Below are positions 1 to 64,000 of a stretch of DNA of 64,000 nt, piece after piece. The DNA is from an uncultured Candidatus Saccharibacteria bacterium. Lineage in GTDB: Bacteria > Patescibacteriota > WWE3 > UBA101185 > UBA10185. The stretch spans positions 5,514 to 69,513 of the forward strand of contig CAYLVW010000001.1 of NCBI GenBank assembly GCA_964387275.1. The letters run 5' to 3'. A program made the translations under genes and the position numbers. Numbering within the stretch: the stretch's first letter is position 1; each line of letters opens with the position of its first letter. Below the pieces are notes generated by a model. It was not told where the DNA came from and did no database searches. It saw only the letters and a list, made by a program, of their open reading frames with translations.

Positions 1-3000
1 GTAAACCTCGTATCAATATTTTGTGATCTCCCAGCACAAATTCCACATTCACTTCGTCTCTTGTTTGAGATGGGTCTGACGATGGGTAGTAGGTGACAAT
101 TGAGGAGGTTTCTGTATTTGTTTTCCAACTAATAAGTACTGTAGGTTGAGCTGTACCTCTTACTTGTTGTATTTTAACTTCACTGATTTTTGGTCGTGGT
201 AAGGTTTCAAAAGTTAATGTGCTCCCTTCATATTCTGCTGCTTCTGAATCAAAGCCGTTAATCTTATAGAAGTATTTTGTACCGTCTTTAAGATCCTCCA
301 GGATAGTATTATATGTTGCTTCGGATGTAGAGGTTGAGACTTCCAGAGTGGATCCAAATGTTTGAGTTTCTCCGTAGTAAATCCTTATTTTAGTTGCGCC
401 CTCTACTGTGTATCTTATGGTTGCTGTAGTTAGGTTTACAGCAATTGCTTTTGGATCTGTCACCGTTGGGGCTGGCGCTGTTTCGAAAGTTGTTTCTTCT
501 GATGTTCCTGTATTACCGTCTTCGTCTGTCCACTTTGCTTGAAAGTAGTATCTGGTACCTGGGCTTAGGTTTGTAAGAGTTATAGTATGGTCTGTTAACT
601 GGTCGGAGTTTGAAGGTTCCTCATCAAAGAAATCACCAGATCCCTTACCGTACTGGATTTTTGAGTCAGATGTTCTATCAGTTGCCCAGGTTATTGTTGC
701 CTGTTTTGTAGTAATTGCACTTACAGTAGGACCACTAGTAAGTTCGGCAGCGGTTGTATATCTACCATCTGGGTAAGCTGAAACCGCAGTTGTAAAGATA
801 CCACAGTTGTTTGTAGTATCGCATGCTCTTACTTTGTAATAATGGGTTGCTTGTGCCAAATTTGTGTCAATATGGGCAATACCGCTTACTTCTGCTGCAA
901 ATGTGTAGGATGAATCATCTGTAGAGTGGTATATTTCGTAAGTTATATTTGAACTTCCTGTTGTTGGCGGTTCCCATGAGAGAGCAAGTTTCCATGATTC
1001 TGTTTCTTTAACAGATACGTCAGCAATTTCCACATTTAAAGGTACTCCTGGGGATGACGTGTTTGCTGTAAAAGTAACGCTTGCATAAGCGTCATAGTTT
1101 ATATTGTCTACTTCATCCATTGCTGCTACATATAGGGTATTAGACCCTGGTTGGTTTGCATACGGTCCTGATGACAGGGCTGAAATACCTTCTGCAGTGA
1201 ATGTACAGGTTGAGGCGGATGGTAGGGTATTTACGGTATAGCAGTAAGTTAAAGTTGATGAGTCTGGCATGCCTGTGTAGCTAGATGGCGCATCCCAGTC
1301 AAATGCAAAAGCGTTTGCAGTGTTTGTACTTGGAGTAACTATGAGATTTTGTGGTTCTGTTGGTGCGGTACCCGCAAAGTAGAAGTTTACTTGTTTGTAG
1401 GTAGAAGTAACGTTACCTGTATTATCGATAGTTCTCATATATAAAGTGTTTGGGCCTTCGTTTGCGATATCTGTTAGTGTTGTTTGTGTTGTTCCAACAG
1501 CTATTGTGGAAGACCAGCTGCTGGTTCCATTTATAGAATATTGGTATCCTGCTACTCCTGAACCACTTGTATCTGTTGCATCATTTGTCCAGTAGAAAGT
1601 ATATGAATTTGTAGCAGTATATCCTGGAGGCAGCGCTGTTAGTGAGCTTGGGTTTGTAGGTGCTGTACCATCGTATTGATAATTAAATGGTGCATATATT
1701 GAGCTGACGTTTTGAGCGTTGTCCCTTGCCTGTATCCTTAAGTAATAAGTTGAGTTTGATGTCATACTGGATGGCGTAAAGGTGGTACCTACTTGGAAAG
1801 TTCCTGCTGTTGAAGGAGTTGCAGTGTTATCAGTACCAAAGTATACATAGTATCCCTCTATTCCCGAACCTCCCGGATCTGTTGCACCTGACCAAGAGAA
1901 ATAAGGTGTAGCATAGTTGTACCAAGTGTCTGTTGTCAAAGATACAGATCCCCCTGATTGATCCAACGCTGTTAGAGATGATGGTGGGTTTGGTGCGGTA
2001 GCATCTTCACTACCTACTAATGTAACCGAGTTTAAAGTTGCTTGTTGGGTTCCGTCGCCATCAAGAACTGCTTGCCACATAAAGCCGTCCGTAGTGACAT
2101 CAAATGAAGAAACATTTGCTGTTATTGTAGCTATTGGGTTTACTTCTGTAAGCGCGGATGAAGTTGTCCAAGCACTGCCGTTCCAGTATTGCCATGTGGT
2201 GCCTCCATCACTTGAAAGTCTATAATTAAGGGACCCTCCATTAGCTGTCTCACTTGATGCTAAGGAGTCCCATTGCAGAACACCCGATGTAAAAACAGCT
2301 GAGTTTGGTCTTACTGTTTGGGGATCACTAGTATATGGGGTTGTGATAAAGGTACTTCTTGCTGTATCACTTATTCTTAGCTCATCAATCTGGCCCGCGA
2401 GATAACTTAGTGGGAGTCCACTATCCACTGCTCCATGGCTTGTACCAACTCTGAGTTGTAATGTATTAGTTGGTATTGATCTTGTCGCAGATGTTGTTGC
2501 ATCCTCAACACCATTTATATATATCTTCATTGCAGTGCCGTTGTAAGTGGCTGCAACATGTCTCCAATCTGTATTAAAAGAATTTGTTGCAGATTCAAGA
2601 ACTGCGTTATTTCCATAACTCCATACATTAGCATCTACGTTTCCTGAATCTCCTGTACCTGTATAGAGTTTACCTTTATAGGTGGTTACAAAGGTTGCAT
2701 GTTCAGCTGTGTTACTTGCCCATGAGTTATTCAGATCGTCACCCGCGACTTTTGTCCAAGTTGTAAAGTCATATCTCCAGACCTCACCATCTCCAGCTGC
2801 ACTACCTGTTGTTACATACATATCTCCGTTATATTCAGCGATTGACCTAATTCTTTCCATTTCACCTGCTGGCCAGCTGCTGTTTACATCATCGCCTCCA
2901 ATTAGTGTCCATGTAGATCCGTTATATTCCCATACTTCCGCATCGTCCGAGCTATTTCCAAGTCCGGCATACAATTTGTCTCCAATTGGAGCCAGAGCCT

Positions 3001-5563
3001 CTACTGTCTCATATACGGCATTTGCCCAGCTTGAGTTAACAGCATCTCCTCCTACTCTTGTCCAAGATGAGCCATTCCACCTCCACACTTCTGCGTCACC
3101 CGCTGAAGCACCAAGACCTGCATACAATTGATTATTATAAAAAGCAAGTGAGTAGACTGCCTCAAAGTTAGTAGTCCACCCGGAATTTAAACTATCCCCG
3201 CCAATCTTAGTCCAGGCAGTGCCATTCCATCTCCATACCTCTGCATCATTTGCAGAATTACCAAGGCCTGCATATAGATATGTGCCATCGGAGGCTAGGG
3301 CATAGACACCTTCAAAGTTAGTAGTCCATCCGGAGTTTAGGCTATCTCCTCCAAATTGAGTCCAGGAAGTGCCATTAAATCTCCACGTTTCTGCATCATT
3401 TGCGGTTATACCAAGACCTGCAATCAGTTGATTATCATATTGACCCAAAGCCAGTACGTTTTCGTATGTGTTAAAGGCCCAACTTGAATTAACACCTTGT
3501 CCTCCTACTATGTTCCATGTTGATCCATTAAAATCCCATACTTGAGCACTTCCAGCTACACTAATACCAGTTCCGACATATAAACTCTCACTTAGAACCT
3601 CTGCTGTTTCTATTGTTTGTCTGTTGTAGTAACCCCAGCTACTATTAATGTACTGACCTCCGATTCTGGTCCAAGTAGTACCATTAAAGCTCCAGAAATC
3701 AGATCCTTGGTTGGTTGAAGTTTGTCCGGCGTACAGTGTGCTTGAGTTATATGTTAGTGCACTGATAATTGTGTGAGTATTTGTAAACCCGGAATTTAAA
3801 GCATCTCCACCAATCTTAGTCCAGGCAGTGCCATTCCATCCCCATACTTCGTTATCTCCAGCGGTGGCGCCAAGTCCCACATACAGATTTGATCCATCGT
3901 TCGTCATTGAATAGACGTACTCATATGTAGAAGCAGCCCACCCGGAGTTTAATGCATCTCCTCCTATTTGTGACCATGAAGTACCATTCCATCTCCAAAC
4001 ATCTCCATCCCCTGCGGTATCTCCTGTACCTGCATAGAGATTTCCTCCGTAGTAACTAAGAGACCACACTCTTTCAATGTTGCTGCCGGCTGCCCAGCTT
4101 GAATTAACACCATCTCCTCCTATTCTTGTCCAGGTAGTGCCATTCCATCTCCATACCTCTGCATCCTGAGCAGTAAGCCCCAAGCCAGCATAAAGGTTTG
4201 TTCCATCATTTACTAGAGCGTGAACAATTTCAAAGTTAGTAGTCCAGCCGGAGTTTAGGCTATCTCCTCCAATCTTAGTCCATGATGTGCCATTCCATCT
4301 CCATACCTCCGCATCGTTTGCAGAATTACCAAGACCTGCATATAAATTGCCTCCATAGTAATCAAGTGAGTAGACACCCTCCATTGCTAGTACTGCTGTC
4401 CAGCTGGAGTTAACACCGTCTCCACCAATTTTAGTCCATGCAGCGCCGTCCCATCTCCATACCTCCGCATCACCTGCAGTAAGACCTAATCCTACATAGA
4501 CATTAGTGCCATCATTTGCAAGTGCCAAAACCTGCTCGTATTGTTGTGCTGTCCAGCTATCATTTACTCCATCACCTCCAACTTTTGTCCAGGTTCCCCC
4601 CGACCATTGCCATACTTCTGCATCACTGACGGCATTACCAAGGCCTACAAAGACACTTGTTCCCATTGACGTGCTGGCAGACACCGAAAGTTGGCCGTTT
4701 AAATCCCAGCTGTTATTAATTTCGCTCCCTGCTACTTGTGACCACGTGGTTGCTGCAGAATCCTCTAGCTCGTATGTCAACTTTCCTGTCAAATGATTAA
4801 AGTAAAGTTTATATCCTCCTTTGTCCACTATCGCCATATCTCTATCATTTGAAGTTGCGTTAAAGGTAGATGTTAATTTTATCCAAGCTTCTATAGTATT
4901 TTCTGCAACAATATCTAATACAGATGAATCTGCTGCATATCCATAAGAAATTTGACCATCAAAGGAGCCTGCATTATTAAAATTGCCAGAAGAATAAGTA
5001 ATATTTGAATTAGTTAGTGTGTTTGCATTGCCCGAGCTGTCTGAAGCATTCCCAGAGCTTTCATCAAAGTGATATAGCGCTACTGTATCTGCATCTGTTT
5101 CGTAATTTCGAACTTTTAGCCTTGCAGTATTACCCAAAACCTCTATTAAACTTGAGTCTGATACTGTGTAATCTCCAGATGCTGAAAAATCCCAAGTGTT
5201 TGTTAGTTCTCCCGCAGCTTTTACTCTTTGCAGGATGTTTGTTGTGGCAAAGAAAATTCCAATACATATGCCCAAAGTCAGGATAAAAGCTGTTGAAGCT
5301 TTTACCTGCCATCTTGCTAGAGTTACCTTTTTGTCACCATTTTCTTTTACTATTTTTATAGCCTCATAAGTTTTTTCTAAAAACGCAATTAAGCCATTTT
5401 TAAAAAAACTTACTATGCCTGCACGTCTGGTTGCTATAGTTGTTACTTTTTTCTTTTTAAAAATACTGAAAAAATTTACTCGCAGAAAAGGCAAACCGCT
5501 TATATGTCGTCGGGTTTTAGACCTTCTATTAAACTGTCTTATATCATTTTTCAGATCTATCAT
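1..5563 (-). CDS. Giant secreted/surface protein, 5' part (start ATG at 5563, continues beyond window start). It has an N-terminal TM/signal, a LamG/concanavalin-like domain, about 13 tandem ~51-aa Kelch-like beta-propeller repeats (EVWRWNGTSWTKIGGD..NSSW...LYAGLG), a second LamG-like domain and multiple FN3-like domains.
   Basis: Manual minus-strand translation gave an uninterrupted frame from 5563 down to position 1, preceded by an in-frame TAA 15 codons upstream. Repeat periodicity is clear in the protein. There is a TIEAWIKL-type LamG signature and FN3 motifs (GSGIEGYYVYFGTD, ITWATDRTSDSKIQYG). The plus-strand ORFs in this span are short and mutually exclusive with this frame. Confidence 0.8.
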   Translation of the reverse strand, partial: MIDLKNDIRQFNRRSKTRRHISGLPFLRVNFFSIFKKKKVTTIATRRAGIVSFFKNGLIAFLEKTYEAIKIVKENGDKKVTLARWQVKASTAFILTLGICIGIFFATTNILQRVKAAGELTNTWDFSASGDYTVSDSSLIEVLGNTARLKVRNYETDADTVALYHFDESSGNASDSSGNANTLTNSNITYSSGNFNNAGSFDGQISYGYAADSSVLDIVAENTIEAWIKLTSTFNATSNDRDMAIVDKGGYKLYFNHLTGKLTYELEDSAATTWSQVAGSEINNSWDLNGQLSVSASTSMGTSVFVGLGNAVSDAEVWQWSGGTWTKVGGDGVNDSWTAQQYEQVLALANDGTNVYVGLGLTAGDAEVWRWDGAAWTKIGGDGVNSSWTAVLAMEGVYSLDYYGGNLYAGLGNSANDAEVWRWNGTSWTKIGGDSLNSGWTTNFEIVHALVNDGTNLYAGLGLTAQDAEVWRWNGTTWTRIGGDGVNSSWAAGSNIERVWSLSYYGGNLYAGTGDTAGDGDVWRWNGTSWSQIGGDALNSGWAASTYEYVYSMTNDGSNLYVGLGATAGDNEVWGWNGTAWTKIGGDALNSGFTNTHTIISALTYNSSTLYAGQTSTNQGSDFWSFNGTTWTRIGGQYINSSWGYYNRQTIETAEVLSESLYVGTGISVAGSAQVWDFNGSTWNIVGGQGVNSSWAFNTYENVLALGQYDNQLIAGLGITANDAETWRFNGTSWTQFGGDSLNSGWTTNFEGVYALASDGTYLYAGLGNSANDAEVWRWNGTAWTKIGGDSLNSGWTTNFEAVYSLAFYNNQLYAGLGASAGDAEVWRWNGSSWTRVGGDAVNSSWANAVYETVEALAPIGDKLYAGLGNSSDDAEVWEYNGSTWTLIGGDDVNSSWPAGEMERIRSIAEYNGDMYVTTGSAAGDGEVWRYDFTTWTKVAGDDLNNSWASNTAEHATFVTTYKGKLYTGTGDSGNVDANVWSYGNNAVLESATNSFNTDWRHVAATYNGTAMKIYINGVEDATTSATRSIPTNTLQLRVGTSHGAVDSGLPLSYLAGQIDELRISDTARSTFITTPYTSDPQTVRPNSAVFTSGVLQWDSLASSETANGGSLNYRLSSDGGTTWQYWNGSAWTTSSALTEVNPIATITANVSSFDVTTDGFMWQAVLDGDGTQQATLNSVTLVGSEDATAPNPPSSLTALDQSGGSVSLTTDTWYNYATPYFSWSGATDPGGSGIEGYYVYFGTDNTATPSTAGTFQVGTTFTPSSMTSNSTYYLRIQARDNAQNVSSIYAPFNYQYDGTAPTNPSSLTALPPGYTATNSYTFYWTNDATDTSGSGVAGYQYSINGTSSWSSTIAVGTTQTTLTDIANEGPNTLYMRTIDNTGNVTSTYKQVNFYFAGTAPTEPQNLIVTPSTNTANAFAFDWDAPSSYTGMPDSSTLTYCYTVNTLPSASTCTFTAEGISALSSGPYANQPGSNTLYVAAMDEVDNINYDAYASVTFTANTSSPGVPLNVEIADVSVKETESWKLALSWEPPTTGSSNITYEIYHSTDDSSYTFAAEVSGIAHIDTNLAQATHYYKVRACDTTNNCGIFTTAVSAYPDGRYTTAAELTSGPTVSAITTKQATITWATDRTSDSKIQYGKGSGDFFDEEPSNSDQLTDHTITLTNLSPGTRYYFQAKWTDEDGNTGTSEETTFETAPAPTVTDPKAIAVNLTTATIRYTVEGATKIRIYYGETQTFGSTLEVSTSTSEATYNTILEDLKDGTKYFYKINGFDSEAAEYEGSTLTFETLPRPKISEVKIQQVRGTAQPTVLISWKTNTETSSIVTYYPSSDPSQTRDEVNVEFVLGDHKILIRGL

Positions 5564-5715
5564 GGCAGGTGATTCATCTTCTAATAATCTTACATGAATT
5601 ATAAATTATTTTGAAGTAATAGATAGGCTGAATTTGCTGCCTTATCAACATATAGATATATATAAATATTAATTCTTGTATGGGTAACAGAATCTAATTT
5701 GGTATTATTGAACAT

Positions 5716-6720
5716 ATGGAAACAAGCTCCAAAGAGAAAGTTATGATTAGGCCCCTTAGCCGATATATTTTAATGTTTCTGTTGTTAATTTTAGGGTTTG
5801 GTTTTGGGATTTTATTTGATAAATCGTTAATAAAAAATGCTTTTATTAGTGAAGTTAGGCTGCCCCAGCAGTACAAGTATATTAATCCTCTTTTAGAGTG
5901 TGATTCCAACATTGGTAACTATAAATCTCTAACTAAAACTGAAGACAGCGTATCCTCTTACATTAAGGATGCAAAAGACAGGGGTACAATTACCAGCGCA
6001 TCTGTTTACTACAGGGATTTAAATAATGGTCCATGGTTTGGTATTAATGAACAGGAGAAGTTCACTCCCGCGAGTTTAATTAAGGTTCCTATGATGATCG
6101 CTTATTTTAAAAGGGCCGAAACAGATCCAGATATTTTAAGTAAAAAATTAATATTTTCTTCTAAAGATCAAATCTCCTTAGGTCCTGCTTTTGTTAAACC
6201 TAAGGAAGAGTTGATTGAAGGGCAGGAATATACTGTTATGGAGTTAGTTGAGATCATGATTAAGTTTTCTAATAATAATGCTTACTACCTTCTCAAGAGT
6301 AATTTAGGAGAAGATAGGTTTGAACAAACTCTTAAAGATTTTGGTATAGATGTTGCTAAGATTAACTCTAGTAACACAGAGAATGTTTTAACAATTCGCG
6401 AGTATTCATCATTCTTTAGAATTTTATACAATTCTTCTTACTTGAGCAGAGCTTACTCTGAGAGGGCTTTGGAGATTTTGAGCGGGGTAGAATTTAAGTC
6501 TGGGATAAGTGCCGGTATACCTGAATCTGTTTTGGTTGCAAATAAGTTTGGTGAGAGATCTTATCAAGATTCTTCTATCAAGCAGCTGCATGATTGTGGG
6601 ATTGTTTATAAGACTAATAATCCTTATTTGGTATGTATTATGACAAGAGGGGGTACTTTTGACGATTTAGCAAATTCTATAAGGGATATTTCTAAGATTA
6701 TTTATAGCTCTTTGAATTAG
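5716..6720 (+). CDS. Membrane-anchored serine hydrolase with class A beta-lactamase-like fold
   Basis: N-terminal TM helix. Motifs present are an S-x-x-K (PASLIK), an SDN-like SNN and a KTG-like KFG, consistent with a penicillin-binding/beta-lactamase-type fold. Confidence 0.6.
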   Translation: METSSKEKVMIRPLSRYILMFLLLILGFGFGILFDKSLIKNAFISEVRLPQQYKYINPLLECDSNIGNYKSLTKTEDSVSSYIKDAKDRGTITSASVYYRDLNNGPWFGINEQEKFTPASLIKVPMMIAYFKRAETDPDILSKKLIFSSKDQISLGPAFVKPKEELIEGQEYTVMELVEIMIKFSNNNAYYLLKSNLGEDRFEQTLKDFGIDVAKINSSNTENVLTIREYSSFFRILYNSSYLSRAYSERALEILSGVEFKSGISAGIPESVLVANKFGERSYQDSSIKQLHDCGIVYKTNNPYLVCIMTRGGTFDDLANSIRDISKIIYSSLN

Positions 6721-6808
6721 TTTAATGTTGTAACTGTATTTTTTATGAAGGTTGTTTGTTAATCAGCGTTGTTACCTCTATTTGTATTTTAGGATTTTTA
6801 ATGAATGT

Positions 6809-6861
6809 GGGCGGGCGCAGCTGGGTTAGAAAAATCAGATCACCACTTGCTGCGCCCGCCC
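6809..6861. other. Perfect 13-bp GC-rich inverted repeat (GGGCGGGCGCAGC...GCTGCGCCCGCCC) with a 27-nt loop, downstream of the beta-lactamase-like gene
   Basis: Read directly from the sequence. No U-tract follows on either strand. Confidence 0.7.
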
Positions 6862-6995
6862 CTACCATCTCCTTACCTCCAAACCTTTCTTTTCAGAACA
6901 ACCGAAACAGCTCAAACCAAATCTTCTAACTAACCCACTTTACTCGAGTTCAATCCAAGACTGGAGATCAGTCTTGTTGTAAAACGGGGGCCAGA

Positions 6996-7388
6996 CTACC
7001 TTCTTCTGCCTTTGCCCTTACGCACATCGAAAACACCTCTTGGGGTGTAAGGTCCTTCGGGTTCTCTCAGGTATAGCGAGGTTACATAAAGTGCAACTTC
7101 ATGTTCTCGCCTGCTCGGCTCAAACCCAGCAATGACCTCTGCCTTAGACCAGATCGATTCTTGAGTTGGCAGTCTGATCAAGGCAGTTTTAAAAAGGCTT
7201 CGATACAACTCAACCAAAGCCTTATCTTTGTTACACCATGGAAGACAAAATGGCCTTCCTCTAAGCTCCTGGGGCTTGTAGTTGGAAATTATCCTTTCGA
7301 GTAGGTGGTGGTACATTAAAGAAACATCAGTGTTTCCAACAACCAGAGACCCACCACCTGCGTTTGATAATTGCCCAGAGCTTGTCAT
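6996..7388 (-). CDS. Hypothetical small basic protein (130 aa) in a locally GC-richer segment
   Basis: A strong Shine-Dalgarno (AAGGGGAGG) lies 5–6 nt upstream of the ATG on the minus strand. The ORF is intact with a C-terminal Arg/Lys-rich tail and no recognisable family. Confidence 0.45.
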   Translation of the reverse strand: MTSSGQLSNAGGGSLVVGNTDVSLMYHHLLERIISNYKPQELRGRPFCLPWCNKDKALVELYRSLFKTALIRLPTQESIWSKAEVIAGFEPSRREHEVALYVTSLYLREPEGPYTPRGVFDVRKGKGRRR

Positions 7389-7551
7389 TTGGTCCTCCCC
7401 TTTATATCACAGATCGGTTTTGGAATTTTGTGGTTTTCACACCAATCCGTAACTTAGATAAATACTACCATTATTAGTGCAATCATCAATACTATTATAT
7501 TAATATGAATTATTTATCAAACAGTTACTTATGGTTGTTAATAATGAGTAC

Positions 7552-8949
7552 TTATGCCGCTTCGCTATCAGCAATGTATTTTTTGATCAATCTCCTAGCC
7601 TTGGGGCTTTTTACAAGCTCAAGCCAGTCTTTACTGGGTCTTGCTCTGGGATTTGTCAGAACTTCTACGACATCCCCATCTTTGAGTTCTTGGGAAAGTT
7701 TTGCAATTTTACCGTTGATCAGCGCGCTGATGCATTTGTAGCCGATATCTTCGTGTACTGCAAAAGCAAAATCAATAATAATAGCACCTACAGGAAGTTC
7801 TATTATTTTTCCTTTTGGCGTAAAAACATACACTTTGTTTTTAAAAGTTGAAATCTCTGTATTTTCAGCTTTGGTTAAAGACTTTACATTTAATTGTTTT
7901 AATAAATCGGGTGATGAATTAAGGTATTTTTTTAAATGCTCGCCAATCTTATAGAAAGCATGGCTTGCCTTACCATATTCATTTTCTTCATGCATATCTT
8001 TAGTTTTAATTTGAATTTCTAGGTAAAAATCTTCTGAAGCCTTATATATATTGTGAATAGATCTATATCCGGTCATACGAGGCTCTTTAATAAAGTCATC
8101 TCTTGAATCCGAAAGCGTATCCCAGATATTATTTAGCATGTCCTCTACTAAGTAGCACTCATCTATCGAATCTACAATAATTGCCATGGCCGCAATATCG
8201 TATATATGCTCCAGAGATCTTCCTACTCCGTTGTACTTAACCTCTTTTTTATAAATTGAATATGTGTGCTTAATTCTTTTTAGGATTATAGGATCTTTTA
8301 CATTATTTTCAGCAAGTATTGCTCTGATAAACGCTTCTGTGTCTCTAAATAAATTCTCAATCGCAGGTTTTTTGCTTGCTACAAAATACGAAATATCCGA
8401 ATACTTTTGAGGGTTTAATACTTTAAAAGCGTTATCCTCAAGTATTCTTGAGTAAGAACTAAGACCAAGCAAATGACATACAGGGCTATATAAAGTAAGT
8501 ATTCTCTGTGCTCTACCTAGTCTTATATCCTCAGGAAGAGAGAATAAGGACTGTGCATCTTCGACCTTATCAGCAAGTCTTACAAGTAGCAATCTAATAT
8601 CTTGAGCAATGTTTAGATACGTTTGTATTATGTAACCTGTGTTTACAACTTCTTCTGACATCATTCTGACTTGGTGATTCCTAAGTTCGTCATATCTTCT
8701 AACCAGATCATATATATCCTGCCCAAGTTCATTAACTATTTGTTTTTTATATTCTTCTGTTTCTAAGGGAACAAAATGATGGAGTATAGCAAGAATTAAT
8801 GTTTCTTCATCCTTTACACCTATTTTTACCAAGTTACTTAAAACTTTTTCCACATGTTCGTACAAAGCAGCTCCTGAGAGTCTTTTTTTATCTTTATATA
8901 TTTTTTGAGCTATTTGTTTTGCTCTAAGTAATCTGTTTTTTTCTTCCAT
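7552..8949 (-). CDS. rel: Short bifunctional Rel/SpoT-type (p)ppGpp synthetase/hydrolase (HD + RelA/SpoT synthetase + TGS domains, no ACT domain)
   Basis: HD motif (LILAILHHF..). The synthetase domain carries YRSIHNIY and EIQIKTKDMHEENEYGKASHAFYK. A C-terminal TGS-like segment (VYVFTPKGKIIELPVGAIIIDFAFAVH) is present. Confidence 0.85.
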   Translation of the reverse strand: MEEKNRLLRAKQIAQKIYKDKKRLSGAALYEHVEKVLSNLVKIGVKDEETLILAILHHFVPLETEEYKKQIVNELGQDIYDLVRRYDELRNHQVRMMSEEVVNTGYIIQTYLNIAQDIRLLLVRLADKVEDAQSLFSLPEDIRLGRAQRILTLYSPVCHLLGLSSYSRILEDNAFKVLNPQKYSDISYFVASKKPAIENLFRDTEAFIRAILAENNVKDPIILKRIKHTYSIYKKEVKYNGVGRSLEHIYDIAAMAIIVDSIDECYLVEDMLNNIWDTLSDSRDDFIKEPRMTGYRSIHNIYKASEDFYLEIQIKTKDMHEENEYGKASHAFYKIGEHLKKYLNSSPDLLKQLNVKSLTKAENTEISTFKNKVYVFTPKGKIIELPVGAIIIDFAFAVHEDIGYKCISALINGKIAKLSQELKDGDVVEVLTNPRARPSKDWLELVKSPKARRLIKKYIADSEAA

Positions 8950-9249
8950 TTTTAGACCAAACTTTACAAGTCTTTGCAGTTTCCTAGTGAAAGGAAGTTG
9001 GAGAAGGCACGTGCTTTAGCGCGTGGAGTCTCATTAAAATGCCTGTTATAACCTGCAGCTAGGTAACTTGGCACAATCAGTATGCCCGCAGACTTAGAGA
9101 TACAGGGTGCGAGAGCTACATATAGTTTCCAGAAACAAAAAACACCCGTACCGGGCTTTATACTATTTTTTGGGTGAAAAGCGTCTGCATCTCCTTAGTT
9201 TTCACGTCTATATATTATACATTAGTGGGGAAGTTTTGTTTATTTTTAG

Positions 9250-10546
9250 TTATTGCTTCCTAATACTCTCCATTAACTCTAGGTATCTTCTTACTTCTGC
9301 GGACCACTTTTCTAATGGTTTATCTGCAAGAATGGCAGATACATATTGTACTGGTAGGTTTCCTTTAGTACGTAATCTTTCAAAAGCCTGTATTGCTCCT
9401 ATTACGATAAGTCTGTAGTCGTCTATCAAAACTTTTTCTACCCACATAGTTTCAACTTCAGGTACTTTTTTGTATTGTTCCACAGGTGTTTTGTAATATG
9501 TATATCGCTTAGGATCCGTCATTGTTTTTATCAGATCTTTTCTTGTTTGCCCGTTATCTTCTGCTTCTTGTGCAAGGATTTCGTTTTTGGCTTTTACTAA
9601 TAGTACACGTTGTTGTGCTCTTAAACTGCTCATAAATAGAGCTTGTCGCTGTGCGGGGTCCGTTTCTTTAAGAGTTGCCTCTAGGTATAGTAGACAATCT
9701 TGTTCTGCTAATAAAGTTTCCATATCAAGAGCTATATTGTTAATAATGTGTTGTTGTTCGTGAGTAACTATTTGTTTTACTCTGTCTTTAGGGTTAGATG
9801 CATCTGCTAAGATGTAAGGCTTATGAGGATTTGTACCTGCGAACCCTTGAGTTATATAACCGGGATTTGGTCCAGAACCTTTAAGTTTTTGAAGGGTGCT
9901 TTGATCTGTTTTAATTGTAATAGCAGGTCCTTCCACTGTAGCAGTGGTTGCCTTTGACTTTGGTGCTCTAAAGCCAGTCATGTATTCTGCAAGTTCGTGA
10001 TCGTTTTCGAATCTTCGTTTTATATTAAGAGCGCGTTCACGATAAGACCTAAAATCTCTAACCCAACTTTTGGCTGTAAGTACCTGAATAGGCGTAAAAC
10101 CGTATAGTGAGTTGAACATTTCTATAATGTTTACCAGTTTGTCCGTTTCTGTGTCAGGATCGTATGTAAGGTAACTTTCTACCAAACTTCTGCAAGTTGC
10201 TAATGCGTCACGTTGAAGTACCAACTTAAATTTGTACCTTCTGAGTTCTTCTTTTTTTTTGATCAGCACCCAAGCCTTTTATTTTCTCGAGTTCTACTTG
10301 CGGGTTAAAAACATCTATGAGTGGTGGGTGTGTATCTGCATAGTTAACAACTTCAGCTTTTGTTAGTTCATCAAATTCCTCCGGTGTGGGTCGAACTATC
10401 CGTGACTTTATTTTTAGTCTGTAATAATTTAGCTTAAATTTTATTTTTTCAATATCTACACCAAATATTTCTAGACCCTGGGGTCTATCCTGTATATTTC
10501 CTACTGCTTGTATACTTTCGACTTGAGGGTTTTCCAGTTTGTTCAT
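9250..10546 (-). pseudogene. Hypothetical protein gene split into two overlapping ORFs (10546..10226 and 10269..9250) by a frameshift inside an A9 homopolymer (plus-strand T9 at 10252–10260). It may be intact if the tract length is 8.
   Basis: The upstream ORF ends ...GLGADQKKRRTQKVQI*. The downstream ORF begins MLIKKKEELRRY from the same A-run in the -1 frame, so removing one A fuses them into a single ORF of about 434 aa. Confidence 0.55.
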
Positions 10547-10711
10547 TCTCTTAATGATATCAAAATGGTGGGTAGGTGGTTATTTTGATAAACTACGTAC
10601 TGATGAGTGGCTTGATTTAATTTTGTATTTCTATCGTTATCTTTATAGTTACATTTATGGTTGCACTCATTTACCTATAGTTGTTGATTTTTTGTATGCT
10701 ATAATCCGATT

Positions 10712-12223
10712 TTGAAGATATTGATTAATATTATGGGTATTTTCCGTAAAACAAACATTCAAACAATTGTTCAAAGTGCTACCTCCGAGATAGGTAGGGG
10801 GTATTTAGTGGATGGTAAAAGATACATAACTCATACTGGTCTTCACCACAAAGAGAGTGCTTTATATAGTATGACTTCTTGGCAGAAATTATTAATCATA
10901 TTAATGGTCATATTTATTTTGTTAATGTTGGTTACTAATTTTCATACTTCATTAGTCGCACTAAATGCTGCATTAGCTACTTTATATTTCACAGATTTAT
11001 TGTTTAACTTATTCCTTATCTATAGATCCTTTTCCAGTAGCCCAGAAATTAGGGTTAGTGATACTGAGATATCAAGCCAAACTAACTGGCCAAAATATAC
11101 AGTGTTTTGCCCGTTATATAAGGAAGCGGAGATAATACCGCAGTTTGTAGAGGCGATGTCGCGTATGGATTATCCAAAAGATAGGCTACAAGTTTTGTTA
11201 TTACTCGAAGAAGATGATAAAGCCACAATACAAGCAGCTTATAATATGAATTTACCTACATATGTTGAAGTTGTCGTAATTCCACATTCACTGCCAAAAA
11301 CAAAACCAAAAGCACTTAATTATGGTATGGGTTATGCTACTGGAGATATTATTGTTATTTATGATGCCGAGGATATCCCAGAACCATTGCAGCTAAAGAA
11401 AGCAGTTCTAGCGTTTGCAAAGTCCTCAGAAAATACAGTTTGTATACAGGCTAAACTCAATTTCTATAATCCATACCAAAATTTATTAACTAAGATGTTT
11501 ACTTCTGAGTATTCTTTATGGTTTGATTTAGTTCTGACAGGTCTTCAGTCTATTGATGCTCCAATCCCCTTAGGTGGAACCTCAAATCATTTTTTGACCA
11601 AATATATTAAGGTGCTTCGAGGTTGGGACCCTTTCAACGTGACTGAGGATTGTGATCTTGGGATTAGATTAGTAAAGAAAGGATATAGAACCGCAATATT
11701 AGATTCCACAACCTATGAAGAAGCAAATAGCGACTACATAAATTGGTTTTGGCAACGAACACGCTGGATCAAGGGTTACATCCAAACTTATTTCGTTCAT
11801 ATGAGGGATCCAAAGTCTCTTTGGGCAGGTATTCGAAATCCTCACATACTGACTTTTCAGTTAGTTGTTGGCGGTAAGGTATTATCAATGTTTATTAATC
11901 CCCTAATGTGGATCACAACCATTTCCTATTTTGTTTTTAAACCTTTAGTAGGTGATACAATAGAGTCTTTTTTTCCTGCACCTGTTTTTTACTTATCTAT
12001 CTTCTCCCTGATATTTGGTAATTTCTTATACATGTACTATTACATGATTGGGTGTGCAAAACGAGGATACGATGAGCTGTTAATTTATACTGTGCTCGTA
12101 CCATTCTATTGGTTAGCAATGAGTTTTGCTGCTGTTGTAGCCGTTTGGAGATACATTGTCGCTCCGCATCACTGGTCTAAAACTAAGCATGGGTTACATT
12201 TAAGGACTACCAATTCAATATGA
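10712..12223 (+). CDS. Membrane glycosyltransferase family 2, processive type (QxxRW)
   Basis: GT2 core with DAED (..GDIIVIYDAEDIP..) and a Q-R-T-R-W motif (WFWQRTRWIKG). TM helices lie at the N- and C-terminus. Its stop overlaps the next gene's start (ATGA). Confidence 0.8.
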   Translation: MKILINIMGIFRKTNIQTIVQSATSEIGRGYLVDGKRYITHTGLHHKESALYSMTSWQKLLIILMVIFILLMLVTNFHTSLVALNAALATLYFTDLLFNLFLIYRSFSSSPEIRVSDTEISSQTNWPKYTVFCPLYKEAEIIPQFVEAMSRMDYPKDRLQVLLLLEEDDKATIQAAYNMNLPTYVEVVVIPHSLPKTKPKALNYGMGYATGDIIVIYDAEDIPEPLQLKKAVLAFAKSSENTVCIQAKLNFYNPYQNLLTKMFTSEYSLWFDLVLTGLQSIDAPIPLGGTSNHFLTKYIKVLRGWDPFNVTEDCDLGIRLVKKGYRTAILDSTTYEEANSDYINWFWQRTRWIKGYIQTYFVHMRDPKSLWAGIRNPHILTFQLVVGGKVLSMFINPLMWITTISYFVFKPLVGDTIESFFPAPVFYLSIFSLIFGNFLYMYYYMIGCAKRGYDELLIYTVLVPFYWLAMSFAAVVAVWRYIVAPHHWSKTKHGLHLRTTNSI

Positions 12224-13704
12224 ACTATAAAACTATTACAACATTTATTATAGTTTTTATTCTTTATGTACTTCTGAGTAGGGGATTTATCGGCGTAACC
12301 TCCTACGGTAGTTTTGATGACATTACAGACCCAGTATTAAGGAGTTCTTTTGAGAGTTCTCAGGAACGCGCTCGGTACTCTCAGATGTTGAGTTTTGTAA
12401 CTCAAGGAAAGCTTTCAATAGATGATGTTAAAGATTTTGCAAAACCTGATCTAGCTTGGATTAATAATCACTATTACCCAGCATACCCACCTGGATTATC
12501 TATTTTATTGTCCCCATTTTTTGCCATTGGCCATTTGCTTAATGCTCCTATGGTATTTGTTAATCTAGCAAACGCACTCCTAACCTTACTAACAGGTTAC
12601 TTATTATATAGAGTAAGTAAGCGCATAGGCTTTAGCTACGATGAGTCTTTACTTATTGGAGTTATATATACTGCTAGTACTTTGGTGCTTTCCTATGGTA
12701 CTACTTTATATCAGCATACGCTCTCGGGGTTACTACTATTTGTGATTCTGTATCTGCATCTGGTAAATTCTAATGCGTCAAGTTCTTGGTTTCTACTCCT
12801 ATTACAGGGATTATTAGTTTCGGCAGCCTACCTGGTCGACTACCCTAATATAGTACCCGCGCTTGTGATATTTATTGCAACCTGTATTACTAAACTGCAT
12901 TACTCTGAAGATGCTGTTAAGTTATATATTACTGTTAGATCCAATTTACTTTGGTTATTTTTGGGACTATTGGTTGGATTTATACTAATTGGCCTAATAA
13001 ACTATTCTCTGTTTGGGCAAGCATTCATATTGACTAATAGGTACAATCTCAGGGTACTAGACCTCCATAACATAACTTATACCTACGAATCACTTAACTC
13101 TAGTATGTTTAGTGAAGTTGTCTATGCAGAAAAATTTAATATTCACAATCTTTTCAGAGGAATACACATATTACTTTTTTCAGTGGATAGAGGTCTATTT
13201 ATTTATACCCCGATTTTGCTGTTACTTGCTTTTACTATTAAAAGATTTGGTAATCCTAATTTGAGAAATTTATTATTGCTTACATTTTTTAGCAATCTAC
13301 TACTCTATTCAATGTATGACGATCCCTGGGGTGGTTGGGCTTTTGGACCAAGGTATTTAATACCCACACTTCCCATGCTTGTTTTGCTATTAGCACCATT
13401 ATTACGAGTGGGTATACCAAAAAAGGTGCTGTATTTATTTATTCTTCCATTTATGTCTATTATTCCTTTACTTGGTGCTACTACTAGCAATTTAGTTCCC
13501 CCAAGCATAGAACAGAATTTGACTATACCAAGTAGTTTCCTGACTAACATTGAGTACCTAAGGTCTGGGTACACTGGATCCTTTGTGTTTAACCACTTAT
13601 TTCGAGATTACATGAGTTTGACCTGGTATTTTCTTCTAGTGTTATCTTTCCCATTTATACTTTATGTGTTGTTATACTTCTTTCAAAGAAAGCACACCCC
13701 ATAA
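12220..13704 (+). CDS. Polytopic membrane protein, probable GT-C fold glycosyltransferase (ArnT/PMT-like)
   Basis: More than 10 predicted TM helices and an N-terminal loop with a YPPGLS motif typical of GT-C transferases. It is translationally coupled to the GT2 gene. Confidence 0.5.
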   Translation: MNYKTITTFIIVFILYVLLSRGFIGVTSYGSFDDITDPVLRSSFESSQERARYSQMLSFVTQGKLSIDDVKDFAKPDLAWINNHYYPAYPPGLSILLSPFFAIGHLLNAPMVFVNLANALLTLLTGYLLYRVSKRIGFSYDESLLIGVIYTASTLVLSYGTTLYQHTLSGLLLFVILYLHLVNSNASSSWFLLLLQGLLVSAAYLVDYPNIVPALVIFIATCITKLHYSEDAVKLYITVRSNLLWLFLGLLVGFILIGLINYSLFGQAFILTNRYNLRVLDLHNITYTYESLNSSMFSEVVYAEKFNIHNLFRGIHILLFSVDRGLFIYTPILLLLAFTIKRFGNPNLRNLLLLTFFSNLLLYSMYDDPWGGWAFGPRYLIPTLPMLVLLLAPLLRVGIPKKVLYLFILPFMSIIPLLGATTSNLVPPSIEQNLTIPSSFLTNIEYLRSGYTGSFVFNHLFRDYMSLTWYFLLVLSFPFILYVLLYFFQRKHTP

Positions 13705-13707
13705 TTT

Positions 13708-14655
13708 ATGAGGCAACTAAGTTTATCCATAACTAAAACTCCATGGGAGGTAGCTAAATATAGTACTAAGCTTACCAATACCACTAGAATTGCGTTGTTA
13801 TTTATAGCCTTTATGTCTATATTGTCCTGGTTTTATTACTATTCAGAGAATCTTACTTTAGCTTATAACGACGCTAGATCTCACTTAAACATATCAAGGC
13901 GAGTTGTTGATAGTTTACAGCCTGGTCTAGCGCAACTCGGTACCGTATGGTTACCCTTACAGCATGTATTACAATTACCTACTATTTGGGTGGACTATTT
14001 ATATCATAGTGGTATTTCTGGAAGTTTGATATCCATACTGGCATTTATACTAAGCAGCTATATACTTGCCAAGATTGCTAGAGTTTTAGGTTTTTCTGAT
14101 TTTCAGTCAGTCTTATTACTTGTAGTTTTTTCTTTAAATCCGAATCTTCTTTATATGCAAACCTCTCCCATGACGGAATCTCTGCTTATTTTTACTCTTG
14201 TATTCTCCACCTATTATCTTTTACTTTGGGAAAAGACAGGGAGCATTGGGCACTTAATAATTGCCGCTTTTGGTGTTTTCTTAGCAGTTTTGGCTAGATA
14301 TGATGGGTGGTTCTTTTATCTATACGCTCTTGTTGCTGTATTTTTAGTTTCTTTGCTAAAGTCTGGATTTAGAAGAGCATCAGCAAATGTTGTATTATTC
14401 GGAGCAATACCAGGTTTTGCTGTCTTTTTATGGTTACTTTGGAATCAGTTGATATTTGGTAATTTTTTAGAATTTATGAATGGGTCTTTTTCTGCGAAGG
14501 CTCAACAAGATATTTTGTTAGCAGAAGGAAGGCTGTTAACTAAAGGTTCTTTAGCGCAATCAGCCTATACATATGCCTTAACGGTGATAGAGAATTCTGG
14601 TCTTCTTGTAGTAATTTTGGGAGTTCTTGGGGTATTTCGTACAATATATATATAA
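13708..14655 (+). CDS. Polytopic membrane protein (possible GT-C N-terminal half)
   Basis: Highly hydrophobic 315-aa ORF immediately downstream in the same cluster. Confidence 0.5.
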   Translation: MRQLSLSITKTPWEVAKYSTKLTNTTRIALLFIAFMSILSWFYYYSENLTLAYNDARSHLNISRRVVDSLQPGLAQLGTVWLPLQHVLQLPTIWVDYLYHSGISGSLISILAFILSSYILAKIARVLGFSDFQSVLLLVVFSLNPNLLYMQTSPMTESLLIFTLVFSTYYLLLWEKTGSIGHLIIAAFGVFLAVLARYDGWFFYLYALVAVFLVSLLKSGFRRASANVVLFGAIPGFAVFLWLLWNQLIFGNFLEFMNGSFSAKAQQDILLAEGRLLTKGSLAQSAYTYALTVIENSGLLVVILGVLGVFRTIYI

Positions 14656-14687
14656 CTAGGAAAGATGCAACAGCTAACATAATTACA

Positions 14688-15275
14688 TTGTCACTAATAG
14701 TACCTGTGGTATTTAATGTACTTAGTTTATTCTTAGGTCACTCAGTAATTCATTTACCAAGTATTCCACCTTACGCTTATTTTAATGTTCGCTATGGTTT
14801 GATGGCCTTGCCAATGCTAGCTTTTGGTATCGCATATTTGTTTGGTTCAAGAAAGTACTTGGTGATTATTCTAATGGCGGCTGTAGGTTTACAGTATAGT
14901 TATTTTTATTACACACACAATATTATTACAATCAAAGATGCTCGCATTGGTGCTAGTGGATTTTATCTCGATGATATCGGGGACTGGTTAAATCAGAATG
15001 CTTCTGATGGTTTAATATTGGTTGCTACATCAAGTCACGATGCCCTAATATTTACCGCAAGGCTCCCATTGTCGAGATATGTTAGTGAGGGGATGATAGG
15101 TTATTGGGATGCTGCCCTAAAAACACCCTCAAATTATGTAAAATATATAGTTATGCATGATGGAGATTTAGTTTCTAAAAGTATGAAAGATAACAAAGAT
15201 TTTGAGTATAACTATGAGCTCGTTTTCAAAGGAAATTTTTCTGATGTTTATAAGTTAAAGACCATTTATAACTAG
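14688..15275 (+). CDS. Membrane protein with a C-terminal soluble domain (possible continuation of the previous gene in another frame)
   Basis: Three or four TM helices followed by a soluble domain. It starts 33 nt after the previous stop in a different frame. Confidence 0.45.
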   Translation: MSLIVPVVFNVLSLFLGHSVIHLPSIPPYAYFNVRYGLMALPMLAFGIAYLFGSRKYLVIILMAAVGLQYSYFYYTHNIITIKDARIGASGFYLDDIGDWLNQNASDGLILVATSSHDALIFTARLPLSRYVSEGMIGYWDAALKTPSNYVKYIVMHDGDLVSKSMKDNKDFEYNYELVFKGNFSDVYKLKTIYN

Positions 15276-15308
15276 TTATTTGGTTTACTGTTGTGCTAAA
15301 ATCAGCAA

Positions 15309-16016
15309 ATGCAAGAAATACTAAACTCATTATTAAACCATGACCTAAAAGGACTAATTGAGCAGATAGGTTATCTCGGAGTGTTTGCAATAATATTTGC
15401 TGAATCCGGTGTATTAATCGGGTTTTTCTTACCTGGTGATAGCTTAATATTTACCGCAGGGCTACTTGCTTCTCCAAAGTTTGGTTTTTTCCATATCCTC
15501 CCTCTTTTAACAGGTTCTTTTATTGCAGCAGTTATTGGAGATAATGTTGGTTATGAGTTTGGTAAGAGGGTAGGTAGGAAGCTTTTTACAAAAGATGATT
15601 CTATTTTGTTTCATAAGAAAAATTTATTGGCTGCTCAAGAGTTTTACGAGAAGCACGGTGGTAAGGCTATAATTCTAGCCAGGTTTATGCCTGTTGTTAG
15701 AACCTTTGCCCCTATTGTTGCAGGTATCGGGCATATGGATCACAAGAAGTTTAGTTTTTTTAACATGATTGGTGGAGCTATTTGGGTTTTTGGAGTGGGT
15801 TTAATGGGATACTTTTTGGGTAGTTTGATTCCTGATGTTGATAAGTATATTGTTCCGGGGATAGTAATTATTTTGTTTGCATCTGTGGCGCCTCCGATTT
15901 GGCATTTATATAAAGAAAACAAGAAAACTTTTTGGGAAAAAATGGAGGAGAGAGTTTTTGTTCATGCAAAAGCTTTGTGGTATAGGTTAGGTTTTGGTAA
16001 AAAACCACAAGAGTAA
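15309..16016 (+). CDS. DedA/TVP38 family membrane protein
   Basis: Signature segment FAESGVLIGFFLPGDSLIFTAGLLA. Confidence 0.75.
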   Translation: MQEILNSLLNHDLKGLIEQIGYLGVFAIIFAESGVLIGFFLPGDSLIFTAGLLASPKFGFFHILPLLTGSFIAAVIGDNVGYEFGKRVGRKLFTKDDSILFHKKNLLAAQEFYEKHGGKAIILARFMPVVRTFAPIVAGIGHMDHKKFSFFNMIGGAIWVFGVGLMGYFLGSLIPDVDKYIVPGIVIILFASVAPPIWHLYKENKKTFWEKMEERVFVHAKALWYRLGFGKKPQE

Positions 16017-16135
16017 AGACTTATAAACCTCAAGTAGTTTGTGTAGCTCTCATCTATATTTTGCATCTCTCTTATTGATTTAACAACTCTATTAAAATCT
16101 CTTGCATTTGTTGCTAACAGTACTAAGATTTAATT

Positions 16136-16540
16136 ATGAAGAAATCATTAAGAGATAATTTTATATTGATATCGAGAGTCTCCTTATTTATTGTATATTT
16201 TTGGTTTGGTTTGCTTAAGGTTTTGGGTTATAGTCCCGCTCATGATTTAGTAGGGGATTTACTTTCAACAACAATTCCATTTATACCCGAAGAATTATTT
16301 GTAGTATCTTTCGGGCTTTTTGAAATGTTGGTAGGTTTGTTATGGCTTGTCCCAAGGATAGAGAAACCGGCATTTGTTTTGACGCTTATACATTTATTTA
16401 CTACCTTTGGTCCCCTTGTATTTTTACCTGAAGTTTCGTGGCAGGGATTACTGATTCCTACTTTAGTTGGACAGTACATCCTTAAGAACTTCTTAATATT
16501 TTCTTCTGCTGTTACGATTTATGTTTCAGCTGAAAAGTAG
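16136..16540 (+). CDS. Small 4-TM membrane protein (DoxX-like)
   Basis: Hydrophobicity pattern and size. Weak similarity to the DoxX/YphA type. Confidence 0.4.
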   Translation: MKKSLRDNFILISRVSLFIVYFWFGLLKVLGYSPAHDLVGDLLSTTIPFIPEELFVVSFGLFEMLVGLLWLVPRIEKPAFVLTLIHLFTTFGPLVFLPEVSWQGLLIPTLVGQYILKNFLIFSSAVTIYVSAEK

Positions 16541-16577
16541 TTTTGCATACTATTTAAATTATCGATAGAATATTCGT

Positions 16578-17168
16578 ATGCCCACTAATGCAGGAAGTAT
16601 TGAAACAATAGTTGCAACTGAAAATTCATTTGGTGCCTTTCTTGATGGATTACGATCTACCGAGAGGAATACTTTTGCTGACAGATTAAATTCTGTAATT
16701 GAAACAATTAAAGCTGATCCCGAACTTTCTGATGGTTTAGAGAGTCACCTTAAAAATGTAGGTACTGCTTATATTGCAATAGAAAGAGGTTTGCAGGAAG
16801 CAGGTAACGGCGCTGCTGTTTCCAGAGATAGGGTTCTTAGTGCCATGGAATACGGTGCTTCTGCCGCTTCTCCTTGGGCAGCTAACAAAGTAAGAATAGG
16901 AAATTCCACGTCATCCCTTATTGACTACGTAACAACCCCAAACATTCAGTTAACAACAGATTCTTTAGGTAGGATGATTAGAGAAGGGGTGAGATCTGGG
17001 GGTATGCCTGAATTTTATAGCGAGAAAGGGCCCGCTATAGAATCTCAAGTATATCTTCCTGTCGGAGGAAACTTGGAAGTGTTAGCGCATGCAAGAACGG
17101 GTGGTGTAGCGGTACCAAAGGATTTATACACTACTATTATTGATAAGTATCTTGATGAAATAAAATAG
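16578..17168 (+). CDS. Hypothetical protein (196 aa)
   Basis: Intact ORF with GC-richer codon usage and no recognisable motifs. Confidence 0.4.
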   Translation: MPTNAGSIETIVATENSFGAFLDGLRSTERNTFADRLNSVIETIKADPELSDGLESHLKNVGTAYIAIERGLQEAGNGAAVSRDRVLSAMEYGASAASPWAANKVRIGNSTSSLIDYVTTPNIQLTTDSLGRMIREGVRSGGMPEFYSEKGPAIESQVYLPVGGNLEVLAHARTGGVAVPKDLYTTIIDKYLDEIK

Positions 17169-17306
17169 CACCCATATTTGATATTAAAGACCTATAGTGA
17201 TAAAATACCGTATTCGGAAAAAACCACCATTTGGTGGGGCTTTTTGTAGCCAAAATCCCGAGTACGTTGAAAATTCGTGATTCAGGTTTTGAAGGGAGGC
17301 AACTGT

Positions 17307-18158
17307 ATGGCACTTGTTAACTACATTTGTAGATGGTGTGGGTCAACATTTACGGATTTTCCCAAAGATGGGACTTGTCCTAAATGTATGGGGCCTGGAG
17401 TCTATGAGATTCCTAAGCCTGTTGTTGCTAAACCTACTTATCCCTCTGACGACCAGCCTCCAAGCGCTAGTACTCCTTCGCAGCAAACTCAACGAAGTAA
17501 CTACCCATATCAGCCTTATGTTTACACGAGACCTAGTCCTTTTCGGGAGGCTCAATATAGTCTCTTTAGGACTTTTGGTTTTAGAGCTATTGCTGTTGTG
17601 GTGGTTATTGTCTTTACAATTCTTGCAGTTTGGGTTGGTACCTGGTTGTTTTATACGGGATCACCAAACCAGCTGACAAATCCTAGCCTTCAAAACTCTT
17701 TTCCCACCACTTCCCCTACTGTTACACCTAACAGTATTAAGAAGCCGTGGGATGGTATGACGTTTCTTAGCTCAAATCAGGCGCAAAGCCTTAAAGAAGA
17801 AAGTAATGTTGTAAACTTCGCCGTTTTTAATAATGGTGATGTTAGTTATAGTGCTGGCTATGGAGTTGTTTATAGCAATGATTCAGGTTGGATTGATGCT
17901 GGAAGACCTATCGGGTTTTCTCAGCTGACTACAACCGGTAGTAGTGTAGTACTTACGATTCATGGTAAAGACTACACCATCAACATCTATCAGGCGTTTT
18001 CCCTTTCTCAAGACTGGGGCAACGTTTATATTGTTGATGCTTCAGGTAAGCTTTGGAAGAAAGCACTTATTGCAAGTGACTTTGTGGGTATAGATATCGT
18101 TTTGGACAACGTAGTTGTTACTATTGACCCCAACCCGAATCTCTCCCTGACCTACTAA
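17307..18158 (+). CDS. Zinc-ribbon (CxxC...CxxC) membrane-anchored protein with a Pro/Gln-rich linker, one TM helix and an extracytoplasmic domain
   Basis: Strong SD (GAAGGGAGG) before ATG 17307. Sequence CRWCGS...CPKC, then a TM segment (AIAVVVVIVFTILAVWVGTWLF). Confidence 0.6.
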   Translation: MALVNYICRWCGSTFTDFPKDGTCPKCMGPGVYEIPKPVVAKPTYPSDDQPPSASTPSQQTQRSNYPYQPYVYTRPSPFREAQYSLFRTFGFRAIAVVVVIVFTILAVWVGTWLFYTGSPNQLTNPSLQNSFPTTSPTVTPNSIKKPWDGMTFLSSNQAQSLKEESNVVNFAVFNNGDVSYSAGYGVVYSNDSGWIDAGRPIGFSQLTTTGSSVVLTIHGKDYTINIYQAFSLSQDWGNVYIVDASGKLWKKALIASDFVGIDIVLDNVVVTIDPNPNLSLTY

Positions 18159-18178
18159 GGAAAGGGAAAAGGAGCAAC

Positions 18179-19996
18179 ATGTTTCTTGGACTGTCCTTTG
18201 TAACGGCAATTCTTGCCGCTTTGTTTGCAGCTATTTATCCTTTGTTTGGTATATCCAATCAGGCGCGTGATAGGTATAGTAGGGTTGCTAATAGAAGTTT
18301 TGTTCCTGCTATTATCGCAGCTATTTTGGCCTTTATTGCAACGATGGTTTATTTTGTGTTTGGTTTGCCTGTGTTTGATCACCTTGTTCATTACTTTACG
18401 CTTGGTCTAATTGCTGCAATTTCAGCTTTCCTACCAAGCTTTGTGTACTCTTGGGCAACTGACGAATCTGAAACCGGTGGGTATGCCATTACCACTGTCA
18501 TTATTTTGGCAGCTCTTATTGCAAATAGTGTAGCTACACCGTTTCTTTTTTTCCAGCCGGGTTTTTGTGATCAGGTTGGTACTCAGAAGATGGTTAGTCT
18601 TTTGAAGATCAAAGATGGTGAAGGTGATATTCACCCAACCGATCTTTCTTCTATCATTAGAGTGTCTCCTGAAAATGCGTTGCTTAAGGCTAGGCGGTCA
18701 CTTCCTTCGGGAGCGAACCTTGGTTCGTATCTGGAGTTTAATCGTGCTTACCTTCAAGAGGTAGCCGGTCACTACTATTATGTTGTTGATCTTAAGGTTA
18801 AGGATTGGCGTGCCTATGAGACTAATGGCGCAGTGATTCCTGGTTTTATTCTTGTGGATGCTATGAATAACGAGGCCGAAGCTGAATTTCGCGCCGGTTA
18901 TTCTATTAAGTACTCGCCCAATATGGATGAGTTGAAATTCCTTAATGACCAAGATCTCGATCGTTATGTGTACTTTAACTTTATTTTGAATAACCCCGGA
19001 TTTAGGGTTATGGATTTGGATGGGATGGAGCTCGACGACTCTCTTACTCCTTACTACACCGGTACTGTTCTAAAGACAGTTGTTGGGTGGCAGGGTAAGG
19101 ATGTTGCCGGTGTTATTACTGTGAATGCTCAGACTGGTGAAATCCAGTATTACGAGCTAGGTAATATTCCTGAATGGGTCGATCGTGTGTATCCTCTTGA
19201 ATGGGGTTACACGATGCTTAATAACTGGTGGGGGCCGTATGCTTACTACCAGGTTTGTCAATTCCAGGGTAAGTCTAACCAGAGAGAAGTTGATGCTGCT
19301 AATGATGTAATTACCAGCAATGGTCTTGAGTTTCAGTACACTATGACGTCACCTAACAGCGACCAGTCTATTACTGAGATTATCTACATGGACCCTCGAA
19401 CTGGTGATCTTACCAAGTACCCCGCTTCGGGTTCTACGGTTATTGGTGTGGACAATCTTATCGATGAGGCTTCAAGAAAGCTTACTGCCGAAGGTTACGA
19501 GCCTGTCGAATGTGAGCTTCAGTTTATCTTGGGTCGTAAGGTTTGGTATTGTATTTTGAATGGTCGCGGTGCTGGTGATAACACTAGCTCCGGTTCCCAT
19601 AACGGGTTTGCATTTGTTCAGGATACGAATACTGAAGAAGGCACCAAGGTTATTATTGAGGCGACTCTTGAAGAGGCTTACCGCCAACTTCAACGCCAAA
19701 TCGCTACAGAAGGTGGCGATGTAACTGATATTGCAAACAGCACTAACGTTATGCAATTTGTCGGTGTTATTACCCACAAGGGTTTGCCCGCGGGGGATAA
19801 TCAGCCATACGTTATTATTGTTCAACTTGATGGAACAACTACGCAAGTTGTGTTCGCTGTTCCTACTACGAGTTGGAATGCCTCTGTGGCACAAGTTGGA
19901 GACAGCGTTACTGTCACAGCTTATGTCGAAGACGGTTCTTCCTACTTTACCGCTACTCATTTTATGATTAATGGTCTTGTAGACTTGGACAAGTAA
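18179..19996 (+). CDS. Membrane protein with 4 N-terminal TM helices and a large extracytoplasmic domain, unknown function
   Basis: SD AAGGAG before the ATG. A 605-aa ORF followed by an intrinsic terminator. Confidence 0.6.
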   Translation: MFLGLSFVTAILAALFAAIYPLFGISNQARDRYSRVANRSFVPAIIAAILAFIATMVYFVFGLPVFDHLVHYFTLGLIAAISAFLPSFVYSWATDESETGGYAITTVIILAALIANSVATPFLFFQPGFCDQVGTQKMVSLLKIKDGEGDIHPTDLSSIIRVSPENALLKARRSLPSGANLGSYLEFNRAYLQEVAGHYYYVVDLKVKDWRAYETNGAVIPGFILVDAMNNEAEAEFRAGYSIKYSPNMDELKFLNDQDLDRYVYFNFILNNPGFRVMDLDGMELDDSLTPYYTGTVLKTVVGWQGKDVAGVITVNAQTGEIQYYELGNIPEWVDRVYPLEWGYTMLNNWWGPYAYYQVCQFQGKSNQREVDAANDVITSNGLEFQYTMTSPNSDQSITEIIYMDPRTGDLTKYPASGSTVIGVDNLIDEASRKLTAEGYEPVECELQFILGRKVWYCILNGRGAGDNTSSGSHNGFAFVQDTNTEEGTKVIIEATLEEAYRQLQRQIATEGGDVTDIANSTNVMQFVGVITHKGLPAGDNQPYVIIVQLDGTTTQVVFAVPTTSWNASVAQVGDSVTVTAYVEDGSSYFTATHFMINGLVDLDK

Positions 19997-20002
19997 CTTT
20001 TT

Positions 20003-20051
20003 GCCCCGAATTCTTTTGATGCTATGCATCAGGGAGTTCGGGGCTTTTTTT
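20003..20051 (+). terminator. Rho-independent terminator (GCCCCGAA...TTCGGGGC followed by T7)
   Basis: Stem of 8–10 bp followed by TTTTTTT immediately after stop 19996. Confidence 0.8.
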
Positions 20052-20304
20052 ATACCCAGCTACTTGTTACAAGTTTGATTTTTTGTTTATGGGTTAGTTG
20101 TTTTATTTCGTACTCTCTTTTTAGCGCATCTGATTTATTATTGTAGTTTTCCAAATATACCAAATCTATGCTGTCAAATTTTCTAAGATACTTTGCGCAC
20201 CTAGTTCCTTTAGATTTGTGCTCATTAATTCTTTTGGCAAGGTTATTTGTTTGCCCTGTGTAAAATGTATTCTTATTGGTTTTAATAATGTAAACGGTAA
20301 ACAC
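20050..20304 (-). CDS. GIY-YIG nuclease superfamily small protein (UPF0213-like)
   Basis: VYIIKTNKNTFYTGQTNNLAKRINEHKS matches the GIY-YIG motif. Confidence 0.75.
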   Translation of the reverse strand: MFTVYIIKTNKNTFYTGQTNNLAKRINEHKSKGTRCAKYLRKFDSIDLVYLENYNNKSDALKREYEIKQLTHKQKIKLVTSSWV

Positions 20305-20371
20305 TTTCTATTTATATCATACAAAATAGTATTGATTTTTAAATCCAACCAAATATCTGTAATATGTATAT

Positions 20372-20893
20372 ATGAGCAAAGATCCATATCAAAATGAAAA
20401 CCTAAAAATAGGTGTTACCGGTAATAATATATTAAGAAGTATTAAAGCACGCGAGGACAAGAAAAGAACCCAATCTGAAAAACTGGCTGACTTAATGACT
20501 CAAAAATTTGGTAGCATTACATTTCTCCTTTTAAATATGTTATGGTTTACAGTTTGGATTGTTTGGAACTTAGGTTTATTTCCGGGTCTTGTGCCTTTTG
20601 ACCCGTTTCCGTTTGGACTTCTTACAATGATAGTGTCACTTGAGGCTATTTTTTTAGCAATTGTGGTTTTAATATCTCAAAACAGAGCTTCCAGAATAGA
20701 TGAACTTAGAGAAGAGGTAGATCTTAAGGTAGATGTAATTACAGAACAAGAGCTTACCAAACTTCTTAGACTTACTGTTGCTCACATGGTAAAAGATGGG
20801 TTTAAACTATCTGATGACAAGGAGATAAAAAGAATGTCAAAGCCTATTGATCTTGAAAAGATAGAAACATCTTTAGAGAAAGATTTTCAGTAG
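20372..20893 (+). CDS. DUF1003-like membrane protein
   Basis: GSITFLLLNMLWFTVWIVWN block, two TM helices and a coiled-coil C-terminus. Confidence 0.5.
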   Translation: MSKDPYQNENLKIGVTGNNILRSIKAREDKKRTQSEKLADLMTQKFGSITFLLLNMLWFTVWIVWNLGLFPGLVPFDPFPFGLLTMIVSLEAIFLAIVVLISQNRASRIDELREEVDLKVDVITEQELTKLLRLTVAHMVKDGFKLSDDKEIKRMSKPIDLEKIETSLEKDFQ

Positions 20894-20914
20894 ATTTATG
20901 GGATTATTACAACC

Positions 20915-21673
20915 ATGCCCAATGATCATATAACGTCATTGTACCCAGATATAAATGAGTTAGAAAGTTCTAGATCTGAAACCAACACAATTGGAGAACA
21001 CATAATATCTAACGCTGAAGCTGTAATCTCCTTACTTAAATTACATTCTAAAGCTCGTGATAACAAGCATGAGGTTTGGCATGGTAGCGAGTATGTTGGT
21101 GCCAATCAGGTAAGATCAACTATCTATAGTTTAGAGGAACAGTCTGATTATGTTGGAATACTAGAGTTACCAGAATCCACCGGAATTAGATACACAGAAG
21201 CAGAGAAAGCTTATGTTTTGGGTATTATTGAGCGTCAAATTATGGATGGGGATATAAGCACTGTATCCACTCTATGGCATCAAGCCATGGTAGCACTTGC
21301 AAATTCTGCGTGGAATTACTCTGACGTATGGAGAGGTGCTGAAGGACCTATAGATCAGTCAGGGAAGTTACACAAGTTGTATTCCTCAATCAGAACCCCT
21401 GTCCATGTTAGAGAAGAGGCAGAGAAGGAGAGAGATTTTGACATTAAGTCGGGGAAAGTTTATATGGATTTCGCTGAAGCTTTTTCATCTGAGTCTATTG
21501 AGATGCCTGGAATATCTGAAATAGATACAATTGCGAGTAATACTGTAAATATCGTTGCTAATATAATATTTATCTTTGTCATACCAAAAATTATACTATT
21601 AAAAGGTTTCACAAGTAATTTTTATGAGGCAACCGCTTTTTATACAGCCTCTATTTTGCCAAGGTGGTTTTGA
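20915..21673 (+). CDS. Hypothetical protein (252 aa) with a C-terminal TM segment
   Basis: Intact ORF, no motifs recognised. Confidence 0.4.
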   Translation: MPNDHITSLYPDINELESSRSETNTIGEHIISNAEAVISLLKLHSKARDNKHEVWHGSEYVGANQVRSTIYSLEEQSDYVGILELPESTGIRYTEAEKAYVLGIIERQIMDGDISTVSTLWHQAMVALANSAWNYSDVWRGAEGPIDQSGKLHKLYSSIRTPVHVREEAEKERDFDIKSGKVYMDFAEAFSSESIEMPGISEIDTIASNTVNIVANIIFIFVIPKIILLKGFTSNFYEATAFYTASILPRWF

Positions 21674-21695
21674 CAGTAAATGTAGAATTGTATAC

Positions 21696-22205
21696 ATGGA
21701 TTTGTTGATTATTCACGGTTACAAATTAACTACTACTGGTAAAGTGGATCCTGTACTTAAAAAACGTTTAGATTTTGGTATACAGCTAATTATAGATAAT
21801 CCATCAATAGGTAGAGTTTTATTGACTGGGGGAGAATCTACTTCAGGTTTTGCAGAATCTGATCTCATGTATGAATATATGATTCATAATGGAGTTAATA
21901 TCCCCATACAAAAAGAGTCAAAATCACTAAATACCGTACAGAATGTCTTATACAGCAGGAAACTAGTCCTAATATATGAGTACAACAAAATATATATAGT
22001 TATTGGGAAGCGCATGGAAAAAAGAGCCAAGTTAATCTATAAAAAAGTGCTGCCGGAATTAATTGAAAAGATATTTTGGCTCACCATAGATGATGGGTAT
22101 ATGGGGCATTTTGAATTACTATGGTTTCTATCCTCAGTAGGATATCTGAGCTTACTTAAGTTTGTAGCCAAATTCTTAAAACCTCTGGCATTAATCGGAA
22201 GATAA
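21696..22205 (+). CDS. DUF218 (YdcF/SanA/ElyC-like) domain protein
   Basis: LLIIHGY...VLLTGGES...SESDLMYEYMIHNGV pattern. The start was moved to the internal ATG at 21696 to avoid a 50-nt overlap. Confidence 0.55.
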   Translation: MDLLIIHGYKLTTTGKVDPVLKKRLDFGIQLIIDNPSIGRVLLTGGESTSGFAESDLMYEYMIHNGVNIPIQKESKSLNTVQNVLYSRKLVLIYEYNKIYIVIGKRMEKRAKLIYKKVLPELIEKIFWLTIDDGYMGHFELLWFLSSVGYLSLLKFVAKFLKPLALIGR

Positions 22206-22310
22206 AGAATTATTGCACAAGAGTGTGAGTATAAAGGGATATTATTATTTTTTAGATAAGGCTACGGCTTTGGCTTGTTGCACCCTCCATAAATCACTTA
22301 TAATTTATCT

Positions 22311-22964
22311 ATGCCAGGAGGTATAAACGGATTACCAAAAAAAGGTCACGAAGTATCAGAAGCTTTGCGAGGTTTGTCCGAAGCTGTAACCACAACTATG
22401 TGGGAGGGATTTGCACAACGATCCACTCGATATAGATTGCTAAAAGCAGGTTTGCAAGTTAAAACCTCCGATGCTCCTAATAACACCTTGCTTCGTGACG
22501 GTTATGTTCAGATGGCTAAGGTAGCTGAAAGTAAGGTACTCGAAGATTATGATTTTCCATCTTCCGCAAAAGAATTGTTAAATCCGGATGGCTCCAGAAA
22601 TTTAGATAATATACACGAACTGCGTATGGCACTATCTGTAGTCTCGTTTGCAAGTAAGGCTGATGGAACTCCGGATGTTAGAGATTTAAGACAGCCAAAC
22701 ATTGGTTTATCTACAAGTTCCAGCGGAAGGGTAGTTTTTACTCAAGCAGATGGTGGATACAAAGAAACATCCTATGATAGAGATAAGTTAACTTGTGCAC
22801 TGCTGGCACATCTACCTGACGGTGATGAGGGTAAATACTCTATAGTTTTATACCCTCATACAAATGCCTCCGGAAAGCTTGAATCTGTCACACCCCTTGT
22901 TATGTCTAAAGCAAGACATGAGTATTTGTATGAAGCTCTAACTGGTAAGAAATACTCCAAATAA
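22311..22964 (+). CDS. Hypothetical protein (217 aa), GC-richer
   Basis: Intact ORF, no motifs recognised. Confidence 0.4.
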   Translation: MPGGINGLPKKGHEVSEALRGLSEAVTTTMWEGFAQRSTRYRLLKAGLQVKTSDAPNNTLLRDGYVQMAKVAESKVLEDYDFPSSAKELLNPDGSRNLDNIHELRMALSVVSFASKADGTPDVRDLRQPNIGLSTSSSGRVVFTQADGGYKETSYDRDKLTCALLAHLPDGDEGKYSIVLYPHTNASGKLESVTPLVMSKARHEYLYEALTGKKYSK

Positions 22965-23059
22965 GTTATGCCAACTACATGAGCAGTTGTACCTTTGAAC
23001 CCAGCTCAATAATTATTGGTACTCGCTTATAGTAAAATCTAACAAAAGTTATTGTATTT

Positions 23060-23824
23060 GTGATACACTCATCTACTATGCATGCAGTAACGAGGATGAC
23101 AAAAACCGCCTTAGGCCTCATATCCAGATGTAATAATTGGCCAGAGTATTATCTAGATTACTTGGGCTATCACAAACACAATTGGGTAATAGATCTTAAA
23201 GATATTAAACTGGAGCTAAGGCCAAGTAGTGTTGATAAATGGATTGTGGCTGAAAACCTGGTACTAGACGCGTATGAATTTAATCATCTTAAAAAACTAG
23301 GTATAGAGCAGATTTTTGATATTGGCGCTAACATTGGGGCATTTTCTATACCCGCAGCAAAACATTTATCAGTAAACGAAATTATCTCGTTTGAGCCTGA
23401 TCCGGACAATTTTAAACTCCTAACGAGTAACATTATGCGTAACAACCTATCTGCGATTGTAGAGTTGCACAATTCAGCAGTTTCCCTTAGTGATGCCTCC
23501 TCAATAAGACTATACAAAGGAAATGATTTTGGTTCTAACTCAACATTTCATACATCGGGTAGTTTTTTAGATGTAGCAAACGCAAATCTTTACTCTTTGC
23601 TTCCAAGAATTAAACAAAATGCTTTACTCAAAATGGACATCGAGGGTGGGGAACTAGAGATTTTTACTACCAGTAACCTGGAGTTTTTAAGAAAGTTTAA
23701 GTTTATTGTATTAGAGTTTCATCATTTTCTTGAAACACATGATAAGGATAAGTTTGAAAAGTTTCTTACTGATTCTGGGTTTAAGTATAAAAGTGACGAT
23801 ATAATTTATCTAATTAGTAAGTAG
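23060..23824 (+). CDS. FkbM-family SAM-dependent methyltransferase
   Basis: FDIGANIGAFS motif and overall FkbM-like organisation. Confidence 0.65.
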   Translation: MIHSSTMHAVTRMTKTALGLISRCNNWPEYYLDYLGYHKHNWVIDLKDIKLELRPSSVDKWIVAENLVLDAYEFNHLKKLGIEQIFDIGANIGAFSIPAAKHLSVNEIISFEPDPDNFKLLTSNIMRNNLSAIVELHNSAVSLSDASSIRLYKGNDFGSNSTFHTSGSFLDVANANLYSLLPRIKQNALLKMDIEGGELEIFTTSNLEFLRKFKFIVLEFHHFLETHDKDKFEKFLTDSGFKYKSDDIIYLISK

Positions 23825-24064
23825 AAATAATATTTACATTTATTTCTGAGTTGGAAGATTTTAGCCTTTAGGCCGAAAATGAAAGTGTGAGCTTTCACCC
23901 GCAATGAAAGAAGAGACAGTGGCCTTTGGGCCGCGGAGTTTTCATTTCTATATTGTAAGTTTGCAATTTCTTTACAACTTATAGAAAATTTAGCTTTGTT
24001 CCGATTATCAATATGTTCGCCTATGATTTAGACTGGGAAATTGACATTATTTCGGCACACAATT

Positions 24065-25756
24065 TTAGCCAAAAGTAAATGCAAAAATTTCGGTTTCTCC
24101 ATCAACAAATTCCAAAATCAAGATATGTCTACCAGGAATTTCCAAATCCACTAAATTGTACAACGTGTCCGCACTCACTGTAACAAGCCCATTTGAATCA
24201 ACATTCGAACCATAGTAATTTTCTACATCGTCTATAGTAACTTTAACTTTTGTGGGTTTTCCAGAAGGACTCATCACTAGAAACACTCTTTTTGCATCAA
24301 AATTTAGATATAATTTTGATCCTACCGATGCTTTAACGGATTCCTTACCAACCTCCCAATTTCCTTCAAACGCATATTTATTGTTTGCAATAACTATTGG
24401 TGCACTAAACGTTGTTGTTTTGTTTAATGTTGGTTTTTCTGGAGAGGTTAAGCTTGTTGCTCTATCCAGACCCAGATAGGTCTCATGTGTTTTCGCATAG
24501 TTACGATTCTCATTGGGTACTATACTAACTTCAGATTCAATTTTTTCACCTGTTTCTCCAAGTAGTTTAACAATCATCTCTTCAGTTTCCTTGTAGTTGC
24601 CTTCACCAAAGTGTGTATATCTAATATAACCATCCTTATCTATTAAGTATTTAGCTGGCCAGTACCTATTTGCGTAGTTTTTCCAAGTGGCAAATTCATT
24701 GTCTTGCATAATCGGGTACTCTATACCAAAATCTGAAATAGCTTTTTGGACATTATCTGATTTCTTTTCAAACTCAAACTCAGGTGAGTGCACCCCGATT
24801 ATTACAAGTCCTTTGTCTGAGTATTTTTTATGCCAGTCTTTTAAGTAGGGTAGTGTACGCTGGCAGTTGATGCATGAATATGTCCAGAAATCTATAATAA
24901 CCACTTTGCCTTTCAGACTTGATACGGTTTGAGGATTCGAATTAAACCACTCACCACCTTGAATAAGTTCTGGAGCAGTTTTTTTAGGCGCTAAGTCAGA
25001 AGATAGCTTATCAAAGTTGCTAACCATATTATCTTTTGTATAAATTTCTTCAATTTTTGTAAGCCCTGTTCCATAATTAGGGAAAGTTCTAAGTACCCAA
25101 TACTGAAAAAATCTATCCCAATTTAGAAACATTGCAATTGCAGTTAATACCATAACTACACCAAAAGCTTTTTGAATGTTAGCTGCATTTTTTGTAACCC
25201 CTGGAAGTTTCCTGATTGCATTTTGTCCTGCGAGCATCACAAAAAACATTGGGATTGCTGTACCTACTGAATATGACAGTGTTATTAATATTGCTTGTGC
25301 AGTAACTGTACCTGTAATTGCAAGTGTTATAACAGAAGCTAGAATTGGACCGACACACGGAGTCCACAAAAGTCCAAGTGATAACCCAACAACAACTCCA
25401 GAACTGAATCCGGAGTTTATATTTCCTCTTGGTACAAAATTACCCAGTTTACTAAATAGTTTTTCAAGTTGTATTTGTACTTGCGGAATTAAGTACGATA
25501 TTCCAAATAAGCCTATCAGCACAATTGATACTTTTCTAAGTAAATCAGCCTCAATGTTAAGAGATCTTACTATTGAGCTTAGAAATAAAGTAAAGAACGT
25601 GAAACTGAGTATGAAACCAACAATAATTCCAAATGGTCTCGCCCTACTTTTAGCATCCCCAACACCGGAAGATAAGATGATTGGCAAGACAGGCAAGATA
25701 CATGGTGAAAGTATTGTAACCACCCCTGCTATAAATGCGAATAATATTACAAGCAT
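24065..25756 (-). CDS. Thiol:disulfide interchange protein, CcdA/DsbD-like TM domain fused to a TlpA/ResA-like thioredoxin domain plus a C-terminal extra domain
   Basis: N-terminal LSPCILPVLP (DsbD_2 Cys) and a second TM Cys (WTPCVGP). The thioredoxin motif is WTYSCINCQ. Confidence 0.8.
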   Translation of the reverse strand: MLVILFAFIAGVVTILSPCILPVLPIILSSGVGDAKSRARPFGIIVGFILSFTFFTLFLSSIVRSLNIEADLLRKVSIVLIGLFGISYLIPQVQIQLEKLFSKLGNFVPRGNINSGFSSGVVVGLSLGLLWTPCVGPILASVITLAITGTVTAQAILITLSYSVGTAIPMFFVMLAGQNAIRKLPGVTKNAANIQKAFGVVMVLTAIAMFLNWDRFFQYWVLRTFPNYGTGLTKIEEIYTKDNMVSNFDKLSSDLAPKKTAPELIQGGEWFNSNPQTVSSLKGKVVIIDFWTYSCINCQRTLPYLKDWHKKYSDKGLVIIGVHSPEFEFEKKSDNVQKAISDFGIEYPIMQDNEFATWKNYANRYWPAKYLIDKDGYIRYTHFGEGNYKETEEMIVKLLGETGEKIESEVSIVPNENRNYAKTHETYLGLDRATSLTSPEKPTLNKTTTFSAPIVIANNKYAFEGNWEVGKESVKASVGSKLYLNFDAKRVFLVMSPSGKPTKVKVTIDDVENYYGSNVDSNGLVTVSADTLYNLVDLEIPGRHILILEFVDGETEIFAFTFG

Positions 25757-25769
25757 TGTATATATTCCT

Positions 25770-26336
25770 TTACTTAATCTTAGCTAAGAGTTCTGAAATT
25801 TTTCCGCCATTCCATTTAGTTACTTCAGTTCCCTCAGAATTTATTTGAACAAAAGTATGTTGGTATGTAACTCCATATTTTACTGCCAATTCTTTTTCAT
25901 TTTGATCAGTGTCAGTATCATTGTAGTTAACCCTAATGACTACTACATCTGAAGGAAGTAGGGAGGAGTTACCACTAAAATCTTTATCTGTGGGAGCGCA
26001 TGTAGGGCACCAATTTGCATAGAAGAATAATACCCTTCTTTTATCTGAAAATTTACTAAAGTTTTCAGGAGTGTAGTTTAAATAGTTCCCGGAATCCACA
26101 TTGTCCTTCATCGCGGTGTCTTTATCTGTCATTTCTTTCTCAGAAATTTCCATCACTTCCTCAGTCATTTTGGTATTTGTATCTTTTTTATCAGATTCCA
26201 TCATCAGTTCTGATTTAGATAAATCTGAATCTTTCGGCATTATTTTTTCCTCTGATTGTTTGAGTGAAAGATAATATACAAATCCAAGAACTGCTATACC
26301 TACAGATAATATAGATACTAAAAGTTTTTTGTTCAT
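25770..26336 (-). CDS. Membrane-anchored thioredoxin-like protein
   Basis: N-terminal TM helix and a WCPTC active-site motif. Confidence 0.75.
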   Translation of the reverse strand: MNKKLLVSILSVGIAVLGFVYYLSLKQSEEKIMPKDSDLSKSELMMESDKKDTNTKMTEEVMEISEKEMTDKDTAMKDNVDSGNYLNYTPENFSKFSDKRRVLFFYANWCPTCAPTDKDFSGNSSLLPSDVVVIRVNYNDTDTDQNEKELAVKYGVTYQHTFVQINSEGTEVTKWNGGKISELLAKIK

Positions 26337-26585
26337 GTAATTAAGGTAGAGAATTTTAAAGCCAATGTCAAGTAGACTTTACATTTTCTTAACATTAAGA
26401 GTTTATGTTTCAGCCTACGAGTAGTGTAACTAAAGCAATAGTTAACCGTGTTCTGTAGAGAAATTGGAACACATCTTACTTCAGGTTGCGGAAGCTTCTA
26501 TTTTTGAGCGGGAGACCATGGATGAGAACGTAGATCTACCTACAAGAAAAGAAAAGATCCAGTACTTTAGTACTGGGTCCCTTCG

Positions 26586-26939
26586 TTAATGTTTGAATCT
26601 TGAATAAAATCGCACTAACAATTTTGTAACAAGCATTACTATAAGAGCTAAAATAATCCAGATATCAATATTATGGCTTAGGGTCTGTACCACAAGCGCA
26701 ACAATAAGAGTTCCTATTCCTGCCAAATATGATAGTCTTGAAGCTTTTAGAACATGAAGTTCTTCTCTCTCATCTTTTGCCTGTTCTTTTAGAATGAAAG
26801 CTGAAAAAGTAAAATATGCTACTAAAATTAGAACTATAAGTATGGACATAATTGACATTGGCATAGTTAGTTCCTCTGATATTGTAAACAAGTATCCGAT
26901 TAAAACTATAAATCCTGCACTTATAATTTCTATGTACAT
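26586..26939 (-). CDS. DUF2178-like small membrane protein, partner of the XRE regulator (alternative longer start at 27008)
   Basis: Four TM helices. It lies immediately downstream of the HTH gene, a typical YozG-like pair. Confidence 0.5.
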   Translation of the reverse strand: MYIEIISAGFIVLIGYLFTISEELTMPMSIMSILIVLILVAYFTFSAFILKEQAKDEREELHVLKASRLSYLAGIGTLIVALVVQTLSHNIDIWIILALIVMLVTKLLVRFYSRFKH

Positions 26940-26952
26940 ATTTTTCCTTAAG

Positions 26953-27162
26953 TTATTCCTTAATAATACTAAACAATTTTTCAACTTTTGTATCAAAATA
27001 CCTTGCAAGTTTTATTGCAAGGGCCACAGATGGGGTATAATTGCCTTTTTCTATCGCAATAATTGTCTGTCTGGTTACCCCAACTGCTTCCGCAAGTTGT
27101 TCCTGCGTAACATCTTTACCTATACGGTATTTTAGAATTGTGTTTTCTACTTTTTCTTTCAT
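26953..27162 (-). CDS. XRE-family helix-turn-helix transcriptional regulator
   Basis: QEQLAEAVGVTRQTIIAIEKGNYTPSVALAIKLARYF matches the Cro/C1 HTH. Confidence 0.85.
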   Translation of the reverse strand: MKEKVENTILKYRIGKDVTQEQLAEAVGVTRQTIIAIEKGNYTPSVALAIKLARYFDTKVEKLFSIIKE

Positions 27163-27254
27163 TTCAGTAGTATTTTAACAAGTTGAGGCAAGTTTAGAGA
27201 TTTGGTAGCGTGGGTTGCTGGTTAATTATTAGAACTAGTGAAAATAACTTTTTG

Positions 27255-27866
27255 TTAAAGTAACTCTAGAAGCATATTTTTAAGTTCCTGCTCTGTTCTT
27301 TTCTTTGATATTTCTCTTTCTTCCTTGGACTGTTCACTGTGTGGTTTTTTAAATAACGAAGAACCCTGTAAACTGCTCATTGGCCATCCGGGTATTCTTA
27401 TTTTTGAAGTAGGGGAGAAAAACATTATAGGATAGTCTAAACCAGATGTCTTAATACTTCCTTCAGGTGTTGCTATGCAGTATGCAATACGCCATTTTCC
27501 AGTGCGCTTATTTTTAGGTACAGCGGCAATAACTTTTTCCCAATGTAATATCAATTGGTCATCATCTACCTCATCTCGCCCATTTATTCTCCTGACATGA
27601 GTTCCTGGTTGTTCAGTTTCTGGTAAAAAGTCTACATATAATGCTTCATCTTCTGAAAACACAGGACATCCAGTTTTTAGTGCGTAGAAAGTTGCTTTAA
27701 TTTTTGCATTCTCTTCTGCGGTTGTTCCTGATTCCTCAGGTTTGTCCATAATTTCGAATGAGTCTAGCCCAAATACCTCATCTGAAATTTCACCGAGTAT
27801 AGTTTTATAATGTGCAATTTTAGCTGGGTTTTTAGTTGCAATGACTAATTTTTTAAGTTTAAGCAT
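27255..27866 (-). CDS. Non-canonical purine NTP pyrophosphatase (Ham1/RdgB/ITPase family)
   Basis: LVIATKNPAKI...E N-terminal motif and overall length. Confidence 0.6.
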   Translation of the reverse strand: MLKLKKLVIATKNPAKIAHYKTILGEISDEVFGLDSFEIMDKPEESGTTAEENAKIKATFYALKTGCPVFSEDEALYVDFLPETEQPGTHVRRINGRDEVDDDQLILHWEKVIAAVPKNKRTGKWRIAYCIATPEGSIKTSGLDYPIMFFSPTSKIRIPGWPMSSLQGSSLFKKPHSEQSKEEREISKKRTEQELKNMLLELL

Positions 27867-27915
27867 CTATTTTAAAAAAGTGAGGTTGTTGTAGTTCTAC
27901 AACCTCACTAAAATT

Positions 27916-28446
27916 TTATTCAAAGATGTATTCTATAACCTTGCCGTCGTTGTCCAATAAGAATATAGCATCAACATTTTCCCCAGCTAACACTTTAGGA
28001 ATCCAATATGTATTATCTTCCCACATTTTGGATGTTGGAAGTTGTGTAATACTAAACCACAGTGGTTTTACAAAATCCGTTTCTTGCGGGTCACCTTTCC
28101 AGCCTTCCACAATATACACTTGAACATCTTGCTGCCACTTTGGTTTATCCTGATAAATAAATCTCACTCTACCGACTTTCTTAAATTGGGTTATTGTAAC
28201 TCCAATTTCTTCTTTCACCTCTCTAATTAGTGCTTCTTCGGGTGTTTCATCCTGAAACTCTAATTGATCACCTATCTTGCCTCCAATACCAGCAATTAGA
28301 TTCTCACCTAAACCTAGTGAAACTTTTTTTCTCAAGCCAAGTAGTACCTCATCATCTTTCTTAAAGTAACAAACTACTGCGGGGACAAATACCACACCTT
28401 GTTTTAGTTTGTTTTGTATCTCACTCATTTTTTGTCTCCAAAACAT
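27916..28446 (-). CDS. NUDIX hydrolase
   Basis: Nudix box GGKIGDQLEFQDETPEEALIREVKEEIGV. Confidence 0.85.
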   Translation of the reverse strand: MFWRQKMSEIQNKLKQGVVFVPAVVCYFKKDDEVLLGLRKKVSLGLGENLIAGIGGKIGDQLEFQDETPEEALIREVKEEIGVTITQFKKVGRVRFIYQDKPKWQQDVQVYIVEGWKGDPQETDFVKPLWFSITQLPTSKMWEDNTYWIPKVLAGENVDAIFLLDNDGKVIEYIFE

Positions 28447-28510
28447 TTGTTAGGTGTAATTTAACACAAACCAAAAGAATGTATATGCACATATTGCACA
28501 TAATTTATGC

Positions 28511-29140
28511 ATGTACTATGCTATGGCAATGAAAATCTACTTTACTTGTTCTACCGCTGAATTTTTTAAATATAGAGATTCTTATTTTGAAATTAGAAAC
28601 TTGCTAATCTCTGGTGGCCATATCATTACTAGGGACTGGCTGCCACACACCGAGGCAGCATTAAAACAGGGAAGACTAGATATGACTAGAAACATCAAAC
28701 AGATCTATCAGGAATGTATAAAATCTATAAAGGAAGCAGACTTAGTAATAATTGAGGATACAGTCTCAAACTTTAGCACAGGGCATCAAATAACTGTTGC
28801 CTTACAGAGTAAAAAACCTACCTTGGTTTTATGGCAAGCTAAAAAACATAGGCAATTTAATCAGATGTTTATACACGGAATTGATTCAGACATTTTACAA
28901 ATATCTGAGTATGAGCCGAAAGATTTAGACGAAATAGTTACTACTTTTATAAACAAGTACGAAAATGTCTTTGAAAGGAATAGGTTTCACCTTATTCTAA
29001 ACAACGTAGAACGAAGTTACTTAGACTGGGCGCAATTTACAAAGAATAAGAGTAGAACAAAGGTTATTAAAGAAGCTTTGAAGGGTATTATTGATTCGGA
29101 TATTGAGTACAGCAAATATTTGAATAAACACGAATTCTAG
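28511..29140 (+). CDS. Nucleoside 2-deoxyribosyltransferase-like (Rossmann-like) protein
   Basis: KIYFTCS...ADLVIIEDT...TGHQITVAL pattern typical of the NDT/DUF4406 fold. A possible later start is at 28529. Confidence 0.5.
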   Translation: MYYAMAMKIYFTCSTAEFFKYRDSYFEIRNLLISGGHIITRDWLPHTEAALKQGRLDMTRNIKQIYQECIKSIKEADLVIIEDTVSNFSTGHQITVALQSKKPTLVLWQAKKHRQFNQMFIHGIDSDILQISEYEPKDLDEIVTTFINKYENVFERNRFHLILNNVERSYLDWAQFTKNKSRTKVIKEALKGIIDSDIEYSKYLNKHEF

Positions 29141-29142
29141 TT

Positions 29143-29163
29143 TTCATGGTGACCCTACGGGGA
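29143..29163. repeat. 21-bp direct repeat copy (TTCATGGTGACCCTACGGGGA) duplicating the 3' end of tRNA-Glu; a putative att remnant
   Basis: Identical to 29362–29382, which covers the 3' 17 nt of tRNA-Glu plus 4 nt downstream of it. Confidence 0.75.
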
Positions 29164-29365
29164 AAAGTGTGCTTCGCACAAGCAATTTGTCACTTCACTC
29201 CTATTGCATCCTACATCACTAGGCTCATTTATTCGCCAAGTGTTGTAGTAGCAATTCGTCACTTCGTTCGAATTGGCGAACCTAGCATAAATGCTGGTTA
29301 GATTCCTTGGTAGAATCACATGAACAGAACCTCCATTTCACTGCGTTCAATGAAGAACCTGTTCA

Positions 29366-29440
29366 TGGTGACCCTACGGGGAATCGAACCCCGATTGCCA
29401 GGATGAGAACCTGGCGTCCTAACCATTAGACGATAGGGCC
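29366..29440 (-). tRNA. tRNA-Glu (anticodon CTC), CCA encoded
   Basis: Manual cloverleaf: acceptor GGCCCTA/TAGGGTC, D stem GTC/GAC, anticodon stem CCAGG/CCTGG with loop TTCTCAT, T arm CGGGG-TTCGATT-CCCCG. Confidence 0.85.
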
Positions 29441-29722
29441 AAGTGATAGCTTAAATCAGCATTTAAGCTTCTGGCAACGCAAATTATACCATTTACTGCC
29501 ATTTTCTATAACTCTGCTAAAATCACAATGTTCTACTATAATTAGACCCTCTTTTCATAGCTGGGGGACTGCTATGTTAACTTAACTTGATATGGATGTT
29601 ATGGTTTTTCCCGTAATAAAGAAGAGTCCCTAAGATGCTCTGTGTTTTTTGTGTTTGATTAGAGTTATAGGCGTTAGCTAATTTGTATTAAGCCTTCACA
29701 TGAAAAATGCTATATTACCCAC

Positions 29723-31165
29723 ATGATCACAGCCAGAAGTCTTAGTAAAAACTATGCCGATAAAGAGATACTTAATAGTGTTGATTTTAATATTGGAAAT
29801 GGGAGAAAAATAGGTTTGGTTGGAAAAAACGGCTGTGGTAAGACCACTCTTTTTAAGATCCTAAACGGCCTGGAAGAACCCACCTCAGGAAATCTTAATA
29901 TTCAAAATGAAGTTTTTGGCTATTTACCACAAGAATTTACTTTTCCTGATGACATGGCTGGAGCTTACTTGGAATCAAAACTAGAATCAAAGTGGGACGT
30001 ATATAAACTTGAGATTTTGGCCAAGCAATTAAAATTTGATAATTATGATCCCTATCAAATGCTAAACACCCTAAGTGAGGGGCAGAAAATGAAAATTAAA
30101 TTAATAGAACTACTATTAACCGAGCCGACTGTGCTTTTTATTGATGAACCTACTAACCATTTAGATATTGATGGGATTATGTGGTTTGAGGAGTATATCA
30201 AATATTTACAAATTACAGTTGTAATGATTTCACATGATAGGCAATTTTTGAATAATACTGTAGACGAGATATGGGAAATAGATAAACGCAAGATTTTTAG
30301 ATTTGTTGGTGACTACGACAACTATAAGGTTGAAAAAATGAAACTGATTGAGAAGTGGGATCAAGAATATGTTTTGTTTCTAAAAAGAAAACGCCAGCTG
30401 GAAACTTTACTCGAAAACGTACGTAAGATAAAAGATGGGAAAAAACGCGGCAAGGCAGTAGGATCTGTTAAAAAGAGAATTGATCGAGAAATTAACTCTA
30501 ATGAGAAGACAAAATACACAAATCAGGTAATTAAAGATGTTGAGTTTGATACAGATGTGCATAACGGAAAGTTGATGATACGTTTTAATAGTGTGTCTAA
30601 AGCTTATGGAGATAAAGTTATTTTTAACGGTTTAAATTTTGAAGTTAGGGGTAAGGAGAAGGTTTGGTTGTTTGGGCCAAACGGCGCAGGTAAATCAACT
30701 ATTATAAAACTTGTGACAGGTTTAATTGCTCCAACAGCAGGAGAGATTAAATTAGGTCCAAATATCAAATTGGGTTATTACTCACAGGTTCAGGCTGAGC
30801 TTAATTTAGAAAATACTTTGTTGGATGAATTTATGATTTCGACCTCAACTTCACTTGGAAGTGCATATGGTTATTTAAAGAAGTTTTTGTTTGATAGAGA
30901 TGCCACAAAAAAGAAAGTAAAGTTTTTAAGTCCTGGGGAAAGGGCTAGATTCGCCTTTGCAATATTTGCTTACAGAGATTACGATCTTTTAATTTTGGAT
31001 GAACCTGATAACCATTTGGATATTGAGACAAAAGAAGTGTTGGAAAGATCCTTAAATGAGTATCAGGGAACTGTTTTAATTGTTTCCCATGACCGTTATT
31101 TTGTTGAAGAGATCGGTGTTACTAAAGTCTTAAATTTGTCTGATGGTACAATGACGATTAACTAG
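29723..31165 (+). CDS. ABC-F family ATPase (tandem ABC domains, no TM domain)
   Basis: Two Walker A sites (GKNGCGKTT, GPNGAGKST), two signature motifs (LSEGQK, LSPGER) and two Walker B sites (ILDEP..). A linker lies between the domains. Confidence 0.8.
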   Translation: MITARSLSKNYADKEILNSVDFNIGNGRKIGLVGKNGCGKTTLFKILNGLEEPTSGNLNIQNEVFGYLPQEFTFPDDMAGAYLESKLESKWDVYKLEILAKQLKFDNYDPYQMLNTLSEGQKMKIKLIELLLTEPTVLFIDEPTNHLDIDGIMWFEEYIKYLQITVVMISHDRQFLNNTVDEIWEIDKRKIFRFVGDYDNYKVEKMKLIEKWDQEYVLFLKRKRQLETLLENVRKIKDGKKRGKAVGSVKKRIDREINSNEKTKYTNQVIKDVEFDTDVHNGKLMIRFNSVSKAYGDKVIFNGLNFEVRGKEKVWLFGPNGAGKSTIIKLVTGLIAPTAGEIKLGPNIKLGYYSQVQAELNLENTLLDEFMISTSTSLGSAYGYLKKFLFDRDATKKKVKFLSPGERARFAFAIFAYRDYDLLILDEPDNHLDIETKEVLERSLNEYQGTVLIVSHDRYFVEEIGVTKVLNLSDGTMTIN

Positions 31166-31299
31166 TAGTTTTAAAGATTTTGTAATAGAAATGCGTGCTA
31201 CTACTTTATAATTTTTAAAGTTGTTGGAACTTTCTAATAAGAAATAATAAAAATTACTGTTTTGTTAATAAAGATTTATTTGTACAATAAGTAGCAGAT

Positions 31300-32286
31300 A
31301 TGTCTGAAGAAAACCAACCCACTTTACCAAGCTCTTCTGAAGGTAATTCAGTTTCTCCCCCAAGAAAGACTCATTTTAATATTTGGTTTATTGTTGTCAC
31401 CATTCTTATTTTAATCACAGTAACGGTAGTTTTGTCTAAAGTTGCTTTTAATCAAAAGGAAGCCCCTTCACCTAAAAATATTACTAGTAGGTCTGTAACT
31501 ACTCCGCCAATTTTGCAAGAGGCACTTGAAGAAAAACCTTTGACAGCTACCCCAACTTTAATTCCGAAAGTATACCCTGATAATGCAGATACATTATCAA
31601 ACCCAACAAAAGAAGCCACTATAGATCCAGATCACTATCTGATTGTTGGTCTGCCAAGTGGACAAAATAACAAAGAAACTAAGAAAATTATTTTTTCTTT
31701 GCCAGGCCACGGTAGTACTGCGGAGGAAGATTATGAAGCTTGGAAAAAACATATTGTAGCAAAAGGAGATTATGGTTTGGTAAGTATTAATTGGTGGAGT
31801 GGGGAAGGAGAAAAGAAAAGTGACTATTACTCCCCAGTAAAAATTGTAGAGGTTGTAGAGCATTATCTGAAAAATAATAACTACTCAACAACTGATTTTA
31901 TAGTTTTGGAAGGTTTTTCTAGAGGCAGTGCTAATACATATTCTGTAATTGCAAATGATAGGTTTCTAAAAAAGAACCTAATAGATGCTGTCATATCTGC
32001 ATCCGGCAAGTATCAAAGCGATTTCGCAATGACTGAGGAGTTACTCCAGGGTAATAGTGGGAAGCCTTTTAGTGGTGTAAAGTGGGTGCTTGTCTGCGGT
32101 GCGAAAGATCCTAATCCTACTAGGGATGGTTGCGAAGGTATGTCTGAAACTGAAAAGTTTTTAAAAGAGAAGGGAGCTGCAGTTTTATTGTTTTTACAGG
32201 ATCCTAATGGTGCTCATGGAGCTTTTCATATGAGTCCTTTAAATTTCCCTGAGCAAGCGTTACAGAGTTTTGACTTAGTCTTGTAA
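31300..32286 (+). CDS. Membrane-anchored alpha/beta hydrolase (GxSxG esterase/lipase-like)
   Basis: N-terminal TM helix and a nucleophile elbow GFSRGS. Confidence 0.55.
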   Translation: MSEENQPTLPSSSEGNSVSPPRKTHFNIWFIVVTILILITVTVVLSKVAFNQKEAPSPKNITSRSVTTPPILQEALEEKPLTATPTLIPKVYPDNADTLSNPTKEATIDPDHYLIVGLPSGQNNKETKKIIFSLPGHGSTAEEDYEAWKKHIVAKGDYGLVSINWWSGEGEKKSDYYSPVKIVEVVEHYLKNNNYSTTDFIVLEGFSRGSANTYSVIANDRFLKKNLIDAVISASGKYQSDFAMTEELLQGNSGKPFSGVKWVLVCGAKDPNPTRDGCEGMSETEKFLKEKGAAVLLFLQDPNGAHGAFHMSPLNFPEQALQSFDLVL

Positions 32287-32392
32287 TTTGTAAAAACCTA
32301 GTATCTATTGATAAGTCTTGTTCTACATTGTACTTACCCATATTATTATGATTCCTAGTGGTATAATCTGGTAAATGTTGTGAGGAGGGAGC

Positions 32393-32815
32393 ATGATACC
32401 GCTTTTTCAGGAGTGGCTACCTGCATCTATGCTTGAGGTTCAAGGTATTATTTGTGCTGTGTTGTTGGGATATACCTCAATTATAGCGGCTATTAACTAT
32501 TATAAAGCCGGGGCTTTGAAGGATAGAATGGCTGGTGAGTTTGCAATGCTATGTACGGCGTTTGCAGTTGTAGCTTTGATAAATGCATATATTGCTGTAG
32601 CAATACTGGTCTTATTTTATATGTTAGCACTCTTTTTAGTTGTGTTTGTTGTAGTTTCCTTGTTTGTTGAGGGGGTTTGGACTGATGGGTATAAGTTTTT
32701 TAGACATGGTTTTTCTCATATATTTGGGAGTATGTTTAAAGGTATAAGGTTATCTTTTAGCAGTTTGTTTGGTAAGCTACGTGGTCTTGGTAAGTCTAAT
32801 GATGGTTCTGAGTAG
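32393..32815 (+). CDS. Small membrane protein (140 aa)
   Basis: Strong SD GGAGGGAG. Three TM helices. Confidence 0.55.
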   Translation: MIPLFQEWLPASMLEVQGIICAVLLGYTSIIAAINYYKAGALKDRMAGEFAMLCTAFAVVALINAYIAVAILVLFYMLALFLVVFVVVSLFVEGVWTDGYKFFRHGFSHIFGSMFKGIRLSFSSLFGKLRGLGKSNDGSE

Positions 32816-32839
32816 GGTTTAGTTTTTTTCGTTTCGGCT

Positions 32840-32875
32840 GGGGCCGGGCAATTTGATTGCAAATTGCCCGGCCCC
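32840..32875. other. Perfect 16-bp GC-rich hairpin (GGGGCCGGGCAATTTG-attg-CAAATTGCCCGGCCCC)
   Basis: Read directly. It lies 25 nt after stop 32815 with no U-tract on either strand. Confidence 0.75.
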
Positions 32876-32930
32876 TACTTAGTAACAACGACTTTGCCAA
32901 CCCAAACCCCAAACTGTATCATAGAACAAG

Positions 32931-33383
32931 ATGCAACACACCCTGCTTAACAAAATCAACTTCGTGGCTTTGAACAGAGTAATGATAGTTTTGCTAGTTA
33001 CCTGTATGCTTACTTTTTCCTACTATACATTCGCTTCCTATCAGCCTAAATCTTTACGAGAGCTGCCGGAGGTAAAAGGTCTTGATAGTACACCAGATAA
33101 CTACGTACCAACTCCTATAGACTCCTATATAGTGGGCTCTGACCTTGGGTCTGATGTGAAGACCACAGTAGTAAAAACCTCAAAACCAATCATGGACATA
33201 GAGACCTTCTATTACAATATTTCAAGAATTAAGAAATGGAATTTAGAGGAAAGTTTTGCTGATGATAGGGGATTTACCCGAGTATTTAAGCATAGGGGAA
33301 ACACTTTAAGGATAAACGTTACAAAATCTGAAAACCCTACAGATGTCTTTAACTACGTTTCCATTACAGTAATAGAGTCCTAA
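32931..33383 (+). CDS. Hypothetical protein with an N-terminal TM/signal anchor
   Basis: Intact ORF, no motifs recognised. Confidence 0.4.
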   Translation: MQHTLLNKINFVALNRVMIVLLVTCMLTFSYYTFASYQPKSLRELPEVKGLDSTPDNYVPTPIDSYIVGSDLGSDVKTTVVKTSKPIMDIETFYYNISRIKKWNLEESFADDRGFTRVFKHRGNTLRINVTKSENPTDVFNYVSITVIES

Positions 33384-33394
33384 AAGGCAAAAAC

Positions 33395-35143
33395 CTACTT
33401 TTTTGTGCCTCTCATATATACTGCTTTCCAGGCCTGATATCTACTATTGAACATATCTTTGTACATTGTTTCGCCATCTCTGGTTACAGTTCTGGAAAAT
33501 GATACATTTGCTCCCCAGGCCGGGAAATCTACTTGTTTAATAGTTCCTTCAGCTAATGTCGGGTCATCTACATATAATGCAGGAGGTGGTGCGGTTTGAC
33601 TTGTTACAACAGGTTCGGTGATTTCCACTTTTCTATTATCTGAAGTTCCATAAATCTTAAATACCAAAGAGTTTTCCTTTAGATCTAATGTGCTTTCTAC
33701 AAGAATATAATTAGCTGTGTCGTTTTTAAATTGAAAATCTAAACTAGGTTGATAAATAGCAGCATCAATACCAACAGGGCTTTCAATTTCGTAATACTTT
33801 ACTCTATATGCATGTGGGTATCTCGCAACAATTGGAAGACCTGCATTTAGTGCTGCTCTGAAAATTGTTGTGGATGTTTGGCAAACTCCACCCCCTTCTC
33901 CAAGAACTGTTCTACCATTTGAAATAATATATGCTGAATCATAGCCTGTTTTTGCGCTGATCTCACCAATTGTTTTATTTAGAGAATATATTGCTCCAGG
34001 TGCTAATAATGTGTTTCCTGCACGCTCCGCTGCAAGAGCCAGATTGTGAATTCTAGATGAAGCCGAGCCTGTAAACTTAGATTTTCCCTCGGCTAATAAT
34101 TCCTTGATACCGTATTTTGAAATATCTACATTTTCATCAATATCTATTGTTGCAATTTCCACGGCAACATCATTTGAGAAAAGCGCTTTTTTAAAATCTG
34201 TTGCAAAAACTCCTTCATCTATTTCTGAGCCTTTATTAAGAAGTTTAATTGAAACTACTTTATTACCCTTTACCTCTGTTACTTGTGCTTTGGGTAGTGT
34301 ATTTATTTCTAATCCTAGGCTTGACACTAATTCCTCAAAAGACGACTTGTTTAACCTTAATTCGGGTTCAAAATTGGTGTCCTTGCTGACAACAACTTCT
34401 GATAGGTCCAGAATTTGCTCTGGTGAAAGTTTCCAAGATTTATCTTTAAATTTAATAGTAAAATCTTTAAATACAATTTTTTCTGTTTGAGTTTTTATTT
34501 TATTAAGATCCTCTTCTTTTACTGTTGGTTTAGTATCTTCCATAGGAATTATAATGGGATTAAAAACCATCAGATCCAAAGCGTTTAAGACTTTTTTATT
34601 CAGGTCTTGACCATCAACTATATTGCCATTTTCTGAAGAAGTAATAAGAAGTGATTTTTCATTTAATTTAAACGATGAATTAATCTCTGGTTTATCTACT
34701 TCGCCTCGAATCGATAGTATTTTATTAGAAAGTGCTGCATCATCAAAATCATAGAAAATTTTAAGTTGCAGTGTTTTTATAAGGCCTGCGATCTTATCTT
34801 TATTATCAATAAAAATATTTCCTGTTCTTCCTACTTCAAAAGCTCTTGAGAGGGTTGCGTTTATTTTGTATTCAAGTTTTATTTCTTCGGGAGTAATAGT
34901 AAATTCTCTATCGCTTTGTTGAAGAGAGATATTTTTGTTTGTTTCTGCAATTGCTTTTGTTAATTTCGCTTTTGCTTCACTAAACGTAAGTGCACTTAAA
35001 TCTACGCTTCCTACAAATACGCCGGGAATAATTCTATTTGAGTAGTAGATATGATATAGAAAAAATGGTATCAACAGCATTCCCAATAATCCTAGTGAGA
35101 TTTTGTGTCTTTTTAGAAATGTAGCTATTTTTTCTCTATTCAT
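33395..35143 (-). CDS. VanW-family protein with an N-terminal TM anchor
   Basis: VanW core GEGGGVCQTSTTIFRAALNAGLPIVARYPH. Confidence 0.7.
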   Translation of the reverse strand: MNREKIATFLKRHKISLGLLGMLLIPFFLYHIYYSNRIIPGVFVGSVDLSALTFSEAKAKLTKAIAETNKNISLQQSDREFTITPEEIKLEYKINATLSRAFEVGRTGNIFIDNKDKIAGLIKTLQLKIFYDFDDAALSNKILSIRGEVDKPEINSSFKLNEKSLLITSSENGNIVDGQDLNKKVLNALDLMVFNPIIIPMEDTKPTVKEEDLNKIKTQTEKIVFKDFTIKFKDKSWKLSPEQILDLSEVVVSKDTNFEPELRLNKSSFEELVSSLGLEINTLPKAQVTEVKGNKVVSIKLLNKGSEIDEGVFATDFKKALFSNDVAVEIATIDIDENVDISKYGIKELLAEGKSKFTGSASSRIHNLALAAERAGNTLLAPGAIYSLNKTIGEISAKTGYDSAYIISNGRTVLGEGGGVCQTSTTIFRAALNAGLPIVARYPHAYRVKYYEIESPVGIDAAIYQPSLDFQFKNDTANYILVESTLDLKENSLVFKIYGTSDNRKVEITEPVVTSQTAPPPALYVDDPTLAEGTIKQVDFPAWGANVSFSRTVTRDGETMYKDMFNSRYQAWKAVYMRGTKK

Positions 35144-35161
35144 TTAAACAGCCTTTTTGCA

Positions 35162-35719
35162 TTATGCGTCAGGATTTTTTGTTGTTTGTAATTCTCTTAT
35201 TGATTGTCTTGGAAAATTTTTTATTAAATACCTTCCAGGATTTTCTCCCATATCTATATGATCATCAATAACCTCTAACAACCTTGAAGATGACGTTTTA
35301 CCAAAAGATATTACTTCACTTCTTACACCTTGGCTTTTTGCGTACTCAATAACATCTCTATAATCCCCATCTCCTGAAACTAGCACCATAGCATCGATTT
35401 TTGGAAGTAATCTTACAATATCCATACATATACCTACATCCCAATCCCCTTTTTTTGCACCACCTAAAAATACCTGCAAATCTTTCATTCTAACTTCAAA
35501 TCCAATTTTTTCTAAAGCTGTAAAAAAATCTTTTTCATTTCCTATATCTGCATTTATAACATAAGCAAAAGCCCTGACTAATTTTCTTCCTCCCACTGCG
35601 TCTGTCAGCACTTTGCTGAAATCAACCTTGGCTCCATACAAATTTTTGGCCGAGTAATACATGTTTTGGATATCTACAAAAACCCCAACGCGCTGTTCTT
35701 TATGTCTTATATTTTTCAT
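35162..35719 (-). CDS. NYN/LabA-like PIN-type nuclease domain protein
   Basis: VFVDIQN...VLVSGDGDY motif arrangement. Confidence 0.7.
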   Translation of the reverse strand: MKNIRHKEQRVGVFVDIQNMYYSAKNLYGAKVDFSKVLTDAVGGRKLVRAFAYVINADIGNEKDFFTALEKIGFEVRMKDLQVFLGGAKKGDWDVGICMDIVRLLPKIDAMVLVSGDGDYRDVIEYAKSQGVRSEVISFGKTSSSRLLEVIDDHIDMGENPGRYLIKNFPRQSIRELQTTKNPDA

Positions 35720-35843
35720 ATATTGATTCTATCAACAAAATCAATAACACAATAGGCATTTACTCAAATCACTACAGGTTATATCTATTCTTGTTAGGCT
35801 TGTGTGGGGTTGTGTTTTTTTTGAATTGATATATTATCCTACT

Positions 35844-36107
35844 ATGTCAATTCTGGATAAGTTAAAAAATCTATTTGCATCTAAATTCCAACCAACATCT
35901 ACTGTGGTGGATATGCACGAATGTTCTTGTTGTAATGGGTGTTGCTCAGAAGATCAAGAAAAATCTTGCAACTGCGAAAACGAATGTCAATGCGATCAAA
36001 ATTCTGAAAACAACAAAGACAACGATTCCTGCGAATGCGGTGGCAACTGTGGGTGTTCTACTTCTTCCGACAGCAATGAGTGTGCATGTGGGCACTGTGG
36101 TAAATAA
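35844..36107 (+). CDS. Cys-rich metallothionein-like small protein (87 aa, 17 Cys plus His)
   Basis: CSCCNGCCSEDQEKSCNCENECQCDQ...CECGGNCGCSTSSDSNECACGHCGK. Starts at internal ATG 35844; the longer ORF from 35802 has no better support. Confidence 0.55.
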   Translation: MSILDKLKNLFASKFQPTSTVVDMHECSCCNGCCSEDQEKSCNCENECQCDQNSENNKDNDSCECGGNCGCSTSSDSNECACGHCGK

Positions 36108-36337
36108 TACTAATTCTCAAGTGTTTTTTACAAATCCTAGTATAAAGTTTTGTGCTTTGGTTAAATAGTAAAATATCCTTTCAAAATAGATTTATTTGCA
36201 CTGTGGAGAATTTTGGAAGTTACATATTTAGTATGTGGACTTACTGCCAGTTTAATCTAATCTTATAAACTTGTTGTTGGAGTACCCTTTTTCCCCTATA
36301 AATTGTATAATTCTAACGCTTTTGCAAAGAGTTTTAT

Positions 36338-36411
36338 TGGGGAGTCGTCTAATGGTAGGACATTGCACTCTGGATGCAAGAATTGAGGTTCGAATCCTTG
36401 CTCCCCAGCCA
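36338..36411 (+). tRNA. tRNA-Gln (anticodon CTG), CCA encoded
   Basis: Manual cloverleaf: acceptor TGGGGAG/CTCCCCA, anticodon stem TTGCA/TGCAA with loop CTCTGGA, T-loop TTCGAAT. Confidence 0.85.
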
Positions 36412-36533
36412 TGAAGAACTTAAGATACATAGATCCAGGTACCTATATAGATATGATATTCAATATGGGTAGTTGAAAATCAATATTATAAGTGCTATAA
36501 GGTTATTAAAGATACTCTTAGATAAAAAAGCAT

Positions 36534-37148
36534 ATGACCGAATATCCATACATGGTGTCTAATACTAAAATAGGACCTATTTTTGAAAAGCTTAAAAGTG
36601 CAGAAGTCCCACAGAGGTTTACCCTCGATATATTAAGAAAACTTGGCTTTACAAGTACTAATGATCGAGCATTCATTCCATTAATTAAGAAAATGGGGTT
36701 CTTAACAGCAGATGGAACACCAACATCTCATTATAACCAATTAAGGGATATATCTCAGTTTAAAGTTGTTTTGGCTGAACGAATTAAAGAAACATACTCG
36801 GATTTATTCTCAATTAATACACGTATGGATAAGGCTTCCGACGCTGAAATAAAAGGCGCTATATCAAGAGTTACTGGGAAGGATGCCGAAAATGTAAATA
36901 GATACTTCGCCACTTTTAAAGCTTTGCTGTCACTAGCTGATTTTGATACAAAAAATATGCCAGTTGCAGTTATTAAAAGTGACATTGAAACTTACCGAGA
37001 ACACGAAAACGAGATTAAAACACCTGTAGTCAATCAAGAATTAGTAACATTTCACTATAATATTCAAATTCACCTTCCACTTACCACAGATATTAATATC
37101 TATAATGCAATATTCAAAAGTATAAAAGACAACCTATTAGATAAATGA
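36534..37148 (+). CDS. Hypothetical protein (204 aa), upstream partner of the HEPN protein
   Basis: Its stop overlaps the next gene's start by 4 nt (ATGA). No catalytic motif was recognised. Confidence 0.5.
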   Translation: MTEYPYMVSNTKIGPIFEKLKSAEVPQRFTLDILRKLGFTSTNDRAFIPLIKKMGFLTADGTPTSHYNQLRDISQFKVVLAERIKETYSDLFSINTRMDKASDAEIKGAISRVTGKDAENVNRYFATFKALLSLADFDTKNMPVAVIKSDIETYREHENEIKTPVVNQELVTFHYNIQIHLPLTTDINIYNAIFKSIKDNLLDK

Positions 37149-37723
37149 GGACTATTAAGCATTTAAAAAAACTAGTCTTGGATGGAATGCTAGTACAATC
37201 CGTAGTTGACAAATATACTACTGAAGGTACATTGAGAAAGAATACAGGTATACAAAAACCATCCATTTCCTTAGAAGAATTCTCTTTTAGCCCAAAAATT
37301 ACTGCTACAGCCAACAAAATGTCCGAAGTATATATTGCATTTTATTGTTTCGAGAATCTTGTAAGGGATCTAATAATTGATCGATTGTCTGAACGCCATG
37401 GGAATGAGTGGTGGAAAAATTGTGTACCTGAGAAAGTTAAACTTCGGGTGGAAGATCTAAAAAGTAAAGAAAGCAAAAACAAATATTTATCGCCTAGAGC
37501 AAGTACTAATATAGGGTATACAATGTTAGGTGACTTGGCCTCTATCATTATAACTAGATGGGATGATTTCTCAGACATTTTACCAAATCAAGCTTGGGTA
37601 ACCTCCCGACTGAACGATTTAGAAATGTCTCGTAATATCATTATGCACTCTGGTATTTTACCTGATGATGAGATTGATAGAATTAAAACATCTCTAAGAG
37701 ATTGGGTAGAGCAGGTTGGTTAA
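37145..37723 (+). CDS. HEPN-domain protein (Rx4H motif; tentatively Swt1-like HEPN), putative RNase toxin/effector
   Basis: C-terminal ...SRNIIMHSG... gives R-x4-H. Predicted all-alpha, about 190 aa, translationally coupled to the upstream gene. Confidence 0.55.
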   Translation: MRTIKHLKKLVLDGMLVQSVVDKYTTEGTLRKNTGIQKPSISLEEFSFSPKITATANKMSEVYIAFYCFENLVRDLIIDRLSERHGNEWWKNCVPEKVKLRVEDLKSKESKNKYLSPRASTNIGYTMLGDLASIIITRWDDFSDILPNQAWVTSRLNDLEMSRNIIMHSGILPDDEIDRIKTSLRDWVEQVG

Positions 37724-37820
37724 GTGTAAGCAGTTCTTAATCATGCATGTAGTGATGTTTGTGCTAAGAGCACTCACTTATCTTGCTCTCCAGCCATGAA
37801 GAACTTAGTTTATACTTATT

Positions 37821-38363
37821 GTGAAGATGATAAAAATAAAAACTAAACCTCTATTGCTTCTCCTTATACTACTTATCACTTTAATAACCGGAGTACTTTA
37901 TTTGGAGTATTCGTATCAGAACTGCAAAAAACAAATTGCTAGTACATTTTTAAAAAGTAATAGCGGAGTCAGTTGCTATGAGCTTAGTAAACTTGTTGAG
38001 AAAGAGAAGTTTGCTGTTTCTGATTCATATCCAAATATCTACGAAGTAGAGAGGCGTTTAATTGGTTTGAATAATGGTATTACTTGCAGTAGGGTTGGGT
38101 ATGTTGCCTCAGATTTACCTAAATATGCAAAAGAGTACGTTATTTTGCACGAGTATCTTCATACACAGGGAAACTATTCTGAAACATCTGTGAACTTTCA
38201 GTCTGGTATTGAGAAACCTCTAGGTTTACTACAGACTGTGTGGATTTCTGTGAGCCCCAATTTCTCAAAAGATTTTTTTAACGTCTGTTCTATAGGGCGT
38301 TTGTGGAAAGTGTTTAAAGTTTATTTCATGTTTGATAGTTTTGAAGACCTCGCTAAGATATAA
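37821..38363 (+). CDS. Small secreted protein with an HExxH motif (putative Zn-metallopeptidase-like)
   Basis: Signal peptide and ILHEYLHTQG. Confidence 0.4.
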   Translation: MKMIKIKTKPLLLLLILLITLITGVLYLEYSYQNCKKQIASTFLKSNSGVSCYELSKLVEKEKFAVSDSYPNIYEVERRLIGLNNGITCSRVGYVASDLPKYAKEYVILHEYLHTQGNYSETSVNFQSGIEKPLGLLQTVWISVSPNFSKDFFNVCSIGRLWKVFKVYFMFDSFEDLAKI

Positions 38364-38526
38364 GTTTTATATGACTAATGATTCCGCTTGGTTTAAGGTA
38401 CAATGATATATTGGCCTTATTATTTGATTTATCATTTCTTAATACCAACAGAAAGGTGTTTTTGATTGTAGTCTCTAGCACACTAATATTAGTGCAAATC
38501 GTTTCTTCTATATGTAATATAATAGT

Positions 38527-39777
38527 ATGTCCAAATATATTAGTGGTGGTTTTGAAGGCTTTTTAACCAATGAAACCCCGTATCAATTCATAGAGCAGCC
38601 AAAACGGGAAGTATTGTATCTTACATCTGATTTTTTAACCTCTATAAATCGTAACCACCACTTCAAAGTTTCCTCGGAGGGCGTATCAGGGCATTTAGAA
38701 GCAGCTTTGGAGAATGGTAATTTGAGTGATTTGGTAACTGCTACCACACAGTTAGTAAATAAAGTATTAGAGGAATCTCTAACCGGTGATCCGATCACAT
38801 CGTTAGTATTTCTTGATAAATCGGCTAGAAATGGAGCATTTCTTTTTTACACTATGTGGGATGGTTTACAGCAGCGGGGAGAAATACCCCAAGGAGTCGC
38901 TCGTCCAGATATAAGATATATGAACGTTGGGAGATTTCATGATGAGAAGCATTCTTCTCAAGGACCCGTTGCCCTATTTAAAGATCAGTTTACCTTAATT
39001 CCCGAGGGAATGTCTCCCCATGTGTTAGTGGTAGATGAGTATATAGAATCTGGTGGTACTGCACGACGAGCACAGAAATTGTTGATGGATGCTTTTGGTA
39101 TCAAAGCTGACGCTATTTCCATGTTTTCTACTGTACCTATATGGTATGGTACTTCCGATATCGGGTTGTTGGGGGTTAAAGATCCTAAACATGAAGATTT
39201 CTGGAGCACAACGGAACTGGGGAAGTCGTTAAGTGGGTTACCTGCAAAGACATTATTGTCAGCTAAGCATATATTGGACAGATTCGATGGTACTGGGTTT
39301 GAGGAGATTTTTGGAACAGTCTACATAAAGGATAAGGTAGAAAGGAGCAGTGTCGATGATATTCGCAAGGCTTTAGAAGACAAGGGTTTAGACGTAGCTG
39401 TAGAAGACATTTTAGAGCTTCTGTCTATAGCACACACTGAGGGTATGGGAATAGTTAATATATATGAATTAGTTCAGTATTTAGAATCAGCTGGTGGTTA
39501 CTTTGCTGTTCCTACCAGTAGCGAATATGATAGGCAAAATTTTATTGCCTACAGGACAATTTTAAAAAGTATCATTCAGTCCTATTTGATTTTTAGAGAT
39601 ATTGATAGAGCTGATCCCGAAAGAACTACTGTATTGAGTGATAGTTATTCGAAATCTAGGCAAGGAAGCGTGTATCAGTCCACTAGGGATAGGGAGGATG
39701 ACACGAGACCTAGTGGGTATATATCGCAAGATAATAGTAATGCTTTAGAATATCATAAATCCAAAATGCACCCTTAG
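38527..39777 (+). CDS. Phosphoribosyltransferase (PRTase)-domain protein with N- and C-terminal extensions of unknown function
   Basis: PRPP-binding signature VLVVDEYIESGGTARRA (hydrophobic-D-E/D-x-x-x-S/T-G-x-T). Locally GC-richer. Confidence 0.55.
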   Translation: MSKYISGGFEGFLTNETPYQFIEQPKREVLYLTSDFLTSINRNHHFKVSSEGVSGHLEAALENGNLSDLVTATTQLVNKVLEESLTGDPITSLVFLDKSARNGAFLFYTMWDGLQQRGEIPQGVARPDIRYMNVGRFHDEKHSSQGPVALFKDQFTLIPEGMSPHVLVVDEYIESGGTARRAQKLLMDAFGIKADAISMFSTVPIWYGTSDIGLLGVKDPKHEDFWSTTELGKSLSGLPAKTLLSAKHILDRFDGTGFEEIFGTVYIKDKVERSSVDDIRKALEDKGLDVAVEDILELLSIAHTEGMGIVNIYELVQYLESAGGYFAVPTSSEYDRQNFIAYRTILKSIIQSYLIFRDIDRADPERTTVLSDSYSKSRQGSVYQSTRDREDDTRPSGYISQDNSNALEYHKSKMHP

Positions 39778-39839
39778 AATTGATTTTACACTTGAACATC
39801 CTATGAGCAACATGCTATAAAAACTCCACAGGAGAAACA

Positions 39840-40043
39840 ATGAGGCAAATCATCTACGATGGTAGGTATCCTACTAACATTTCTTCCCTTACATTCAAAA
39901 AATGGCTTGCCGAAACTCTAAATGTTAACCCAGAATCCCTTGGTCAATACCAAATACTTGGGTTAGATAACAACCAGATCAAAGGTACCTTGTATCCTGG
40001 TTCAACTGTTTTTATTAAGGGTGGCGCAAAGGAAGAAGATTAA
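39840..40043 (+). CDS. ThiS/MoaD-like ubiquitin-like beta-grasp mini-protein ending in ..FIKGG followed by a 5-aa extension (AKEED)
   Basis: Size and pattern M.QIIYDG...ILGLDNNQIKG..LYPGSTVFIKGG+AKEED are compatible with a ThiS/MoaD fold whose GG needs exposure by a protease. Confidence 0.4.
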   Translation: MRQIIYDGRYPTNISSLTFKKWLAETLNVNPESLGQYQILGLDNNQIKGTLYPGSTVFIKGGAKEED

Positions 40044-40087
40044 GTACTGTCTCGAAGGCTCAGAAATTAGTAAAATATTTTCTGAGC

Positions 40088-40537
40088 TTATTTTTTGGGT
40101 TCATTATGGCTCACGGCTTCAGGACTCTTCTTGTTAAAGTGGGGAATCATAGGTATTAGTGTTATAGCTAGAGTTGCAATAATACCTATTGTATGGAAAT
40201 TAAATCCGTAAGCCATTCCTATTGCGCCTGCAGCCCACACATTAGCTGCTGTTGTGAGATTTCGTACGTTTACCCCTTCTTTAATAATTAGACCTGCTCC
40301 AAGAAATCCGATACCGGATACTATTTGTGCTGCTATTCGTGATTCAGAGGCTGGATCTACCATAGAGGACATAAATGTATAAAGCATCGCTCCGGTTATA
40401 ACAAGGGTATGGGTACTTATTCCAGCATCTTTGCCCCTAGATTCTCTTTCAGCTCCTATGATGGTTCCTGATATAAGACTTAATATAAGGTCAATAATTA
40501 GATTTGTTTCATTTTGTCCTATTATTTGATTAATCAT
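40088..40537 (-). CDS. MgtC/SapB family membrane protein
   Basis: N-terminal block LIIDLILSLISGTIIGAERE and 4–5 TM helices. Confidence 0.7.
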   Translation of the reverse strand: MINQIIGQNETNLIIDLILSLISGTIIGAERESRGKDAGISTHTLVITGAMLYTFMSSMVDPASESRIAAQIVSGIGFLGAGLIIKEGVNVRNLTTAANVWAAGAIGMAYGFNFHTIGIIATLAITLIPMIPHFNKKSPEAVSHNEPKK

Positions 40538-41152
40538 TTTCTGATTTTATCAGAAAGGTGTTTTTGTTTTGAAGGTATTTTGTATAATTATTTAATGACA
40601 CTTCTTGTTTTCCTCAGCTTTGTTTCGTTTTTTGGGTATATTTTTACAAATAGAAGAAAGTCTAGGTATTCTTTTAAAACCTTTTTAGATAGTTACATAA
40701 ATGTGATGCCGGTTTTTGTTATTCCCTATGTGCTTTTATATCCGTTAGTGGTTTATTCGTACCTATCTCTTAGTGGTATTACACTTGATTTGTATTTAAT
40801 TGCAATTTTTCTAGCTAATATTATTGCTACAGTTTTTTGGTATTTGTTTCCAAATGGGGTGGTAAGAGGTAGGTTAAATGGTAGTTCTATTTTTTCGAGA
40901 GTAATTAACTACATTTATAGTGTGGATGGTGATACTAATGGTTTTCCTTCGGGGCATGTTTTTTTAAGCGTAATTTCTTGCTACTTTTTGTATGCGTCCT
41001 CAAATAATTTGTTATATATAGTTTTGGCTTTACTTATTTCTGTATCAACAGTTTTTACAAAGCAACATTATGTGGTGGATATTATTGGAGGACTAGTAGT
41101 AGCTGGTATTTCTATTGCAGGTTCAGGAATACTTATGAGCCATTTTAGTTAG
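40514..41152 (+). CDS. PAP2-superfamily membrane phosphatase
   Basis: PSGH motif and SxxxH..D-like motif (KQHYVVDIIGG). Confidence 0.65.
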   Translation: MSYYLINHFLILSERCFCFEGILYNYLMTLLVFLSFVSFFGYIFTNRRKSRYSFKTFLDSYINVMPVFVIPYVLLYPLVVYSYLSLSGITLDLYLIAIFLANIIATVFWYLFPNGVVRGRLNGSSIFSRVINYIYSVDGDTNGFPSGHVFLSVISCYFLYASSNNLLYIVLALLISVSTVFTKQHYVVDIIGGLVVAGISIAGSGILMSHFS

Positions 41153-41505
41153 TTAGGTCTGTACTTTTTTCCCCATTCAACCATGTCTACAAGTATTGGA
41201 TAGAGGTCTTTACCCATTTTTGTCAGGGTGTACGTTATGTTTCGTGTGTTATTAGTTTTTTTTATTAGAACTCCATTTTTTACCAACGAAGAAAGTCTAT
41301 GAGAAAGAGATCTTGGGCTAATACCAGTAACTTCATGGGCTATTTCGGTGTAGTGTTTTTCGCCATTTATTAGAGCCACAAGTATTTTTGGAGTCCATCT
41401 ATCTCCTAATACTTTTGTTGCAGCAGCTACACAAAATGACTGGTTGTTAGTAATTACATTCATAGTTATTGACAGTGGTTTGCTATACAAAGTATAGTTT
41501 ATCAT
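41149..41505 (-). CDS. HxlR-family winged-helix transcriptional regulator
   Basis: CVAAATKVLGDRWTPKILVALINGEKHYTEIAHEVTGISPRSLSHRLSSLVKNGVL. Confidence 0.8.
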   Translation of the reverse strand: MINYTLYSKPLSITMNVITNNQSFCVAAATKVLGDRWTPKILVALINGEKHYTEIAHEVTGISPRSLSHRLSSLVKNGVLIKKTNNTRNITYTLTKMGKDLYPILVDMVEWGKKYRPN

Positions 41506-41534
41506 ATAGTTAGTTATAAATTTAAAGGAGTTAC

Positions 41535-42014
41535 ATGGATCAACAAAATACTAATAATAAGAACATGGTGTTAACAGTTGCAGGACTTGTTGCGCTAGGT
41601 GCTGCAGGAGTTATTTATTTTAAATATTTTAACGCACCTACAGTTACTACACAGGAGGTAGTGGGACAACAAGTTGTTACTAATTCAACTCCAACAATGA
41701 CATCAAAAACATCCCAGTATAAAAACGGTAAGTATATGGTAGTTGGTGACTATGTGTCACCCGGCGGTCCTGAGCAAATTGATGTTTCACTAACTCTTGA
41801 AAATGGAACGGTTAAGGAAGTTATGGTTACTCCAAAAGCAACTTTACCTGGATCACTTAATTTTCAACAGAAATTCGCTGAGGGCATCAGCGGTGTTGTA
41901 GTTGGTAAGAGTCTTGGTGAGTTAAATGTTGATAAAGTATCAGGATCTTCTTTAACTCCTAAAGGATTTAATGACGCAGTTGAGAAAATTAAGAGCCAAG
42001 CCTTACAATCATAA
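41535..42014 (+). CDS. FMN-binding domain protein (NqrC/RnfG-like), membrane/lipid anchored
   Basis: N-terminal TM helix. The FMN_bind region reads YKNGKYMVVGDYVSPGGPEQIDVSLTLENGTV. Confidence 0.6.
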   Translation: MDQQNTNNKNMVLTVAGLVALGAAGVIYFKYFNAPTVTTQEVVGQQVVTNSTPTMTSKTSQYKNGKYMVVGDYVSPGGPEQIDVSLTLENGTVKEVMVTPKATLPGSLNFQQKFAEGISGVVVGKSLGELNVDKVSGSSLTPKGFNDAVEKIKSQALQS

Positions 42015-42016
42015 TA

Positions 42017-42871
42017 ATGGAGAACTTCAGTTTTGATGCAATCGGTACAAGGTGGGAGGTTTCACTCCCACCTTTTAGATCTTCTGAAACCTTGATGAAT
42101 AATATCAGGCAACGTATAGAGGATTTTGAATCTACATATTCAAGGTTTAGGGACGGGTCACTACTATCAAAAATTGCTGTATCACATGAAACAATGGAAT
42201 TGCCCAAAGATGCAAAAGAGCTATTTGATATTTATAAGAAATTTACCAAGTTAACCCTTGGATCCTTTACTCCTTTTATTGGTAAAACTTTAGTAGAAGC
42301 AGGGTACGATAGAGATTATTCTTTTGAGAAAAAAATAATTACTAAGCAACTTGTTTGGGATGAGGTTTTTGAATATGATTTCCCGAAATTGGTTGTTAAA
42401 AAACCTGTTCAATTAGATTTTGGGGCGGCTGGTAAGGGGTATATCATGGATATAGTTTCTAAAATGATAGTGGATTTTGGTATAAAAGATTTTGTGGTTG
42501 ATGCTGGTCACGATTTGCTATGTGGCAGCAATGTGGTTAAAGTAGGGCTTGAACATCCTAATGATTCTACTAAAGCAATTGGTGTTGCCAAAATATCCAA
42601 TTCTTCTATTTGTGGTTCTTCTGGAAACAGAAGGAATTGGGGAGAATTTCATCATATTATAAATGGCAATACACTATCTTCCCCAAAAGATATTTTAGCT
42701 ACTTGGGTTATAGCTAAAAATGCAATTGTTGCCGACGCTATTTCAACTGCGCTTTTTTTTGTTAAACCTGAGGTTTTTCAAAAAGATTATTTTTTTGAGT
42801 ATTTAATTTTAAAGTCGAACTCTAGTATAGAAAAATCTGCTAATTTTCCAGGAGAGATATTTTATGCTTAA
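42017..42871 (+). CDS. apbE: ApbE-family FAD:protein FMN transferase
   Basis: DFGAAGKGYIMD and overall ApbE architecture. It starts 3 nt after the previous stop. Confidence 0.7.
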   Translation: MENFSFDAIGTRWEVSLPPFRSSETLMNNIRQRIEDFESTYSRFRDGSLLSKIAVSHETMELPKDAKELFDIYKKFTKLTLGSFTPFIGKTLVEAGYDRDYSFEKKIITKQLVWDEVFEYDFPKLVVKKPVQLDFGAAGKGYIMDIVSKMIVDFGIKDFVVDAGHDLLCGSNVVKVGLEHPNDSTKAIGVAKISNSSICGSSGNRRNWGEFHHIINGNTLSSPKDILATWVIAKNAIVADAISTALFFVKPEVFQKDYFFEYLILKSNSSIEKSANFPGEIFYA

Positions 42872-44336
42872 TAAAGTACAGAAATTAATTGATTCCACAA
42901 ATATGTATAGAGTAGTTTTGTATGGGCTAATTATATTAGCAACCTATTCCTTGTTACTTTCTATTTTTGGAAAGACCAGTTTTACTTTTGAGTCTGGGAT
43001 TGTTAGTTTGATTACCTTAGTTGTGACCGGACATTTATTTAATAATCTTGTCGGGGGGATTTACAAAGTCCACATTCATAAAGACTCCCAGATTATAACA
43101 TCGCTTATTTTGTATTTGTTATTTACTCCAACAAGCAAACCTTCCGAATTGCTATTACTTATATTTGTGAGTTTGATGGGTGTTCTATCCAAGTATATTT
43201 TAACTATCAATAAAACACATGTATTTAACCCCGCAGCTATAGCTGCATTTTTTGGTATGTTGTTTTTTAACTATTCTGCAATGTGGTGGGTAGGTAGTAG
43301 CTATATGTTTCCCCTAGTGTTGATATTTGCTTTAGTAGTACTTAGGAAACAACGAAAGTTTATTGTTTCTAGTGTTTTTCTGATAGTTAGTTACATAGCC
43401 CTTTATTCAAACTATGGAAAATATTACCCAAATTTTATTAATTTTATTTATGAAACCACCCTGAATTGGCCGTTGCTGTTTTTTGTATCTGTTATGGTCA
43501 CAGAGCCGTTTACACTTCCAAAGAAGAAAGTCCAAGAGTACATATACTTTGCCGTTATTTCTATCATTACCTGTACTCCATTTCATTTTTCTAAAATTGG
43601 AACAACTCCAGAACTTGCGTTATTGATTGGAAATATAGGAAGTTTTCTTGCAGCCCCTAGATTTAGATACTATTTACAACTTATTGAAAAGAAAATGATA
43701 GCAGATGGGGCATTTGAGTTTATTTTTAAATCTGATAAAAAAGTAAAATTTGAAGCAGGGCAGTATATGGAAGTAATGCTTCCTCACGAAAAACCCGACA
43801 ATCGTGGGGTTAGAAGATTTTTTACTGTTTCTTCCTCTCCGACTTCTGATAATGTCAGTTTTGGGGTTAAAGTTTTTGATAAAGGAAGTACCTTTAAAAA
43901 TTTACTAACTAAGAGAGACGATTTAGTAATATATGCACAGCAGTTAAGGGGCGACTTTGTTATTACTGATTTGAGTAAGAAGTATATTTTTATAGCCGGT
44001 GGGATTGGTATTACCCCATTTATCAGTATGATACGTCATTTTTCAGATACTAAGTCCGTAGTGGATGCACATCTGTGTTACTTATGTACAAAAGAGGAAG
44101 ACATAGCTTACCGCAAAGAGATAGACAGTGCTGCAATTAAGCTTGGGATAAAAGTACATTACTTAATAGGAACTGCACTTGATGAGAATTTTTTAAAGAA
44201 TAATATTTCTGATTTTGTGCTTCGTACTGTTTATATATCTGGGCCTAATGGGATGGTTGATTATTACACAAGGAGGTTGGTAGATTTTGGTTTGAAAAAG
44301 ACCCAAATTAAAAGAGACTTTTTCAATGGATACTGA
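42864..44336 (+). CDS. Membrane oxidoreductase with an N-terminal polytopic domain (RnfD/NqrB-like, FNPAA motif) fused to an FNR-like FAD/NAD(P)-binding reductase domain
   Basis: RxxS FAD motif (RRFFTVSSSP) and a GGIGITPF NAD-binding motif. It overlaps the ApbE stop. Confidence 0.6.
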   Translation: MLNKVQKLIDSTNMYRVVLYGLIILATYSLLLSIFGKTSFTFESGIVSLITLVVTGHLFNNLVGGIYKVHIHKDSQIITSLILYLLFTPTSKPSELLLLIFVSLMGVLSKYILTINKTHVFNPAAIAAFFGMLFFNYSAMWWVGSSYMFPLVLIFALVVLRKQRKFIVSSVFLIVSYIALYSNYGKYYPNFINFIYETTLNWPLLFFVSVMVTEPFTLPKKKVQEYIYFAVISIITCTPFHFSKIGTTPELALLIGNIGSFLAAPRFRYYLQLIEKKMIADGAFEFIFKSDKKVKFEAGQYMEVMLPHEKPDNRGVRRFFTVSSSPTSDNVSFGVKVFDKGSTFKNLLTKRDDLVIYAQQLRGDFVITDLSKKYIFIAGGIGITPFISMIRHFSDTKSVVDAHLCYLCTKEEDIAYRKEIDSAAIKLGIKVHYLIGTALDENFLKNNISDFVLRTVYISGPNGMVDYYTRRLVDFGLKKTQIKRDFFNGY

Positions 44337-44344
44337 TAAAAAGT

Positions 44345-44400
44345 CCCCTTTGCACTGATTGGTGTTTAAACCAGGGGTGCAAAGGGGTTTAGGTTTTTAG
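44345..44400 (+). terminator. Terminator-like hairpin (CCCCTTTGCAC...GTGCAAAGGGG) followed by TTTAGGTTTTT
   Basis: 11-bp stem plus a T-rich tail after stop 44336. Confidence 0.6.
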
Positions 44401-44454
44401 TTCGTGAAGTGCTTACAATTTTCTAGTATAAGCCGCGCGCTTTAATGTTAGGTC

Positions 44455-45051
44455 TTACTTCTTAAGCTTTTTTCGTGGCGTAGTTTCCATAAAGCTAAAT
44501 GGAGGACCAACACTCTCAGTAAGCGCAGAAGCAGCTGTGAGAGCGTATTTAGCTTGGACGCTAGGCTTGACTTGCAAAGCATTCATTGCGTGAAATGCTC
44601 CAAGAGCAAAATACATGCCTGAACCAACAGAAAAGAAATCACCTGTAATTGGCGTGACACAAAAGTCATTTCCAATCAGACAGACCTCATCTGCAAACGC
44701 AATAAGAATTTGTCCATCCAAATTAGGTACACCCTTATCCGTTTCCAACATCTCATAGCTTCGGGCCGTTCGCTTAAGACTTGGGATAATATATTCAAGA
44801 ACTGTATCCTCGAGATTGAGGGCGCGTCGTGGCCCCAACCTTCCAAAGGGAATATGGATTTTAGAAGTGTAGTGCCTAATCTTACCTGCACCTGTATGAC
44901 CGATCAGAAAGTGATCATTAAACCTAAAAATTTTACCCCTATCATCTGGGAGAGTCGTAGTGATAAAACCGCCATTTAGGCTACGTCTACTATCAGCCCC
45001 AAGAATAACTGTACCGCGATGCTTATTTCGGACAGCGACAATACACGTCAT
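44455..45051 (-). CDS. Stand-alone proteasome/HslV-like Ntn-hydrolase (Thr1 after Met)
   Basis: MTCIVAVRNKHRGTVILGADSR... and GSGMYFALGAF resemble HslV/beta-subunit motifs. No hslU adjacent. Confidence 0.5.
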   Translation of the reverse strand: MTCIVAVRNKHRGTVILGADSRRSLNGGFITTTLPDDRGKIFRFNDHFLIGHTGAGKIRHYTSKIHIPFGRLGPRRALNLEDTVLEYIIPSLKRTARSYEMLETDKGVPNLDGQILIAFADEVCLIGNDFCVTPITGDFFSVGSGMYFALGAFHAMNALQVKPSVQAKYALTAASALTESVGPPFSFMETTPRKKLKK

Positions 45052-45189
45052 GTATCGCTCCTTTTTTGATCTCAGGTATTTTGTCTTTACTTAAGCAAAA
45101 AGTCAAGTTTTATTCTTACGATCAGTTTATATATAGACACATACATATGCTAATATGATTAGTACATTAGTTATTTTGGAGACATAAAT

Positions 45190-45621
45190 ATGCCAAGATT
45201 CTATAGTTATTTGAATTTTAATGGTACTACCGAAGAAGCATTTAATTTTTATAAATCTGTTTTTGGTGGGGAATTTTCCGAGGTACACAGGTTTAGTGAA
45301 ACTCCTGATGCCCAAAATTTAAGTGAAGATATTAGGAATAAGTTAATGCATATCTCACTCCCACTGCCTGGTGGTTCAATATTGATGGCAACAGATGCTT
45401 TAGAGGCTATGGGGCAGCATTTGGTTGTTGGAAACAATGTATCAATTAGTATAGATGCTGATTCTTTAGCACAAGCTCAAGAGTACTTTGGTAAGTTGTC
45501 AGTTGGCGGGAAGATTGAGATGCCTTTTGAAAAGGCTTTTTGGGGTGCTTTTTTCGGATCTTTAGTTGATAGGTTTGGTATTCAGTGGATGATTAATTTT
45601 GATGAGGGTTTGAGTAAATAG
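45190..45621 (+). CDS. VOC/glyoxalase-fold protein (PhnB-like)
   Basis: YLNFNG..EEAFNFYKSVFGG...GIQWMIN pattern. Confidence 0.65.
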   Translation: MPRFYSYLNFNGTTEEAFNFYKSVFGGEFSEVHRFSETPDAQNLSEDIRNKLMHISLPLPGGSILMATDALEAMGQHLVVGNNVSISIDADSLAQAQEYFGKLSVGGKIEMPFEKAFWGAFFGSLVDRFGIQWMINFDEGLSK

Positions 45622-45656
45622 ATTTTTTACTAGTTTTGTGTTTTTTGTAGGGTTAG

Positions 45657-45688
45657 GGCGCGGGTTTTTAGTAATAAAAACCCGCGCC
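45657..45688. other. Perfect 14-bp hairpin (GGGCGCGGGTTTTTA-gtaa-TAAAAACCCGCGCC) between convergent genes
   Basis: Read directly. Plausibly a bidirectional terminator. Confidence 0.7.
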
Positions 45689-45710
45689 TCATGCGCCAAA
45701 AACTTAAAAC

Positions 45711-46772
45711 TTAATCATTATTAGGTAGTTCAATCAACCTCATCTGATCTCCTGTATCCATCTCCTCACTAACTTTCTTCGCTTTAACTCGCTGCGCTAT
45801 CAGTTTTAATCGACGTTGGGCTGATTTGATAACTCTAATACCAGTTTCTACCGGATTTGTACCATCTGTCAGAACATCATTTTCACCTTTATAGAAGGCT
45901 AACGGTCTGCTAGGTCTTGTGGCACCACACGCATCAAAGTAATCACACCATCTGCAATGTTTTCCGGGAGATTTTGGAAAACTCTCAGCATTTAGATTAT
46001 CTGCTATATGTCTTACTTGGTTGTAGAGGGTTTCGAAGTCATCTATGGTTCTATAGCTAAACACCCACTTTTTACTTCTAAGGTGATACCAAAAAAACCC
46101 AATCGGCATTTTACCTTTCCATTTCCAATACAACCAATGGTACATATTGACTTGGATATCTTCATGAAGTTCAAATTGTTGAGCAGCCCAGTCAAGTTCA
46201 TTACTGCCAAACAGATAAGCGAAACTCTCCTTATTGGTTTTAAGATCTACAATTACTGCAAGATCGTGTCCATTTTTTAGTCCGCCCTCAACTATGAGAT
46301 CTGGTCTAAATCTTTTAACAAAATCAAGATCAACACTTCTTATTTGGTCGAATATCCCAAGTAGGCTAATACTTCCGTCTAGTGGAAATTGCACTCGTTC
46401 TTCAATATATACAGGATCTGGCTTTGAGTAGTTTTGATTCCAGTAATTCATGATACAGATCCACCCAGTTAGTCCATATTCTTTTTGCTTTTTCTCGTCG
46501 GTAAATCTTAATTTTCTTTTTTCCTGATCACATACAACATTCCATCTATAAAACCAGGCTCCTCCAGCGGATTTAATATCTTTGTATTTAAACCTCTTAT
46601 CTGAACCCTTTCTTACGTCATATAGACTTGCAATAAATGAATGTACACAAACTCCAAGAAGTCTTGCGTAGTCAGTGCCTTTTGGTAACCCAGACTCGTA
46701 GTTAAACCAATAAAACTGAGGGCATTTCAGATACCCACCCATTCTTGTTTTGCTAAGAACGAGTCTTGACAT
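45711..46772 (-). CDS. Cas4/RecB-like PD-(D/E)xK nuclease with a 4-Cys Fe-S cluster motif
   Basis: N-terminal Cys (LKCPQFYWF), catalytic block DLAVIVDLKTNK and a C-terminal CRWCDYFDAC. Confidence 0.7.
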   Translation of the reverse strand: MSRLVLSKTRMGGYLKCPQFYWFNYESGLPKGTDYARLLGVCVHSFIASLYDVRKGSDKRFKYKDIKSAGGAWFYRWNVVCDQEKRKLRFTDEKKQKEYGLTGWICIMNYWNQNYSKPDPVYIEERVQFPLDGSISLLGIFDQIRSVDLDFVKRFRPDLIVEGGLKNGHDLAVIVDLKTNKESFAYLFGSNELDWAAQQFELHEDIQVNMYHWLYWKWKGKMPIGFFWYHLRSKKWVFSYRTIDDFETLYNQVRHIADNLNAESFPKSPGKHCRWCDYFDACGATRPSRPLAFYKGENDVLTDGTNPVETGIRVIKSAQRRLKLIAQRVKAKKVSEEMDTGDQMRLIELPNND

Positions 46773-46827
46773 TTTATCTCCTCTTTCTTGGTGTATTTAT
46801 AGCCTAATGGTTGGTATTGTTCAACTA

Positions 46828-47598
46828 CTATTCTATGTAGGTACTTGCATTGAAATCTTTATCAATTAGTGGGTATTGTGATTGTCTTTTGGGTTTTTGG
46901 ACTAATGCTTTAGCAAAATTTAGCAGTTTAGTTACTCTGGTGGTTTCCGGAAGATTTCCTTCACTGCTAATTAGACGCCCATTTCTATATATTATCCTAG
47001 CTTCTCTAGTAATATCTGGATTTGGTATTTGCACCTCAAACTGTGTTCCCAAATCTGCATCTGGGATGAAGTAGATTTCTGTTCTTGGTACATCGCAAAC
47101 AACAATATCTTGTCCATTTGCAAATATTTTCGCAACTTGAGGATCTGGCGACCAAAAAGAGTTACCGATGTTTCGTTCAGGTGTCCACTCCCTTTCCACA
47201 CCTCTAAACAATCTTACTTGGCCTTCAGGTGGGTATTCTGGTAAACCAGCGTATATAGATGCTACATATAGAGCAACATTTGCGGCCATACTTAGCTCGT
47301 GTGCTTTTGCCTCAGCAAGTGTTGCTTCTTCACATAGCTTAATTAATGTTGCTTCTTTCATGCTAGGGTCAAATCCTGCATGGACAAAGCGAGCTCTTGC
47401 AGTTGCTTCCTGTCTTCTTGCACTAATTAACTCTTTTGATATTACTTCAAAAACTTTTTCTACACTGCCCTCACTTAACATAGTTTCTAATCTCTCTCTA
47501 TCTGGAATGGGGTTAAACAAAGAATAGTCACCCTCTGCGGCATTAACTGTAGGATTTTTTTCATCAGGACCAAGGCTGTTTATAGAGTTTATTACCAC
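46828..47598 (-). CDS. Hypothetical protein (256 aa), GC-richer; weak R/S/QxE ADP-ribosyltransferase-like pattern
   Basis: RLFRGVE ... NSFWS ... TQFEVQ spacing is reminiscent of ART motifs but weak. Confidence 0.35.
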   Translation of the reverse strand: MVINSINSLGPDEKNPTVNAAEGDYSLFNPIPDRERLETMLSEGSVEKVFEVISKELISARRQEATARARFVHAGFDPSMKEATLIKLCEEATLAEAKAHELSMAANVALYVASIYAGLPEYPPEGQVRLFRGVEREWTPERNIGNSFWSPDPQVAKIFANGQDIVVCDVPRTEIYFIPDADLGTQFEVQIPNPDITREARIIYRNGRLISSEGNLPETTRVTKLLNFAKALVQKPKRQSQYPLIDKDFNASTYIE

Positions 47599-47661
47599 AT
47601 ATTAATACTATCACATTGTATTAACTCTTAAGGGTTTCTAGTTTGTTGTACTGGTGAATTG

Positions 47662-47868
47662 TTAGAGTTTTATACCCCAAGCCTTCATAGCAGAGGAAGC
47701 TTCTTTTTTGGATAGTATTTTAACTACAATGCCCATTTGTATCATCACAATGTCTCCAATTTTAATAGGATCATTTCCGACAAGAACTTTGCGCTTTTCT
47801 TCTGGGTATTGAACTATAGCGCTATGGCCGTTTATTTCTACTATTTTTCCGGGAATTGCTAGACACAT
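47662..47868 (-). CDS. hypC: Hydrogenase maturation factor HypC
   Basis: N-terminal MCLAIPGKI signature, 68 aa. Confidence 0.85.
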   Translation of the reverse strand: MCLAIPGKIVEINGHSAIVQYPEEKRKVLVGNDPIKIGDIVMIQMGIVVKILSKKEASSAMKAWGIKL

Positions 47869-47898
47869 ATTATGCTATGATTATATTGTATTAACGCT

Positions 47899-48408
47899 AT
47901 GGTTGCATCAACAATTAAAACAGATCAAAAAAAGTTGGTTATAGGTTGGTTTTCTTTTACTTGTTGTGAAGATAGCACCATTTTATTTACAGAGCTTTTG
48001 AATGACAACTTAGATACTTGGAAAAAACTCGTAGAATTTAGACACCTAAAAGCTCTAAAGACAAATAACTCCATGGAAGGTTTGGATGTTGCTTTTATTG
48101 AAGGTGCTATATCCTCAGAATCTCAAGCTGAGGAAGTAAAAAAAATACGTGAAAACGCAAAATATGTTGTTGCGATTGGTGCATGTGCTTGTACCGGCAT
48201 GCCCTCAGCAAGTAGAAATCAGTTTACAGATAAAAATATGACTGACCGTATCAAGTGGTATTTTGAGACATTTGACTATAGCCAAAAGGTAAGAAAATTA
48301 GACGAGGTTATTCAAATAGATGATAGAGTTGACGGTTGTCCTATGAACACCAAAAAGTTTATCGAAATGTTAACGAAGTATCTTACAAAATTTGAAATAA
48401 TTAAATGA
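47899..48408 (+). CDS. [NiFe]-hydrogenase small subunit (short cytoplasmic type)
   Basis: Cys ligand pattern FTCCEDS...GACACTGMP...DGCPMN. Immediately upstream of the large subunit. Confidence 0.7.
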   Translation: MVASTIKTDQKKLVIGWFSFTCCEDSTILFTELLNDNLDTWKKLVEFRHLKALKTNNSMEGLDVAFIEGAISSESQAEEVKKIRENAKYVVAIGACACTGMPSASRNQFTDKNMTDRIKWYFETFDYSQKVRKLDEVIQIDDRVDGCPMNTKKFIEMLTKYLTKFEIIK

Positions 48409-48461
48409 AGACTTTCTTGACCAAAATTAACAAAGCCTTATTACAGGTAAAATAAATTATT

Positions 48462-49763
48462 ATGCATAGCGGAGATATTACAATTGAAAATATTACAAAA
48501 ATAGAAGGCAATGCAGGTCTAAAAGTTACTGTAAGAGAAGGTAGGGTTACAGATTTAAAATTTATTATTTCTGACTATAGAAGATTTTATACGGAAGCTG
48601 TTAAAGGCAAGCCATTTATTACCGCCCCTGCTTTCTTATCAAGAATCTGTGGTACCTGTTCTGTCGCTCATTTATTTGCTTCACTTGAAGCTGTTGAGAA
48701 GTCTCAAGGTATTGAGCTTTCTGAGCAGACCAAGGTATTACGCAGACTTGCGTACGATGGTTTAATGATTCGAGACCACGCTCTACATCTGTATTTTTTT
48801 GTGTTACCAGATATATTAGGAATTGATTCAATACTAGATATACCAGATGATCACGATAACTTAGGCCATACCCTACTTCATGACTCTTTTGATATAAAAA
48901 AACTTGGTACTGAAATCACAGACGTTGTTATTGGTGCTGCAATTCATGCTCCATTTCCAACTGTTGGTGGTTTCTTAAAACTTCCTGATCCTACAAAGTT
49001 TTCTGACCTAATAGCTAAGCTTGAAAAGATAAGGCCACAAGTAATAAGAGGTATAAAGGTTTTTTATGAATGGAAAATCAATCTAACCAGAAACTCTGAC
49101 TACTTAGCTTTAAGGAATGATAAAAGTTTTGATTTTATAGATGGTTGGGTAGTAAACACGAACGGCAAAAAAGTTCCTGAAGAGAATTTTCATGATTTTT
49201 TGAAATCTGTTGTCATACCTTATACTCAGGCTGAGGGGTATGTTTTTTCAGATGGACACCAAGATTATTTGGTTGGTGCTTTAGCTAGGTTAAATTTTAA
49301 CAAAGATTTATTAAATCCTAGAACCAAAAAAGATGTAGAGCAGTATTTAGATGTATTTCCTTCAAATAATGTTCACCACAATAACTTGGCTCAAGCAATA
49401 GAGATTTTACAATGTGTTGACGAGGCTATAGATATTTTAAAGAATCTAAGTATTCAACCAGAAAAACCACAGAGACCTAAAGTAAAAGCGGGGGTTGGCG
49501 TTGGCGTAATTGAAGCTCCTAGGGGAATTTTGTACCATATGGCTAAGGTAGATGATCAGGGGATTATAATTGATTATGATGTCATTGTGCCTACAGCTCA
49601 GAATCAAATAAATATCGAAAACGACTTGAAGAAGTACTTTAATGAGAATTTAGATAAAGATGAGGTAACTTTAAAACTTGAAGCCGAGAAGATAATTAGA
49701 GCCTATGATCCATGTATGTCTTGCGCTACTAATTTTCTTAAAATAGATTGGACATATTTGTAA
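48462..49763 (+). CDS. [NiFe]-hydrogenase large subunit
   Basis: L1 motif RICGTCSVAH. The L2 motif reads DPCMSCATN (Asn in place of the usual His/Arg) followed by a 9-aa tail. Confidence 0.8.
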   Translation: MHSGDITIENITKIEGNAGLKVTVREGRVTDLKFIISDYRRFYTEAVKGKPFITAPAFLSRICGTCSVAHLFASLEAVEKSQGIELSEQTKVLRRLAYDGLMIRDHALHLYFFVLPDILGIDSILDIPDDHDNLGHTLLHDSFDIKKLGTEITDVVIGAAIHAPFPTVGGFLKLPDPTKFSDLIAKLEKIRPQVIRGIKVFYEWKINLTRNSDYLALRNDKSFDFIDGWVVNTNGKKVPEENFHDFLKSVVIPYTQAEGYVFSDGHQDYLVGALARLNFNKDLLNPRTKKDVEQYLDVFPSNNVHHNNLAQAIEILQCVDEAIDILKNLSIQPEKPQRPKVKAGVGVGVIEAPRGILYHMAKVDDQGIIIDYDVIVPTAQNQINIENDLKKYFNENLDKDEVTLKLEAEKIIRAYDPCMSCATNFLKIDWTYL

Positions 49764-50098
49764 TCTATTTCTTTTTCCATAGGAATTCCCAGTATAGTCA
49801 CTTTACCTATTCTGTTAAGTTTTTTTAGATATCTTAGTTGAAATCCTAAATCAAAATCGTGAGCAGAAACCCTAGGTCCAAGCGTAATTGATCTATCATC
49901 TGTTAGTTCAAATAATCTAACGTCTTCTATGCCTTCCACTTGATCCATAATTACAACATCAGAACCATTGTCAAAAGGCAAATCCTCATTTGGTTTTACG
50001 TAGATATAATTGATATTTTCTATTTTGCTATTATTAGCAATTTCAAGAGCATTGTTATCAAAGGTTGCATCTGGATTTCCAAATACGTAAATATTCAT
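49703..50098 (-). CDS. Hydrogenase maturation endopeptidase (HycI/HybD-like)
   Basis: Size and GPRVSAHDFDL region. It overlaps the large-subunit 3' end convergently by 61 nt. Confidence 0.55.
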   Translation of the reverse strand: MNIYVFGNPDATFDNNALEIANNSKIENINYIYVKPNEDLPFDNGSDVVIMDQVEGIEDVRLFELTDDRSITLGPRVSAHDFDLGFQLRYLKKLNRIGKVTILGIPMEKEIDYKYVQSILRKLVAQDIHGS

Positions 50099-50219
50099 TT
50101 TTTTATACTAGCTTATTTGCTGTAGTCTGCCTATTTAGTTTTATGTAACAACCTACTTTGTTTAGTTAAGATATGCCTATCAAATAGTGCTTATTGTACA
50201 CATTTGTTATTATCGTCAT

Positions 50220-50966
50220 ATGGATAAAAAATCATTACAATTGGCTTCTAGATTTTCGCTCCCTCCAAATTCGAAGGGTTACTGTGGAAGAGACTCAGCT
50301 CCGGCAAAATTCAGAAGATGTCTTCATTCCGGCAACTGTAGTGGCGTTTCAGAGGAGTTGCAGAAATTTATAGTTCTTACCCCTTACCTTAAAACTTTGT
50401 CTGAGATTACAGGATTAGACTTTGATTCATACGAGGTTGTTGAGAGTTACTGGTTAGGTAATGACTTATTAAAAAAAGCAAAACAAAAGCACTTCAATTT
50501 GTTGTTGAAAAACTTTAAGGCTCAGGGAGTTCCAGATTGGTATATTAAGGAGCTTAGAGAAAATAGACCCATTAAGTTTATTCCCATACATCAATTTCAA
50601 GTTTTTCATGTTGGGGTGGGTAAAGCTAGCGGCACAATTCCTCATAATTTGGACTCTAGTAACAACTGCATGATTAGATGGGGCCGAGTCTTATCCATAG
50701 AAAACGGTTTTGCCACACTTTCCCTAAACCAACTAAGAATAGAGAAATCACGATACACTCTAATAGATAATCCAAAAACAGAAAAGTTCAAACTTGATAA
50801 GTTGTTAACCCCGAATCTTAAAGTAAACGACATTGTAGCTGTACATTGGGATCAAATAGTTAAAATACTAACAGCATTTGAACTCTACAATCTGTCCCGT
50901 TGGACAGCAGAGGTATTAAGTACATGCAGGCCTCCTGTTTTTAAGAAAAAAGTATCAACAACCTAA
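50220..50966 (+). CDS. Hypothetical protein with an N-terminal Cys cluster (CGRDSAPAKFRRCLHSGNC); start uncertain (50187 or 50220)
   Basis: Intact ORF between the hydrogenase and oxidoreductase/ferredoxin loci. Confidence 0.4.
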   Translation: MDKKSLQLASRFSLPPNSKGYCGRDSAPAKFRRCLHSGNCSGVSEELQKFIVLTPYLKTLSEITGLDFDSYEVVESYWLGNDLLKKAKQKHFNLLLKNFKAQGVPDWYIKELRENRPIKFIPIHQFQVFHVGVGKASGTIPHNLDSSNNCMIRWGRVLSIENGFATLSLNQLRIEKSRYTLIDNPKTEKFKLDKLLTPNLKVNDIVAVHWDQIVKILTAFELYNLSRWTAEVLSTCRPPVFKKKVSTT

Positions 50967-51124
50967 CTACAGTTTTACTTTATATTATTATAGGGCACCT
51001 GCAGTGATTAGTACGTAATACCTCACTTTGTAGGGTGAGTTTACGAGTATTAATCTAGCGTATAAGTGCTAGTTTTGAGCCACAACACACTAAGTGATTA
51101 TGGATTTAGCTCACTTAGAATCTT

Positions 51125-51370
51125 TTATTTGGGCCAGAGTTGTTCGCCTGATTCTGAATCTACAACAACAATAGCTGCCGTTGGGCAAGATTGTGCGGCC
51201 TGAATGAGATTTTCTAGGGTATCATTAGATCCTTCTTGTACTACAGCCTTGCTTTCTGAGTCTAGCTGGAATACTTCCGGAGAGAAAGCTATACAAGAAG
51301 CCGCACCAATACATGCATCTCTTATTACAGTAACTTTATACTTACCAACCATTACTTCTGTGTCTGCCAT
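51125..51370 (-). CDS. Small single-cluster ferredoxin
   Basis: CIGAASC...CP cysteine pattern, 81 aa. Confidence 0.7.
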   Translation of the reverse strand: MADTEVMVGKYKVTVIRDACIGAASCIAFSPEVFQLDSESKAVVQEGSNDTLENLIQAAQSCPTAAIVVVDSESGEQLWPK

Positions 51371-51390
51371 AGTATATTAACTTAGTCACA

Positions 51391-52248
51391 CTAAATGTAT
51401 GTACTAAATAATCCTTTCAAATTTGATAAATTAACTTCCTGTTCTACCAGAGGTTTGACAGAAAGCTGGGGCAGCTGAGACTCATAGGGGAGTTTTTCTT
51501 CTTTATAGATAATACCAAGAGGAATTGTTTTCAAACCAAATTCAAGAGCTTTAGCAAATGCTTTTTCCTTATTTGTAGGATCATAATCATCCGGTAGATA
51601 GTAAGTATTATCTTGATAGAATTTATGATTGTGCTCATGATTAAATGTAGGGCATGGCTGCAATACATCCACAATAGCAAGTCCTTTATGAGCATTTGCC
51701 TGTGTAATAAGGTCTGCTAGTTTCTGAATATTTACAGCATATTCTCTTGCCACAAAAGTTGCACCTGCTGCAATTGCCATTGCCAATGGATTTAGTGGGT
51801 AATCGTGATTTCCCTCTGGAGTTGATTTAGATTTAAATCCATGTTCTGAGGCTGGCGATGTTTGTCCTGTTGTTAGAGCGTACAAACCATTATCGTGGAG
51901 AATAATTGTCATGTCATGATTTCTTCTTGAAGCGTGTATGAAATGATTCCCTCCTTCTGCTAGTGAATCCCCATCGCCTGTAAATACGAAAACATTTAAT
52001 CTGTGGTTTGCCATTTTTATGCCGGACGCTACTGGTAGAGCCCTACCATGAAGACCCTCGAATGAGTTTAGTTTAGTAAAGTTGACTATGTGACCGTGGC
52101 AACCAATACCAGCGACAATTACTGTATTATTGTTATTCCAGTCATTTGTTACAGCAGCATTTTTAAATGCAGCCCATATTGCCAAATTTCCGCATCCGGG
52201 GCACCAGTTTGGCTGACATGAGGTTGTTAGTTCATTTAGTTTAGTCAT
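51391..52248 (-). CDS. porB: 2-oxoacid (pyruvate):ferredoxin oxidoreductase beta subunit (TPP-binding)
   Basis: CPGCG and GDGD TPP motifs. Overlaps the upstream gene by 4 nt. Confidence 0.85.
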   Translation of the reverse strand: MTKLNELTTSCQPNWCPGCGNLAIWAAFKNAAVTNDWNNNNTVIVAGIGCHGHIVNFTKLNSFEGLHGRALPVASGIKMANHRLNVFVFTGDGDSLAEGGNHFIHASRRNHDMTIILHDNGLYALTTGQTSPASEHGFKSKSTPEGNHDYPLNPLAMAIAAGATFVAREYAVNIQKLADLITQANAHKGLAIVDVLQPCPTFNHEHNHKFYQDNTYYLPDDYDPTNKEKAFAKALEFGLKTIPLGIIYKEEKLPYESQLPQLSVKPLVEQEVNLSNLKGLFSTYI

Positions 52249-53984
52249 TTAATCTCCTTAAAGTGAGTTGATATCTTTTCTTCAAGTTCTTCAACATAAA
52301 AGGGTCTTCCATCAAATTTTAACCATTTGTTTTTTATATCTATTCCTGTTTTTTCTTTAATTAGACCTGTTAGCTGGCCTGAATAGTTACATTCAACACT
52401 TACCACGTTCTTAGATTTGCTTAATATATTTATTAAATGTTCTGCCGGGAATGGGTTCATCCAAGTAACATGCACATAGTTAACATCAGTAAACTTTGCA
52501 ATAGCTTCTAAAATACTACCTTTATTACTGCCCCAAGACACTATTGTAAGTTTTGCATCTTTTGGTCCGTAGACTGTAGGTGCTTGCATATCTTCTTTTT
52601 CACAGGTTAGAAGTTTTGCCATCCTTTTATTCATTTGATTATTTCTGTTATCAATTTCTTCTGACGAAAGACCATACTCGTCATGTTCATCAGAGTTTGC
52701 CACAAAAAAATTACCTGTTCCCGGAATTGATCTCGTAGAAATTCCTGTTGAACTTAGTTCGTACCTTTTAAAATTTTCAACTTGCTTAGTGGTAAATTTT
52801 CCTTTATCTATTCTGTAACCCTCTACGTTGAAAATTGGGGTACTTTGGTCATTGTCACAGATGTTTTTATCTATTAGTAAAACTACAGGTGTTTGATATT
52901 TATCTGCATAGTGAAATGCCTCCATTGTCAGATAAAAAGCTTCAATAGCGTCTCCAGCTGCAAGAACAATTCTTGGAAAATCACCTTGATGTGCATGTAG
53001 GACGAATCTTAAATCTCCCTGCTCGCTCCATGTAGGGATTCCTGTCGCAGGGGCACCCCTCATCCCCTCAACAATTACTAATGGTGTTTCTGTCATTCCT
53101 GCAAGGCCATAGCCTTCCGCCATTAGACTAAATCCACCTCCAGAACTAGCAGTCATTGATCTAACACCTGCATAAGAGGCGCCTATTGCCATTGTTATTG
53201 CTGAGATCTCATCTTCAGGTTGTTTATATATGTAGCCAAACTTTTCTTGATGCGTTGCAAGTGTATGTAGTATGTTTGAAATTGGAGACATTGGGTATAT
53301 AGAGGCAAACTGAAGACCTGCTGCTATTGCTCCCATTGCAACAGCCTCATCACCGTTTACAACCATTTTAGGAGTAGGGTTTTTCATAGGCACGATTATT
53401 TCTTTCACCTCTTTTTTATACGTTTTATTTACATAATCATGGCCATTTTTTGCTGCGGTAATGTTGGCATTAATAATTTCTTCACTTTTTTTTGCAAACT
53501 CTTCTTTTAGTAACTCACAAAGTACTTCTATATTTCCCCCAAGCAGGGCAACTGTAGCTCCGAGTGCAACTGTGTTACTAAGTAGATCTTTACCTCCCGC
53601 TTCTTGTGCAATTTGCGAGAGGGGGATCTCTATTTTTAGAATGTTACTTGGTAGTTTATCTGTAGTTAGTTTCTTTCCAGAATCATATAGTACCAGGGCT
53701 TGGCTTGATAATTCTGAGATATGAAGATCTATTGTATCCTGATTTAGAGCCACTAGAATGTCTGTTTTATTTCTAGGACCTACAACCGGATCTTTTGAGA
53801 TATTTATTTGCATAATATTGTGACCGCCTCTGATTAATGATGGGTACTCTATGTAGTTATATATGTTATATCCAGATCTTGTGGCTGTTTTTGACAGTAA
53901 GAGTCCTGCAGATTTAATTCCTTGTCCGGCTTGTCCTCCGATACGTATTGAGCATACTTTTTGTTGGGCATTTACATCGGGCAT
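52245..53984 (-). CDS. porA: 2-oxoacid:ferredoxin oxidoreductase, fused gamma-alpha subunit
   Basis: N-terminal gamma domain (IRIGGQAGQGIKSAG) followed by an alpha domain (NGDEAVAMGAIAAG...YPMSPIS). Confidence 0.8.
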   Translation of the reverse strand: MPDVNAQQKVCSIRIGGQAGQGIKSAGLLLSKTATRSGYNIYNYIEYPSLIRGGHNIMQINISKDPVVGPRNKTDILVALNQDTIDLHISELSSQALVLYDSGKKLTTDKLPSNILKIEIPLSQIAQEAGGKDLLSNTVALGATVALLGGNIEVLCELLKEEFAKKSEEIINANITAAKNGHDYVNKTYKKEVKEIIVPMKNPTPKMVVNGDEAVAMGAIAAGLQFASIYPMSPISNILHTLATHQEKFGYIYKQPEDEISAITMAIGASYAGVRSMTASSGGGFSLMAEGYGLAGMTETPLVIVEGMRGAPATGIPTWSEQGDLRFVLHAHQGDFPRIVLAAGDAIEAFYLTMEAFHYADKYQTPVVLLIDKNICDNDQSTPIFNVEGYRIDKGKFTTKQVENFKRYELSSTGISTRSIPGTGNFFVANSDEHDEYGLSSEEIDNRNNQMNKRMAKLLTCEKEDMQAPTVYGPKDAKLTIVSWGSNKGSILEAIAKFTDVNYVHVTWMNPFPAEHLINILSKSKNVVSVECNYSGQLTGLIKEKTGIDIKNKWLKFDGRPFYVEELEEKISTHFKEIK

Positions 53985-54077
53985 ATTATTAGTTTAATGA
54001 ATTTGAGGGTTTAGGTAAAGCAGGTACGCATAATTTATGGTATCTTTGTGTAAATTTATAGGGTTTAGGTAGCTCAA

Positions 54078-56135
54078 ATGCTAGATATTATAATTTCAGA
54101 TGCCAAAGAATTTATTATACCGTTTCTTTTTATCAATGAGTTGGTGTGGTTGTCTGGTCTTTGGATAACAACAAAAATTTACAGAAGATTATGTTGGAAA
54201 CAACAGGCGTATAGTTACTTCTATGGTTGGTTACAAGTTAGTGTAGTTGGGTTTTTATTATCCTCTGTATTTTCCACTTTTAATGTTATGTCACCAAACC
54301 TTATCTTTGGAATATTTGTTATTTTTTTTGTAATAAATATTTTTAATCTACTTTCACTAGGTAACCGGTCAACTTTTGCAGTATTGTTTACGTGGGAAGT
54401 TTTAATATCAAAAGTTAGCTTTGTAGCACTATTTGTGTTTATGTATTTAGTCTTGTCTTTTGGCCCACAGATTAACCAAATTGAAAGATTTATGGACTAT
54501 GGGTTTGTAGCCACATTACTGAATTCTACCTCTTTACCTTTAGAGGATGTGTGGTTTTCTGGACTTTCTACTAATTACTACTACTTTGGGCATTTTATAG
54601 TATATGTAATGGTTGTATTAACAGGGATTCCTCTTGAGCAGGTTTTTTTCTTGGCAGTTTGTTTTATTTTTGCTTACTTAAGTCTTGGTGCTTTCTCTAT
54701 AGGGTATATACTTACGGATAATATTTTAAAAAGGAGTGGCTTAATAGGGGGTTTGCTCTCAGCAGTTGTGTTGGTTTTTTCGGGTCCATTGCATACAGTT
54801 AATTGGTTAGTTGACTATGTTAAGTTCAAAAACTTTGGTGCTGAAGAACCATTTTTTTGGTATGCAGCGGCAACTAGGCTTATTAAGGGAACAATTTCTG
54901 AATTCCCGTTTTTTTCATTTTTGGAAGCAAACATTCATGCGCATGTATGGGGTTTAGTTATAGCTGTAACTATCATTTCTGTTCTTATACTTTTTCATAC
55001 TGATAATAAGTTTGAGGATAGCTTTTTTTCCTTAAGTAACTATAGATTTTATGCCATTGCTTTTTTACTTGGTGTTGCATTTGTTACTAACTCTTGGGAT
55101 GTTTTAACTTTGGGGTCTTTGTCGATTGCTCTACTTGTTAGGTCTTTCTTAAAAGATATTAGAAGCGCAAAACCAATTAATGCATTGGCTATGTTTACTA
55201 CTGGGTTGGTAATTTTTCTTTGCGTTACAGTACCTTGGTATATGTATTTTAGTCCTCCTGTTGGTGGTGTTGGGATTGTTAGTCAGCGGTCAGATGTATC
55301 TAATTGGTTAATGTTGTGGGGAATTTTTGTAATATTGGTTTTGTTATACGTTAGTACACTGTATTTTTATGATAAGAAAAGATTTTACTACCATTTACCA
55401 ATAATTAGTATTATTGGTATAAGTGTTTTATTTTTATTATTAGCCGAAATATTTTTTGTTAAGGATATTTTAATAGTTAATGAATGGTTCAGGGCTAATA
55501 CTTACTTCAAAATCTCTTCCCAAATTTGGGTTTGGTTGTCTTTGATATCAGGTCCGGTTATTTTGTATTCATTATTCATTACCAAGTTTAGAATTTTAAT
55601 CATTGTTTTTTCTACATTACTTTTTATTGGACTTTTGTACCCAATACAGACTATTAAGTATTTTACTAAAGTTAAGACATTTGACGGAATATCTAACCCT
55701 ATCTCTTTTCTATATCTAAACTCCCCATATGATTATGATGCTTACATTTTTTTAAAAAGATATAAAGATAATCTTCCTTTAAGAGAGCGGAAGAAAACTA
55801 TTATAGAGGCATCAGGTGATTCGTATAAAGATAACAATTATTTTTCAGTATTATTAGGTTGGCCAAGTGTAGTGGGTTGGCCGGTTCATGAGTGGACCTG
55901 GAGAGGTTCTTATGACGAGGTTGGTAAGAGAAGAGAGGAAGTTGGTGAAGTATACCAAGGAGACTCTTTTGAGAAAGCGCGGGAAATTATAGATAAGTAC
56001 AAGGTAGATTTTGTAATCGTCGGAGAGGCAGAAAAAAGAATATACGGAGATTTTTTGAAATCAGAAAAGATTAGATTTTTAGGTACAGTTATATACGAGA
56101 ATTCTGGAACGTTTGTTATAAAAATAAATAGATAG
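54078..56135 (+). CDS. Large polytopic membrane protein (685 aa) with a C-terminal soluble domain, upstream of the ABC-2 exporter
   Basis: More than 15 TM helices. No conserved catalytic motif recognised. Confidence 0.5.
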   Translation: MLDIIISDAKEFIIPFLFINELVWLSGLWITTKIYRRLCWKQQAYSYFYGWLQVSVVGFLLSSVFSTFNVMSPNLIFGIFVIFFVINIFNLLSLGNRSTFAVLFTWEVLISKVSFVALFVFMYLVLSFGPQINQIERFMDYGFVATLLNSTSLPLEDVWFSGLSTNYYYFGHFIVYVMVVLTGIPLEQVFFLAVCFIFAYLSLGAFSIGYILTDNILKRSGLIGGLLSAVVLVFSGPLHTVNWLVDYVKFKNFGAEEPFFWYAAATRLIKGTISEFPFFSFLEANIHAHVWGLVIAVTIISVLILFHTDNKFEDSFFSLSNYRFYAIAFLLGVAFVTNSWDVLTLGSLSIALLVRSFLKDIRSAKPINALAMFTTGLVIFLCVTVPWYMYFSPPVGGVGIVSQRSDVSNWLMLWGIFVILVLLYVSTLYFYDKKRFYYHLPIISIIGISVLFLLLAEIFFVKDILIVNEWFRANTYFKISSQIWVWLSLISGPVILYSLFITKFRILIIVFSTLLFIGLLYPIQTIKYFTKVKTFDGISNPISFLYLNSPYDYDAYIFLKRYKDNLPLRERKKTIIEASGDSYKDNNYFSVLLGWPSVVGWPVHEWTWRGSYDEVGKRREEVGEVYQGDSFEKAREIIDKYKVDFVIVGEAEKRIYGDFLKSEKIRFLGTVIYENSGTFVIKINR

Positions 56136-56165
56136 ATATTTATGTAGTGGTATAATCTATTTCTA

Positions 56166-57125
56166 ATGAAAGCTATAGAAGTTAAAAATCTTGTTAAAAA
56201 GTATAAAAAGTCTCAAACAAATTCTGTTGATGATATAAGTTTTTCAGTTGAACCTGGGGAGTTTTTTGCTTTTTTAGGGCCTAATGGTGCAGGAAAAACT
56301 ACGACTATCTCAATTCTTACTACAACTTTATCCAAGACCTCCGGAGAAGTCTTTATAAATGGCACCGAAATTGATACCAATCCTACTGAAGTAAGAAAGA
56401 ACCTTGGGGTGATCTTTCAGAACCCTAGCTTGGATTTAAATCTAACTGCAGAAGAGAATATTAGGTTTCATTCTTCCTTGTATGGTCTGTATGGGATACG
56501 ACCTTCTTTTTCATTCATGCCCAAGGACTACCAAAATAAGATATTGGAGCTAGCAGATGTATTGGATCTTAGGAAAGACATATTCAAGCCAATGTCTGGT
56601 TTTTCAGGCGGCATGAAAAGAAAGTTAGAAATAATTAGAACTCTTATGCATGAGCCTAAAATTCTGTTTCTTGACGAGCCTTCTTCTGGTCTTGATCCAT
56701 TAAGCAGGAAGAATCTTTGGATCTACTTAGACGATATACGTAAGAGAAAAGGTACAACTTTGTTTTTGACCACACACTACTTAGATGAAGCGGAGGGTGT
56801 TGATAATATTTGCATTATTAATAAAGGCAAGATTGTTATGAGAGGGACTCCTAAGGATATTAAGTCACAGCTTATTGATGACTACGTATTTCTAGTGTCA
56901 GTAGACACCAAGAATTTAGCAGAAGAGCTCAAGCATTTGGGTATTAGCTACAGCGAGACCAAATACCTTAATATGTTTGGTTTAAGGCTAGATATTTCGG
57001 GATCTGAGCTCCAAAAAATAATGCAACAGATTAACACGCCTTTATCTGATGTAAGAATAATAAATCCAACTTTAGAGCAAGCATATTTAGAAGTTATTTC
57101 CGATAGAAACTTGGAGAAGTTATGA
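56166..57125 (+). CDS. ABC transporter ATP-binding protein (ABC-2 type exporter)
   Basis: Walker A GPNGAGKTT, signature SGGMKRK, Walker B LFLDEPSSGLD. Confidence 0.85.
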   Translation: MKAIEVKNLVKKYKKSQTNSVDDISFSVEPGEFFAFLGPNGAGKTTTISILTTTLSKTSGEVFINGTEIDTNPTEVRKNLGVIFQNPSLDLNLTAEENIRFHSSLYGLYGIRPSFSFMPKDYQNKILELADVLDLRKDIFKPMSGFSGGMKRKLEIIRTLMHEPKILFLDEPSSGLDPLSRKNLWIYLDDIRKRKGTTLFLTTHYLDEAEGVDNICIINKGKIVMRGTPKDIKSQLIDDYVFLVSVDTKNLAEELKHLGISYSETKYLNMFGLRLDISGSELQKIMQQINTPLSDVRIINPTLEQAYLEVISDRNLEKL

Positions 57126-57904
57126 AAAAAGAATTACAAGCAATTATTGCAATAGCATACAGAGATTTACTTAAGTTTTTACGTGATAAACCAAGAATTA
57201 TGGCTACTTTTGCATTTCCACTAATTTTTATCTTAATAATGGGTGGAAGTATGGATGCGAATTTATCGAGTAGTATTGGTTTTAATTTACTAGAGTTTGT
57301 GTTTACTGGTATTTTTGCTCAGACTTTGTTTCAAAGTACAGCGTCGGGAGTAATATCTCTGATAGAGGATAGGGAGAATGATTTTAGCCAAGAAATTTTT
57401 GTATCTCCGATTTCTAGATATTCTATTATTATTGGAAAAATACTTGGAGAGACTTCTGTATCTATGGCCCAGGGCTTGGTAATTTTGTTATTAGGATTTT
57501 TCTTAGGTATAAATTTAACAATCACTACTGTGTTACTTCTTTTACCCGTTAGTTTGATAGTATGTTTTTTGGGAGGAGCTTTTGGTCTTATGATTATGGC
57601 GAATTTATCGAATCAAAGAACCGCTAACCAGATTTTTCCTTTCTTACTTTTTCCTCAATTTTTCTTAGCAGGTGTATTTACTCCTATGGGTAATCTTCCG
57701 ATACATTTATTAGTTTTATCCAGAATTGCTCCCATGACTTATGCAGTTGATTTTATTAGAAATTTCTATTACCTTGGAAGTTTGGCAGCTCCTAAAGTAT
57801 TATTGCATCCTATGTTGTTAAATTTAGGAATTATTCTTGCAATGTCAGTTGTGTTTGTTCTTGTAGGAACAATTGCTTTTGTTAAGAACGAACGAAATCG
57901 TTAA
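57122..57904 (+). CDS. ABC-2 family transporter permease
   Basis: Six TM helices, overlapping the ATPase stop (ATGA). Confidence 0.75.
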   Translation: MKKELQAIIAIAYRDLLKFLRDKPRIMATFAFPLIFILIMGGSMDANLSSSIGFNLLEFVFTGIFAQTLFQSTASGVISLIEDRENDFSQEIFVSPISRYSIIIGKILGETSVSMAQGLVILLLGFFLGINLTITTVLLLLPVSLIVCFLGGAFGLMIMANLSNQRTANQIFPFLLFPQFFLAGVFTPMGNLPIHLLVLSRIAPMTYAVDFIRNFYYLGSLAAPKVLLHPMLLNLGIILAMSVVFVLVGTIAFVKNERNR

Positions 57905-57943
57905 GATTGTTTTAGTAGGTAATCTCAGCGCATCTATTTTAAG

Positions 57944-58696
57944 CTATTTTTCATTTCTCAGTTTGTTGAGTTCGTTTAAAGTTCTATCGTTATTTTCCAA
58001 AAAGTAAACGTACTTGTAATATGCAGGGTACTTTGAGATTACGTAGTATTCAATTTTGCTTCCGAGTTCTGAATACATCAGAAATGCTGTAATAATAAAC
58101 ACTGCACCGGTAATTTGGTTAGTATTTTTAGTAAACTTGGAAATTTTTTGGGTAAGGTACGTTAGTTTTGCTCCAAGAAGTGTAATTATAAATAATGGTA
58201 TTGCTATACCTAAAACATATAATAGAGTAAATAGCACTACAAATAAGTCTACTTTTTGCATTGCACCTATTGTAGATATTGTTATAAGTATAGGTCCTGC
58301 ACACGGTGACCACAGAAAACTCATGCCAGCTCCAGAAATAAAACCCCTTTTGAATCCGGGTTCTTTTGAGACTTTGATATTAAATTTTGAAGTAAATTTA
58401 CTTAAAATAGTTTCTAATAAATCAGTAAGTGGTTTTATAAGTAGGACTATTCCAAACGAAAATATAAATATTATTGAGAAATTTCTAAATACACTTGCTT
58501 CTATAGGTATTAGTTTCACTAAGTAAGAGAAAAAAAGCATAAACAGTCCAAATGTTGCACTTACTCCGAGGGAGAGTCCCATAGCATATTTCTTATTTCC
58601 ACCTATATTGGAGGTAAGTATTAATGGTAATACATGCCATATACATGGCGATAGTACTGTAAATAGTCCTGAAAAAAATGCTAGTCCGAAAAGCAT
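57944..58696 (-). CDS. ccdA: CcdA/DsbD-like cytochrome c biogenesis/thiol-disulfide membrane protein
   Basis: LSPCIWHVLPLIL N-terminal motif and a second Cys (WSPCAGP). Confidence 0.75.
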   Translation of the reverse strand: MLFGLAFFSGLFTVLSPCIWHVLPLILTSNIGGNKKYAMGLSLGVSATFGLFMLFFSYLVKLIPIEASVFRNFSIIFIFSFGIVLLIKPLTDLLETILSKFTSKFNIKVSKEPGFKRGFISGAGMSFLWSPCAGPILITISTIGAMQKVDLFVVLFTLLYVLGIAIPLFIITLLGAKLTYLTQKISKFTKNTNQITGAVFIITAFLMYSELGSKIEYYVISKYPAYYKYVYFLENNDRTLNELNKLRNEK

Positions 58697-58764
58697 AGAT
58701 TAATTATACATCAGAGATTTACATATCCTTTGACTTTATTAAGCATAGGAAATAATATGTAGTT

Positions 58765-59064
58765 ATGAAAGGTTTTATAGATTTTATAAGAGAGCAAGGT
58801 GTAGTTGGTTTAGCCGTCGGTTTTATACTTGGCGGTAGCGTTTCCAAGGTTGTTAGTTCGATTGTTAGCGATCTAATAAACCCATTACTAGGCATTTTGC
58901 TTGGTAAAGCTGGGGACTTAAAGAGTTACTTCTTTATGGTCGGTGACGCTAAAGTGATGTGGGGGAGTTTTGCAGCAAATCTGCTTGATTTCCTTATTAT
59001 CGCAGCCGTTGTCTACTACCTTGTTTCAAGCCTCGGTTTGAATAGGCTCGACAAGAAGAAGTAA
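58765..59064 (+). CDS. mscL: Large-conductance mechanosensitive channel MscL
   Basis: MKGFIDFIREQGVVGLAVGFILGGSVSKVVSSIVSDLINPLLG. Confidence 0.9.
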   Translation: MKGFIDFIREQGVVGLAVGFILGGSVSKVVSSIVSDLINPLLGILLGKAGDLKSYFFMVGDAKVMWGSFAANLLDFLIIAAVVYYLVSSLGLNRLDKKK

Positions 59065-59098
59065 TTTTTCTTTTCGAGGTGTTATAGAGGTCTCTGGT

Positions 59099-59127
59099 TT
59101 AAGGCGGCGCCAAAGGCGCCGCCTTAA
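59099..59127. other. Perfect 13-bp hairpin (TTAAGGCGGCGCC-aaa-GGCGCCGCCTTAA) after mscL
   Basis: Read directly. Lies between convergent genes. Confidence 0.7.
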
Positions 59128-59219
59128 CTGTATTAAGAAATAAGAAAAAGACATCAGTTAAAATAACAGCTTGAAGCAGGAATTATTGCAGGAGTAATTC
59201 TCTAAGAAGGGAGATAATT

Positions 59220-59948
59220 TTATAAATAGTCTGAGGCTCCAAAAAGAGCTATACCCGCTGCAACTGATAAATTCAAACTATCAATTGTTTTAGAGTGTGG
59301 AATCATAATCTTGTCTAAACCTCTGGATCTTAGAATATGCTCATCAATGCCGGTCCCTTCATTTCCAAATATAAGACTGAAAGGTTTTTTAAATTCTGTC
59401 TCTGATAACTTAATCGCTTCTTTATCTAGGACAAATGCGTATAGATTATTGCCCGTTTGGTTAAAATATTCTCCGAAACTAGAGTAATAAGAAAATCTTG
59501 TTTGAAAGAACGCTCCAGTTGAAGATCTTATTACTTTTGGATCAAATATATCTGTGCAAGGTTTTATTAGCACTAAATCTTTATAACCAAAACCTGCCAT
59601 GGTTCTTATAATAGTTCCTACATTTCCCATATCGGATGGATTTAAGAGCACCACATGGTTGTTGTTCATATTAATAGGATTGTCATACTTCTTGAAAACT
59701 CCTACTGCATAGCAATTTTCACTACCAGAAAGTTTAATTACAAGATTATCTGCAGTTTCTACCTTAATGTTTCTATTTTCAGAAATCCTAATTATTTCCT
59801 CAAGCCCTTTATTTTCACTACCCTTAGAGCTTATGAATATCCTTAGTACTTCATTTGGTCTGTATCTTAATAGCTCTAGAGTTGCAAAAACACCAGAGGC
59901 ATAAGAGAAGTCGCTTCTTTTATTATAAGCTTTTAATGCTACGTCCAT
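59220..59948 (-). CDS. SpoU/TrmH-family RNA 2'-O-methyltransferase
   Basis: LLNPSDMGNVGTIIRTMAGFG, FGNEGTGI and SLNLSVAAGIALF motifs. Confidence 0.8.
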   Translation of the reverse strand: MDVALKAYNKRSDFSYASGVFATLELLRYRPNEVLRIFISSKGSENKGLEEIIRISENRNIKVETADNLVIKLSGSENCYAVGVFKKYDNPINMNNNHVVLLNPSDMGNVGTIIRTMAGFGYKDLVLIKPCTDIFDPKVIRSSTGAFFQTRFSYYSSFGEYFNQTGNNLYAFVLDKEAIKLSETEFKKPFSLIFGNEGTGIDEHILRSRGLDKIMIPHSKTIDSLNLSVAAGIALFGASDYL

Positions 59949-60051
59949 AATGACGGTATTTTACCTCTAAAAACCCGAATAGGGAAATCTGGTCTTTTGT
60001 TTTACTGAGAGAATTGTTGCACCAAAGTTTTTACTTGAGTATCATAAGCTT

Positions 60052-60720
60052 ATGAGAAAAACCATGGTATTTGCTGTAAGTTTTATATTCTTGTTTACTG
60101 TATCTGCAAATTTTTACTTAGTTAAAGCCGAAAATGAGGATCCAACTGGATCAGAATCTCCTTCAGCAACCATTTTAAAAGACAGGGTGAATGTCAAAAA
60201 GACTTTGTCTGAGGATTTATCAGAAGCAAGAAATCAAGCAAGAGAGACACGAGAAGAGATAAAAGAGAACAGGGAAGAAAATGTTGAGAAGAGATGTGAG
60301 ATAGTCACCGAAAGGGTAAATAATAGGGTTACAGTTGCAACTACAAATAAAAAAAAGCACGTGGAGTTTTATAACAATGCTAAAAATAAGATTTCAGAAT
60401 TTGTAGATAAACTTACAGAGGAAGGCTATGACACTTCTGTTCTCAAATCAGAGTTAGTTGTTCTTGAAAGCCTTATTATCGATTTAAGTGCGAAATATGA
60501 CTCGTTTATTCTTTCGCTAGAAGAGACAAATCAATATTCATGTGGTAATTCTGAAGGTGATTTTGTTTCTTCATTGCAGGAGGCTCGTGCTGCTTTTCTT
60601 GAGGTACGACAGGCGGCTATAGCTATTAGAGACCAGTATACTGGGAAGATTCGTCCACTTATAAAAGAGCTTAGATCTCAGACTAAACAAGAGTTGGAAT
60701 CGGAGGTGGAGAATGAGTAG
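60052..60720 (+). CDS. Secreted/anchored coiled-coil protein, charged (Glu/Arg/Lys-rich)
   Basis: Signal/TM N-terminus and heptad-like charged repeats. Confidence 0.5.
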   Translation: MRKTMVFAVSFIFLFTVSANFYLVKAENEDPTGSESPSATILKDRVNVKKTLSEDLSEARNQARETREEIKENREENVEKRCEIVTERVNNRVTVATTNKKKHVEFYNNAKNKISEFVDKLTEEGYDTSVLKSELVVLESLIIDLSAKYDSFILSLEETNQYSCGNSEGDFVSSLQEARAAFLEVRQAAIAIRDQYTGKIRPLIKELRSQTKQELESEVENE

Positions 60721-61033
60721 CAATTCCAGAGGTATTTCCTCAATATTAATAGTAGGCTTAACTATAGCTTTAGCGGTAGGTTTGTTTGGTATGTGGTATT
60801 TGAATAAAATGAGAGCTGATAGTACTTATACTTCTCAAAATGTAGAAATCGATAAACCTATCGGTATTGATGAAACTGATATCTTAACGCCTACACCAGA
60901 ACCTAATTTAGAGATCACAGAGATTTCATCTGATCCTAAAAACACCGAAGCTGACTTGGATAGGTTGGAGGAACAAATGAGTGATTTGGATAGTAGCATG
61001 GATGATTCATTTATTGATGAGCTTTCGCAGTAG
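60713..61033 (+). CDS. Small single-TM protein with an acidic C-terminal tail
   Basis: Overlaps the previous stop. TM segment ILIVGLTIALAVGLFGMWYL. Confidence 0.5.
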   Translation: MSSNSRGISSILIVGLTIALAVGLFGMWYLNKMRADSTYTSQNVEIDKPIGIDETDILTPTPEPNLEITEISSDPKNTEADLDRLEEQMSDLDSSMDDSFIDELSQ

Positions 61034-61068
61034 AGTTTTGTCTTAGTTTATTTTCAGTAGTATTGTTG

Positions 61069-61099
61069 GGAAAGGGCGGGCCGTAGGCCCGCCCTTTCC
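61069..61099. other. Perfect 14-bp hairpin (GGAAAGGGCGGGCC-gta-GGCCCGCCCTTTCC) between convergent genes
   Basis: Read directly. Confidence 0.7.
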
Positions 61100-61171
61100 T
61101 CTACCCAATAATCCTATTTTACAAACCAAAACCGAAGAACTCTTGCCTATTTAATCAGATCGTAGAGTAAC

Positions 61172-62254
61172 CTAAGACACCCTATACATAATATATTTGA
61201 CTAAAGATATAAGTAGGTTTTTGGTATCTGCAAGGTGAGTGATTCTATCAACTTGTTCCACTGCTAGGTTTACATAATTTTGGCCGAGGCTTTCCGCTTG
61301 TTTTAATGCCTCAGATTCTACAAATAAATTTCTAACAGTCTTAATACCATCTTCTCTAATGTCTCTATCACCATATAAACTTAATAGAAGCTTTTTTTTA
61401 TCTTCTTGTAGATTTTTTAATGCTAGAGAGAATAATATTGTGTTTTTACCTTCTAAAATGTCAGAGTTGTTGGATTTGCCCTGTTGGTCCATATTCCCAA
61501 AAGTACCCAAAATATCATCTTTAATTTGAAAAGCCCACCCTAAGGAATTTCCATATACCTTAATTGCTTTTAGTATGCTTTCATCTTTTATCCCTCCGAG
61601 TTTTGCTCCCATTAGCAGAGGCAGCACTCCTGTATATTCAGCAGTTTTGTACTTATGGATTTGTTCAACATAACTCTCATTAATTTTGTGTCCATAATTT
61701 GTAATATCCAGAGTTTGCCCCAACACAACTCTAGTAGTGTAGAAGGAATATATTTTTAAAGCCTCAATGACATTTTCTGCAGGTAGGTTTGTGGATAAGA
61801 ATATACTAAGGCCGTATAGTATATTTAAGTCTCCAGCATTTATTCCCATGCTCATACCATAGTGTTTTGCATCATTTAAGAGATGTTTAGCACAGTAGTT
61901 TTCGAAGTGTTTGTGTACAGTTTCAACACCCCTTCTTAAGTTGTCATTATCCATAATATCATCATGTATTAGGACACCTGAATGAAACATTTCAATCAAC
62001 AAACTTGCGTTATAGATTTCATCTGTTGCAGTTTTTCCTGATAACTCATACCCAAGTATTACTAGCAATCCCCTCAGGTTTTTACCAGGTAAACTAACTT
62101 CCCTTGTTTTGGAAATAAATTCCGAATTTAGTTCTACAAACTTTTCCTTTTTATTAGTACCAAGACTTTCTTGTAATTTTGTATAATACTCATTAAGTTT
62201 CATGAGTTTAAATTCTTTATACGTTTCTAGCTTGGCTTTTAGTATTGGGTCCAT
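61172..62254 (-). CDS. trans-Polyprenyl diphosphate synthase (FPP/GGPP synthase family)
   Basis: First Asp-rich motif LIHDDIMDND and second motif QIKDDILG. Confidence 0.8.
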   Translation of the reverse strand: MDPILKAKLETYKEFKLMKLNEYYTKLQESLGTNKKEKFVELNSEFISKTREVSLPGKNLRGLLVILGYELSGKTATDEIYNASLLIEMFHSGVLIHDDIMDNDNLRRGVETVHKHFENYCAKHLLNDAKHYGMSMGINAGDLNILYGLSIFLSTNLPAENVIEALKIYSFYTTRVVLGQTLDITNYGHKINESYVEQIHKYKTAEYTGVLPLLMGAKLGGIKDESILKAIKVYGNSLGWAFQIKDDILGTFGNMDQQGKSNNSDILEGKNTILFSLALKNLQEDKKKLLLSLYGDRDIREDGIKTVRNLFVESEALKQAESLGQNYVNLAVEQVDRITHLADTKNLLISLVKYIMYRVS

Positions 62255-62272
62255 GATATATAATATTCCTAA

Positions 62273-63346
62273 ATGTTTATGAAAAAATTATTAATAACTT
62301 TACTTATCTTTTTAGCAGCGCAATTATTTGCATCTAAATTAGTTTATGCACAAGATAATAACACAGTTAGTAGCTATGGTGTTGGTACTGTAATAAACAT
62401 CATGGAGTCACCAGACACTGGTGCTTATGCCGTAGATTTGGAAAGTGAAGGTAGTACCATAGAAAAAGTTAACTATATTCCCTCAGAGCGGTTGGTAGAT
62501 ATACAAAAAGGTGAGAAGGTTGTGTTTATTAAAATTACACAAGAGGGGGATACAGGATATTATGTTGTTGATAGGTATAGACTTTCCACTTTGTTTTTGA
62601 TTTTTGCCTTGTTTTTTATACTAGTTGTTACTTTAACAAGGTTAAAGGGTTTTTTGTCTTTTGTTGGTTTATTTCTAAGTGTTTTAGTGCTTACAAACTA
62701 TCTTGCACCTAATTTACTTAGAGGTGGCGATGCCATATATATCTCAATGGTTGGCATCGTTTTAATATCCATCTCTTCAATGTTTTTTGCCCATGGATTA
62801 AACATACGAACTATACTTTCAGTTTTCAGCACTGTAATAACCCTATTGGTATCTTTATTTCTGTCAGTAATTTTTGTTAAAGCGTCTTATTTATCGGGTA
62901 TGGGTACAGAGGAATCATTTTTTCTAGGTATTAGGGAAGGTTACTCAATAAATATGCAAGGTGTTTTACTTGTAGGGATAATTGTTGGTGCATTAGGTGT
63001 CCTTGATGATATAACAACTGCTCAAACTGCTGTTGTTGAGGAACTCAAGAAGGCCAATTCTTCTTTAAATGTTTTTGATTTATATAAGCGTGCTTCTTCT
63101 GTAGGTACTGAACACATCGCTTCTTTGGTTAATACTTTAGTTTTGGCTTATGCGGGAGCTGGGCTTCCTATGTTTTTACTATTTTATGTGGCAAATGACC
63201 AGCCAATTTGGGTAACTCTAAACTCTGAGTATTTTGCAGAGGAAATAGTAAGAACTCTAGTCGGAAGCATGTCACTAGTTTTAGCTGTTCCGATTGCAAC
63301 TATTGTTGCAGCCTGGTATTTTAGTAAATACCAGCCTAGGGAGTAG
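62273..63346 (+). CDS. YibE/F-like polytopic membrane protein with an N-terminal extracytoplasmic domain
   Basis: Signal peptide, about 100-aa soluble domain, then 6–7 TM helices (LVLAYAGAGLPMFLLFY). Confidence 0.45.
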   Translation: MFMKKLLITLLIFLAAQLFASKLVYAQDNNTVSSYGVGTVINIMESPDTGAYAVDLESEGSTIEKVNYIPSERLVDIQKGEKVVFIKITQEGDTGYYVVDRYRLSTLFLIFALFFILVVTLTRLKGFLSFVGLFLSVLVLTNYLAPNLLRGGDAIYISMVGIVLISISSMFFAHGLNIRTILSVFSTVITLLVSLFLSVIFVKASYLSGMGTEESFFLGIREGYSINMQGVLLVGIIVGALGVLDDITTAQTAVVEELKKANSSLNVFDLYKRASSVGTEHIASLVNTLVLAYAGAGLPMFLLFYVANDQPIWVTLNSEYFAEEIVRTLVGSMSLVLAVPIATIVAAWYFSKYQPRE

Positions 63347-63374
63347 TTTGATATAATACAAACCTTAAGTTTTA

Positions 63375-64000
63375 TGAATATACCTAATCATATAGCAATA
63401 ATTCCGGATGGAAACAGACGATGGGCAAAGCAACATGGGTTACCCACTTTACTTGGTCATAAGAGAGGTTCTGAGAATTTTGACACTCTTCTTATAACTG
63501 CTCAAAGCCTTGGGGTTAAATGTGTGAGTGCCTGGGCATTTTCAACTGAGAATTGGAAACGAGATAGTGAAGAAGTTACGTACCTTTTTGATTTAGCCAG
63601 AGAGCTTGTTAGAAGATACCACGATAGGTGTTTAAAGGACCAAATGCGATTTATTCATCTTGGCAGGAAGGACAGAATTCCCAAGGACATATTAGATACA
63701 ATAGAAAGCTTAGAAGAAGAAACAAAATCTTTTACAAATTTAATTGTTGCTATAGGTATAGATTATGGTGGTCACGACGAAATTGTAAGAACAATATCTA
63801 AGCTAAAATTATTAAACATGGATATTACTACTGATAACATTGAATCTCATTTAGATACAGCTGAGTTACCCAAAATTGACCTAATCATAAGAACAGGCGG
63901 TGAGAAGAGGCTTAGTGGTTTTATGTCTTGGCAAAGTGAGTACGCTGAACTCTACTTCTCCGACAGACTTTTTCCAGATTTCACAGCCGAAGAGTTAACT
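63375..64000 (+). CDS. uppS: Undecaprenyl-diphosphate synthase (cis-prenyltransferase), 3'-truncated by window end
   Basis: IIPDGNRRWA and RTGGEKRLSGF motifs. Confidence 0.85.

Follow-up and report, generated by a model that had tools for sequence, protein, structure and literature searches.

A giant gene at the left edge of the window

Retranslation of the left end of the window (the whole stretch of DNA analysed, 64,000 nt) showed a minus-strand frame free of stop codons from position 5605 to base 2. Its first ATG lies at position 5563, and the 1854 codons present run out of the window at its left edge. The first-pass annotation had described a single, uninterrupted giant minus-strand ORF of more than 1850 aa that continues past the window, and this was confirmed; no frame interruption was found in the giant ORF. 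The continuation should be short. A syntenic ortholog (L004:13343-19396) encodes 2017 aa and is 96% identical to the window protein over the 1854 aa, with 0 gaps, and the gene in a second ortholog contig also encodes 2017 aa. Taking the length of the ortholog for that of the window protein, the full product would have 2017 aa, of which only ~163 aa would lie beyond the window. The protein is rich in T, S, G, A and N, and has 5 Cys in 1854 aa. The features recognized in it are as follows:

2..5563, minus strand: giant ORF, 1854 codons present, no stop, matched by the ortholog over all 1854 aa
5306..5563, minus strand: basic N-terminal tail, aa 1-86, predicted cytoplasmic (charge count)
5225..5305, minus strand: sole hydrophobic helix, aa ~87-113 (Kyte-Doolittle scan)
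4760..5203, minus strand: conserved N-terminal strands plus the N half of a LamG (Laminin_G_3) domain, aa 121-268 (spliced profile match; AF2 pLDDT of its strands 81-94)
2609..4759, minus strand: nested array of 14 predicted Kelch-like blades, aa 269-985 (motif, unit HMM, AF2, Foldseek)
2330..2608, minus strand: C half of the LamG domain, aa 986-1078 (Laminin_G_3 positions 72-146)
2000..2329, minus strand: beta-sandwich with an Asp-box-like SSDGGTTW motif, aa 1079-1188 (AF2 pLDDT 81-94)
2..1999, minus strand: seven FN3-like modules, aa ~1189-1854 (Pfam, AF2, Foldseek)
FN3-like modules 1-4, minus strand: aa ~1189-1298, 1299-1398, 1399-1502 and 1503-1600
FN3-like modules 5-7, minus strand: aa ~1601-1696, 1697-1788 and 1789-1854 (module 7 incomplete at the window edge)

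The propeller repeat was not found in any other ORF of the 64-kb window. The closest relative of the neighbouring RelA gene belongs to WWE3, and the relatives carry the names WWE3, Saccharibacteria and Berkelbacteria. Judged from these sequences, the source organism is a member of the Patescibacteria/CPR lineage and is WWE3-like.

The repeat array is modelled as two seven-bladed propellers

The motif [WF]x[WFY]x[GF]xxWxx[IVF][GA]G occurs 13 times between aa 318 and 929, at a spacing of 50-52 aa. An HMM of the repeat unit gave 15 matches, corresponding to 13 full units and a half unit at each end of the array (aa 270-300 and 963-1001), and therefore to 14 blades. This is in line with the at least 13 tandem units of ~51 aa counted initially. 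The most divergent units are 7 and 8 (aa ~607-709), located at the junction. In the AF2 model of the array, each ~51-aa unit forms four strands (pLDDT 88, pTM 0.85). The best PDB matches to this model in Foldseek were all tandem 7+7 propellers, with a probability of 1.0 and 770-900 aligned columns; single propellers of viral origin matched over ~350-370 columns with an rmsd of 3.7-5 Å. The array is thus predicted to consist of two seven-bladed β-propellers with four-stranded blades, the 7+7 partition being based on the HMM register, the pTM and the structural matches. The suggestion that the blades would suffice for two propellers was therefore upheld by structure prediction, which modelled the repeats as blades. 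GH74 xyloglucanases, PorZ (of the type IX secretion system) and Elp2 share the tandem 7+7 arrangement. However, their sequence identity to the array is 10-15%, the TM-scores are 0.24-0.40, their blades are of the BNR/WD40 families, and their propellers are not nested in a LamG domain.

The blades are on average 49% identical to one another, which is unusually high for Kelch repeats. At the DNA level, the codon-aligned units share a mean identity of 57% (range 40-79%), the longest exact word common to units is 31 nt, and Tandem Repeats Finder detected no array in the DNA. Because the repeats have diverged to this extent, the risk of assembly collapse is low. The warning that nucleotide-level identity would make the locus prone to recombination and collapse found no support, the more so as the 96% identical ortholog, which comes from a separate assembly, aligns without gaps. 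Blades at the same position are 53-65% identical across species, while those at other positions are 39-45% identical, which indicates that the array is old and that its blade consensus has been maintained rather than recently acquired. A search for a seven-unit super-repeat, as expected from a recent propeller duplication, gave only a slight rise in identity at offsets 7 and 8 (0.55, versus 0.45-0.53), too little to decide the matter. An apparent 10-blade array in the related locus L003 is unreliable, as it contains a run of N.

The relationship of the array to Kelch repeats is indirect. The blades had been described as Kelch-type, yet no Pfam Kelch model matched the window protein, either over its whole length or with the array alone at E≤10. 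The part of the claim that stands is a link through relatives: in P0045, P0076, P0080 and P0090, models of the Kelch_1/2/3/4/6 group score above cut-off within the region covered by the unit HMM (Kelch_3 at 34.6 bits in P0045, for a cut-off of 22; Kelch_1/2/3/4/6 all above cut-off in P0076). In addition, when the unit profile was aligned by hhalign with one blade of P0117, a genuine Kelch protein, the probability was 69% and the E-value 4e-5. The unit profile matched no solved structure among PDB sequences, and more distant relatives are annotated as Rax2, DUF5122, Reg_prop or SBBP rather than Kelch. With moderate confidence, the array can be called Kelch-like in the sense of a distant, transitive kinship. 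As in Kelch proteins (Pfam Kelch_1-6, PF24681, clan CL0186), the blades have ~51 aa and four strands and would form seven-bladed rings, and the register LYAGLG / (D)AEVWRWNGTxWTxIG of the window protein parallels the Kelch pattern 'GG ... Y/W ... W'. Unlike Kelch blades, the units have an additional conserved GGDxxNSxW loop. No Pfam model exists for this repeat family.

A single LamG domain appears to be split by the array

The segments flanking the array had been taken for two separate LamG domains. This was rejected: the N-terminal segment alone does not match the LamG profile, and the C-terminal one alone matches just its second half (Laminin_G_3 positions 72-146; 56.8 bits, E 4e-15). However, when aa 121-268 were spliced to aa 986-1078, the product matched Laminin_G_3 (PF13385) in one stretch, from position 8 to 146 of 151 (71.7 bits for a gathering cut-off of 27.6; E 9e-20); it is only in this spliced form that the N half contributes profile positions 8-71. 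The AF2 model has a pLDDT of 81-96 across both halves and a pTM of 0.85. According to the HMM register, the pTM and the structural matches, the two halves are predicted to form one jelly-roll, with the ~717-aa array nested in one of its loops, in place of the LamG-propellers-LamG order proposed at first. The same split LamG is present in relatives with 14 blades (P0001-P0007, P0024, P0032) and in relatives with seven (P0015, P0027). This would be a clean case of a large domain nested in a LamG jelly-roll, and one that a profile search of the intact protein misses. No description of a nested LamG-propeller architecture was found in the papers searched.

LamG/concanavalin proteins are commonly proposed as attachment factors of CPR/DPANN episymbionts (PMC11310336). 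The window protein resembles these LamG/Laminin_G_3 proteins in matching the full-length profile once its halves are spliced, but differs from them in that the jelly-roll is broken by the double propeller.

N-terminus, stalk and C-terminal motif

The first 92 aa contain 22 K/R and 6 D/E, and the start 'MID...' is common to L002 and L004. The hydrophobic helix behind this basic tail corresponds to the N-terminal anchor noted in the first-pass annotation, and may be either a signal anchor or a signal peptide with a long n-region. Behind it comes an AXA-like site (VKA|AG) with counterparts in L002 (VYA|SD) and L003 (LFA|AP), which suggests signal cleavage. No hydrophobic helix is present at the C-terminus. 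As the head (the LamG domain with its propellers) is adjacent to the N-terminal membrane segment, it would sit close to the membrane, except if the signal were removed and the protein held by its C-terminus.

Downstream of the LamG domain, the beta-sandwich of aa 1079-1188 is strongly conserved among relatives. It precedes a stalk for which Pfam reported fn3 (38.2 bits, cut-off 25), Pur_ac_phosph_N (34.5, cut-off 30) and Ig_Rha78A_N (34.0, cut-off 27.4), and NCBIfam, with a score short of the cut-off, an OmpL47-type domain (aa 1326-1394). AF2 modelled the stalk as an all-beta string of beads (pLDDT 86), and Foldseek matched it to the FN3 strings of titin, gp130 and fibronectin 7-10. The boundaries of the modules were read from secondary structure and linker motifs. 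With seven FN3-like modules in the window, the earlier figure of at least five proved correct.

The giant family ends in a conserved motif, LDLVxxNLxxxFGF, which was found within the last 25 residues in sets of 34 and 101 family matches, and never internally. For the genome studied here, the motif lies outside the window and was assigned via two syntenic contigs of 96% identity, L004 and L005. Searched against NCBIfam, the final 300 aa of the ortholog matched none of the models for sorting domains (known C-terminal signals such as LPXTG, PEP-CTERM and T9SS CTD).

The giant gene is followed by an ABC transporter gene pair

In eight of eight independent relatives, two genes lie directly downstream of the giant gene, one for an ABC ATPase and one for a permease with MacB_PCD and FtsX domains. 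These loci span identities of 37-96%, and their other neighbours differ. The stop and start codons within this unit often overlap, and otherwise nearly abut. The window begins within the giant gene and thus excludes the ABC pair, whose presence in this genome was deduced from the same two syntenic contigs. The ATPase is closest to LolD/FtsE/MacB and the permease to MacB/ADOP/LolCE; neither reached an NCBIfam equivalog cut-off. Two subtypes of the tail of the giant protein track the size of the permease (3/3 and 4/4), a match that may merely reflect two subfamilies. The propeller repeat is absent from the ectodomain of the long permeases (695-740 aa). Taken as a three-gene unit, this arrangement suggests that the ABC transporter is a dedicated partner of the giant protein. 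Synteny as such reports that these genes are inherited together, not that their products are in physical contact. An apparent fusion of the repeats to FtsX in P0045 was rejected as Rosetta-stone evidence because its junction, with GLG|MFNT microhomology, looks like a deletion or a chimera; this protein lacks TM1 and MacB_PCD.

Type VII ABC systems each have a dedicated extracytoplasmic partner, namely EnvC, LolA, MacA or TesA (PMC12646458, PMC7668044). The unit described here resembles such systems (FtsEX-EnvC/PcsB/RipC, LolCDE-LolA, MacAB-TolC, YbbAP-TesA) in combining an ATPase with a MacB_PCD/FtsX permease, and in encoding an extracytoplasmic protein beside them. It differs in that the putative partner is a LamG/propeller/FN3 protein of ~2000 aa rather than a coiled-coil hydrolase activator, a chaperone, an adaptor or a lipase. 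The host is moreover a Patescibacterium, and the coupling is deduced here from synteny only. No description of the giant family or of its ABC operon was found in the literature searched.

Relatives in Patescibacteria and in phages

Clustering at 50% left about 15 representatives with the full architecture, 1740-2106 aa in length. Apart from the lineages mentioned above, the names carried by family members include Kaiserbacteria, Moraniibacteriota, Roizmanbacteria, Woesebacteria, Beckwithbacteria, Dojkabacteria and Kerfeldbacteria. NCBI names the relatives 'LamG domain-containing protein'. In five of the eight loci, the ortholog of the giant gene is broken by frameshifts or a nonsense codon.

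Phage gpJ-like host-specificity proteins also contain the propeller repeat, with five to eight units of this family (E 1e-50 to 1e-91). Unlike the giant protein, these are tail proteins with just one propeller, placed C-terminally, and have no LamG, FN3 stalk, C-terminal FGF motif or ABC genes.

A possible surface adhesin

The reading that we favour, and consider somewhat more probable than all others together, is that the giant protein is a surface adhesin, exported via Sec and probably binding glycans, with a type VII ABC system as its partner. Export would make use of the one hydrophobic segment, near the N-terminus. On the cell surface the protein would present a head made of one LamG/concanavalin-like jelly-roll with two interlocked seven-bladed Kelch-like propellers in one loop. 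We propose that the ends of the array meet at the insertion point, since the array starts and stops with half blades. The stalk behind the head would consist of a beta-sandwich and some nine FN3-like modules, and the protein would end in the conserved amphipathic motif of ~15 residues. The head would recognise a ligand, probably a glycan, on the surface of a partner cell; a ligand-binding role is suggested by the consensus shared by all 14 blades and by the use of the same repeat in phage host-specificity proteins. The ABC transporter may dock, release or anchor the giant protein, possibly via the C-terminal motif, or alternatively drive it mechanically, as FtsEX does with EnvC or PcsB.

Three other explanations were considered. 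The protein might be a structural component of the envelope, such as the subunit of an S-layer or surface coat, that the ABC pair exports or anchors. Other bacteria use ABC-dependent systems to export S-layer proteins that bear C-terminal signals, and the amino acid composition and low Cys content of the giant protein, its long bead-like FN3 array, its conserved and apparently uncleaved C-terminal motif and its retention across many Patescibacteria classes would all fit such a role. However, the disruption of five of the eight orthologs is unexpected for an essential coat, the Sec-type N-terminal segment is unlike that of type 1 secretion substrates, the transporter is of the MacB/FtsX type and not of the type 1 secretion exporter type, and self-assembly lacks support. 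This explanation is unlikely.

It is also quite unlikely that the ABC linkage is incidental, that is, that an autonomous adhesin lies beside an unrelated MacB-like pump for efflux or peptide resistance. These genomes commonly contain MacB/FtsX-type pairs (in L011 there are two more nearby, one of them a true FtsEX), and the link between giant protein and transporter rests on synteny and on subtype co-variation. Nevertheless, gene order and adjacency are preserved in all eight loci, even where identity falls to 37%, with every other neighbour being variable, and the subtype of the tail tracks that of the permease.

The least likely explanation is that of an extracellular enzyme degrading or processing glycans, with a catalytic double propeller as in GH74 xyloglucanases, LamG and FN3 providing carbohydrate binding and spacing, and an ABC transporter that takes up or exports the products. 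In its favour, the best structural matches include GH74 enzymes (5jwz, 7kn8, 1sqj, 2cn2), glycoside hydrolases often have Laminin_G_3 as an accessory domain, and glycosyltransferase genes lie nearby, with GH81 genes also in L004/L005. However, the identity to GH74 is only 12-15% with TM-scores of 0.24-0.29, similar to those of non-enzymatic WD40 double propellers (Elp2), no catalytic family, GH74 included, was matched in Pfam or NCBIfam, a uniform consensus over 14 blades is unlike a single active-site cleft, the same repeat in phage tail proteins suggests binding, and MacB/FtsX-type systems are not known to act as importers.

The surface adhesin reading can be extended, tentatively, to the proposal that the giant protein, its FGF motif and the MacB/FtsX-type pair make up a surface-display or attachment machine of Patescibacteria that has not been described before, with the motif recognised by the transporter; we regard this extension as rather doubtful. 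If true, a type VII ABC system would anchor, release or mechanically actuate a lectin-like double-propeller head that seizes host cells, and the FGF motif would represent a new class of C-terminal sorting signal and a new job for mechanotransmission ABC systems. Little is known of how the ultra-small Patescibacteria recognise and hold their hosts beyond type IV pili. This family, widespread in the phylum, linked to ABC genes and endowed with a position-specific C-terminal motif, offers a testable candidate for an attachment module. Its many-bladed head resembles the kind used by phage receptor-binding proteins; P0060, encoded inside a siphovirus tail module, combines Phage-tail_3 and Rcc01698_C with eight units of the repeat.

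One open frame and one split LamG domain

Translation of the window gave a minus-strand frame without a stop from base 5605 to base 2, so that the giant ORF is, as the first-pass annotation had it, single and uninterrupted and runs off the window. The sole hydrophobic segment in the 1854 aa scanned (∼aa 87–113) follows a tail holding 22 K/R vs 6 D/E, which bears out the N-terminal anchor proposed. G+C is 39–43% across the gene (window 1–6000) vs 33–38% in the remaining window except at 18001–20000, probably reflecting its G/A/T/S/W-rich composition.

Features of the giant gene (minus strand)
First ATG at 5563, 1854 codons to the left edge of the window: giant ORF (open frame)
aa 270–300: C-terminal half unit (unit HMM)
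aa 963–1001: N-terminal half unit (unit HMM)
aa 1079–1188: beta-sandwich (our reading of model and profile evidence)
After aa 1188 to aa 1854: seven FN3-like modules, the last cut by the window edge (AlphaFold2, Pfam)

Two LamG domains, one on each side of the repeat array, had been proposed. The intact 1854-aa protein matched no LamG family in Pfam. The segment before the array (aa 121–268) had no profile match when taken alone, and that after it (aa 986–1078) matched Laminin_G_3 only at profile positions 72–146. Once spliced, the two gave a single uninterrupted match to positions 8–146 of the 151-position profile (71.7 bits, E 9e-20). Because the coverage of the halves is exactly complementary, the ∼717-aa array would be inserted into a loop of one jelly-roll; on this profile evidence the protein has one LamG domain, not two. 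Relatives share the split: their first unit is preceded at ∼155 aa by an HFDE-type motif, and their last is followed at ∼70 aa by W(H/R)HVA. Hmmscan of the intact protein misses Laminin_G_3 at E≤1, and the C half alone (window 2330–2608) scores 56.8 bits; automated annotation could thus overlook the domain.

The array is predicted to form two propellers

The anchor motif [WF]x[WFY]x[GF]xxWxx[IVF][GA]G occurs 13 times at a spacing of 50–52 aa (aa 318–929), in agreement with the at least 13 tandem ∼51-aa units first described. An HMM built from these copies gave 15 matches, 13 full units plus the two half units, which makes 14 blades. Within the window the repeat is confined to this ORF. Modelled with AlphaFold2 from a 33-sequence alignment, aa 121–1078 had a mean pLDDT of 88, a pTM of 0.85 and four strands per unit. 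Its top Foldseek matches in the PDB were the tandem 7+7 propellers Elp2, GH74 xyloglucanases, PorZ and SSU-processome WD proteins (probability 1.0, but TM-scores of only 0.24–0.40 and 10–15% identity), and the earlier reading of the repeats as propeller blades, enough for two propellers, is supported. Viral models gave single-propeller matches of ∼350–370 columns (rmsd 3.7–5 Å), the size of seven 51-aa blades, and the unit HMM divides family members into ∼14-blade and ∼7-blade classes. Divergence among the units is greatest in 7 and 8, consistent with one ring giving way to the next there. With a half unit at either end, the array would presumably close on a shared blade beside the LamG loop.

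The Kelch assignment stood only indirectly. No Pfam family, Kelch included, matched the array at E≤10, so the protein does not belong to a Pfam Kelch family, and the unit profile matched no PDB sequence. However, four relatives (P0045, P0076, P0080 and P0090) match Kelch_1/2/3/4/6 above cut-off within the unit-HMM region, and hhalign aligned the unit to a blade of the Kelch protein P0117 with 69% probability. Remoter relatives are annotated Rax2, DUF5122, Reg_prop or SBBP. "Kelch-like" is a fair label for this indirect relationship.

Nucleotide-level identity of the units had also been held to make the locus prone to recombination and assembly collapse, which the data do not support. Tandem Repeats Finder reported no array at the gene, units are 49% identical in protein and 57% in DNA (range 40–79%), and their longest common exact word is 31 nt. 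The ortholog in L004 (ENA) is 96% identical with zero gaps, and that in L005 (JGI) has the same length; collapse is unlikely. Same-position blades across species are 53–65% identical vs 39–45% for other blades. Among the relatives compared, the seven closest have the best match at the same position for 6–9 of 13 units and the two most distant for 3–4 (∼1 expected by chance). This makes the array an old one whose blades have not been homogenised. The Saccharibacteria relative L003 has a run of N (as X) in its first propeller (∼4425–4530, aa 280–313 of ORF 3590–9097). Whether this marks a gap in the assembly or masked sequence, neither the 10 units apparent in its array nor its length of 1835 aa can be relied on.

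FN3-like modules and terminal motif

The model of aa 1079–1854 (pLDDT 86, pTM 0.43) is an all-beta string of beads resembling the FN3 strings of titin, gp130, leptin receptor and fibronectin. Pfam supported fn3, Pur_ac_phosph_N and Ig_Rha78A_N here, and the FN3-like modules, at least five as noted before, are read as seven. In complete family members, L-x-[LIV]-[IV]-x-x-x-L-x-x-x-[FL]-G-[FLW] lies 0–12 residues from the C-terminus (34/234 and 101/120 family matches; internal in none). None of the NCBIfam models for sorting signals matches the motif, nor does it form a transmembrane helix. Its subtype TITPKAxDNALDLV...FGFLxxxx pairs with long permeases (695–740 aa, 3/3) and IIGRAxxSxLT...FG[FL] with short ones (407–419 aa, 4/4), a co-variation that could be phylogenetic in origin.

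In relatives the gene is followed by an ABC pair

The nearly identical contigs L004 and L005, found through the RelA/SpoT neighbour, keep the window's order: RelA, a 130–137-aa ORF, a beta-lactamase-like gene and the giant gene. Here the gene is complete (2017 aa), and comparison with the 1854 codons puts the part beyond the window, whose existence had been predicted, at ∼163 aa. An ABC ATPase starts ≤2 nt after it, followed by a MacB_PCD/FtsX permease.

Loci with the trio of giant gene, ATPase and permease, with breaks in the giant gene
L004/L005: trio present
L002: 58% identity, trio present; frameshifts, 12760–12880
L003: ∼50% identity, trio present
L006: CPR2 Saccharibacteria genome, trio present; frameshifts, 10440–10560
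L007: 7-blade form, trio present
L008/L009: trio present; frameshifts, L008:∼11730–11850
L011: 37% identity, trio present; in-frame TAA, 11330–11640
L012: trio present; frameshifts, 4746–5830

The trio is kept in all eight loci examined, their other neighbours being unrelated; that the pair is an incidental neighbour is less well supported. The ATPase is nearest LolD/FtsE/MacB and the permease nearest MacB/ADOP/LolCE, and neither reached an NCBIfam equivalog cut-off. Just upstream of the giant gene, L011 (3872–7373) has two more ABC/FtsX-type pairs, one of MacB_PCD type and one true FtsEX with FtsX_ECD, so that the downstream pair is an additional, separate system. The L004 ATPase (19398–20582) has 394 aa vs the usual ∼255, through a ∼170-aa low-complexity, S/T/P/Q-rich C-terminal extension.

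Five of the eight relatives have the giant gene split into 2–3 ORFs, at differing sites within conserved domains; these could be pseudogenes, phase variation or assembly errors. In P0045 (760 aa, on a 453,693-bp NCBI contig), twelve units pass directly into the final three helices of an FtsX permease (LYAGLG joined to MFNT), without TM1 or MacB_PCD. The protein looks as if a deletion or a chimera had fused the giant gene with the permease gene behind it.

Distribution and proposed role

Family members carry the names WWE3, Saccharibacteria, Berkelbacteria, Kaiserbacteria, Moraniibacteriota, Roizmanbacteria, Woesebacteria, Beckwithbacteria, Dojkabacteria and Kerfeldbacteria. WWE3 is closest to the neighbouring RelA among named sequences (42% identity). 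The window accordingly derives from a Patescibacterium. The literature searched held no description of the family or the trio operon.

Proteins with Phage-tail_3 and Rcc01698_C carry 5–8 of the propeller units at their C-terminus. One of them, a host-specificity protein terminating in 8 units, belongs to a complete siphovirus-like tail module in L010 (9001–11925 and neighbours). Its companions there are a Mu-like gpT capsid protein, a tail terminator, a tube protein, distal tail proteins and, where a tape measure would be expected, a 735-aa ORF. This occurrence in phage host-specificity proteins favours receptor binding as the role of the propeller.

The evidence best supports a Sec-exported surface protein composed of a lectin-like head (LamG with the nested double propeller), a stalk of FN3 modules and the conserved end motif; it would act together with a type VII ABC system dedicated to it. 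Characterised systems of this kind each have one specific extracytoplasmic protein on which they act (PMC12646458, PMC7668044). For the giant protein, binding, glycan specificity, cleavage of the signal and contact with the transporter are inferred. An enzyme, the GH74 xyloglucanases among the structural matches notwithstanding, or a structural coat protein is less well supported.

Other genes of the window

The window also holds a fused DsbD–thioredoxin protein (24065–25756) and, in the stretch 42864–53984, a NiFe-hydrogenase large-subunit-like ORF (48462–49763) and pyruvate:ferredoxin oxidoreductase (52245–53984). A 605-aa membrane ORF (18179–19996), which has no Pfam match, lies in a region (18001–20000) of ∼43% G+C.

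Follow-up and report, generated by a model that had tools for sequence, protein, structure and literature searches.

The 64-kb window, by which we mean the whole stretch of 64,000 nucleotides under analysis, contains an intact tRNA-Gln(CTG) gene whose 3' end is duplicated a short distance downstream, and two small genes are located between the two copies of this repeat. The features of the locus are as follows:

36338-36411, plus strand: tRNA-Gln(CTG), intact, with encoded CCA, the presumed integration target (ARAGORN; Rfam RF00005)
36397-36422, no strand: left direct repeat (attL-like), the last 15 nt of tRNA-Gln and 11 nt downstream
36423-36533, plus strand: left non-coding arm, 111 nt, from the repeat to gene A
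36534-37148, plus strand: gene A, 204 aa, DUF5343 / PDC-M34A
37050-37145, plus strand: coding region of the C-terminal tail of protein A, residues 173-204, near-invariant
37145-37723, plus strand: gene B, 192 aa, HEPN of the Swt1/Abi2 clade / PDC-M34B, predicted RNase effector
37622-37648, plus strand: HEPN catalytic motif E160-M-S-R163-N164-I-I-M-H168
37724-37781, plus strand: right non-coding arm, 58 nt, from the gene B stop to the right repeat
37782-37807, no strand: right direct repeat (attR-like), a tRNA 3'-end fragment

The duplicated 3' end of tRNA-Gln(CTG)

A sequence-only reading that preceded our analysis had noticed the repeated tRNA end and likened it to an attL/attR geometry, a description that is borne out by ARAGORN, by the Rfam tRNA model RF00005 (58.8 bits at 36338-36408) and by sequence shuffling. 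The left copy begins within the T-stem, in its 3' strand, and continues through the 3' strand of the acceptor stem, the discriminator and the CCA into the adjacent 11 nt, and the similarity between the two copies ends abruptly upstream of this start. The 26-nt copies are identical at 25/26 positions, the right one carrying a single C-to-T change in its acceptor-stem portion; their start-to-start spacing is 1385 nt, with 1359 nt between them. Even when up to three mismatches are allowed, the repeat is present in only two copies in the 64 kb, and none is expected by chance (0 occurrences in 100 dinucleotide-preserving shuffles).

Genes A and B are the only substantial open reading frames between the repeat copies. 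Neither of them encodes an integrase, and there can be no further gene for such an enzyme because the 1359 nt leave no space for one; the earlier statement that the repeats enclose no integrase thus stands. When we scanned the open reading frames of at least 100 aa between 29.7 and 44.3 kb one by one, which covers about 7 kb on either side, no recombinase was detected, and cruder checks of the 64-kb window revealed neither a serine recombinase nor a convincing tyrosine-recombinase motif. Terminal inverted repeats are likewise absent from the window. No promoter or terminator signal rises above background in the left arm, including the interval from the tRNA to gene A, whose start is positioned 123 nt past the end of tRNA-Gln at 36411. 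Neither the left nor the right arm is conserved in, or can be aligned with, the arms of the five closest related cassettes. At 0.32-0.36, the GC content of the insert matches the sequence around it, with no GC or skew anomaly, and its composition therefore bears no sign of foreign origin. Over 13.4 kb spanning the site, a contig from an independent Logan assembly (L004), possibly derived from the same sample, agrees with the window at 100% identity and therefore reveals no polymorphism.

The geometry of the repeats allows the sequences of an empty site and of an excised circle to be predicted:

Flank expected directly after the uninterrupted tRNA-Gln in an empty site: GTTTATACTT...
Expected empty attB junction: ...GGTTCGAATCCTTGCTC[C/T]CCAGCCATGAAGAACTTAGTTTATACTTATTG
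Expected circular attP junction: ...GCACTCACTTATCTTGCTC[C/T]CCAGCCATGAAGAACTTAAGATACATAGATCC

Viral and metagenome contigs were searched for the exact att pattern CTCYCCAGCCATGAAGAACTTA, and it was not present in any of them. Relatives of the 416-aa protein encoded in the flank were sought among about 15 billion proteins, and none exceeded 35% identity; the only three that were recovered (all at or below 35%) are encoded at loci that are not syntenic with the window. Since neither an empty site, nor an excised circle, nor an attP-bearing element was found in the loci of relatives or in the viral and metagenome collections, the insertion is inferred from the geometry of the site and from analogy with other lineages.

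Two coupled genes of the DUF5343-HEPN family

Both genes are encoded on the plus strand and overlap by 4 nt (ATGA, 37145-37148), which confirms the two translationally coupled genes for proteins of 204 and 192 aa that had been described previously. Two small, co-directional and translationally coupled genes constitute the layout of type II toxin-antitoxin systems. Profile searches with both proteins, which the sequence-only reading had proposed as a check, identified protein A as a member of Pfam family DUF5343 (E 4e-47) and protein B as a member of HEPN_Swt1 (PF18731; E 5e-14, 53 bits against a cut-off of 27.5), with residues 65-192 of protein B aligned to positions 2-115 of the 115 profile positions. 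The matches to the PADLOC models are close to full length for both partners: protein A matches PDC-M34A (PDLC04589) with an E-value of 1.8e-67 (residues 3-201 on profile positions 4-207 of 208), and protein B matches PDC-M34B (PDLC04592) with an E-value of 1.1e-65 (residues 1-192 on positions 1-191 of 192). With both models matched by adjacent genes on the same strand, the locus corresponds to the PDC-M34 candidate system. The cassette is consequently an already catalogued candidate anti-phage module and not an undescribed family or a new system, and the earlier suggestion that the pair may not match a described family was mistaken. PDC-M34 is one of 145 candidate systems that emerged from a guilt-by-embedding approach, and the PDC systems are predictions whose members occur inside BREX, DISARM and type I R-M loci (Payne et al., bioRxiv 10.1101/2024.01.29.577857). 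NCBIfam holds no named family for protein A or protein B, and literature searches for 'DUF5343' and 'PDC-M34' returned no papers.

The assignment of protein B as a HEPN protein with an Rx4H motif, first made from the letters of the DNA, is upheld by the profile match, by the predicted fold and by the motif SRNIIMH, in which R163 is encoded at 37631-37633 and H168 at 37646-37648. The spacing R163-N-I-I-M-H168 is that of the Rx4-6H motif of the HEPN Swt1/Abi2 clade, and no variation is seen at E160, R163, N164 and H168 among 24 homologs. Our structural model of protein B shows an all-alpha HEPN fold, to which AbiF is closest; the closest solved relatives also include the HEPN toxins of HEPN-MNT toxin-antitoxin systems, and protein B possesses an extra N-terminal helix and a linker in comparison with these structures. 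A profile search of the PDB yielded no relative of protein B at the sequence level. Protein B is a predicted endoribonuclease of the HEPN superfamily, whose enzymes act independently of metal.

For protein A, the model predicts an N-terminal domain of the winged-helix type (residues 1-137), which is most similar, in a weak match, to BrxA-like proteins. No solved relative of protein A was found by sequence. Membership of protein A in the BrxA/DUF1819 family was considered and rejected at the level of sequence profiles. The domain is followed by a disordered linker (approximately residues 146-172) and by an invariant C-terminal peptide, FHYNIQIHLP..YNAIFKS. In an alignment of 32 homologs, F173, H174, Y175, I177-P182, Y190, N191 and I193-S196 of this tail are invariant, and the linker that precedes it is hypervariable. 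Judged from this pattern of conservation, the tail may serve as a docking or neutralizing peptide for the HEPN protein, and the tethered peptide probably controls the HEPN RNase.

The two genes travel as a unit. Gene A is placed directly upstream of gene B in 80/80 loci of GTDB species representatives, which stem from many bacterial phyla and one archaeon, and in 63/64 testable metagenome loci. We found 330 stretches with the DUF5343-HEPN module among 185,579 species representatives, and at least 487 such stretches in metagenomes. Culturable hosts of the module include Mucilaginibacter, Halopseudomonas, Bradyrhizobium and Cellulomonas humilata. Protein A had no match in 50,697 phage records; among 72,556 plasmid records, a single match was obtained, which is partial and extends over 30% of the query.

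Proposed function of the pair and probable origin of the insert

The reading that we favor, and which we consider probable, is that the 3' end of tRNA-Gln(CTG) has received a 1.36-kb insertion, a CIME-like mini-island without an integrase, whose only cargo, a PDC-M34 module, works in the manner of toxin-antitoxin or abortive-infection systems. We use the label CIME-like because the att sites are retained and the integration genes are absent. Site-specific recombination at the tRNA-Gln end would have generated the 26-bp att-type duplication, which we ascribe to a site-specific recombinase; the recombinase of the element itself would since have disappeared. Genes A and B would be co-translated from a single transcript, and protein A, a putative winged-helix nucleic-acid-binding protein, would keep the HEPN protein inactive via the C-terminal peptide on its flexible linker. 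Infection of the cell, or the loss of protein A, would then release the RNase, and the cutting of cellular or phage RNA would arrest the cell in a toxin-antitoxin or abortive-infection manner. The toxin-immunity or abortive-infection role envisaged in the sequence-only reading is hence a reasonable one, and an anti-phage function of the pair appears plausible.

Alternatively, the two genes might form a plain addiction-type toxin-antitoxin or RNA-metabolism pair without a role in phage defence, one whose loss kills the cell and which consequently outlives its island; we hold this to be possible but on balance unlikely. Small, overlapping and co-directional genes with the putative DNA-binding partner in first place would suit such a pair, as would the presence of HEPN-MNT toxins and AbiF among the closest solved relatives of protein B, the position of the Shapirobacteria pair between genes for RtcB and a LigT-like protein, both RNA-repair enzymes, and the fact that the literature holds no demonstrated defence activity for the DUF5343-HEPN family. 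However, the PADLOC entry rests on embedding in BREX, DISARM or type I R-M loci, and the neighbors of the cassettes are enriched for restriction and defence genes, with Vsr, GmrSD_N, AAA_21, type I R-M, methylases and HNH among the immediate neighbors of the 80 cassettes. Further HEPN genes are present in the same islands as the cassette at two loci (L055, L077). Moreover, toxin-antitoxin and abortive-infection roles can coexist.

Our reading of the window cassette as an insertion is supported, by analogy, by comparative evidence from other lineages; this evidence speaks to insertion and not to the present mobility of the window copy. A tRNA gene is found within 1.5 kb of the cassette at 13/80 loci, as opposed to 4.5% of control positions (p 6e-5), and the 3' end of the tRNA points towards the cassette at 16/18 loci (p 7e-4). 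Elsewhere, the cassette is bracketed by duplications of target ends, which derive from guaA (L027), from gyrB in three copies (L081), from tRNA-Leu (L055) and from aldo-keto reductase genes (L085, L087), and the right repeat copy is often located only 18-60 nt past the HEPN stop. In Shapirobacteria, the cassette lies downstream of tRNA-Gln(TTG) (L001, L002), and in Zambryskibacteria (L034) it is followed by a large serine recombinase that abuts the 3' end of a tRNA-Gln(CTG). No tRNA adjoins the three cassettes that are most closely related to that of the window (L092-L094). Strong flanking repeats (E<1e-6) surround 9/80 cassettes versus 5/114 displaced controls, a modest, about 2.5-fold enrichment. 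The flanking repeats at two of these nine loci (L026, L036) were rejected as att sites, their sequences being dispersed many times in those loci. As a separate observation, one locus (L084) contains a 130-nt repeat with a tRNA-like T arm, acceptor and CCA, in which neither ARAGORN nor Rfam recognizes a full tRNA or tmRNA.

Some of these data would also fit an active, non-autonomous mini-element, a 1.4-kb circle that excises and integrates with the aid of a recombinase from another part of the genome or from a helper element, and that would be one of a class of att-hopping PDC-M34 cassettes. The two nearly intact att copies (25/26) could be taken in this sense, and so could the two-gene units with little else between duplicated guaA, gyrB and aldo-keto reductase ends in other phyla, the integrase-less tandem array at the gyrB locus, and the matching cassette of Zambryskibacteria with its serine recombinase at tRNA-Gln(CTG). 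We nevertheless regard present mobility as decidedly unlikely: the 64-kb window has no detected recombinase, the att sequence has no representative among the viral and metagenome contigs, the plasmids and phages that were searched are practically devoid of the cassette, the arms have no conserved cis-sequence in common, and the enrichment of repeats over the controls is small. Decay of a larger island accounts for the same pattern (CIME concept, PMC5704250). A shade more doubtful still is the broader proposal that DUF5343-HEPN cassettes constitute a group of minimal mobile defence units that lack a recombinase and are carried in trans, in different phyla, from one canonical integrase site (a tRNA 3' end, guaA, gyrB or the end of another gene) to the next. 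The window would then provide an intact and still-mobile example of this group in a Patescibacteria-like genome. Movement of this kind would resemble that of integron cassettes, but it would make use of ordinary island att sites.

It is very improbable that no insertion has taken place and that the 26-nt repeat arose by duplication in place, for instance through slippage or repair at the tRNA end, next to an ancestral gene pair. The inconspicuous composition of the insert, the fruitless search for an empty site in relatives and collections, and the strong repeats at some displaced controls are compatible with such a scenario. It is contradicted by the extent of the repeat, which reaches from the T arm through the tRNA 3' end into the flank and thus covers the canonical integrase crossover region; by the unrelated contexts in which the cassette family occurs in every lineage examined; and by its enrichment at tRNA 3' ends, together with the guaA and gyrB end duplications that bracket it elsewhere. 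Finally, a functional link to tRNA-Gln, with the HEPN RNase acting on this tRNA or the operon being co-transcribed with and processed from it, is extremely improbable: the pair is found beside tRNA-Gln in three Patescibacteria loci (the window, Shapirobacteria L012 and Zambryskibacteria L034) and no outstanding promoter-like site separates the tRNA from gene A, but the tRNA of the Zambryskibacteria locus is on the opposite strand beyond the recombinase gene, other cassettes adjoin Pro, Glu, Leu, Ser, Met, Val or Asn tRNAs or none, and only recombination accounts for the right-hand tRNA fragment.

Significance and relation to known systems

The cassette in the window is a clean, minimal natural example of a widespread and uncharacterized HEPN module, and it offers experimental handles in the E160/R163/N164/H168 site and in the winged-helix partner with its tethered, invariant C-terminal peptide. 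The repeated occurrence of the cassette between duplicated target ends, with no recombinase, suggests that even tiny pieces of defence cargo can be maintained at integrase sites and may possibly relocate from one such site to another, which would bear on how reduced genomes acquire immunity.

In its full-length HMM matches, gene order, strand and adjacency, the pair is the same as PDC-M34 of PADLOC, and we find no structural difference; the window copy is, however, solitary at a tRNA gene in a small, low-GC genome and not placed within a BREX, DISARM or type I R-M locus. The partner distinguishes the pair from other HEPN systems: AbiF, an abortive-infection RNase of the Abi2 clade, is bound to a non-coding RNA in PDB 8vz6, and the HEPN toxins of HEPN-MNT systems (7ae2, 5yep) are paired with an MNT nucleotidyltransferase, whereas protein B is coupled to a DUF5343 winged-helix protein. 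The BrxA protein (DUF1819) of BREX (PDB 7zge / 3bhw) displays a weak structural likeness to the model of protein A, which nonetheless falls outside the BrxA profile.

Like recombinase-encoding tRNA islands, the insert is positioned at a tRNA 3' end and is flanked by tRNA-end direct repeats, but it has no integrase of its own. The tycheposon islands of Prochlorococcus are tRNA-targeting islands with partial-tRNA repeats (bioRxiv 10.1101/2020.12.28.424599). They integrate at the 3' ends of tRNA genes and leave tRNA fragments behind, as at the window insert, and they exhibit repeated integrations and degenerate remnants in streamlined genomes, with defence genes among their cargo. Tycheposons carry their own tyrosine recombinase, whereas the window insert has none, and we found no relationship between the two in sequence or gene content.

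A CIME (cis-mobilizable element) is a decayed integrative element that has kept attL and attR and lost its integration genes (PMC5704250). The window insert likewise has target-end direct repeats and lacks integration and transfer genes, and tandem att arrays, known for CIMEs, are seen at the related gyrB locus. By definition, a CIME descends from a known ICE or IME and has been shown to be mobilized in cis; for the att sequence of the window insert, no integrase-bearing element was found in the viral and metagenome collections, and the Zambryskibacteria locus represents a possible analogue. Described CIMEs are far larger than 1.36 kb. The locus is best seen as a further instance of a catalogued candidate defence system, set in the familiar pattern of a tRNA-gene island.

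A duplicated tRNA-Gln end enclosing two genes

The sequence-only reading had described an integrase-less mini-island at a tRNA gene, and the coordinates and features that it gave proved correct:

36338-36411 (+): tRNA-Gln(CTG) (ARAGORN; Rfam, 58.8 bits)
36397-36422: left repeat, CTTGCTCCCCAGCCATGAAGAACTTA
36534-37148 (+): gene A, 204 aa; Pfam DUF5343 (E 3.9e-47); PADLOC PDC-M34A (E 1.8e-67, full length)
37145-37723 (+): gene B, 192 aa; Pfam HEPN_Swt1 (E 5e-14); PADLOC PDC-M34B (E 1.1e-65, full length)
37782-37807: right repeat, with one C-to-T change

The duplication of the tRNA end is real: a search allowing up to three mismatches finds the 26-nt repeat only twice in the 64-kb window, and none of 100 dinucleotide-preserving shuffles reproduced it. 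The left copy spans the 3' strands of the T stem and of the acceptor stem, the discriminator, the encoded CCA and 11 further bases. The right copy has a sharp boundary, as the similarity to the tRNA ends directly upstream of it. The 3' end of a tRNA gene is a usual crossover region of tRNA-integrating elements. An independent Logan assembly contig, possibly from the same sample (L004), is identical to the window over 13.4 kb across the site.

Just upstream of tRNA-Gln lies a very cysteine-rich small ORF (35802-36107, +; start likely near 35845) without a Pfam match; its motifs (CSCCNGCC...CNCENECQC...CECGGNCGC...CACGHCGK) are metallothionein-like in composition. About 620 nt upstream of the tRNA, and adjoining a VanW-domain gene, a 185-aa NYN-domain protein is encoded (35162-35719, -; PF01936, E 5e-31), a predicted RNase-type domain. 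The two genes directly downstream of the right repeat (37821-38363 and 38527-39777, both +) match no Pfam or NCBIfam family.

A catalogued candidate defence pair

Only two ORFs, overlapping by ATGA, lie between the repeat copies, as had been proposed, and the guess of a HEPN_Swt1 domain in protein B is borne out by a profile match of 53 bits, above the cut-off of 27.5. The suggestion that the cassette may not match a described family does not hold, since both proteins match PDC-M34 over their full lengths and protein A is a DUF5343 protein. By these sequence matches, the cassette is already catalogued as a candidate defence family. The 145 PDC systems ("phage defence candidates") go back to genes found inside BREX, DISARM and type I R-M loci, and their source paper explicitly describes them as untested (bioRxiv 10.1101/2024.01.29.577857). 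Catalogued as it is, the pair is nevertheless uncharacterised, since our literature search found no mention of DUF5343 or PDC-M34 and NCBIfam holds no named family for either protein.

The pairing itself is firmly conserved. Protein searches returned 84 cluster representatives for B and 1663 for A. With each GTDB species represented by a single genome, relatives of B occur in 330 stretches, spread over many bacterial phyla and including one archaeon. Of these, 80 loci were fetched, and in all 80 the gene directly preceding B encodes a DUF5343 protein. At least 487 stretches of JGI metagenomes encode a relative, and A is present in 63 of the 64 metagenome loci with enough upstream sequence. Genomic context differs in every lineage examined, immediate neighbours are enriched in restriction/defence genes (Vsr, GmrSD_N, AAA_21, type I R-M subunits, DNA methylases, HNH), and plasmid and phage records contain practically no examples of the pair. 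An Alkalispirochaeta MAG chromosome (L005:5383-14883) carries the pair between two inverted IS21 copies (rve + IstB), together with DUF4062, an IS110 transposase and a patatin gene, a layout that resembles a composite transposon with defence-type cargo. Two repeat-bounded islands (L055:10555-11154 and L077:8221-9003) carry an extra HEPN-type gene alongside the pair, one an MtlR-like HEPN with RNEFGH and the other a RiboL-PSP-HEPN with RNLVAH.

Protein A starts with a well-conserved domain of about 137 residues, continues with a hypervariable linker and ends in a nearly invariant C-terminal peptide (FHYNIQIHLPxTTDIxxYNAIFKS). Gene order, ATGA coupling, a nucleic-acid-binding partner with a tethered invariant peptide, and a catalytically intact HEPN domain fit a putative toxin-antitoxin or abortive-infection design. 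Protein B would be held inactive by A, most simply through its C-terminal peptide, and infection or loss of A would free the RNase.

Probable insertion of the cassette family at gene ends

Searches for relatives and for the att sequence gave no direct proof of insertion. Among about 15 billion proteins, no relative of the 416-aa protein encoded downstream exceeds 35% identity; the loci of its three distant relatives (one labelled hypoxanthine phosphoribosyltransferase by JGI) share no synteny with the window. Viral and metagenome contigs contain no exact copy of the att sequence, and the composition of the insert is uninformative on foreign origin. We therefore examined how the cassette family behaves elsewhere.

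Of 80 cassettes, 13 have a tRNA no more than 1.5 kb away, compared with 4.5% of control positions displaced within the same loci (p 6e-5). Among 18 tRNA-adjacent loci, 16 have the 3' end of the tRNA towards the cassette (p 7e-4). Six of nine patescibacterial loci, the window counted, are tRNA-adjacent, three of them at tRNA-Gln. In three Shapirobacteria loci (L001, L002, L012), 166 nt separate tRNA-Gln(TTG) from the pair downstream. None of the three cassettes most closely related to that of the window lies at a tRNA, and non-coding arms are not conserved among the related cassettes compared.

Target ends are duplicated around cassettes in other phyla as well: 17 nt of a tRNA-Leu 3' end (L055), about 200 nt of an aldo-keto reductase gene (L085, L087), and further ends in metagenome loci L120, L152 and L167. 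At L027, the last 55 nt of guaA (GMP_synt_C, E 3e-45) are recopied 21 nt past the HEPN stop. An Acidobacteriota MAG (L081, 9164-12569) has three copies of the final 54 nt of gyrB: one at the gyrB end, one 31 nt past the HEPN stop and one 1.9 kb further (12544-12569), directly ahead of alanine racemase. They form a tandem att array with two small segments, both without a recombinase. Under a uniform test, strong flanking repeats (E<1e-6) accompany 9 of 80 cassettes versus 5 of 114 control positions, and two of the nine are dispersed repeats rather than att sites, so this enrichment is statistically weak by itself. Taken together, these observations weigh in favour of site-specific insertion at the tRNA end; they have no bearing on the present mobility of the window copy.

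In Ca. Shapirobacteria MAGs (L001:5884-9235, L002, L003), tRNA-Gln(TTG) and the cassette lie between genes for two RNA-repair enzymes, RtcB (an RNA 3'-phosphate/5'-OH ligase) and a LigT-like 2H phosphoesterase, which could process HEPN cleavage products. The left flank of L003 departs exactly at the tRNA 3' end, with a degenerate tRNA-end copy kept, and its right flank is 100% identical. At L084, a 130-nt direct repeat (1791-1920 and 4279-4408) surrounds a pseudogenised cassette and includes tRNA-like elements, namely a T arm, an acceptor strand and CCA (GGTCGACGGTTCGAACCCGTCCAGGTCCACCA); neither ARAGORN nor Rfam detects a whole tRNA or tmRNA in it.

Recombinase and origin of the element

As the sequence-only reading had it, no integrase lies between the repeats, where profiling of both ORFs yielded only the DUF5343 and HEPN genes. 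Individual scans of ORFs of at least 100 aa between 29.7 and 44.3 kb revealed no recombinase, and a Pfam scan of all 62 window ORFs gave no integrase among the 25 best-populated families listed, with 27 weaker families beyond these. A crude motif search of the window, and a search with the serine recombinase of a Zambryskibacteria locus (L034), gave nothing credible.

This 486-aa large serine recombinase (Resolvase, Recombinase, Zn_ribbon_recom) begins 9 nt after the L034 pair, and its gene ends 16 nt from the 3' end of tRNA-Gln(CTG). Pair and recombinase (L034:9042-12124, MAG JACPAD010000001.1) are surrounded by a perfect 84-nt inverted repeat (9042-9125 / 11959-12042), whose right arm overlaps the 3' end of the recombinase gene and stops 10 nt from the tRNA 3' end; the unit could be invertible or mobile, or an assembly artefact.

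The window element may have decayed from an element like that of L034, or it may be a cassette that was moved in trans. It strikes us as rather improbable that PDC-M34 pairs form recombinase-less cassettes that travel between ordinary att sites. Since no recombinase was found between the repeats or in the window scans, the element fits the definition of a cis-mobilizable element (CIME), which retains its att sites and has lost its integration genes (PMC5704250). Remnants bounded by partial tRNAs, and tandem integrations, have also been described for the tycheposon islands of streamlined genomes (bioRxiv 10.1101/2020.12.28.424599). The island geometry at tRNA-Gln is a familiar one, present here in minimal form.

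Follow-up and report, generated by a model that had tools for sequence, protein, structure and literature searches.

A divergent PRTase-like protein and a neighboring orphan open reading frame in a Patescibacteria contig

Two adjacent open reading frames (ORFs) from an uncultured Candidatus Saccharibacteria bacterium raise the question of whether they constitute a functional pair. One encodes a 416-aa protein with a PRPP-binding loop, and the other a 67-aa protein with a Gly-Gly pair close to its C-terminus. A preliminary description of the locus had read the small protein as a ThiS/MoaD/ubiquitin-like beta-grasp protein, with a GG that proteolysis would have to expose, and had considered it a possible atypical partner of the PRTase-like protein. 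The DNA analyzed, termed here the window, is a stretch of 64,000 nt from contig CAYLVW010000001.1. A pairing of a PRTase with a ubiquitin-like protein, if true, would amount to a new type of modifier system, but the pairing is not borne out. The explanation that we consider probable is that of two unrelated genes, a stand-alone divergent PRTase that likely functions in purine salvage and a lineage-specific orphan. The features of the locus, in window positions, are as follows.

36338-36411: tRNA-Gln(CTG) (Rfam)
38527..39777, + strand: ORF of 416 aa, PRTase-like; its family is unannotated and occurs mainly in Patescibacteria MAGs (ORF list, profile search, AF2)
38527..38712, + strand: family-specific N-terminal region, aa 1-62, a beta-hairpin and helices with weak sequence conservation (alignment, AF2 secondary structure)
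38713..39192, + strand: divergent type I PRTase core, aa 63-222 (PF00156 matches of relatives, profile against PDB, Foldseek)
38809..38829, + strand: FLDKSAR motif directly 3′ of the first core strand, putative PPi loop (family alignment, position)
39022..39072, + strand: PRPP-binding loop VLVVDEYIESGGTARRA, aa 166-182 (family alignment and alignment to known PRPP loops)
39136..39147, + strand: P-x-W-Y motif, candidate base-stacking site (family alignment)
39193..39612, + strand: family-specific all-helical C-terminal domain, aa 223-362 (alignment, AF2)
39487..39501, + strand: (S/T)-A-G-G-(F/Y), aa 321-325, conserved within the C-terminal domain (family alignment)
39613..39774, + strand: acidic/polar tail of 54 aa, specific to the 416-aa protein, low model confidence (alignment, AF2)
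39792-39797 and 39816-39821, + strand: candidate promoter of the 67-aa ORF, TTGAAC and TATAAA with an 18-nt spacer (by eye; the scanner reported none)
39830..39834, + strand: AGGAG, Shine-Dalgarno-like, with 5 nt between it and the ATG start codon of the 67-aa ORF (read from the sequence)
39840..40043, + strand: orphan ORF of 67 aa, C-terminus FIKGG-AKEED (ORF list, codon usage)
40058..40097, + strand: terminator-like hairpin GCTCAGAAA / TTTCTGAGC (9 bp, 12-nt loop), then TTATTTTTT (read from the sequence)

The general layout agrees with the preliminary description. The canonical PRPP-binding loop is present at residues 166-182 of the 416-aa ORF, between two regions of no known family; the small ORF follows after a gap of 62 nt, about 60 bp having been reported; and its FIKGG plus AKEED ending is read directly. 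The terminator-like hairpin is absent from the scanner output because the scanner has a loop limit of 8 nt and the loop has 12 nt. This hairpin separates the 67-aa ORF from a convergent mgtC gene, whose 5′ end recurs as a relic upstream of the PRTase gene. A 180-aa ORF with HEYLH, an HExxH membrane protein, is also upstream of the PRTase gene. An Rfam scan upstream of the PRTase gene detected the tRNA only, with no riboswitch, and folding of the leader was not above that of shuffled sequences.

The PRTase-like protein and its family

Searched by itself, the 416-aa protein shows zero matches to Pfam and NCBIfam even at E<=1, and zero to PADLOC and PHROGs (PADLOC-DB at E<=1). Pfam and PDB matches are likewise absent for its C-terminal domain. 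A phmmer search of PDB sequences with the 416-aa protein and the 67-aa ORF gave chance-level matches only, and a calmodulin-like match to residues 247-336 of the former was dismissed (E 0.5). A word-indexed search had returned 4-5 proteins and had made the 416-aa protein appear a near-orphan. This was overturned by an exhaustive HMMER search, in which 569, 234 and 64 cluster representatives were found at E<=1e-3, 1e-10 and 1e-30, respectively, family members being ~330-400 aa long. The 416-aa protein is a member of a genuine, unannotated PRTase-like family, for which 34 genome loci were located, mostly in Patescibacteria MAGs. The 54-aa tail has no counterpart in any aligned relative.

Pfam PF00156 (Pribosyltran) is matched by 41 of the 51 family members scanned (E<=0.1, best 2.2e-9) and the UPRTase model by 12 of them; among those checked, one relative, P0064, is over the Pfam gathering score (28.4 vs 26.3). 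The window protein itself does not match PF00156, the superfamily of HPRT, APRT, OPRT, PyrR, PurR and ComFC, and thus its membership of the PRTase superfamily rests on the family profile and not on its own sequence alone. When this profile was run against the PDB, the top matches were purine PRTases: 4trb (3.4e-7), 7kl6 (4.3e-6) and 4z1o (6.9e-6). PyrR, PRPP synthetase, APRT and HGPRT rank lower; PyrR and PurR chains have E values from 7.7e-4 to 0.3, and there is no ComF chain among the matches. Searches of the literature for PDB entry 7kl6 and for earlier accounts of a PRTase family in Patescibacteria returned nothing relevant. At the family level the PF00156 matches and the best PDB profile value indicate that the PRPP-loop match exceeds chance.

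Residues 166-178, VLVVDEYIESGGT, fit the PRPP motif of four hydrophobic residues, two acidic residues, two further residues and then S/T-G-x-S/T. Among the 51 aligned members D170 is invariant, position 171 is E in 46 and E or D in all 51, and S/T175, G176 and S/T178 are kept in 46, 50 and 49, respectively. The loop of the family aligns with those of Sulfolobus GpT-1 and GpT-2, PyrR, and, in hhalign comparisons, E. coli Gpt and Apt, where the Gpt alignment comprises residues 127-181. Matches to known PRTases span only about residues 127-214 (~90 residues), and the FLDKSAR motif lies outside the segments so aligned. Of its residues, D97 and R101 never vary, and S99 is found in 50 of 51 sequences. 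The position of the motif after strand 92-96, and the likeness of the D97-x-S99-x-R101 segment to the D-S-R-G-F loop of APRT, suggest that it may form the PPi loop.

The P-x-W-Y motif (P204 in 48/51, W206 in 50/51, Y207 in 44/51) aligns with lPkWY / IPDYY of Sulfolobus purine PRTases (IPDYY / IPDFY of 4trb and 4z1o), and it may be functionally equivalent to the aromatic base-stacking residue of purine PRTases. Invariant or nearly so across the family are D97, S99, R101, D170, E171, G176, P204, W206, G216, G323 and R343. The last of these belongs to Y342-R343, the second conserved motif of the all-helical C-terminal domain in the family alignment. In 6-oxopurine PRTases a conserved Asp, D137 in human HGPRT, precedes the T/S-G of the PRPP loop by two positions and is catalytic. 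This Asp is not kept in the family, in which position 174 is variable (S in 15, E in 10, A in 6 and D in 6 of the 51 sequences, others in the remainder).

The AF2 model of the 416-aa protein is confident, having a pLDDT of 88.7 and a pTM of 0.85, with pLDDT <55 from about residue 381, and in its PRTase core strand and helix elements alternate. A Foldseek search of the PDB gave nothing at E<=1e-3, i.e., the whole protein is without a solved-structure match. The best PRTase structure match is E. coli HPRT 1g9t, with a probability of 0.87 over 133 columns, but this match is weak (E 0.46, target TM 0.43).

Judged by its sequence, the core is nearest to the XGPRT and archaeal "GpT" purine PRTases (4trb and 4z1o of Sulfolobus; E. 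coli Gpt), as a divergent type I PRTase. It shares with them a PRPP loop with a hydrophobic strand, an acidic pair and S/T-G-x-S/T, the strand order around this loop, and an aromatic motif after the next strand, P-x-W-Y here and I-P-D-Y-Y there. However, those enzymes have about 150-210 aa, whereas in this family the core is extended by about 60 residues at the N-terminus and about 140 at the C-terminus, the latter with SAGGF and YR; the similarity is limited to about 90 residues, and the whole-structure match is not significant. In agreement with the preliminary description, HMM scans and the PDB profile do not place it as a canonical ComF, PyrR, HPRT or APRT. Unlike ComFC, which has an N-terminal four-Cys zinc finger, the 416-aa protein has no cysteines. 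It differs from PurR in being without an HTH, and from the basic, RNA-binding PyrR in the mean pI of its family, which at 6.5 is not basic; this pI also disfavors a role of the family as a nucleic-acid-binding regulator.

The genes next to 31 relatives are mainly housekeeping genes: Mur ligase (6), GroES (4), TGT (3), aaRS, EF-G/Tu, RF-1, RNR and similar. No recurrent partner gene was found in the 31-38 loci compared, and no E1, JAB or ThiS gene in the neighborhoods of the 31 relatives, nor was a nucleotide-metabolism operon seen around the family genes there. Ten longer family members that were checked show no informative domain fusions. Since the family is found among housekeeping genes and has no conserved partner, it is "atypical" by sequence only, and not as a conjugation-like system.

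The 67-aa open reading frame

The codon-usage score of the 67-aa ORF is 0.284, the values being 0.263+-0.094 in real genes and -0.07 in off-frame windows. It corresponds to the 59th percentile of in-frame windows; none of the 3000 off-frame windows reaches it, and 95 % of spurious small ORFs score lower. Together with the AGGAG sequence and the terminator-like hairpin, this suggests that the ORF is probably a real, translated protein-coding gene. Relatives were found neither among 5.8 billion proteins nor in JGI metagenome contigs. In related genomes the co-occurrence with the PRTase gene is 0 of 38, i.e., none of the 38 loci that encode PRTase-family relatives has a counterpart of the small ORF. 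A comparison with longer PRTase-family members gave no support for the ORF as a split-off domain, and a match to phrog_4535 (E 0.025) was treated as noise.

ThiS, MoaD and ubiquitin-like beta-grasp modifiers act with E1 (ThiF/MoeB) and JAMM partners, and this includes the bacterial ubiquitin-like defense operons. The 67-aa ORF resembles these modifiers only in being small and in having a GG close to its C-terminus. It matches no Pfam family at E<=1, ThiS, ubiquitin and Urm1 included, and no PDB chain at E<=10 by phmmer. BLASTP and hhalign comparisons with exemplars of Ub, NEDD8, ThiS and MoaD scored below those with shuffled sequences. The AF2 model, made from the single sequence, is of moderate confidence (pLDDT 74.6, pTM 0.54) and predicts a beta-(beta)-alpha-beta-beta-beta order. 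With this model the top Foldseek PDB matches are half-modules of glyoxalase, FosB and bleomycin-resistance proteins, which are not significant (probability about 0.8, E about 0.2); the sole ubiquitin-like protein in the list has a probability of 0.15 and an rmsd of 11.8, and the BFVD yielded no matches. A GG within the last 10 residues occurs in 2 of 258 window ORFs and in 3 of 152 and 6 of 126 other proteins (~1-5 %), and is uncommon but not rare. The absence of an adjacent E1 or JAB protease gene, already remarked on in the preliminary description, was borne out, as the 37 window proteins scanned against Pfam (including roughly 32.2-45.7 kb) contain none of the ThiF/E1, JAB or ThiS families.

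Thus the proposed beta-grasp identity of the small protein is not supported, with a residual doubt that stems from the moderate-confidence single-sequence model. AF2 and Foldseek do not present a beta-grasp fold, and the homologue searches show no conservation, an outcome that the preliminary description had itself named as refuting its reading. Within the explanation of two unrelated genes, the GG-plus-tail C-terminus is a coincidence as judged from these comparisons. The ORF would be a lineage-specific orphan, possibly with its own promoter, with a Shine-Dalgarno motif and a terminator-like hairpin, and with a function separate from that of the PRTase. As a caution, an orphan mini-ORF should not be taken for a ubiquitin-like protein on the evidence of a GG and a short tail at its C-terminus.

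Function of the PRTase-like protein and rival readings of the locus

In the explanation that we favor, the 416-aa protein would be a PRTase core wrapped by the family-specific N-terminal region and the all-helical C-terminal domain. Nearly all of the residues expected to bind PRPP are kept, namely D-K-S-A-R, D170-E171 and the S/T-G-x-S/T 5′-phosphate loop, and P-x-W-Y is at the putative purine base-stacking site. These conserved residues make Mg-PRPP-dependent transfer the most likely activity. In the predicted reaction a nucleobase, in all likelihood a purine, would receive ribose-5-phosphate, and the helical domain may form a hood or lid, or be an oligomerization or regulatory module. De novo nucleotide synthesis is missing in Patescibacteria (PMC10633639), and the predicted transfer would supply nucleotide salvage in such organisms. 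The gene stands for a few hundred sequence clusters whose full architecture is without a Pfam, NCBIfam or PDB representative. If it encodes a salvage enzyme for purines or another base, a gap in Patescibacteria metabolic reconstructions is filled, and it would be an easy target for biochemical characterization; if not, the conserved extra domain would signal a PRPP-linked function that is still unknown.

Departures from classical salvage should also be considered. The family could comprise PRPP-dependent enzymes or sensors with a new acceptor or a new regulation, set by the conserved helical C-terminal domain and its SAGGF and YR motifs, and could then provide a lineage-specific route to nucleotide acquisition or PRPP homeostasis in these host-dependent ultra-small bacteria; we regard this as rather unlikely. 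Unlikely as well is a role without catalysis, in which the protein would sense PRPP or a nucleotide, or act as a regulator, in the manner of PyrR or PurR; the loop would then bind the ligand, and the helical domains would be output modules. The occurrence of PyrR and PurR chains among the profile matches (E 7.7e-4 to 0.3), the variable catalytic-base position 174, and the large conserved helical domains of non-catalytic look that flank the core are all consistent with a sensor. However, the best profile matches are enzymes, and the PPi-loop-like residues, of importance mainly for chemistry, are conserved. HMM scans turned up neither an HTH nor an RNA-binding domain, the mean pI of the family is acidic to neutral, and a conserved adjacent target operon is absent. 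As to the small ORF, it could go untranslated, and 39778-40087 be no more than the 3′ UTR of the PRTase gene with its terminator region. This is improbable, although the ORF is without homologues and short orphan ORFs are often spurious, as its codon usage is typical of genes, AGGAG is at optimal spacing, and a non-coding gap of 310 nt would be long for such a compact genome.

Two further readings join the genes to each other or to the nearby island. It is very improbable that both are cargo of a mobile or defense island at tRNA-Gln, such as an abortive-infection effector of PRTase type and its small partner. A candidate defense pair, PDC-M34A/B, does lie between the tRNA and the PRTase gene, and the relic mgtC 5′ end suggests a past rearrangement; but the att-like 26-nt repeat at 37807 bounds the island ahead of the PRTase gene, neither protein has an accepted PADLOC or PHROG match, the relatives are among core housekeeping genes, and there is no sharp GC discontinuity. 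Very improbable, too, is an atypical modifier or sulfur-carrier system, in which removal of AKEED would expose the GG of a beta-grasp protein working with the PRTase-like protein, possibly with the HExxH membrane protein as protease. It could draw on the GG 5 residues from the C-terminus, an uncommon ending, on a secondary-structure order compatible with a small beta-grasp, on the common strand and 62-nt spacing of the two genes, and on the HEYLH of the upstream 180-aa ORF. Against it are the missing ThiS, ubiquitin and Urm1 matches, the exemplar similarity below shuffle level, the glyoxalase-like half-modules at the top of the Foldseek list, the lack of E1 and JAB among the window genes scanned, and a possible separate promoter of the small ORF; the 180-aa ORF, too, has no counterpart near other family members. 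This reading is largely refuted because the 67-aa ORF is not conserved, even beside the 38 relatives of the PRTase gene. As an extension of the reading with a new acceptor or a new regulation, it is far less likely still that the PRTase-like protein in this genome additionally acts on the adjacent GG-bearing mini-protein.

The preliminary description had placed the pair right next to a tRNA-Gln island. A tRNA-Gln is indeed nearby, but the island ends at 37807, and 720 nt with one further gene separate it from the PRTase gene; membership of that gene in a defense island is rejected on account of the att-like repeat that closes it. The GC content shows no sharp change. The relic mgtC copy suggests that the block of PRTase gene, small ORF and mgtC underwent a rearrangement in the past. 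The island itself is a DUF5343/HEPN cassette of 1.4 kb, delimited by a 26-nt direct repeat. Its DUF5343 and HEPN_Swt1 genes correspond to the PADLOC candidate PDC-M34A/B (1.8e-67 and 1.1e-65) and are found 0.8-2 kb upstream of the PRTase gene. PDC-M34 (DUF5343 plus Swt1-like HEPN) is thus a separate two-gene cassette within its own 26-nt repeats, which exclude the PRTase gene and the 67-aa ORF.

The PRTase-like protein and its family

The preliminary description placed a PRTase-domain protein before a small ORF, and the positions of both ORFs, the PRPP-loop motif and the GG-tail ending, as read from the sequence, agree with it.

38527-39777, +, ORF, gene of the 416-aa PRTase-like protein
39840-40043, +, ORF, the 67-aa small ORF

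The two are separated by a gap of 62 nt. Residues 166-182 of the 416-aa protein form the motif VLVVDEYIESGGTARRA, and the C-terminus of the small ORF reads FIKGG-AKEED.

Searches with the 416-aa protein against Pfam, NCBIfam, PADLOC and PHROGs gave no match, even at E<=1, and phmmer against PDB sequences gave chance-level matches only. Among 5.8 billion proteins, word-indexed searching recovered just three relatives (33-35 % identity), to which a profile added one. The protein only looked close to an orphan, because it diverges fast: when a 4-sequence profile was run exhaustively with HMMER over 1.84 billion cluster representatives, 569 relatives came up at E<=1e-3, of which 234 reached E<=1e-10 and 64 reached E<=1e-30; almost every one is 230-420 aa long. 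No informative fused domain was found in ten longer family members.

The PRTase call is borne out by these relatives. In the 51-member family alignment (A2), Pfam Pribosyltran is matched by 41 members at E<=0.1, the best at 2.2e-9, and UPRTase by 12; one further family member exceeds the Pfam gathering score. The top PDB matches of the A2 profile are purine PRTases (Sulfolobus GpT-1 4trb, 3.4e-7; 7kl6, 4.3e-6; GpT-2 4z1o, 6.9e-6), and PyrR, PRPP synthetase, APRT and HGPRT follow below. These alignments begin at the second core strand, take in the PRPP loop and end at the family P-x-W-Y motif, whose counterpart in the archaeal purine PRTases is IPDYY.

Table. Conserved residues from 51-member column statistics (numbering of the 416-aa protein)
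D97, R101, D170: invariant
S99: 50/51
E171: 46/51, remainder D
S/T175: 46/51
G176: 50/51
S/T178: 49/51
P204: 48/51
W206: 50/51
G216: 48/51
G323: 49/51
R343: 48/51

With A2 as input, AF2 gives a confident model (pLDDT 88.7, pTM 0.85) that displays a strand-helix core at about residues 90-200, preceded by an N-terminal hairpin and helices and followed by an all-helical C-terminal domain. We conclude that the type I PRTase core of the 416-aa protein, which is of the XGPRT/GpT type, is genuine, though strongly diverged. The conserved architecture around this core is covered by no curated family or solved structure.

A pattern scan with one genome per GTDB species yielded 34 family loci, whose record titles are mostly those of Patescibacteria lineages (WWE3, Woesebacteria, Saccharibacteria/Saccharimonadales and Uhrbacteria). 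Loci L006, L008, L011, L013, L015, L021, L027, L033 and L037 are titled "Gammaproteobacteria" or "Pseudomonadales" MAGs; among them are one isolate name, HK-STAS-PATE-17, and one 839-kb contig. These titles look doubtful, or else the range of the family is wider than Patescibacteria. The homologue at 7788-8882 of locus L007 (a Woesebacteria MAG, 905-kb contig) contains one in-frame TAG, ...EQDKKG*PIDILVFLDKSARN..., and is conserved over its full length on either side of it; the TAG may reflect a sequencing error, pseudogene formation in the very recent past, or read-through.

The neighbourhoods of the three closest relatives are unrelated to one another. Two genes on each side of 31 family loci are housekeeping genes: Mur ligase (6 loci), GroES (4) and tRNA-guanine transglycosylase (3), with aminoacyl-tRNA synthetases, EF-G/Tu-type GTPases, RF-1, RNR, topoisomerase and GatB at others. 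E1, JAB, ThiS and defence genes are all absent from this span, as is any nucleotide operon; no partner recurs, and none of the neighbours in the window (the 180-aa ORF, mgtC, PAP2, HxlR) recurs near family relatives. The 416-aa protein stands alone, and the PRTase-like family to which it belongs is unannotated and comes mostly from Patescibacteria MAGs.

Possible function

The PRTase-like protein is probably a purine salvage enzyme. It would be catalytically active, using PRPP to salvage a nucleobase, most likely a purine, and its helical domain would form a lid or hood or have a regulatory part. This reading draws on the conserved PRPP-contacting motifs, the aromatic motif at the base-stacking position, the acidic to neutral character of the family (mean pI 6.5), and the absence of de novo nucleotide synthesis in Patescibacteria (PMC10633639). 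A role as a sensor or regulator should also be considered. Column statistics show that the position of the catalytic Asp of 6-oxopurine PRTases is unconserved in the family, and PyrR-like regulators are also among the A2-profile matches; thus such a role is still a real rival to salvage.

Neither a riboswitch nor a structured leader was found upstream of the PRTase-like gene. The gene has no Shine-Dalgarno motif, and a TATAAT (38518-38523) lies only 3 nt 5′ of its ATG. The PAP2 gene (start 40595) has TGTATAAT directly 5′ of its ATG, at about 40583-40590. To judge from sequence, both genes may be transcribed without leaders. SD-like 4-5-mers precede only about 10 of the 49 long ORFs in the window.

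The 67-aa ORF

The small ORF looks translated, judging by its codon usage and flanking signals. Its codon-usage log-odds is 0.284, a score attained by only 5 % of spurious small ORFs, compared with 0.263±0.094 for in-frame windows of long genes in the window and -0.07±0.12 off-frame. AGGAG is present 5 nt 5′ of the ATG, the 62-nt gap holds a -35/-10-like pair (TTGAAC, 18-nt spacer, TATAAA), and a 9-bp hairpin with a T-run is found 3′ of the stop codon.

Its reading as a ThiS/MoaD/ubiquitin-like protein with a masked GG was not upheld. It matches no Pfam family at E<=1 and nothing in the PDB at E<=10, and against ubiquitin, NEDD8, ThiS and MoaD exemplars it scores lower than shuffled sequences do. 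In the single-sequence AF2 model, of only moderate confidence (pLDDT 74.6, pTM 0.54), the elements run beta-(beta)-alpha-beta-beta-beta, with no beta-grasp. Foldseek places closest to it, though not significantly (probability about 0.8, E about 0.2), the beta-alpha-beta-beta-beta half-modules that occur in glyoxalase, FosB and bleomycin-resistance proteins; from the many ubiquitin-fold chains in the PDB came one parkin Ubl match (probability 0.15, rmsd 11.8), and BFVD added nothing. The GG ending is unremarkable in a genome scan, since about 1-5 % of proteins have GG within their last ten residues.

Among 5.8 billion proteins the small ORF matches only itself, and JGI metagenome contigs hold no relative. 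It has no similarity to any of the 152 family proteins; tblastn against 38 loci encoding PRTase relatives found no match, and these loci have no comparable downstream ORF. Absence of conservation and of a beta-grasp, the latter in a model of moderate confidence, is together the outcome that the preliminary description set as refuting it. With no recurrent partner at the 31 loci either, the proposed pairing finds no support; the small ORF is an orphan mini-gene unrelated to the neighbouring PRTase-like gene.

The tRNA-Gln island and other features of the window

36338-36411, tRNA-Gln(CTG), ARAGORN
36397-36422, 26-nt direct repeat, copy 1 (last 15 nt of the tRNA plus 11 nt)
36534-37148, DUF5343 gene (PADLOC candidate system PDC-M34A, 1.8e-67)
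37145-37723, Swt1-like HEPN gene (PADLOC candidate system PDC-M34B, 1.1e-65)
37782-37807, 26-nt direct repeat, copy 2 (one mismatch to copy 1)
37821-38363, +, 180-aa ORF with an N-terminal hydrophobic, membrane-anchor-like segment
38411-38467 and 40513-40569, 57-nt imperfect direct repeat, 79 % identity

No 26-nt direct repeat is expected by chance. Because the repeats bracket exactly the DUF5343 and Swt1-like HEPN genes and nothing else, the island is this 1.4-kb cassette, which looks like a minimal tRNA-integrated island without integrase. The PRTase-like gene lies outside the island, with one further gene between. Just 5′ of the tRNA, a 101-aa ORF (35802-36107, +) is extremely Cys-rich (CSCCNGCC...CNCENECQC...CECGGNCGC...CACGHCGK) and metallothionein-like.

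The 180-aa ORF has a HEYLH (HExxH) motif at aa 110-114 (nt 38148-38162) and no Pfam, PADLOC, PHROG or PDB match; it may encode an orphan membrane metalloprotease-like protein. The 57-nt repeat has a 16-nt exact core found at these two places only. On the minus strand its downstream copy is the mgtC 5′ end (MINQIIGQ) with its upstream region, and its upstream copy, 5′ of the PRTase-like gene, is a decayed duplicate of the mgtC start (MINQIIRP). This suggests the scar of an old rearrangement or duplication bracketing the PRTase-like gene, the small ORF and mgtC, with no evident functional meaning.

As first noted, no E1 or JAB gene is adjacent: none of the 37 window proteins scanned is E1-like or JAMM. 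They include RelA/SpoT, a GT2 glycosyltransferase, DsbD-thioredoxin, ABC ATPases, a PD-(D/E)XK nuclease, NiFe hydrogenase large subunit, 2-oxoacid:ferredoxin oxidoreductase, DUF2298, polyprenyl synthase, VanW, NYN, MgtC, PAP2, HxlR and ApbE. Taken with the relatives of the PRTase-like gene, this gene set suggests that the genome belongs to Patescibacteria. The NiFe-hydrogenase large-subunit-like gene and the two-subunit 2-oxoacid:ferredoxin oxidoreductase (48462-49763, 51391-53984), together with DUF6390 and DUF2298, make up a predicted fermentative, Patescibacteria-like gene content.
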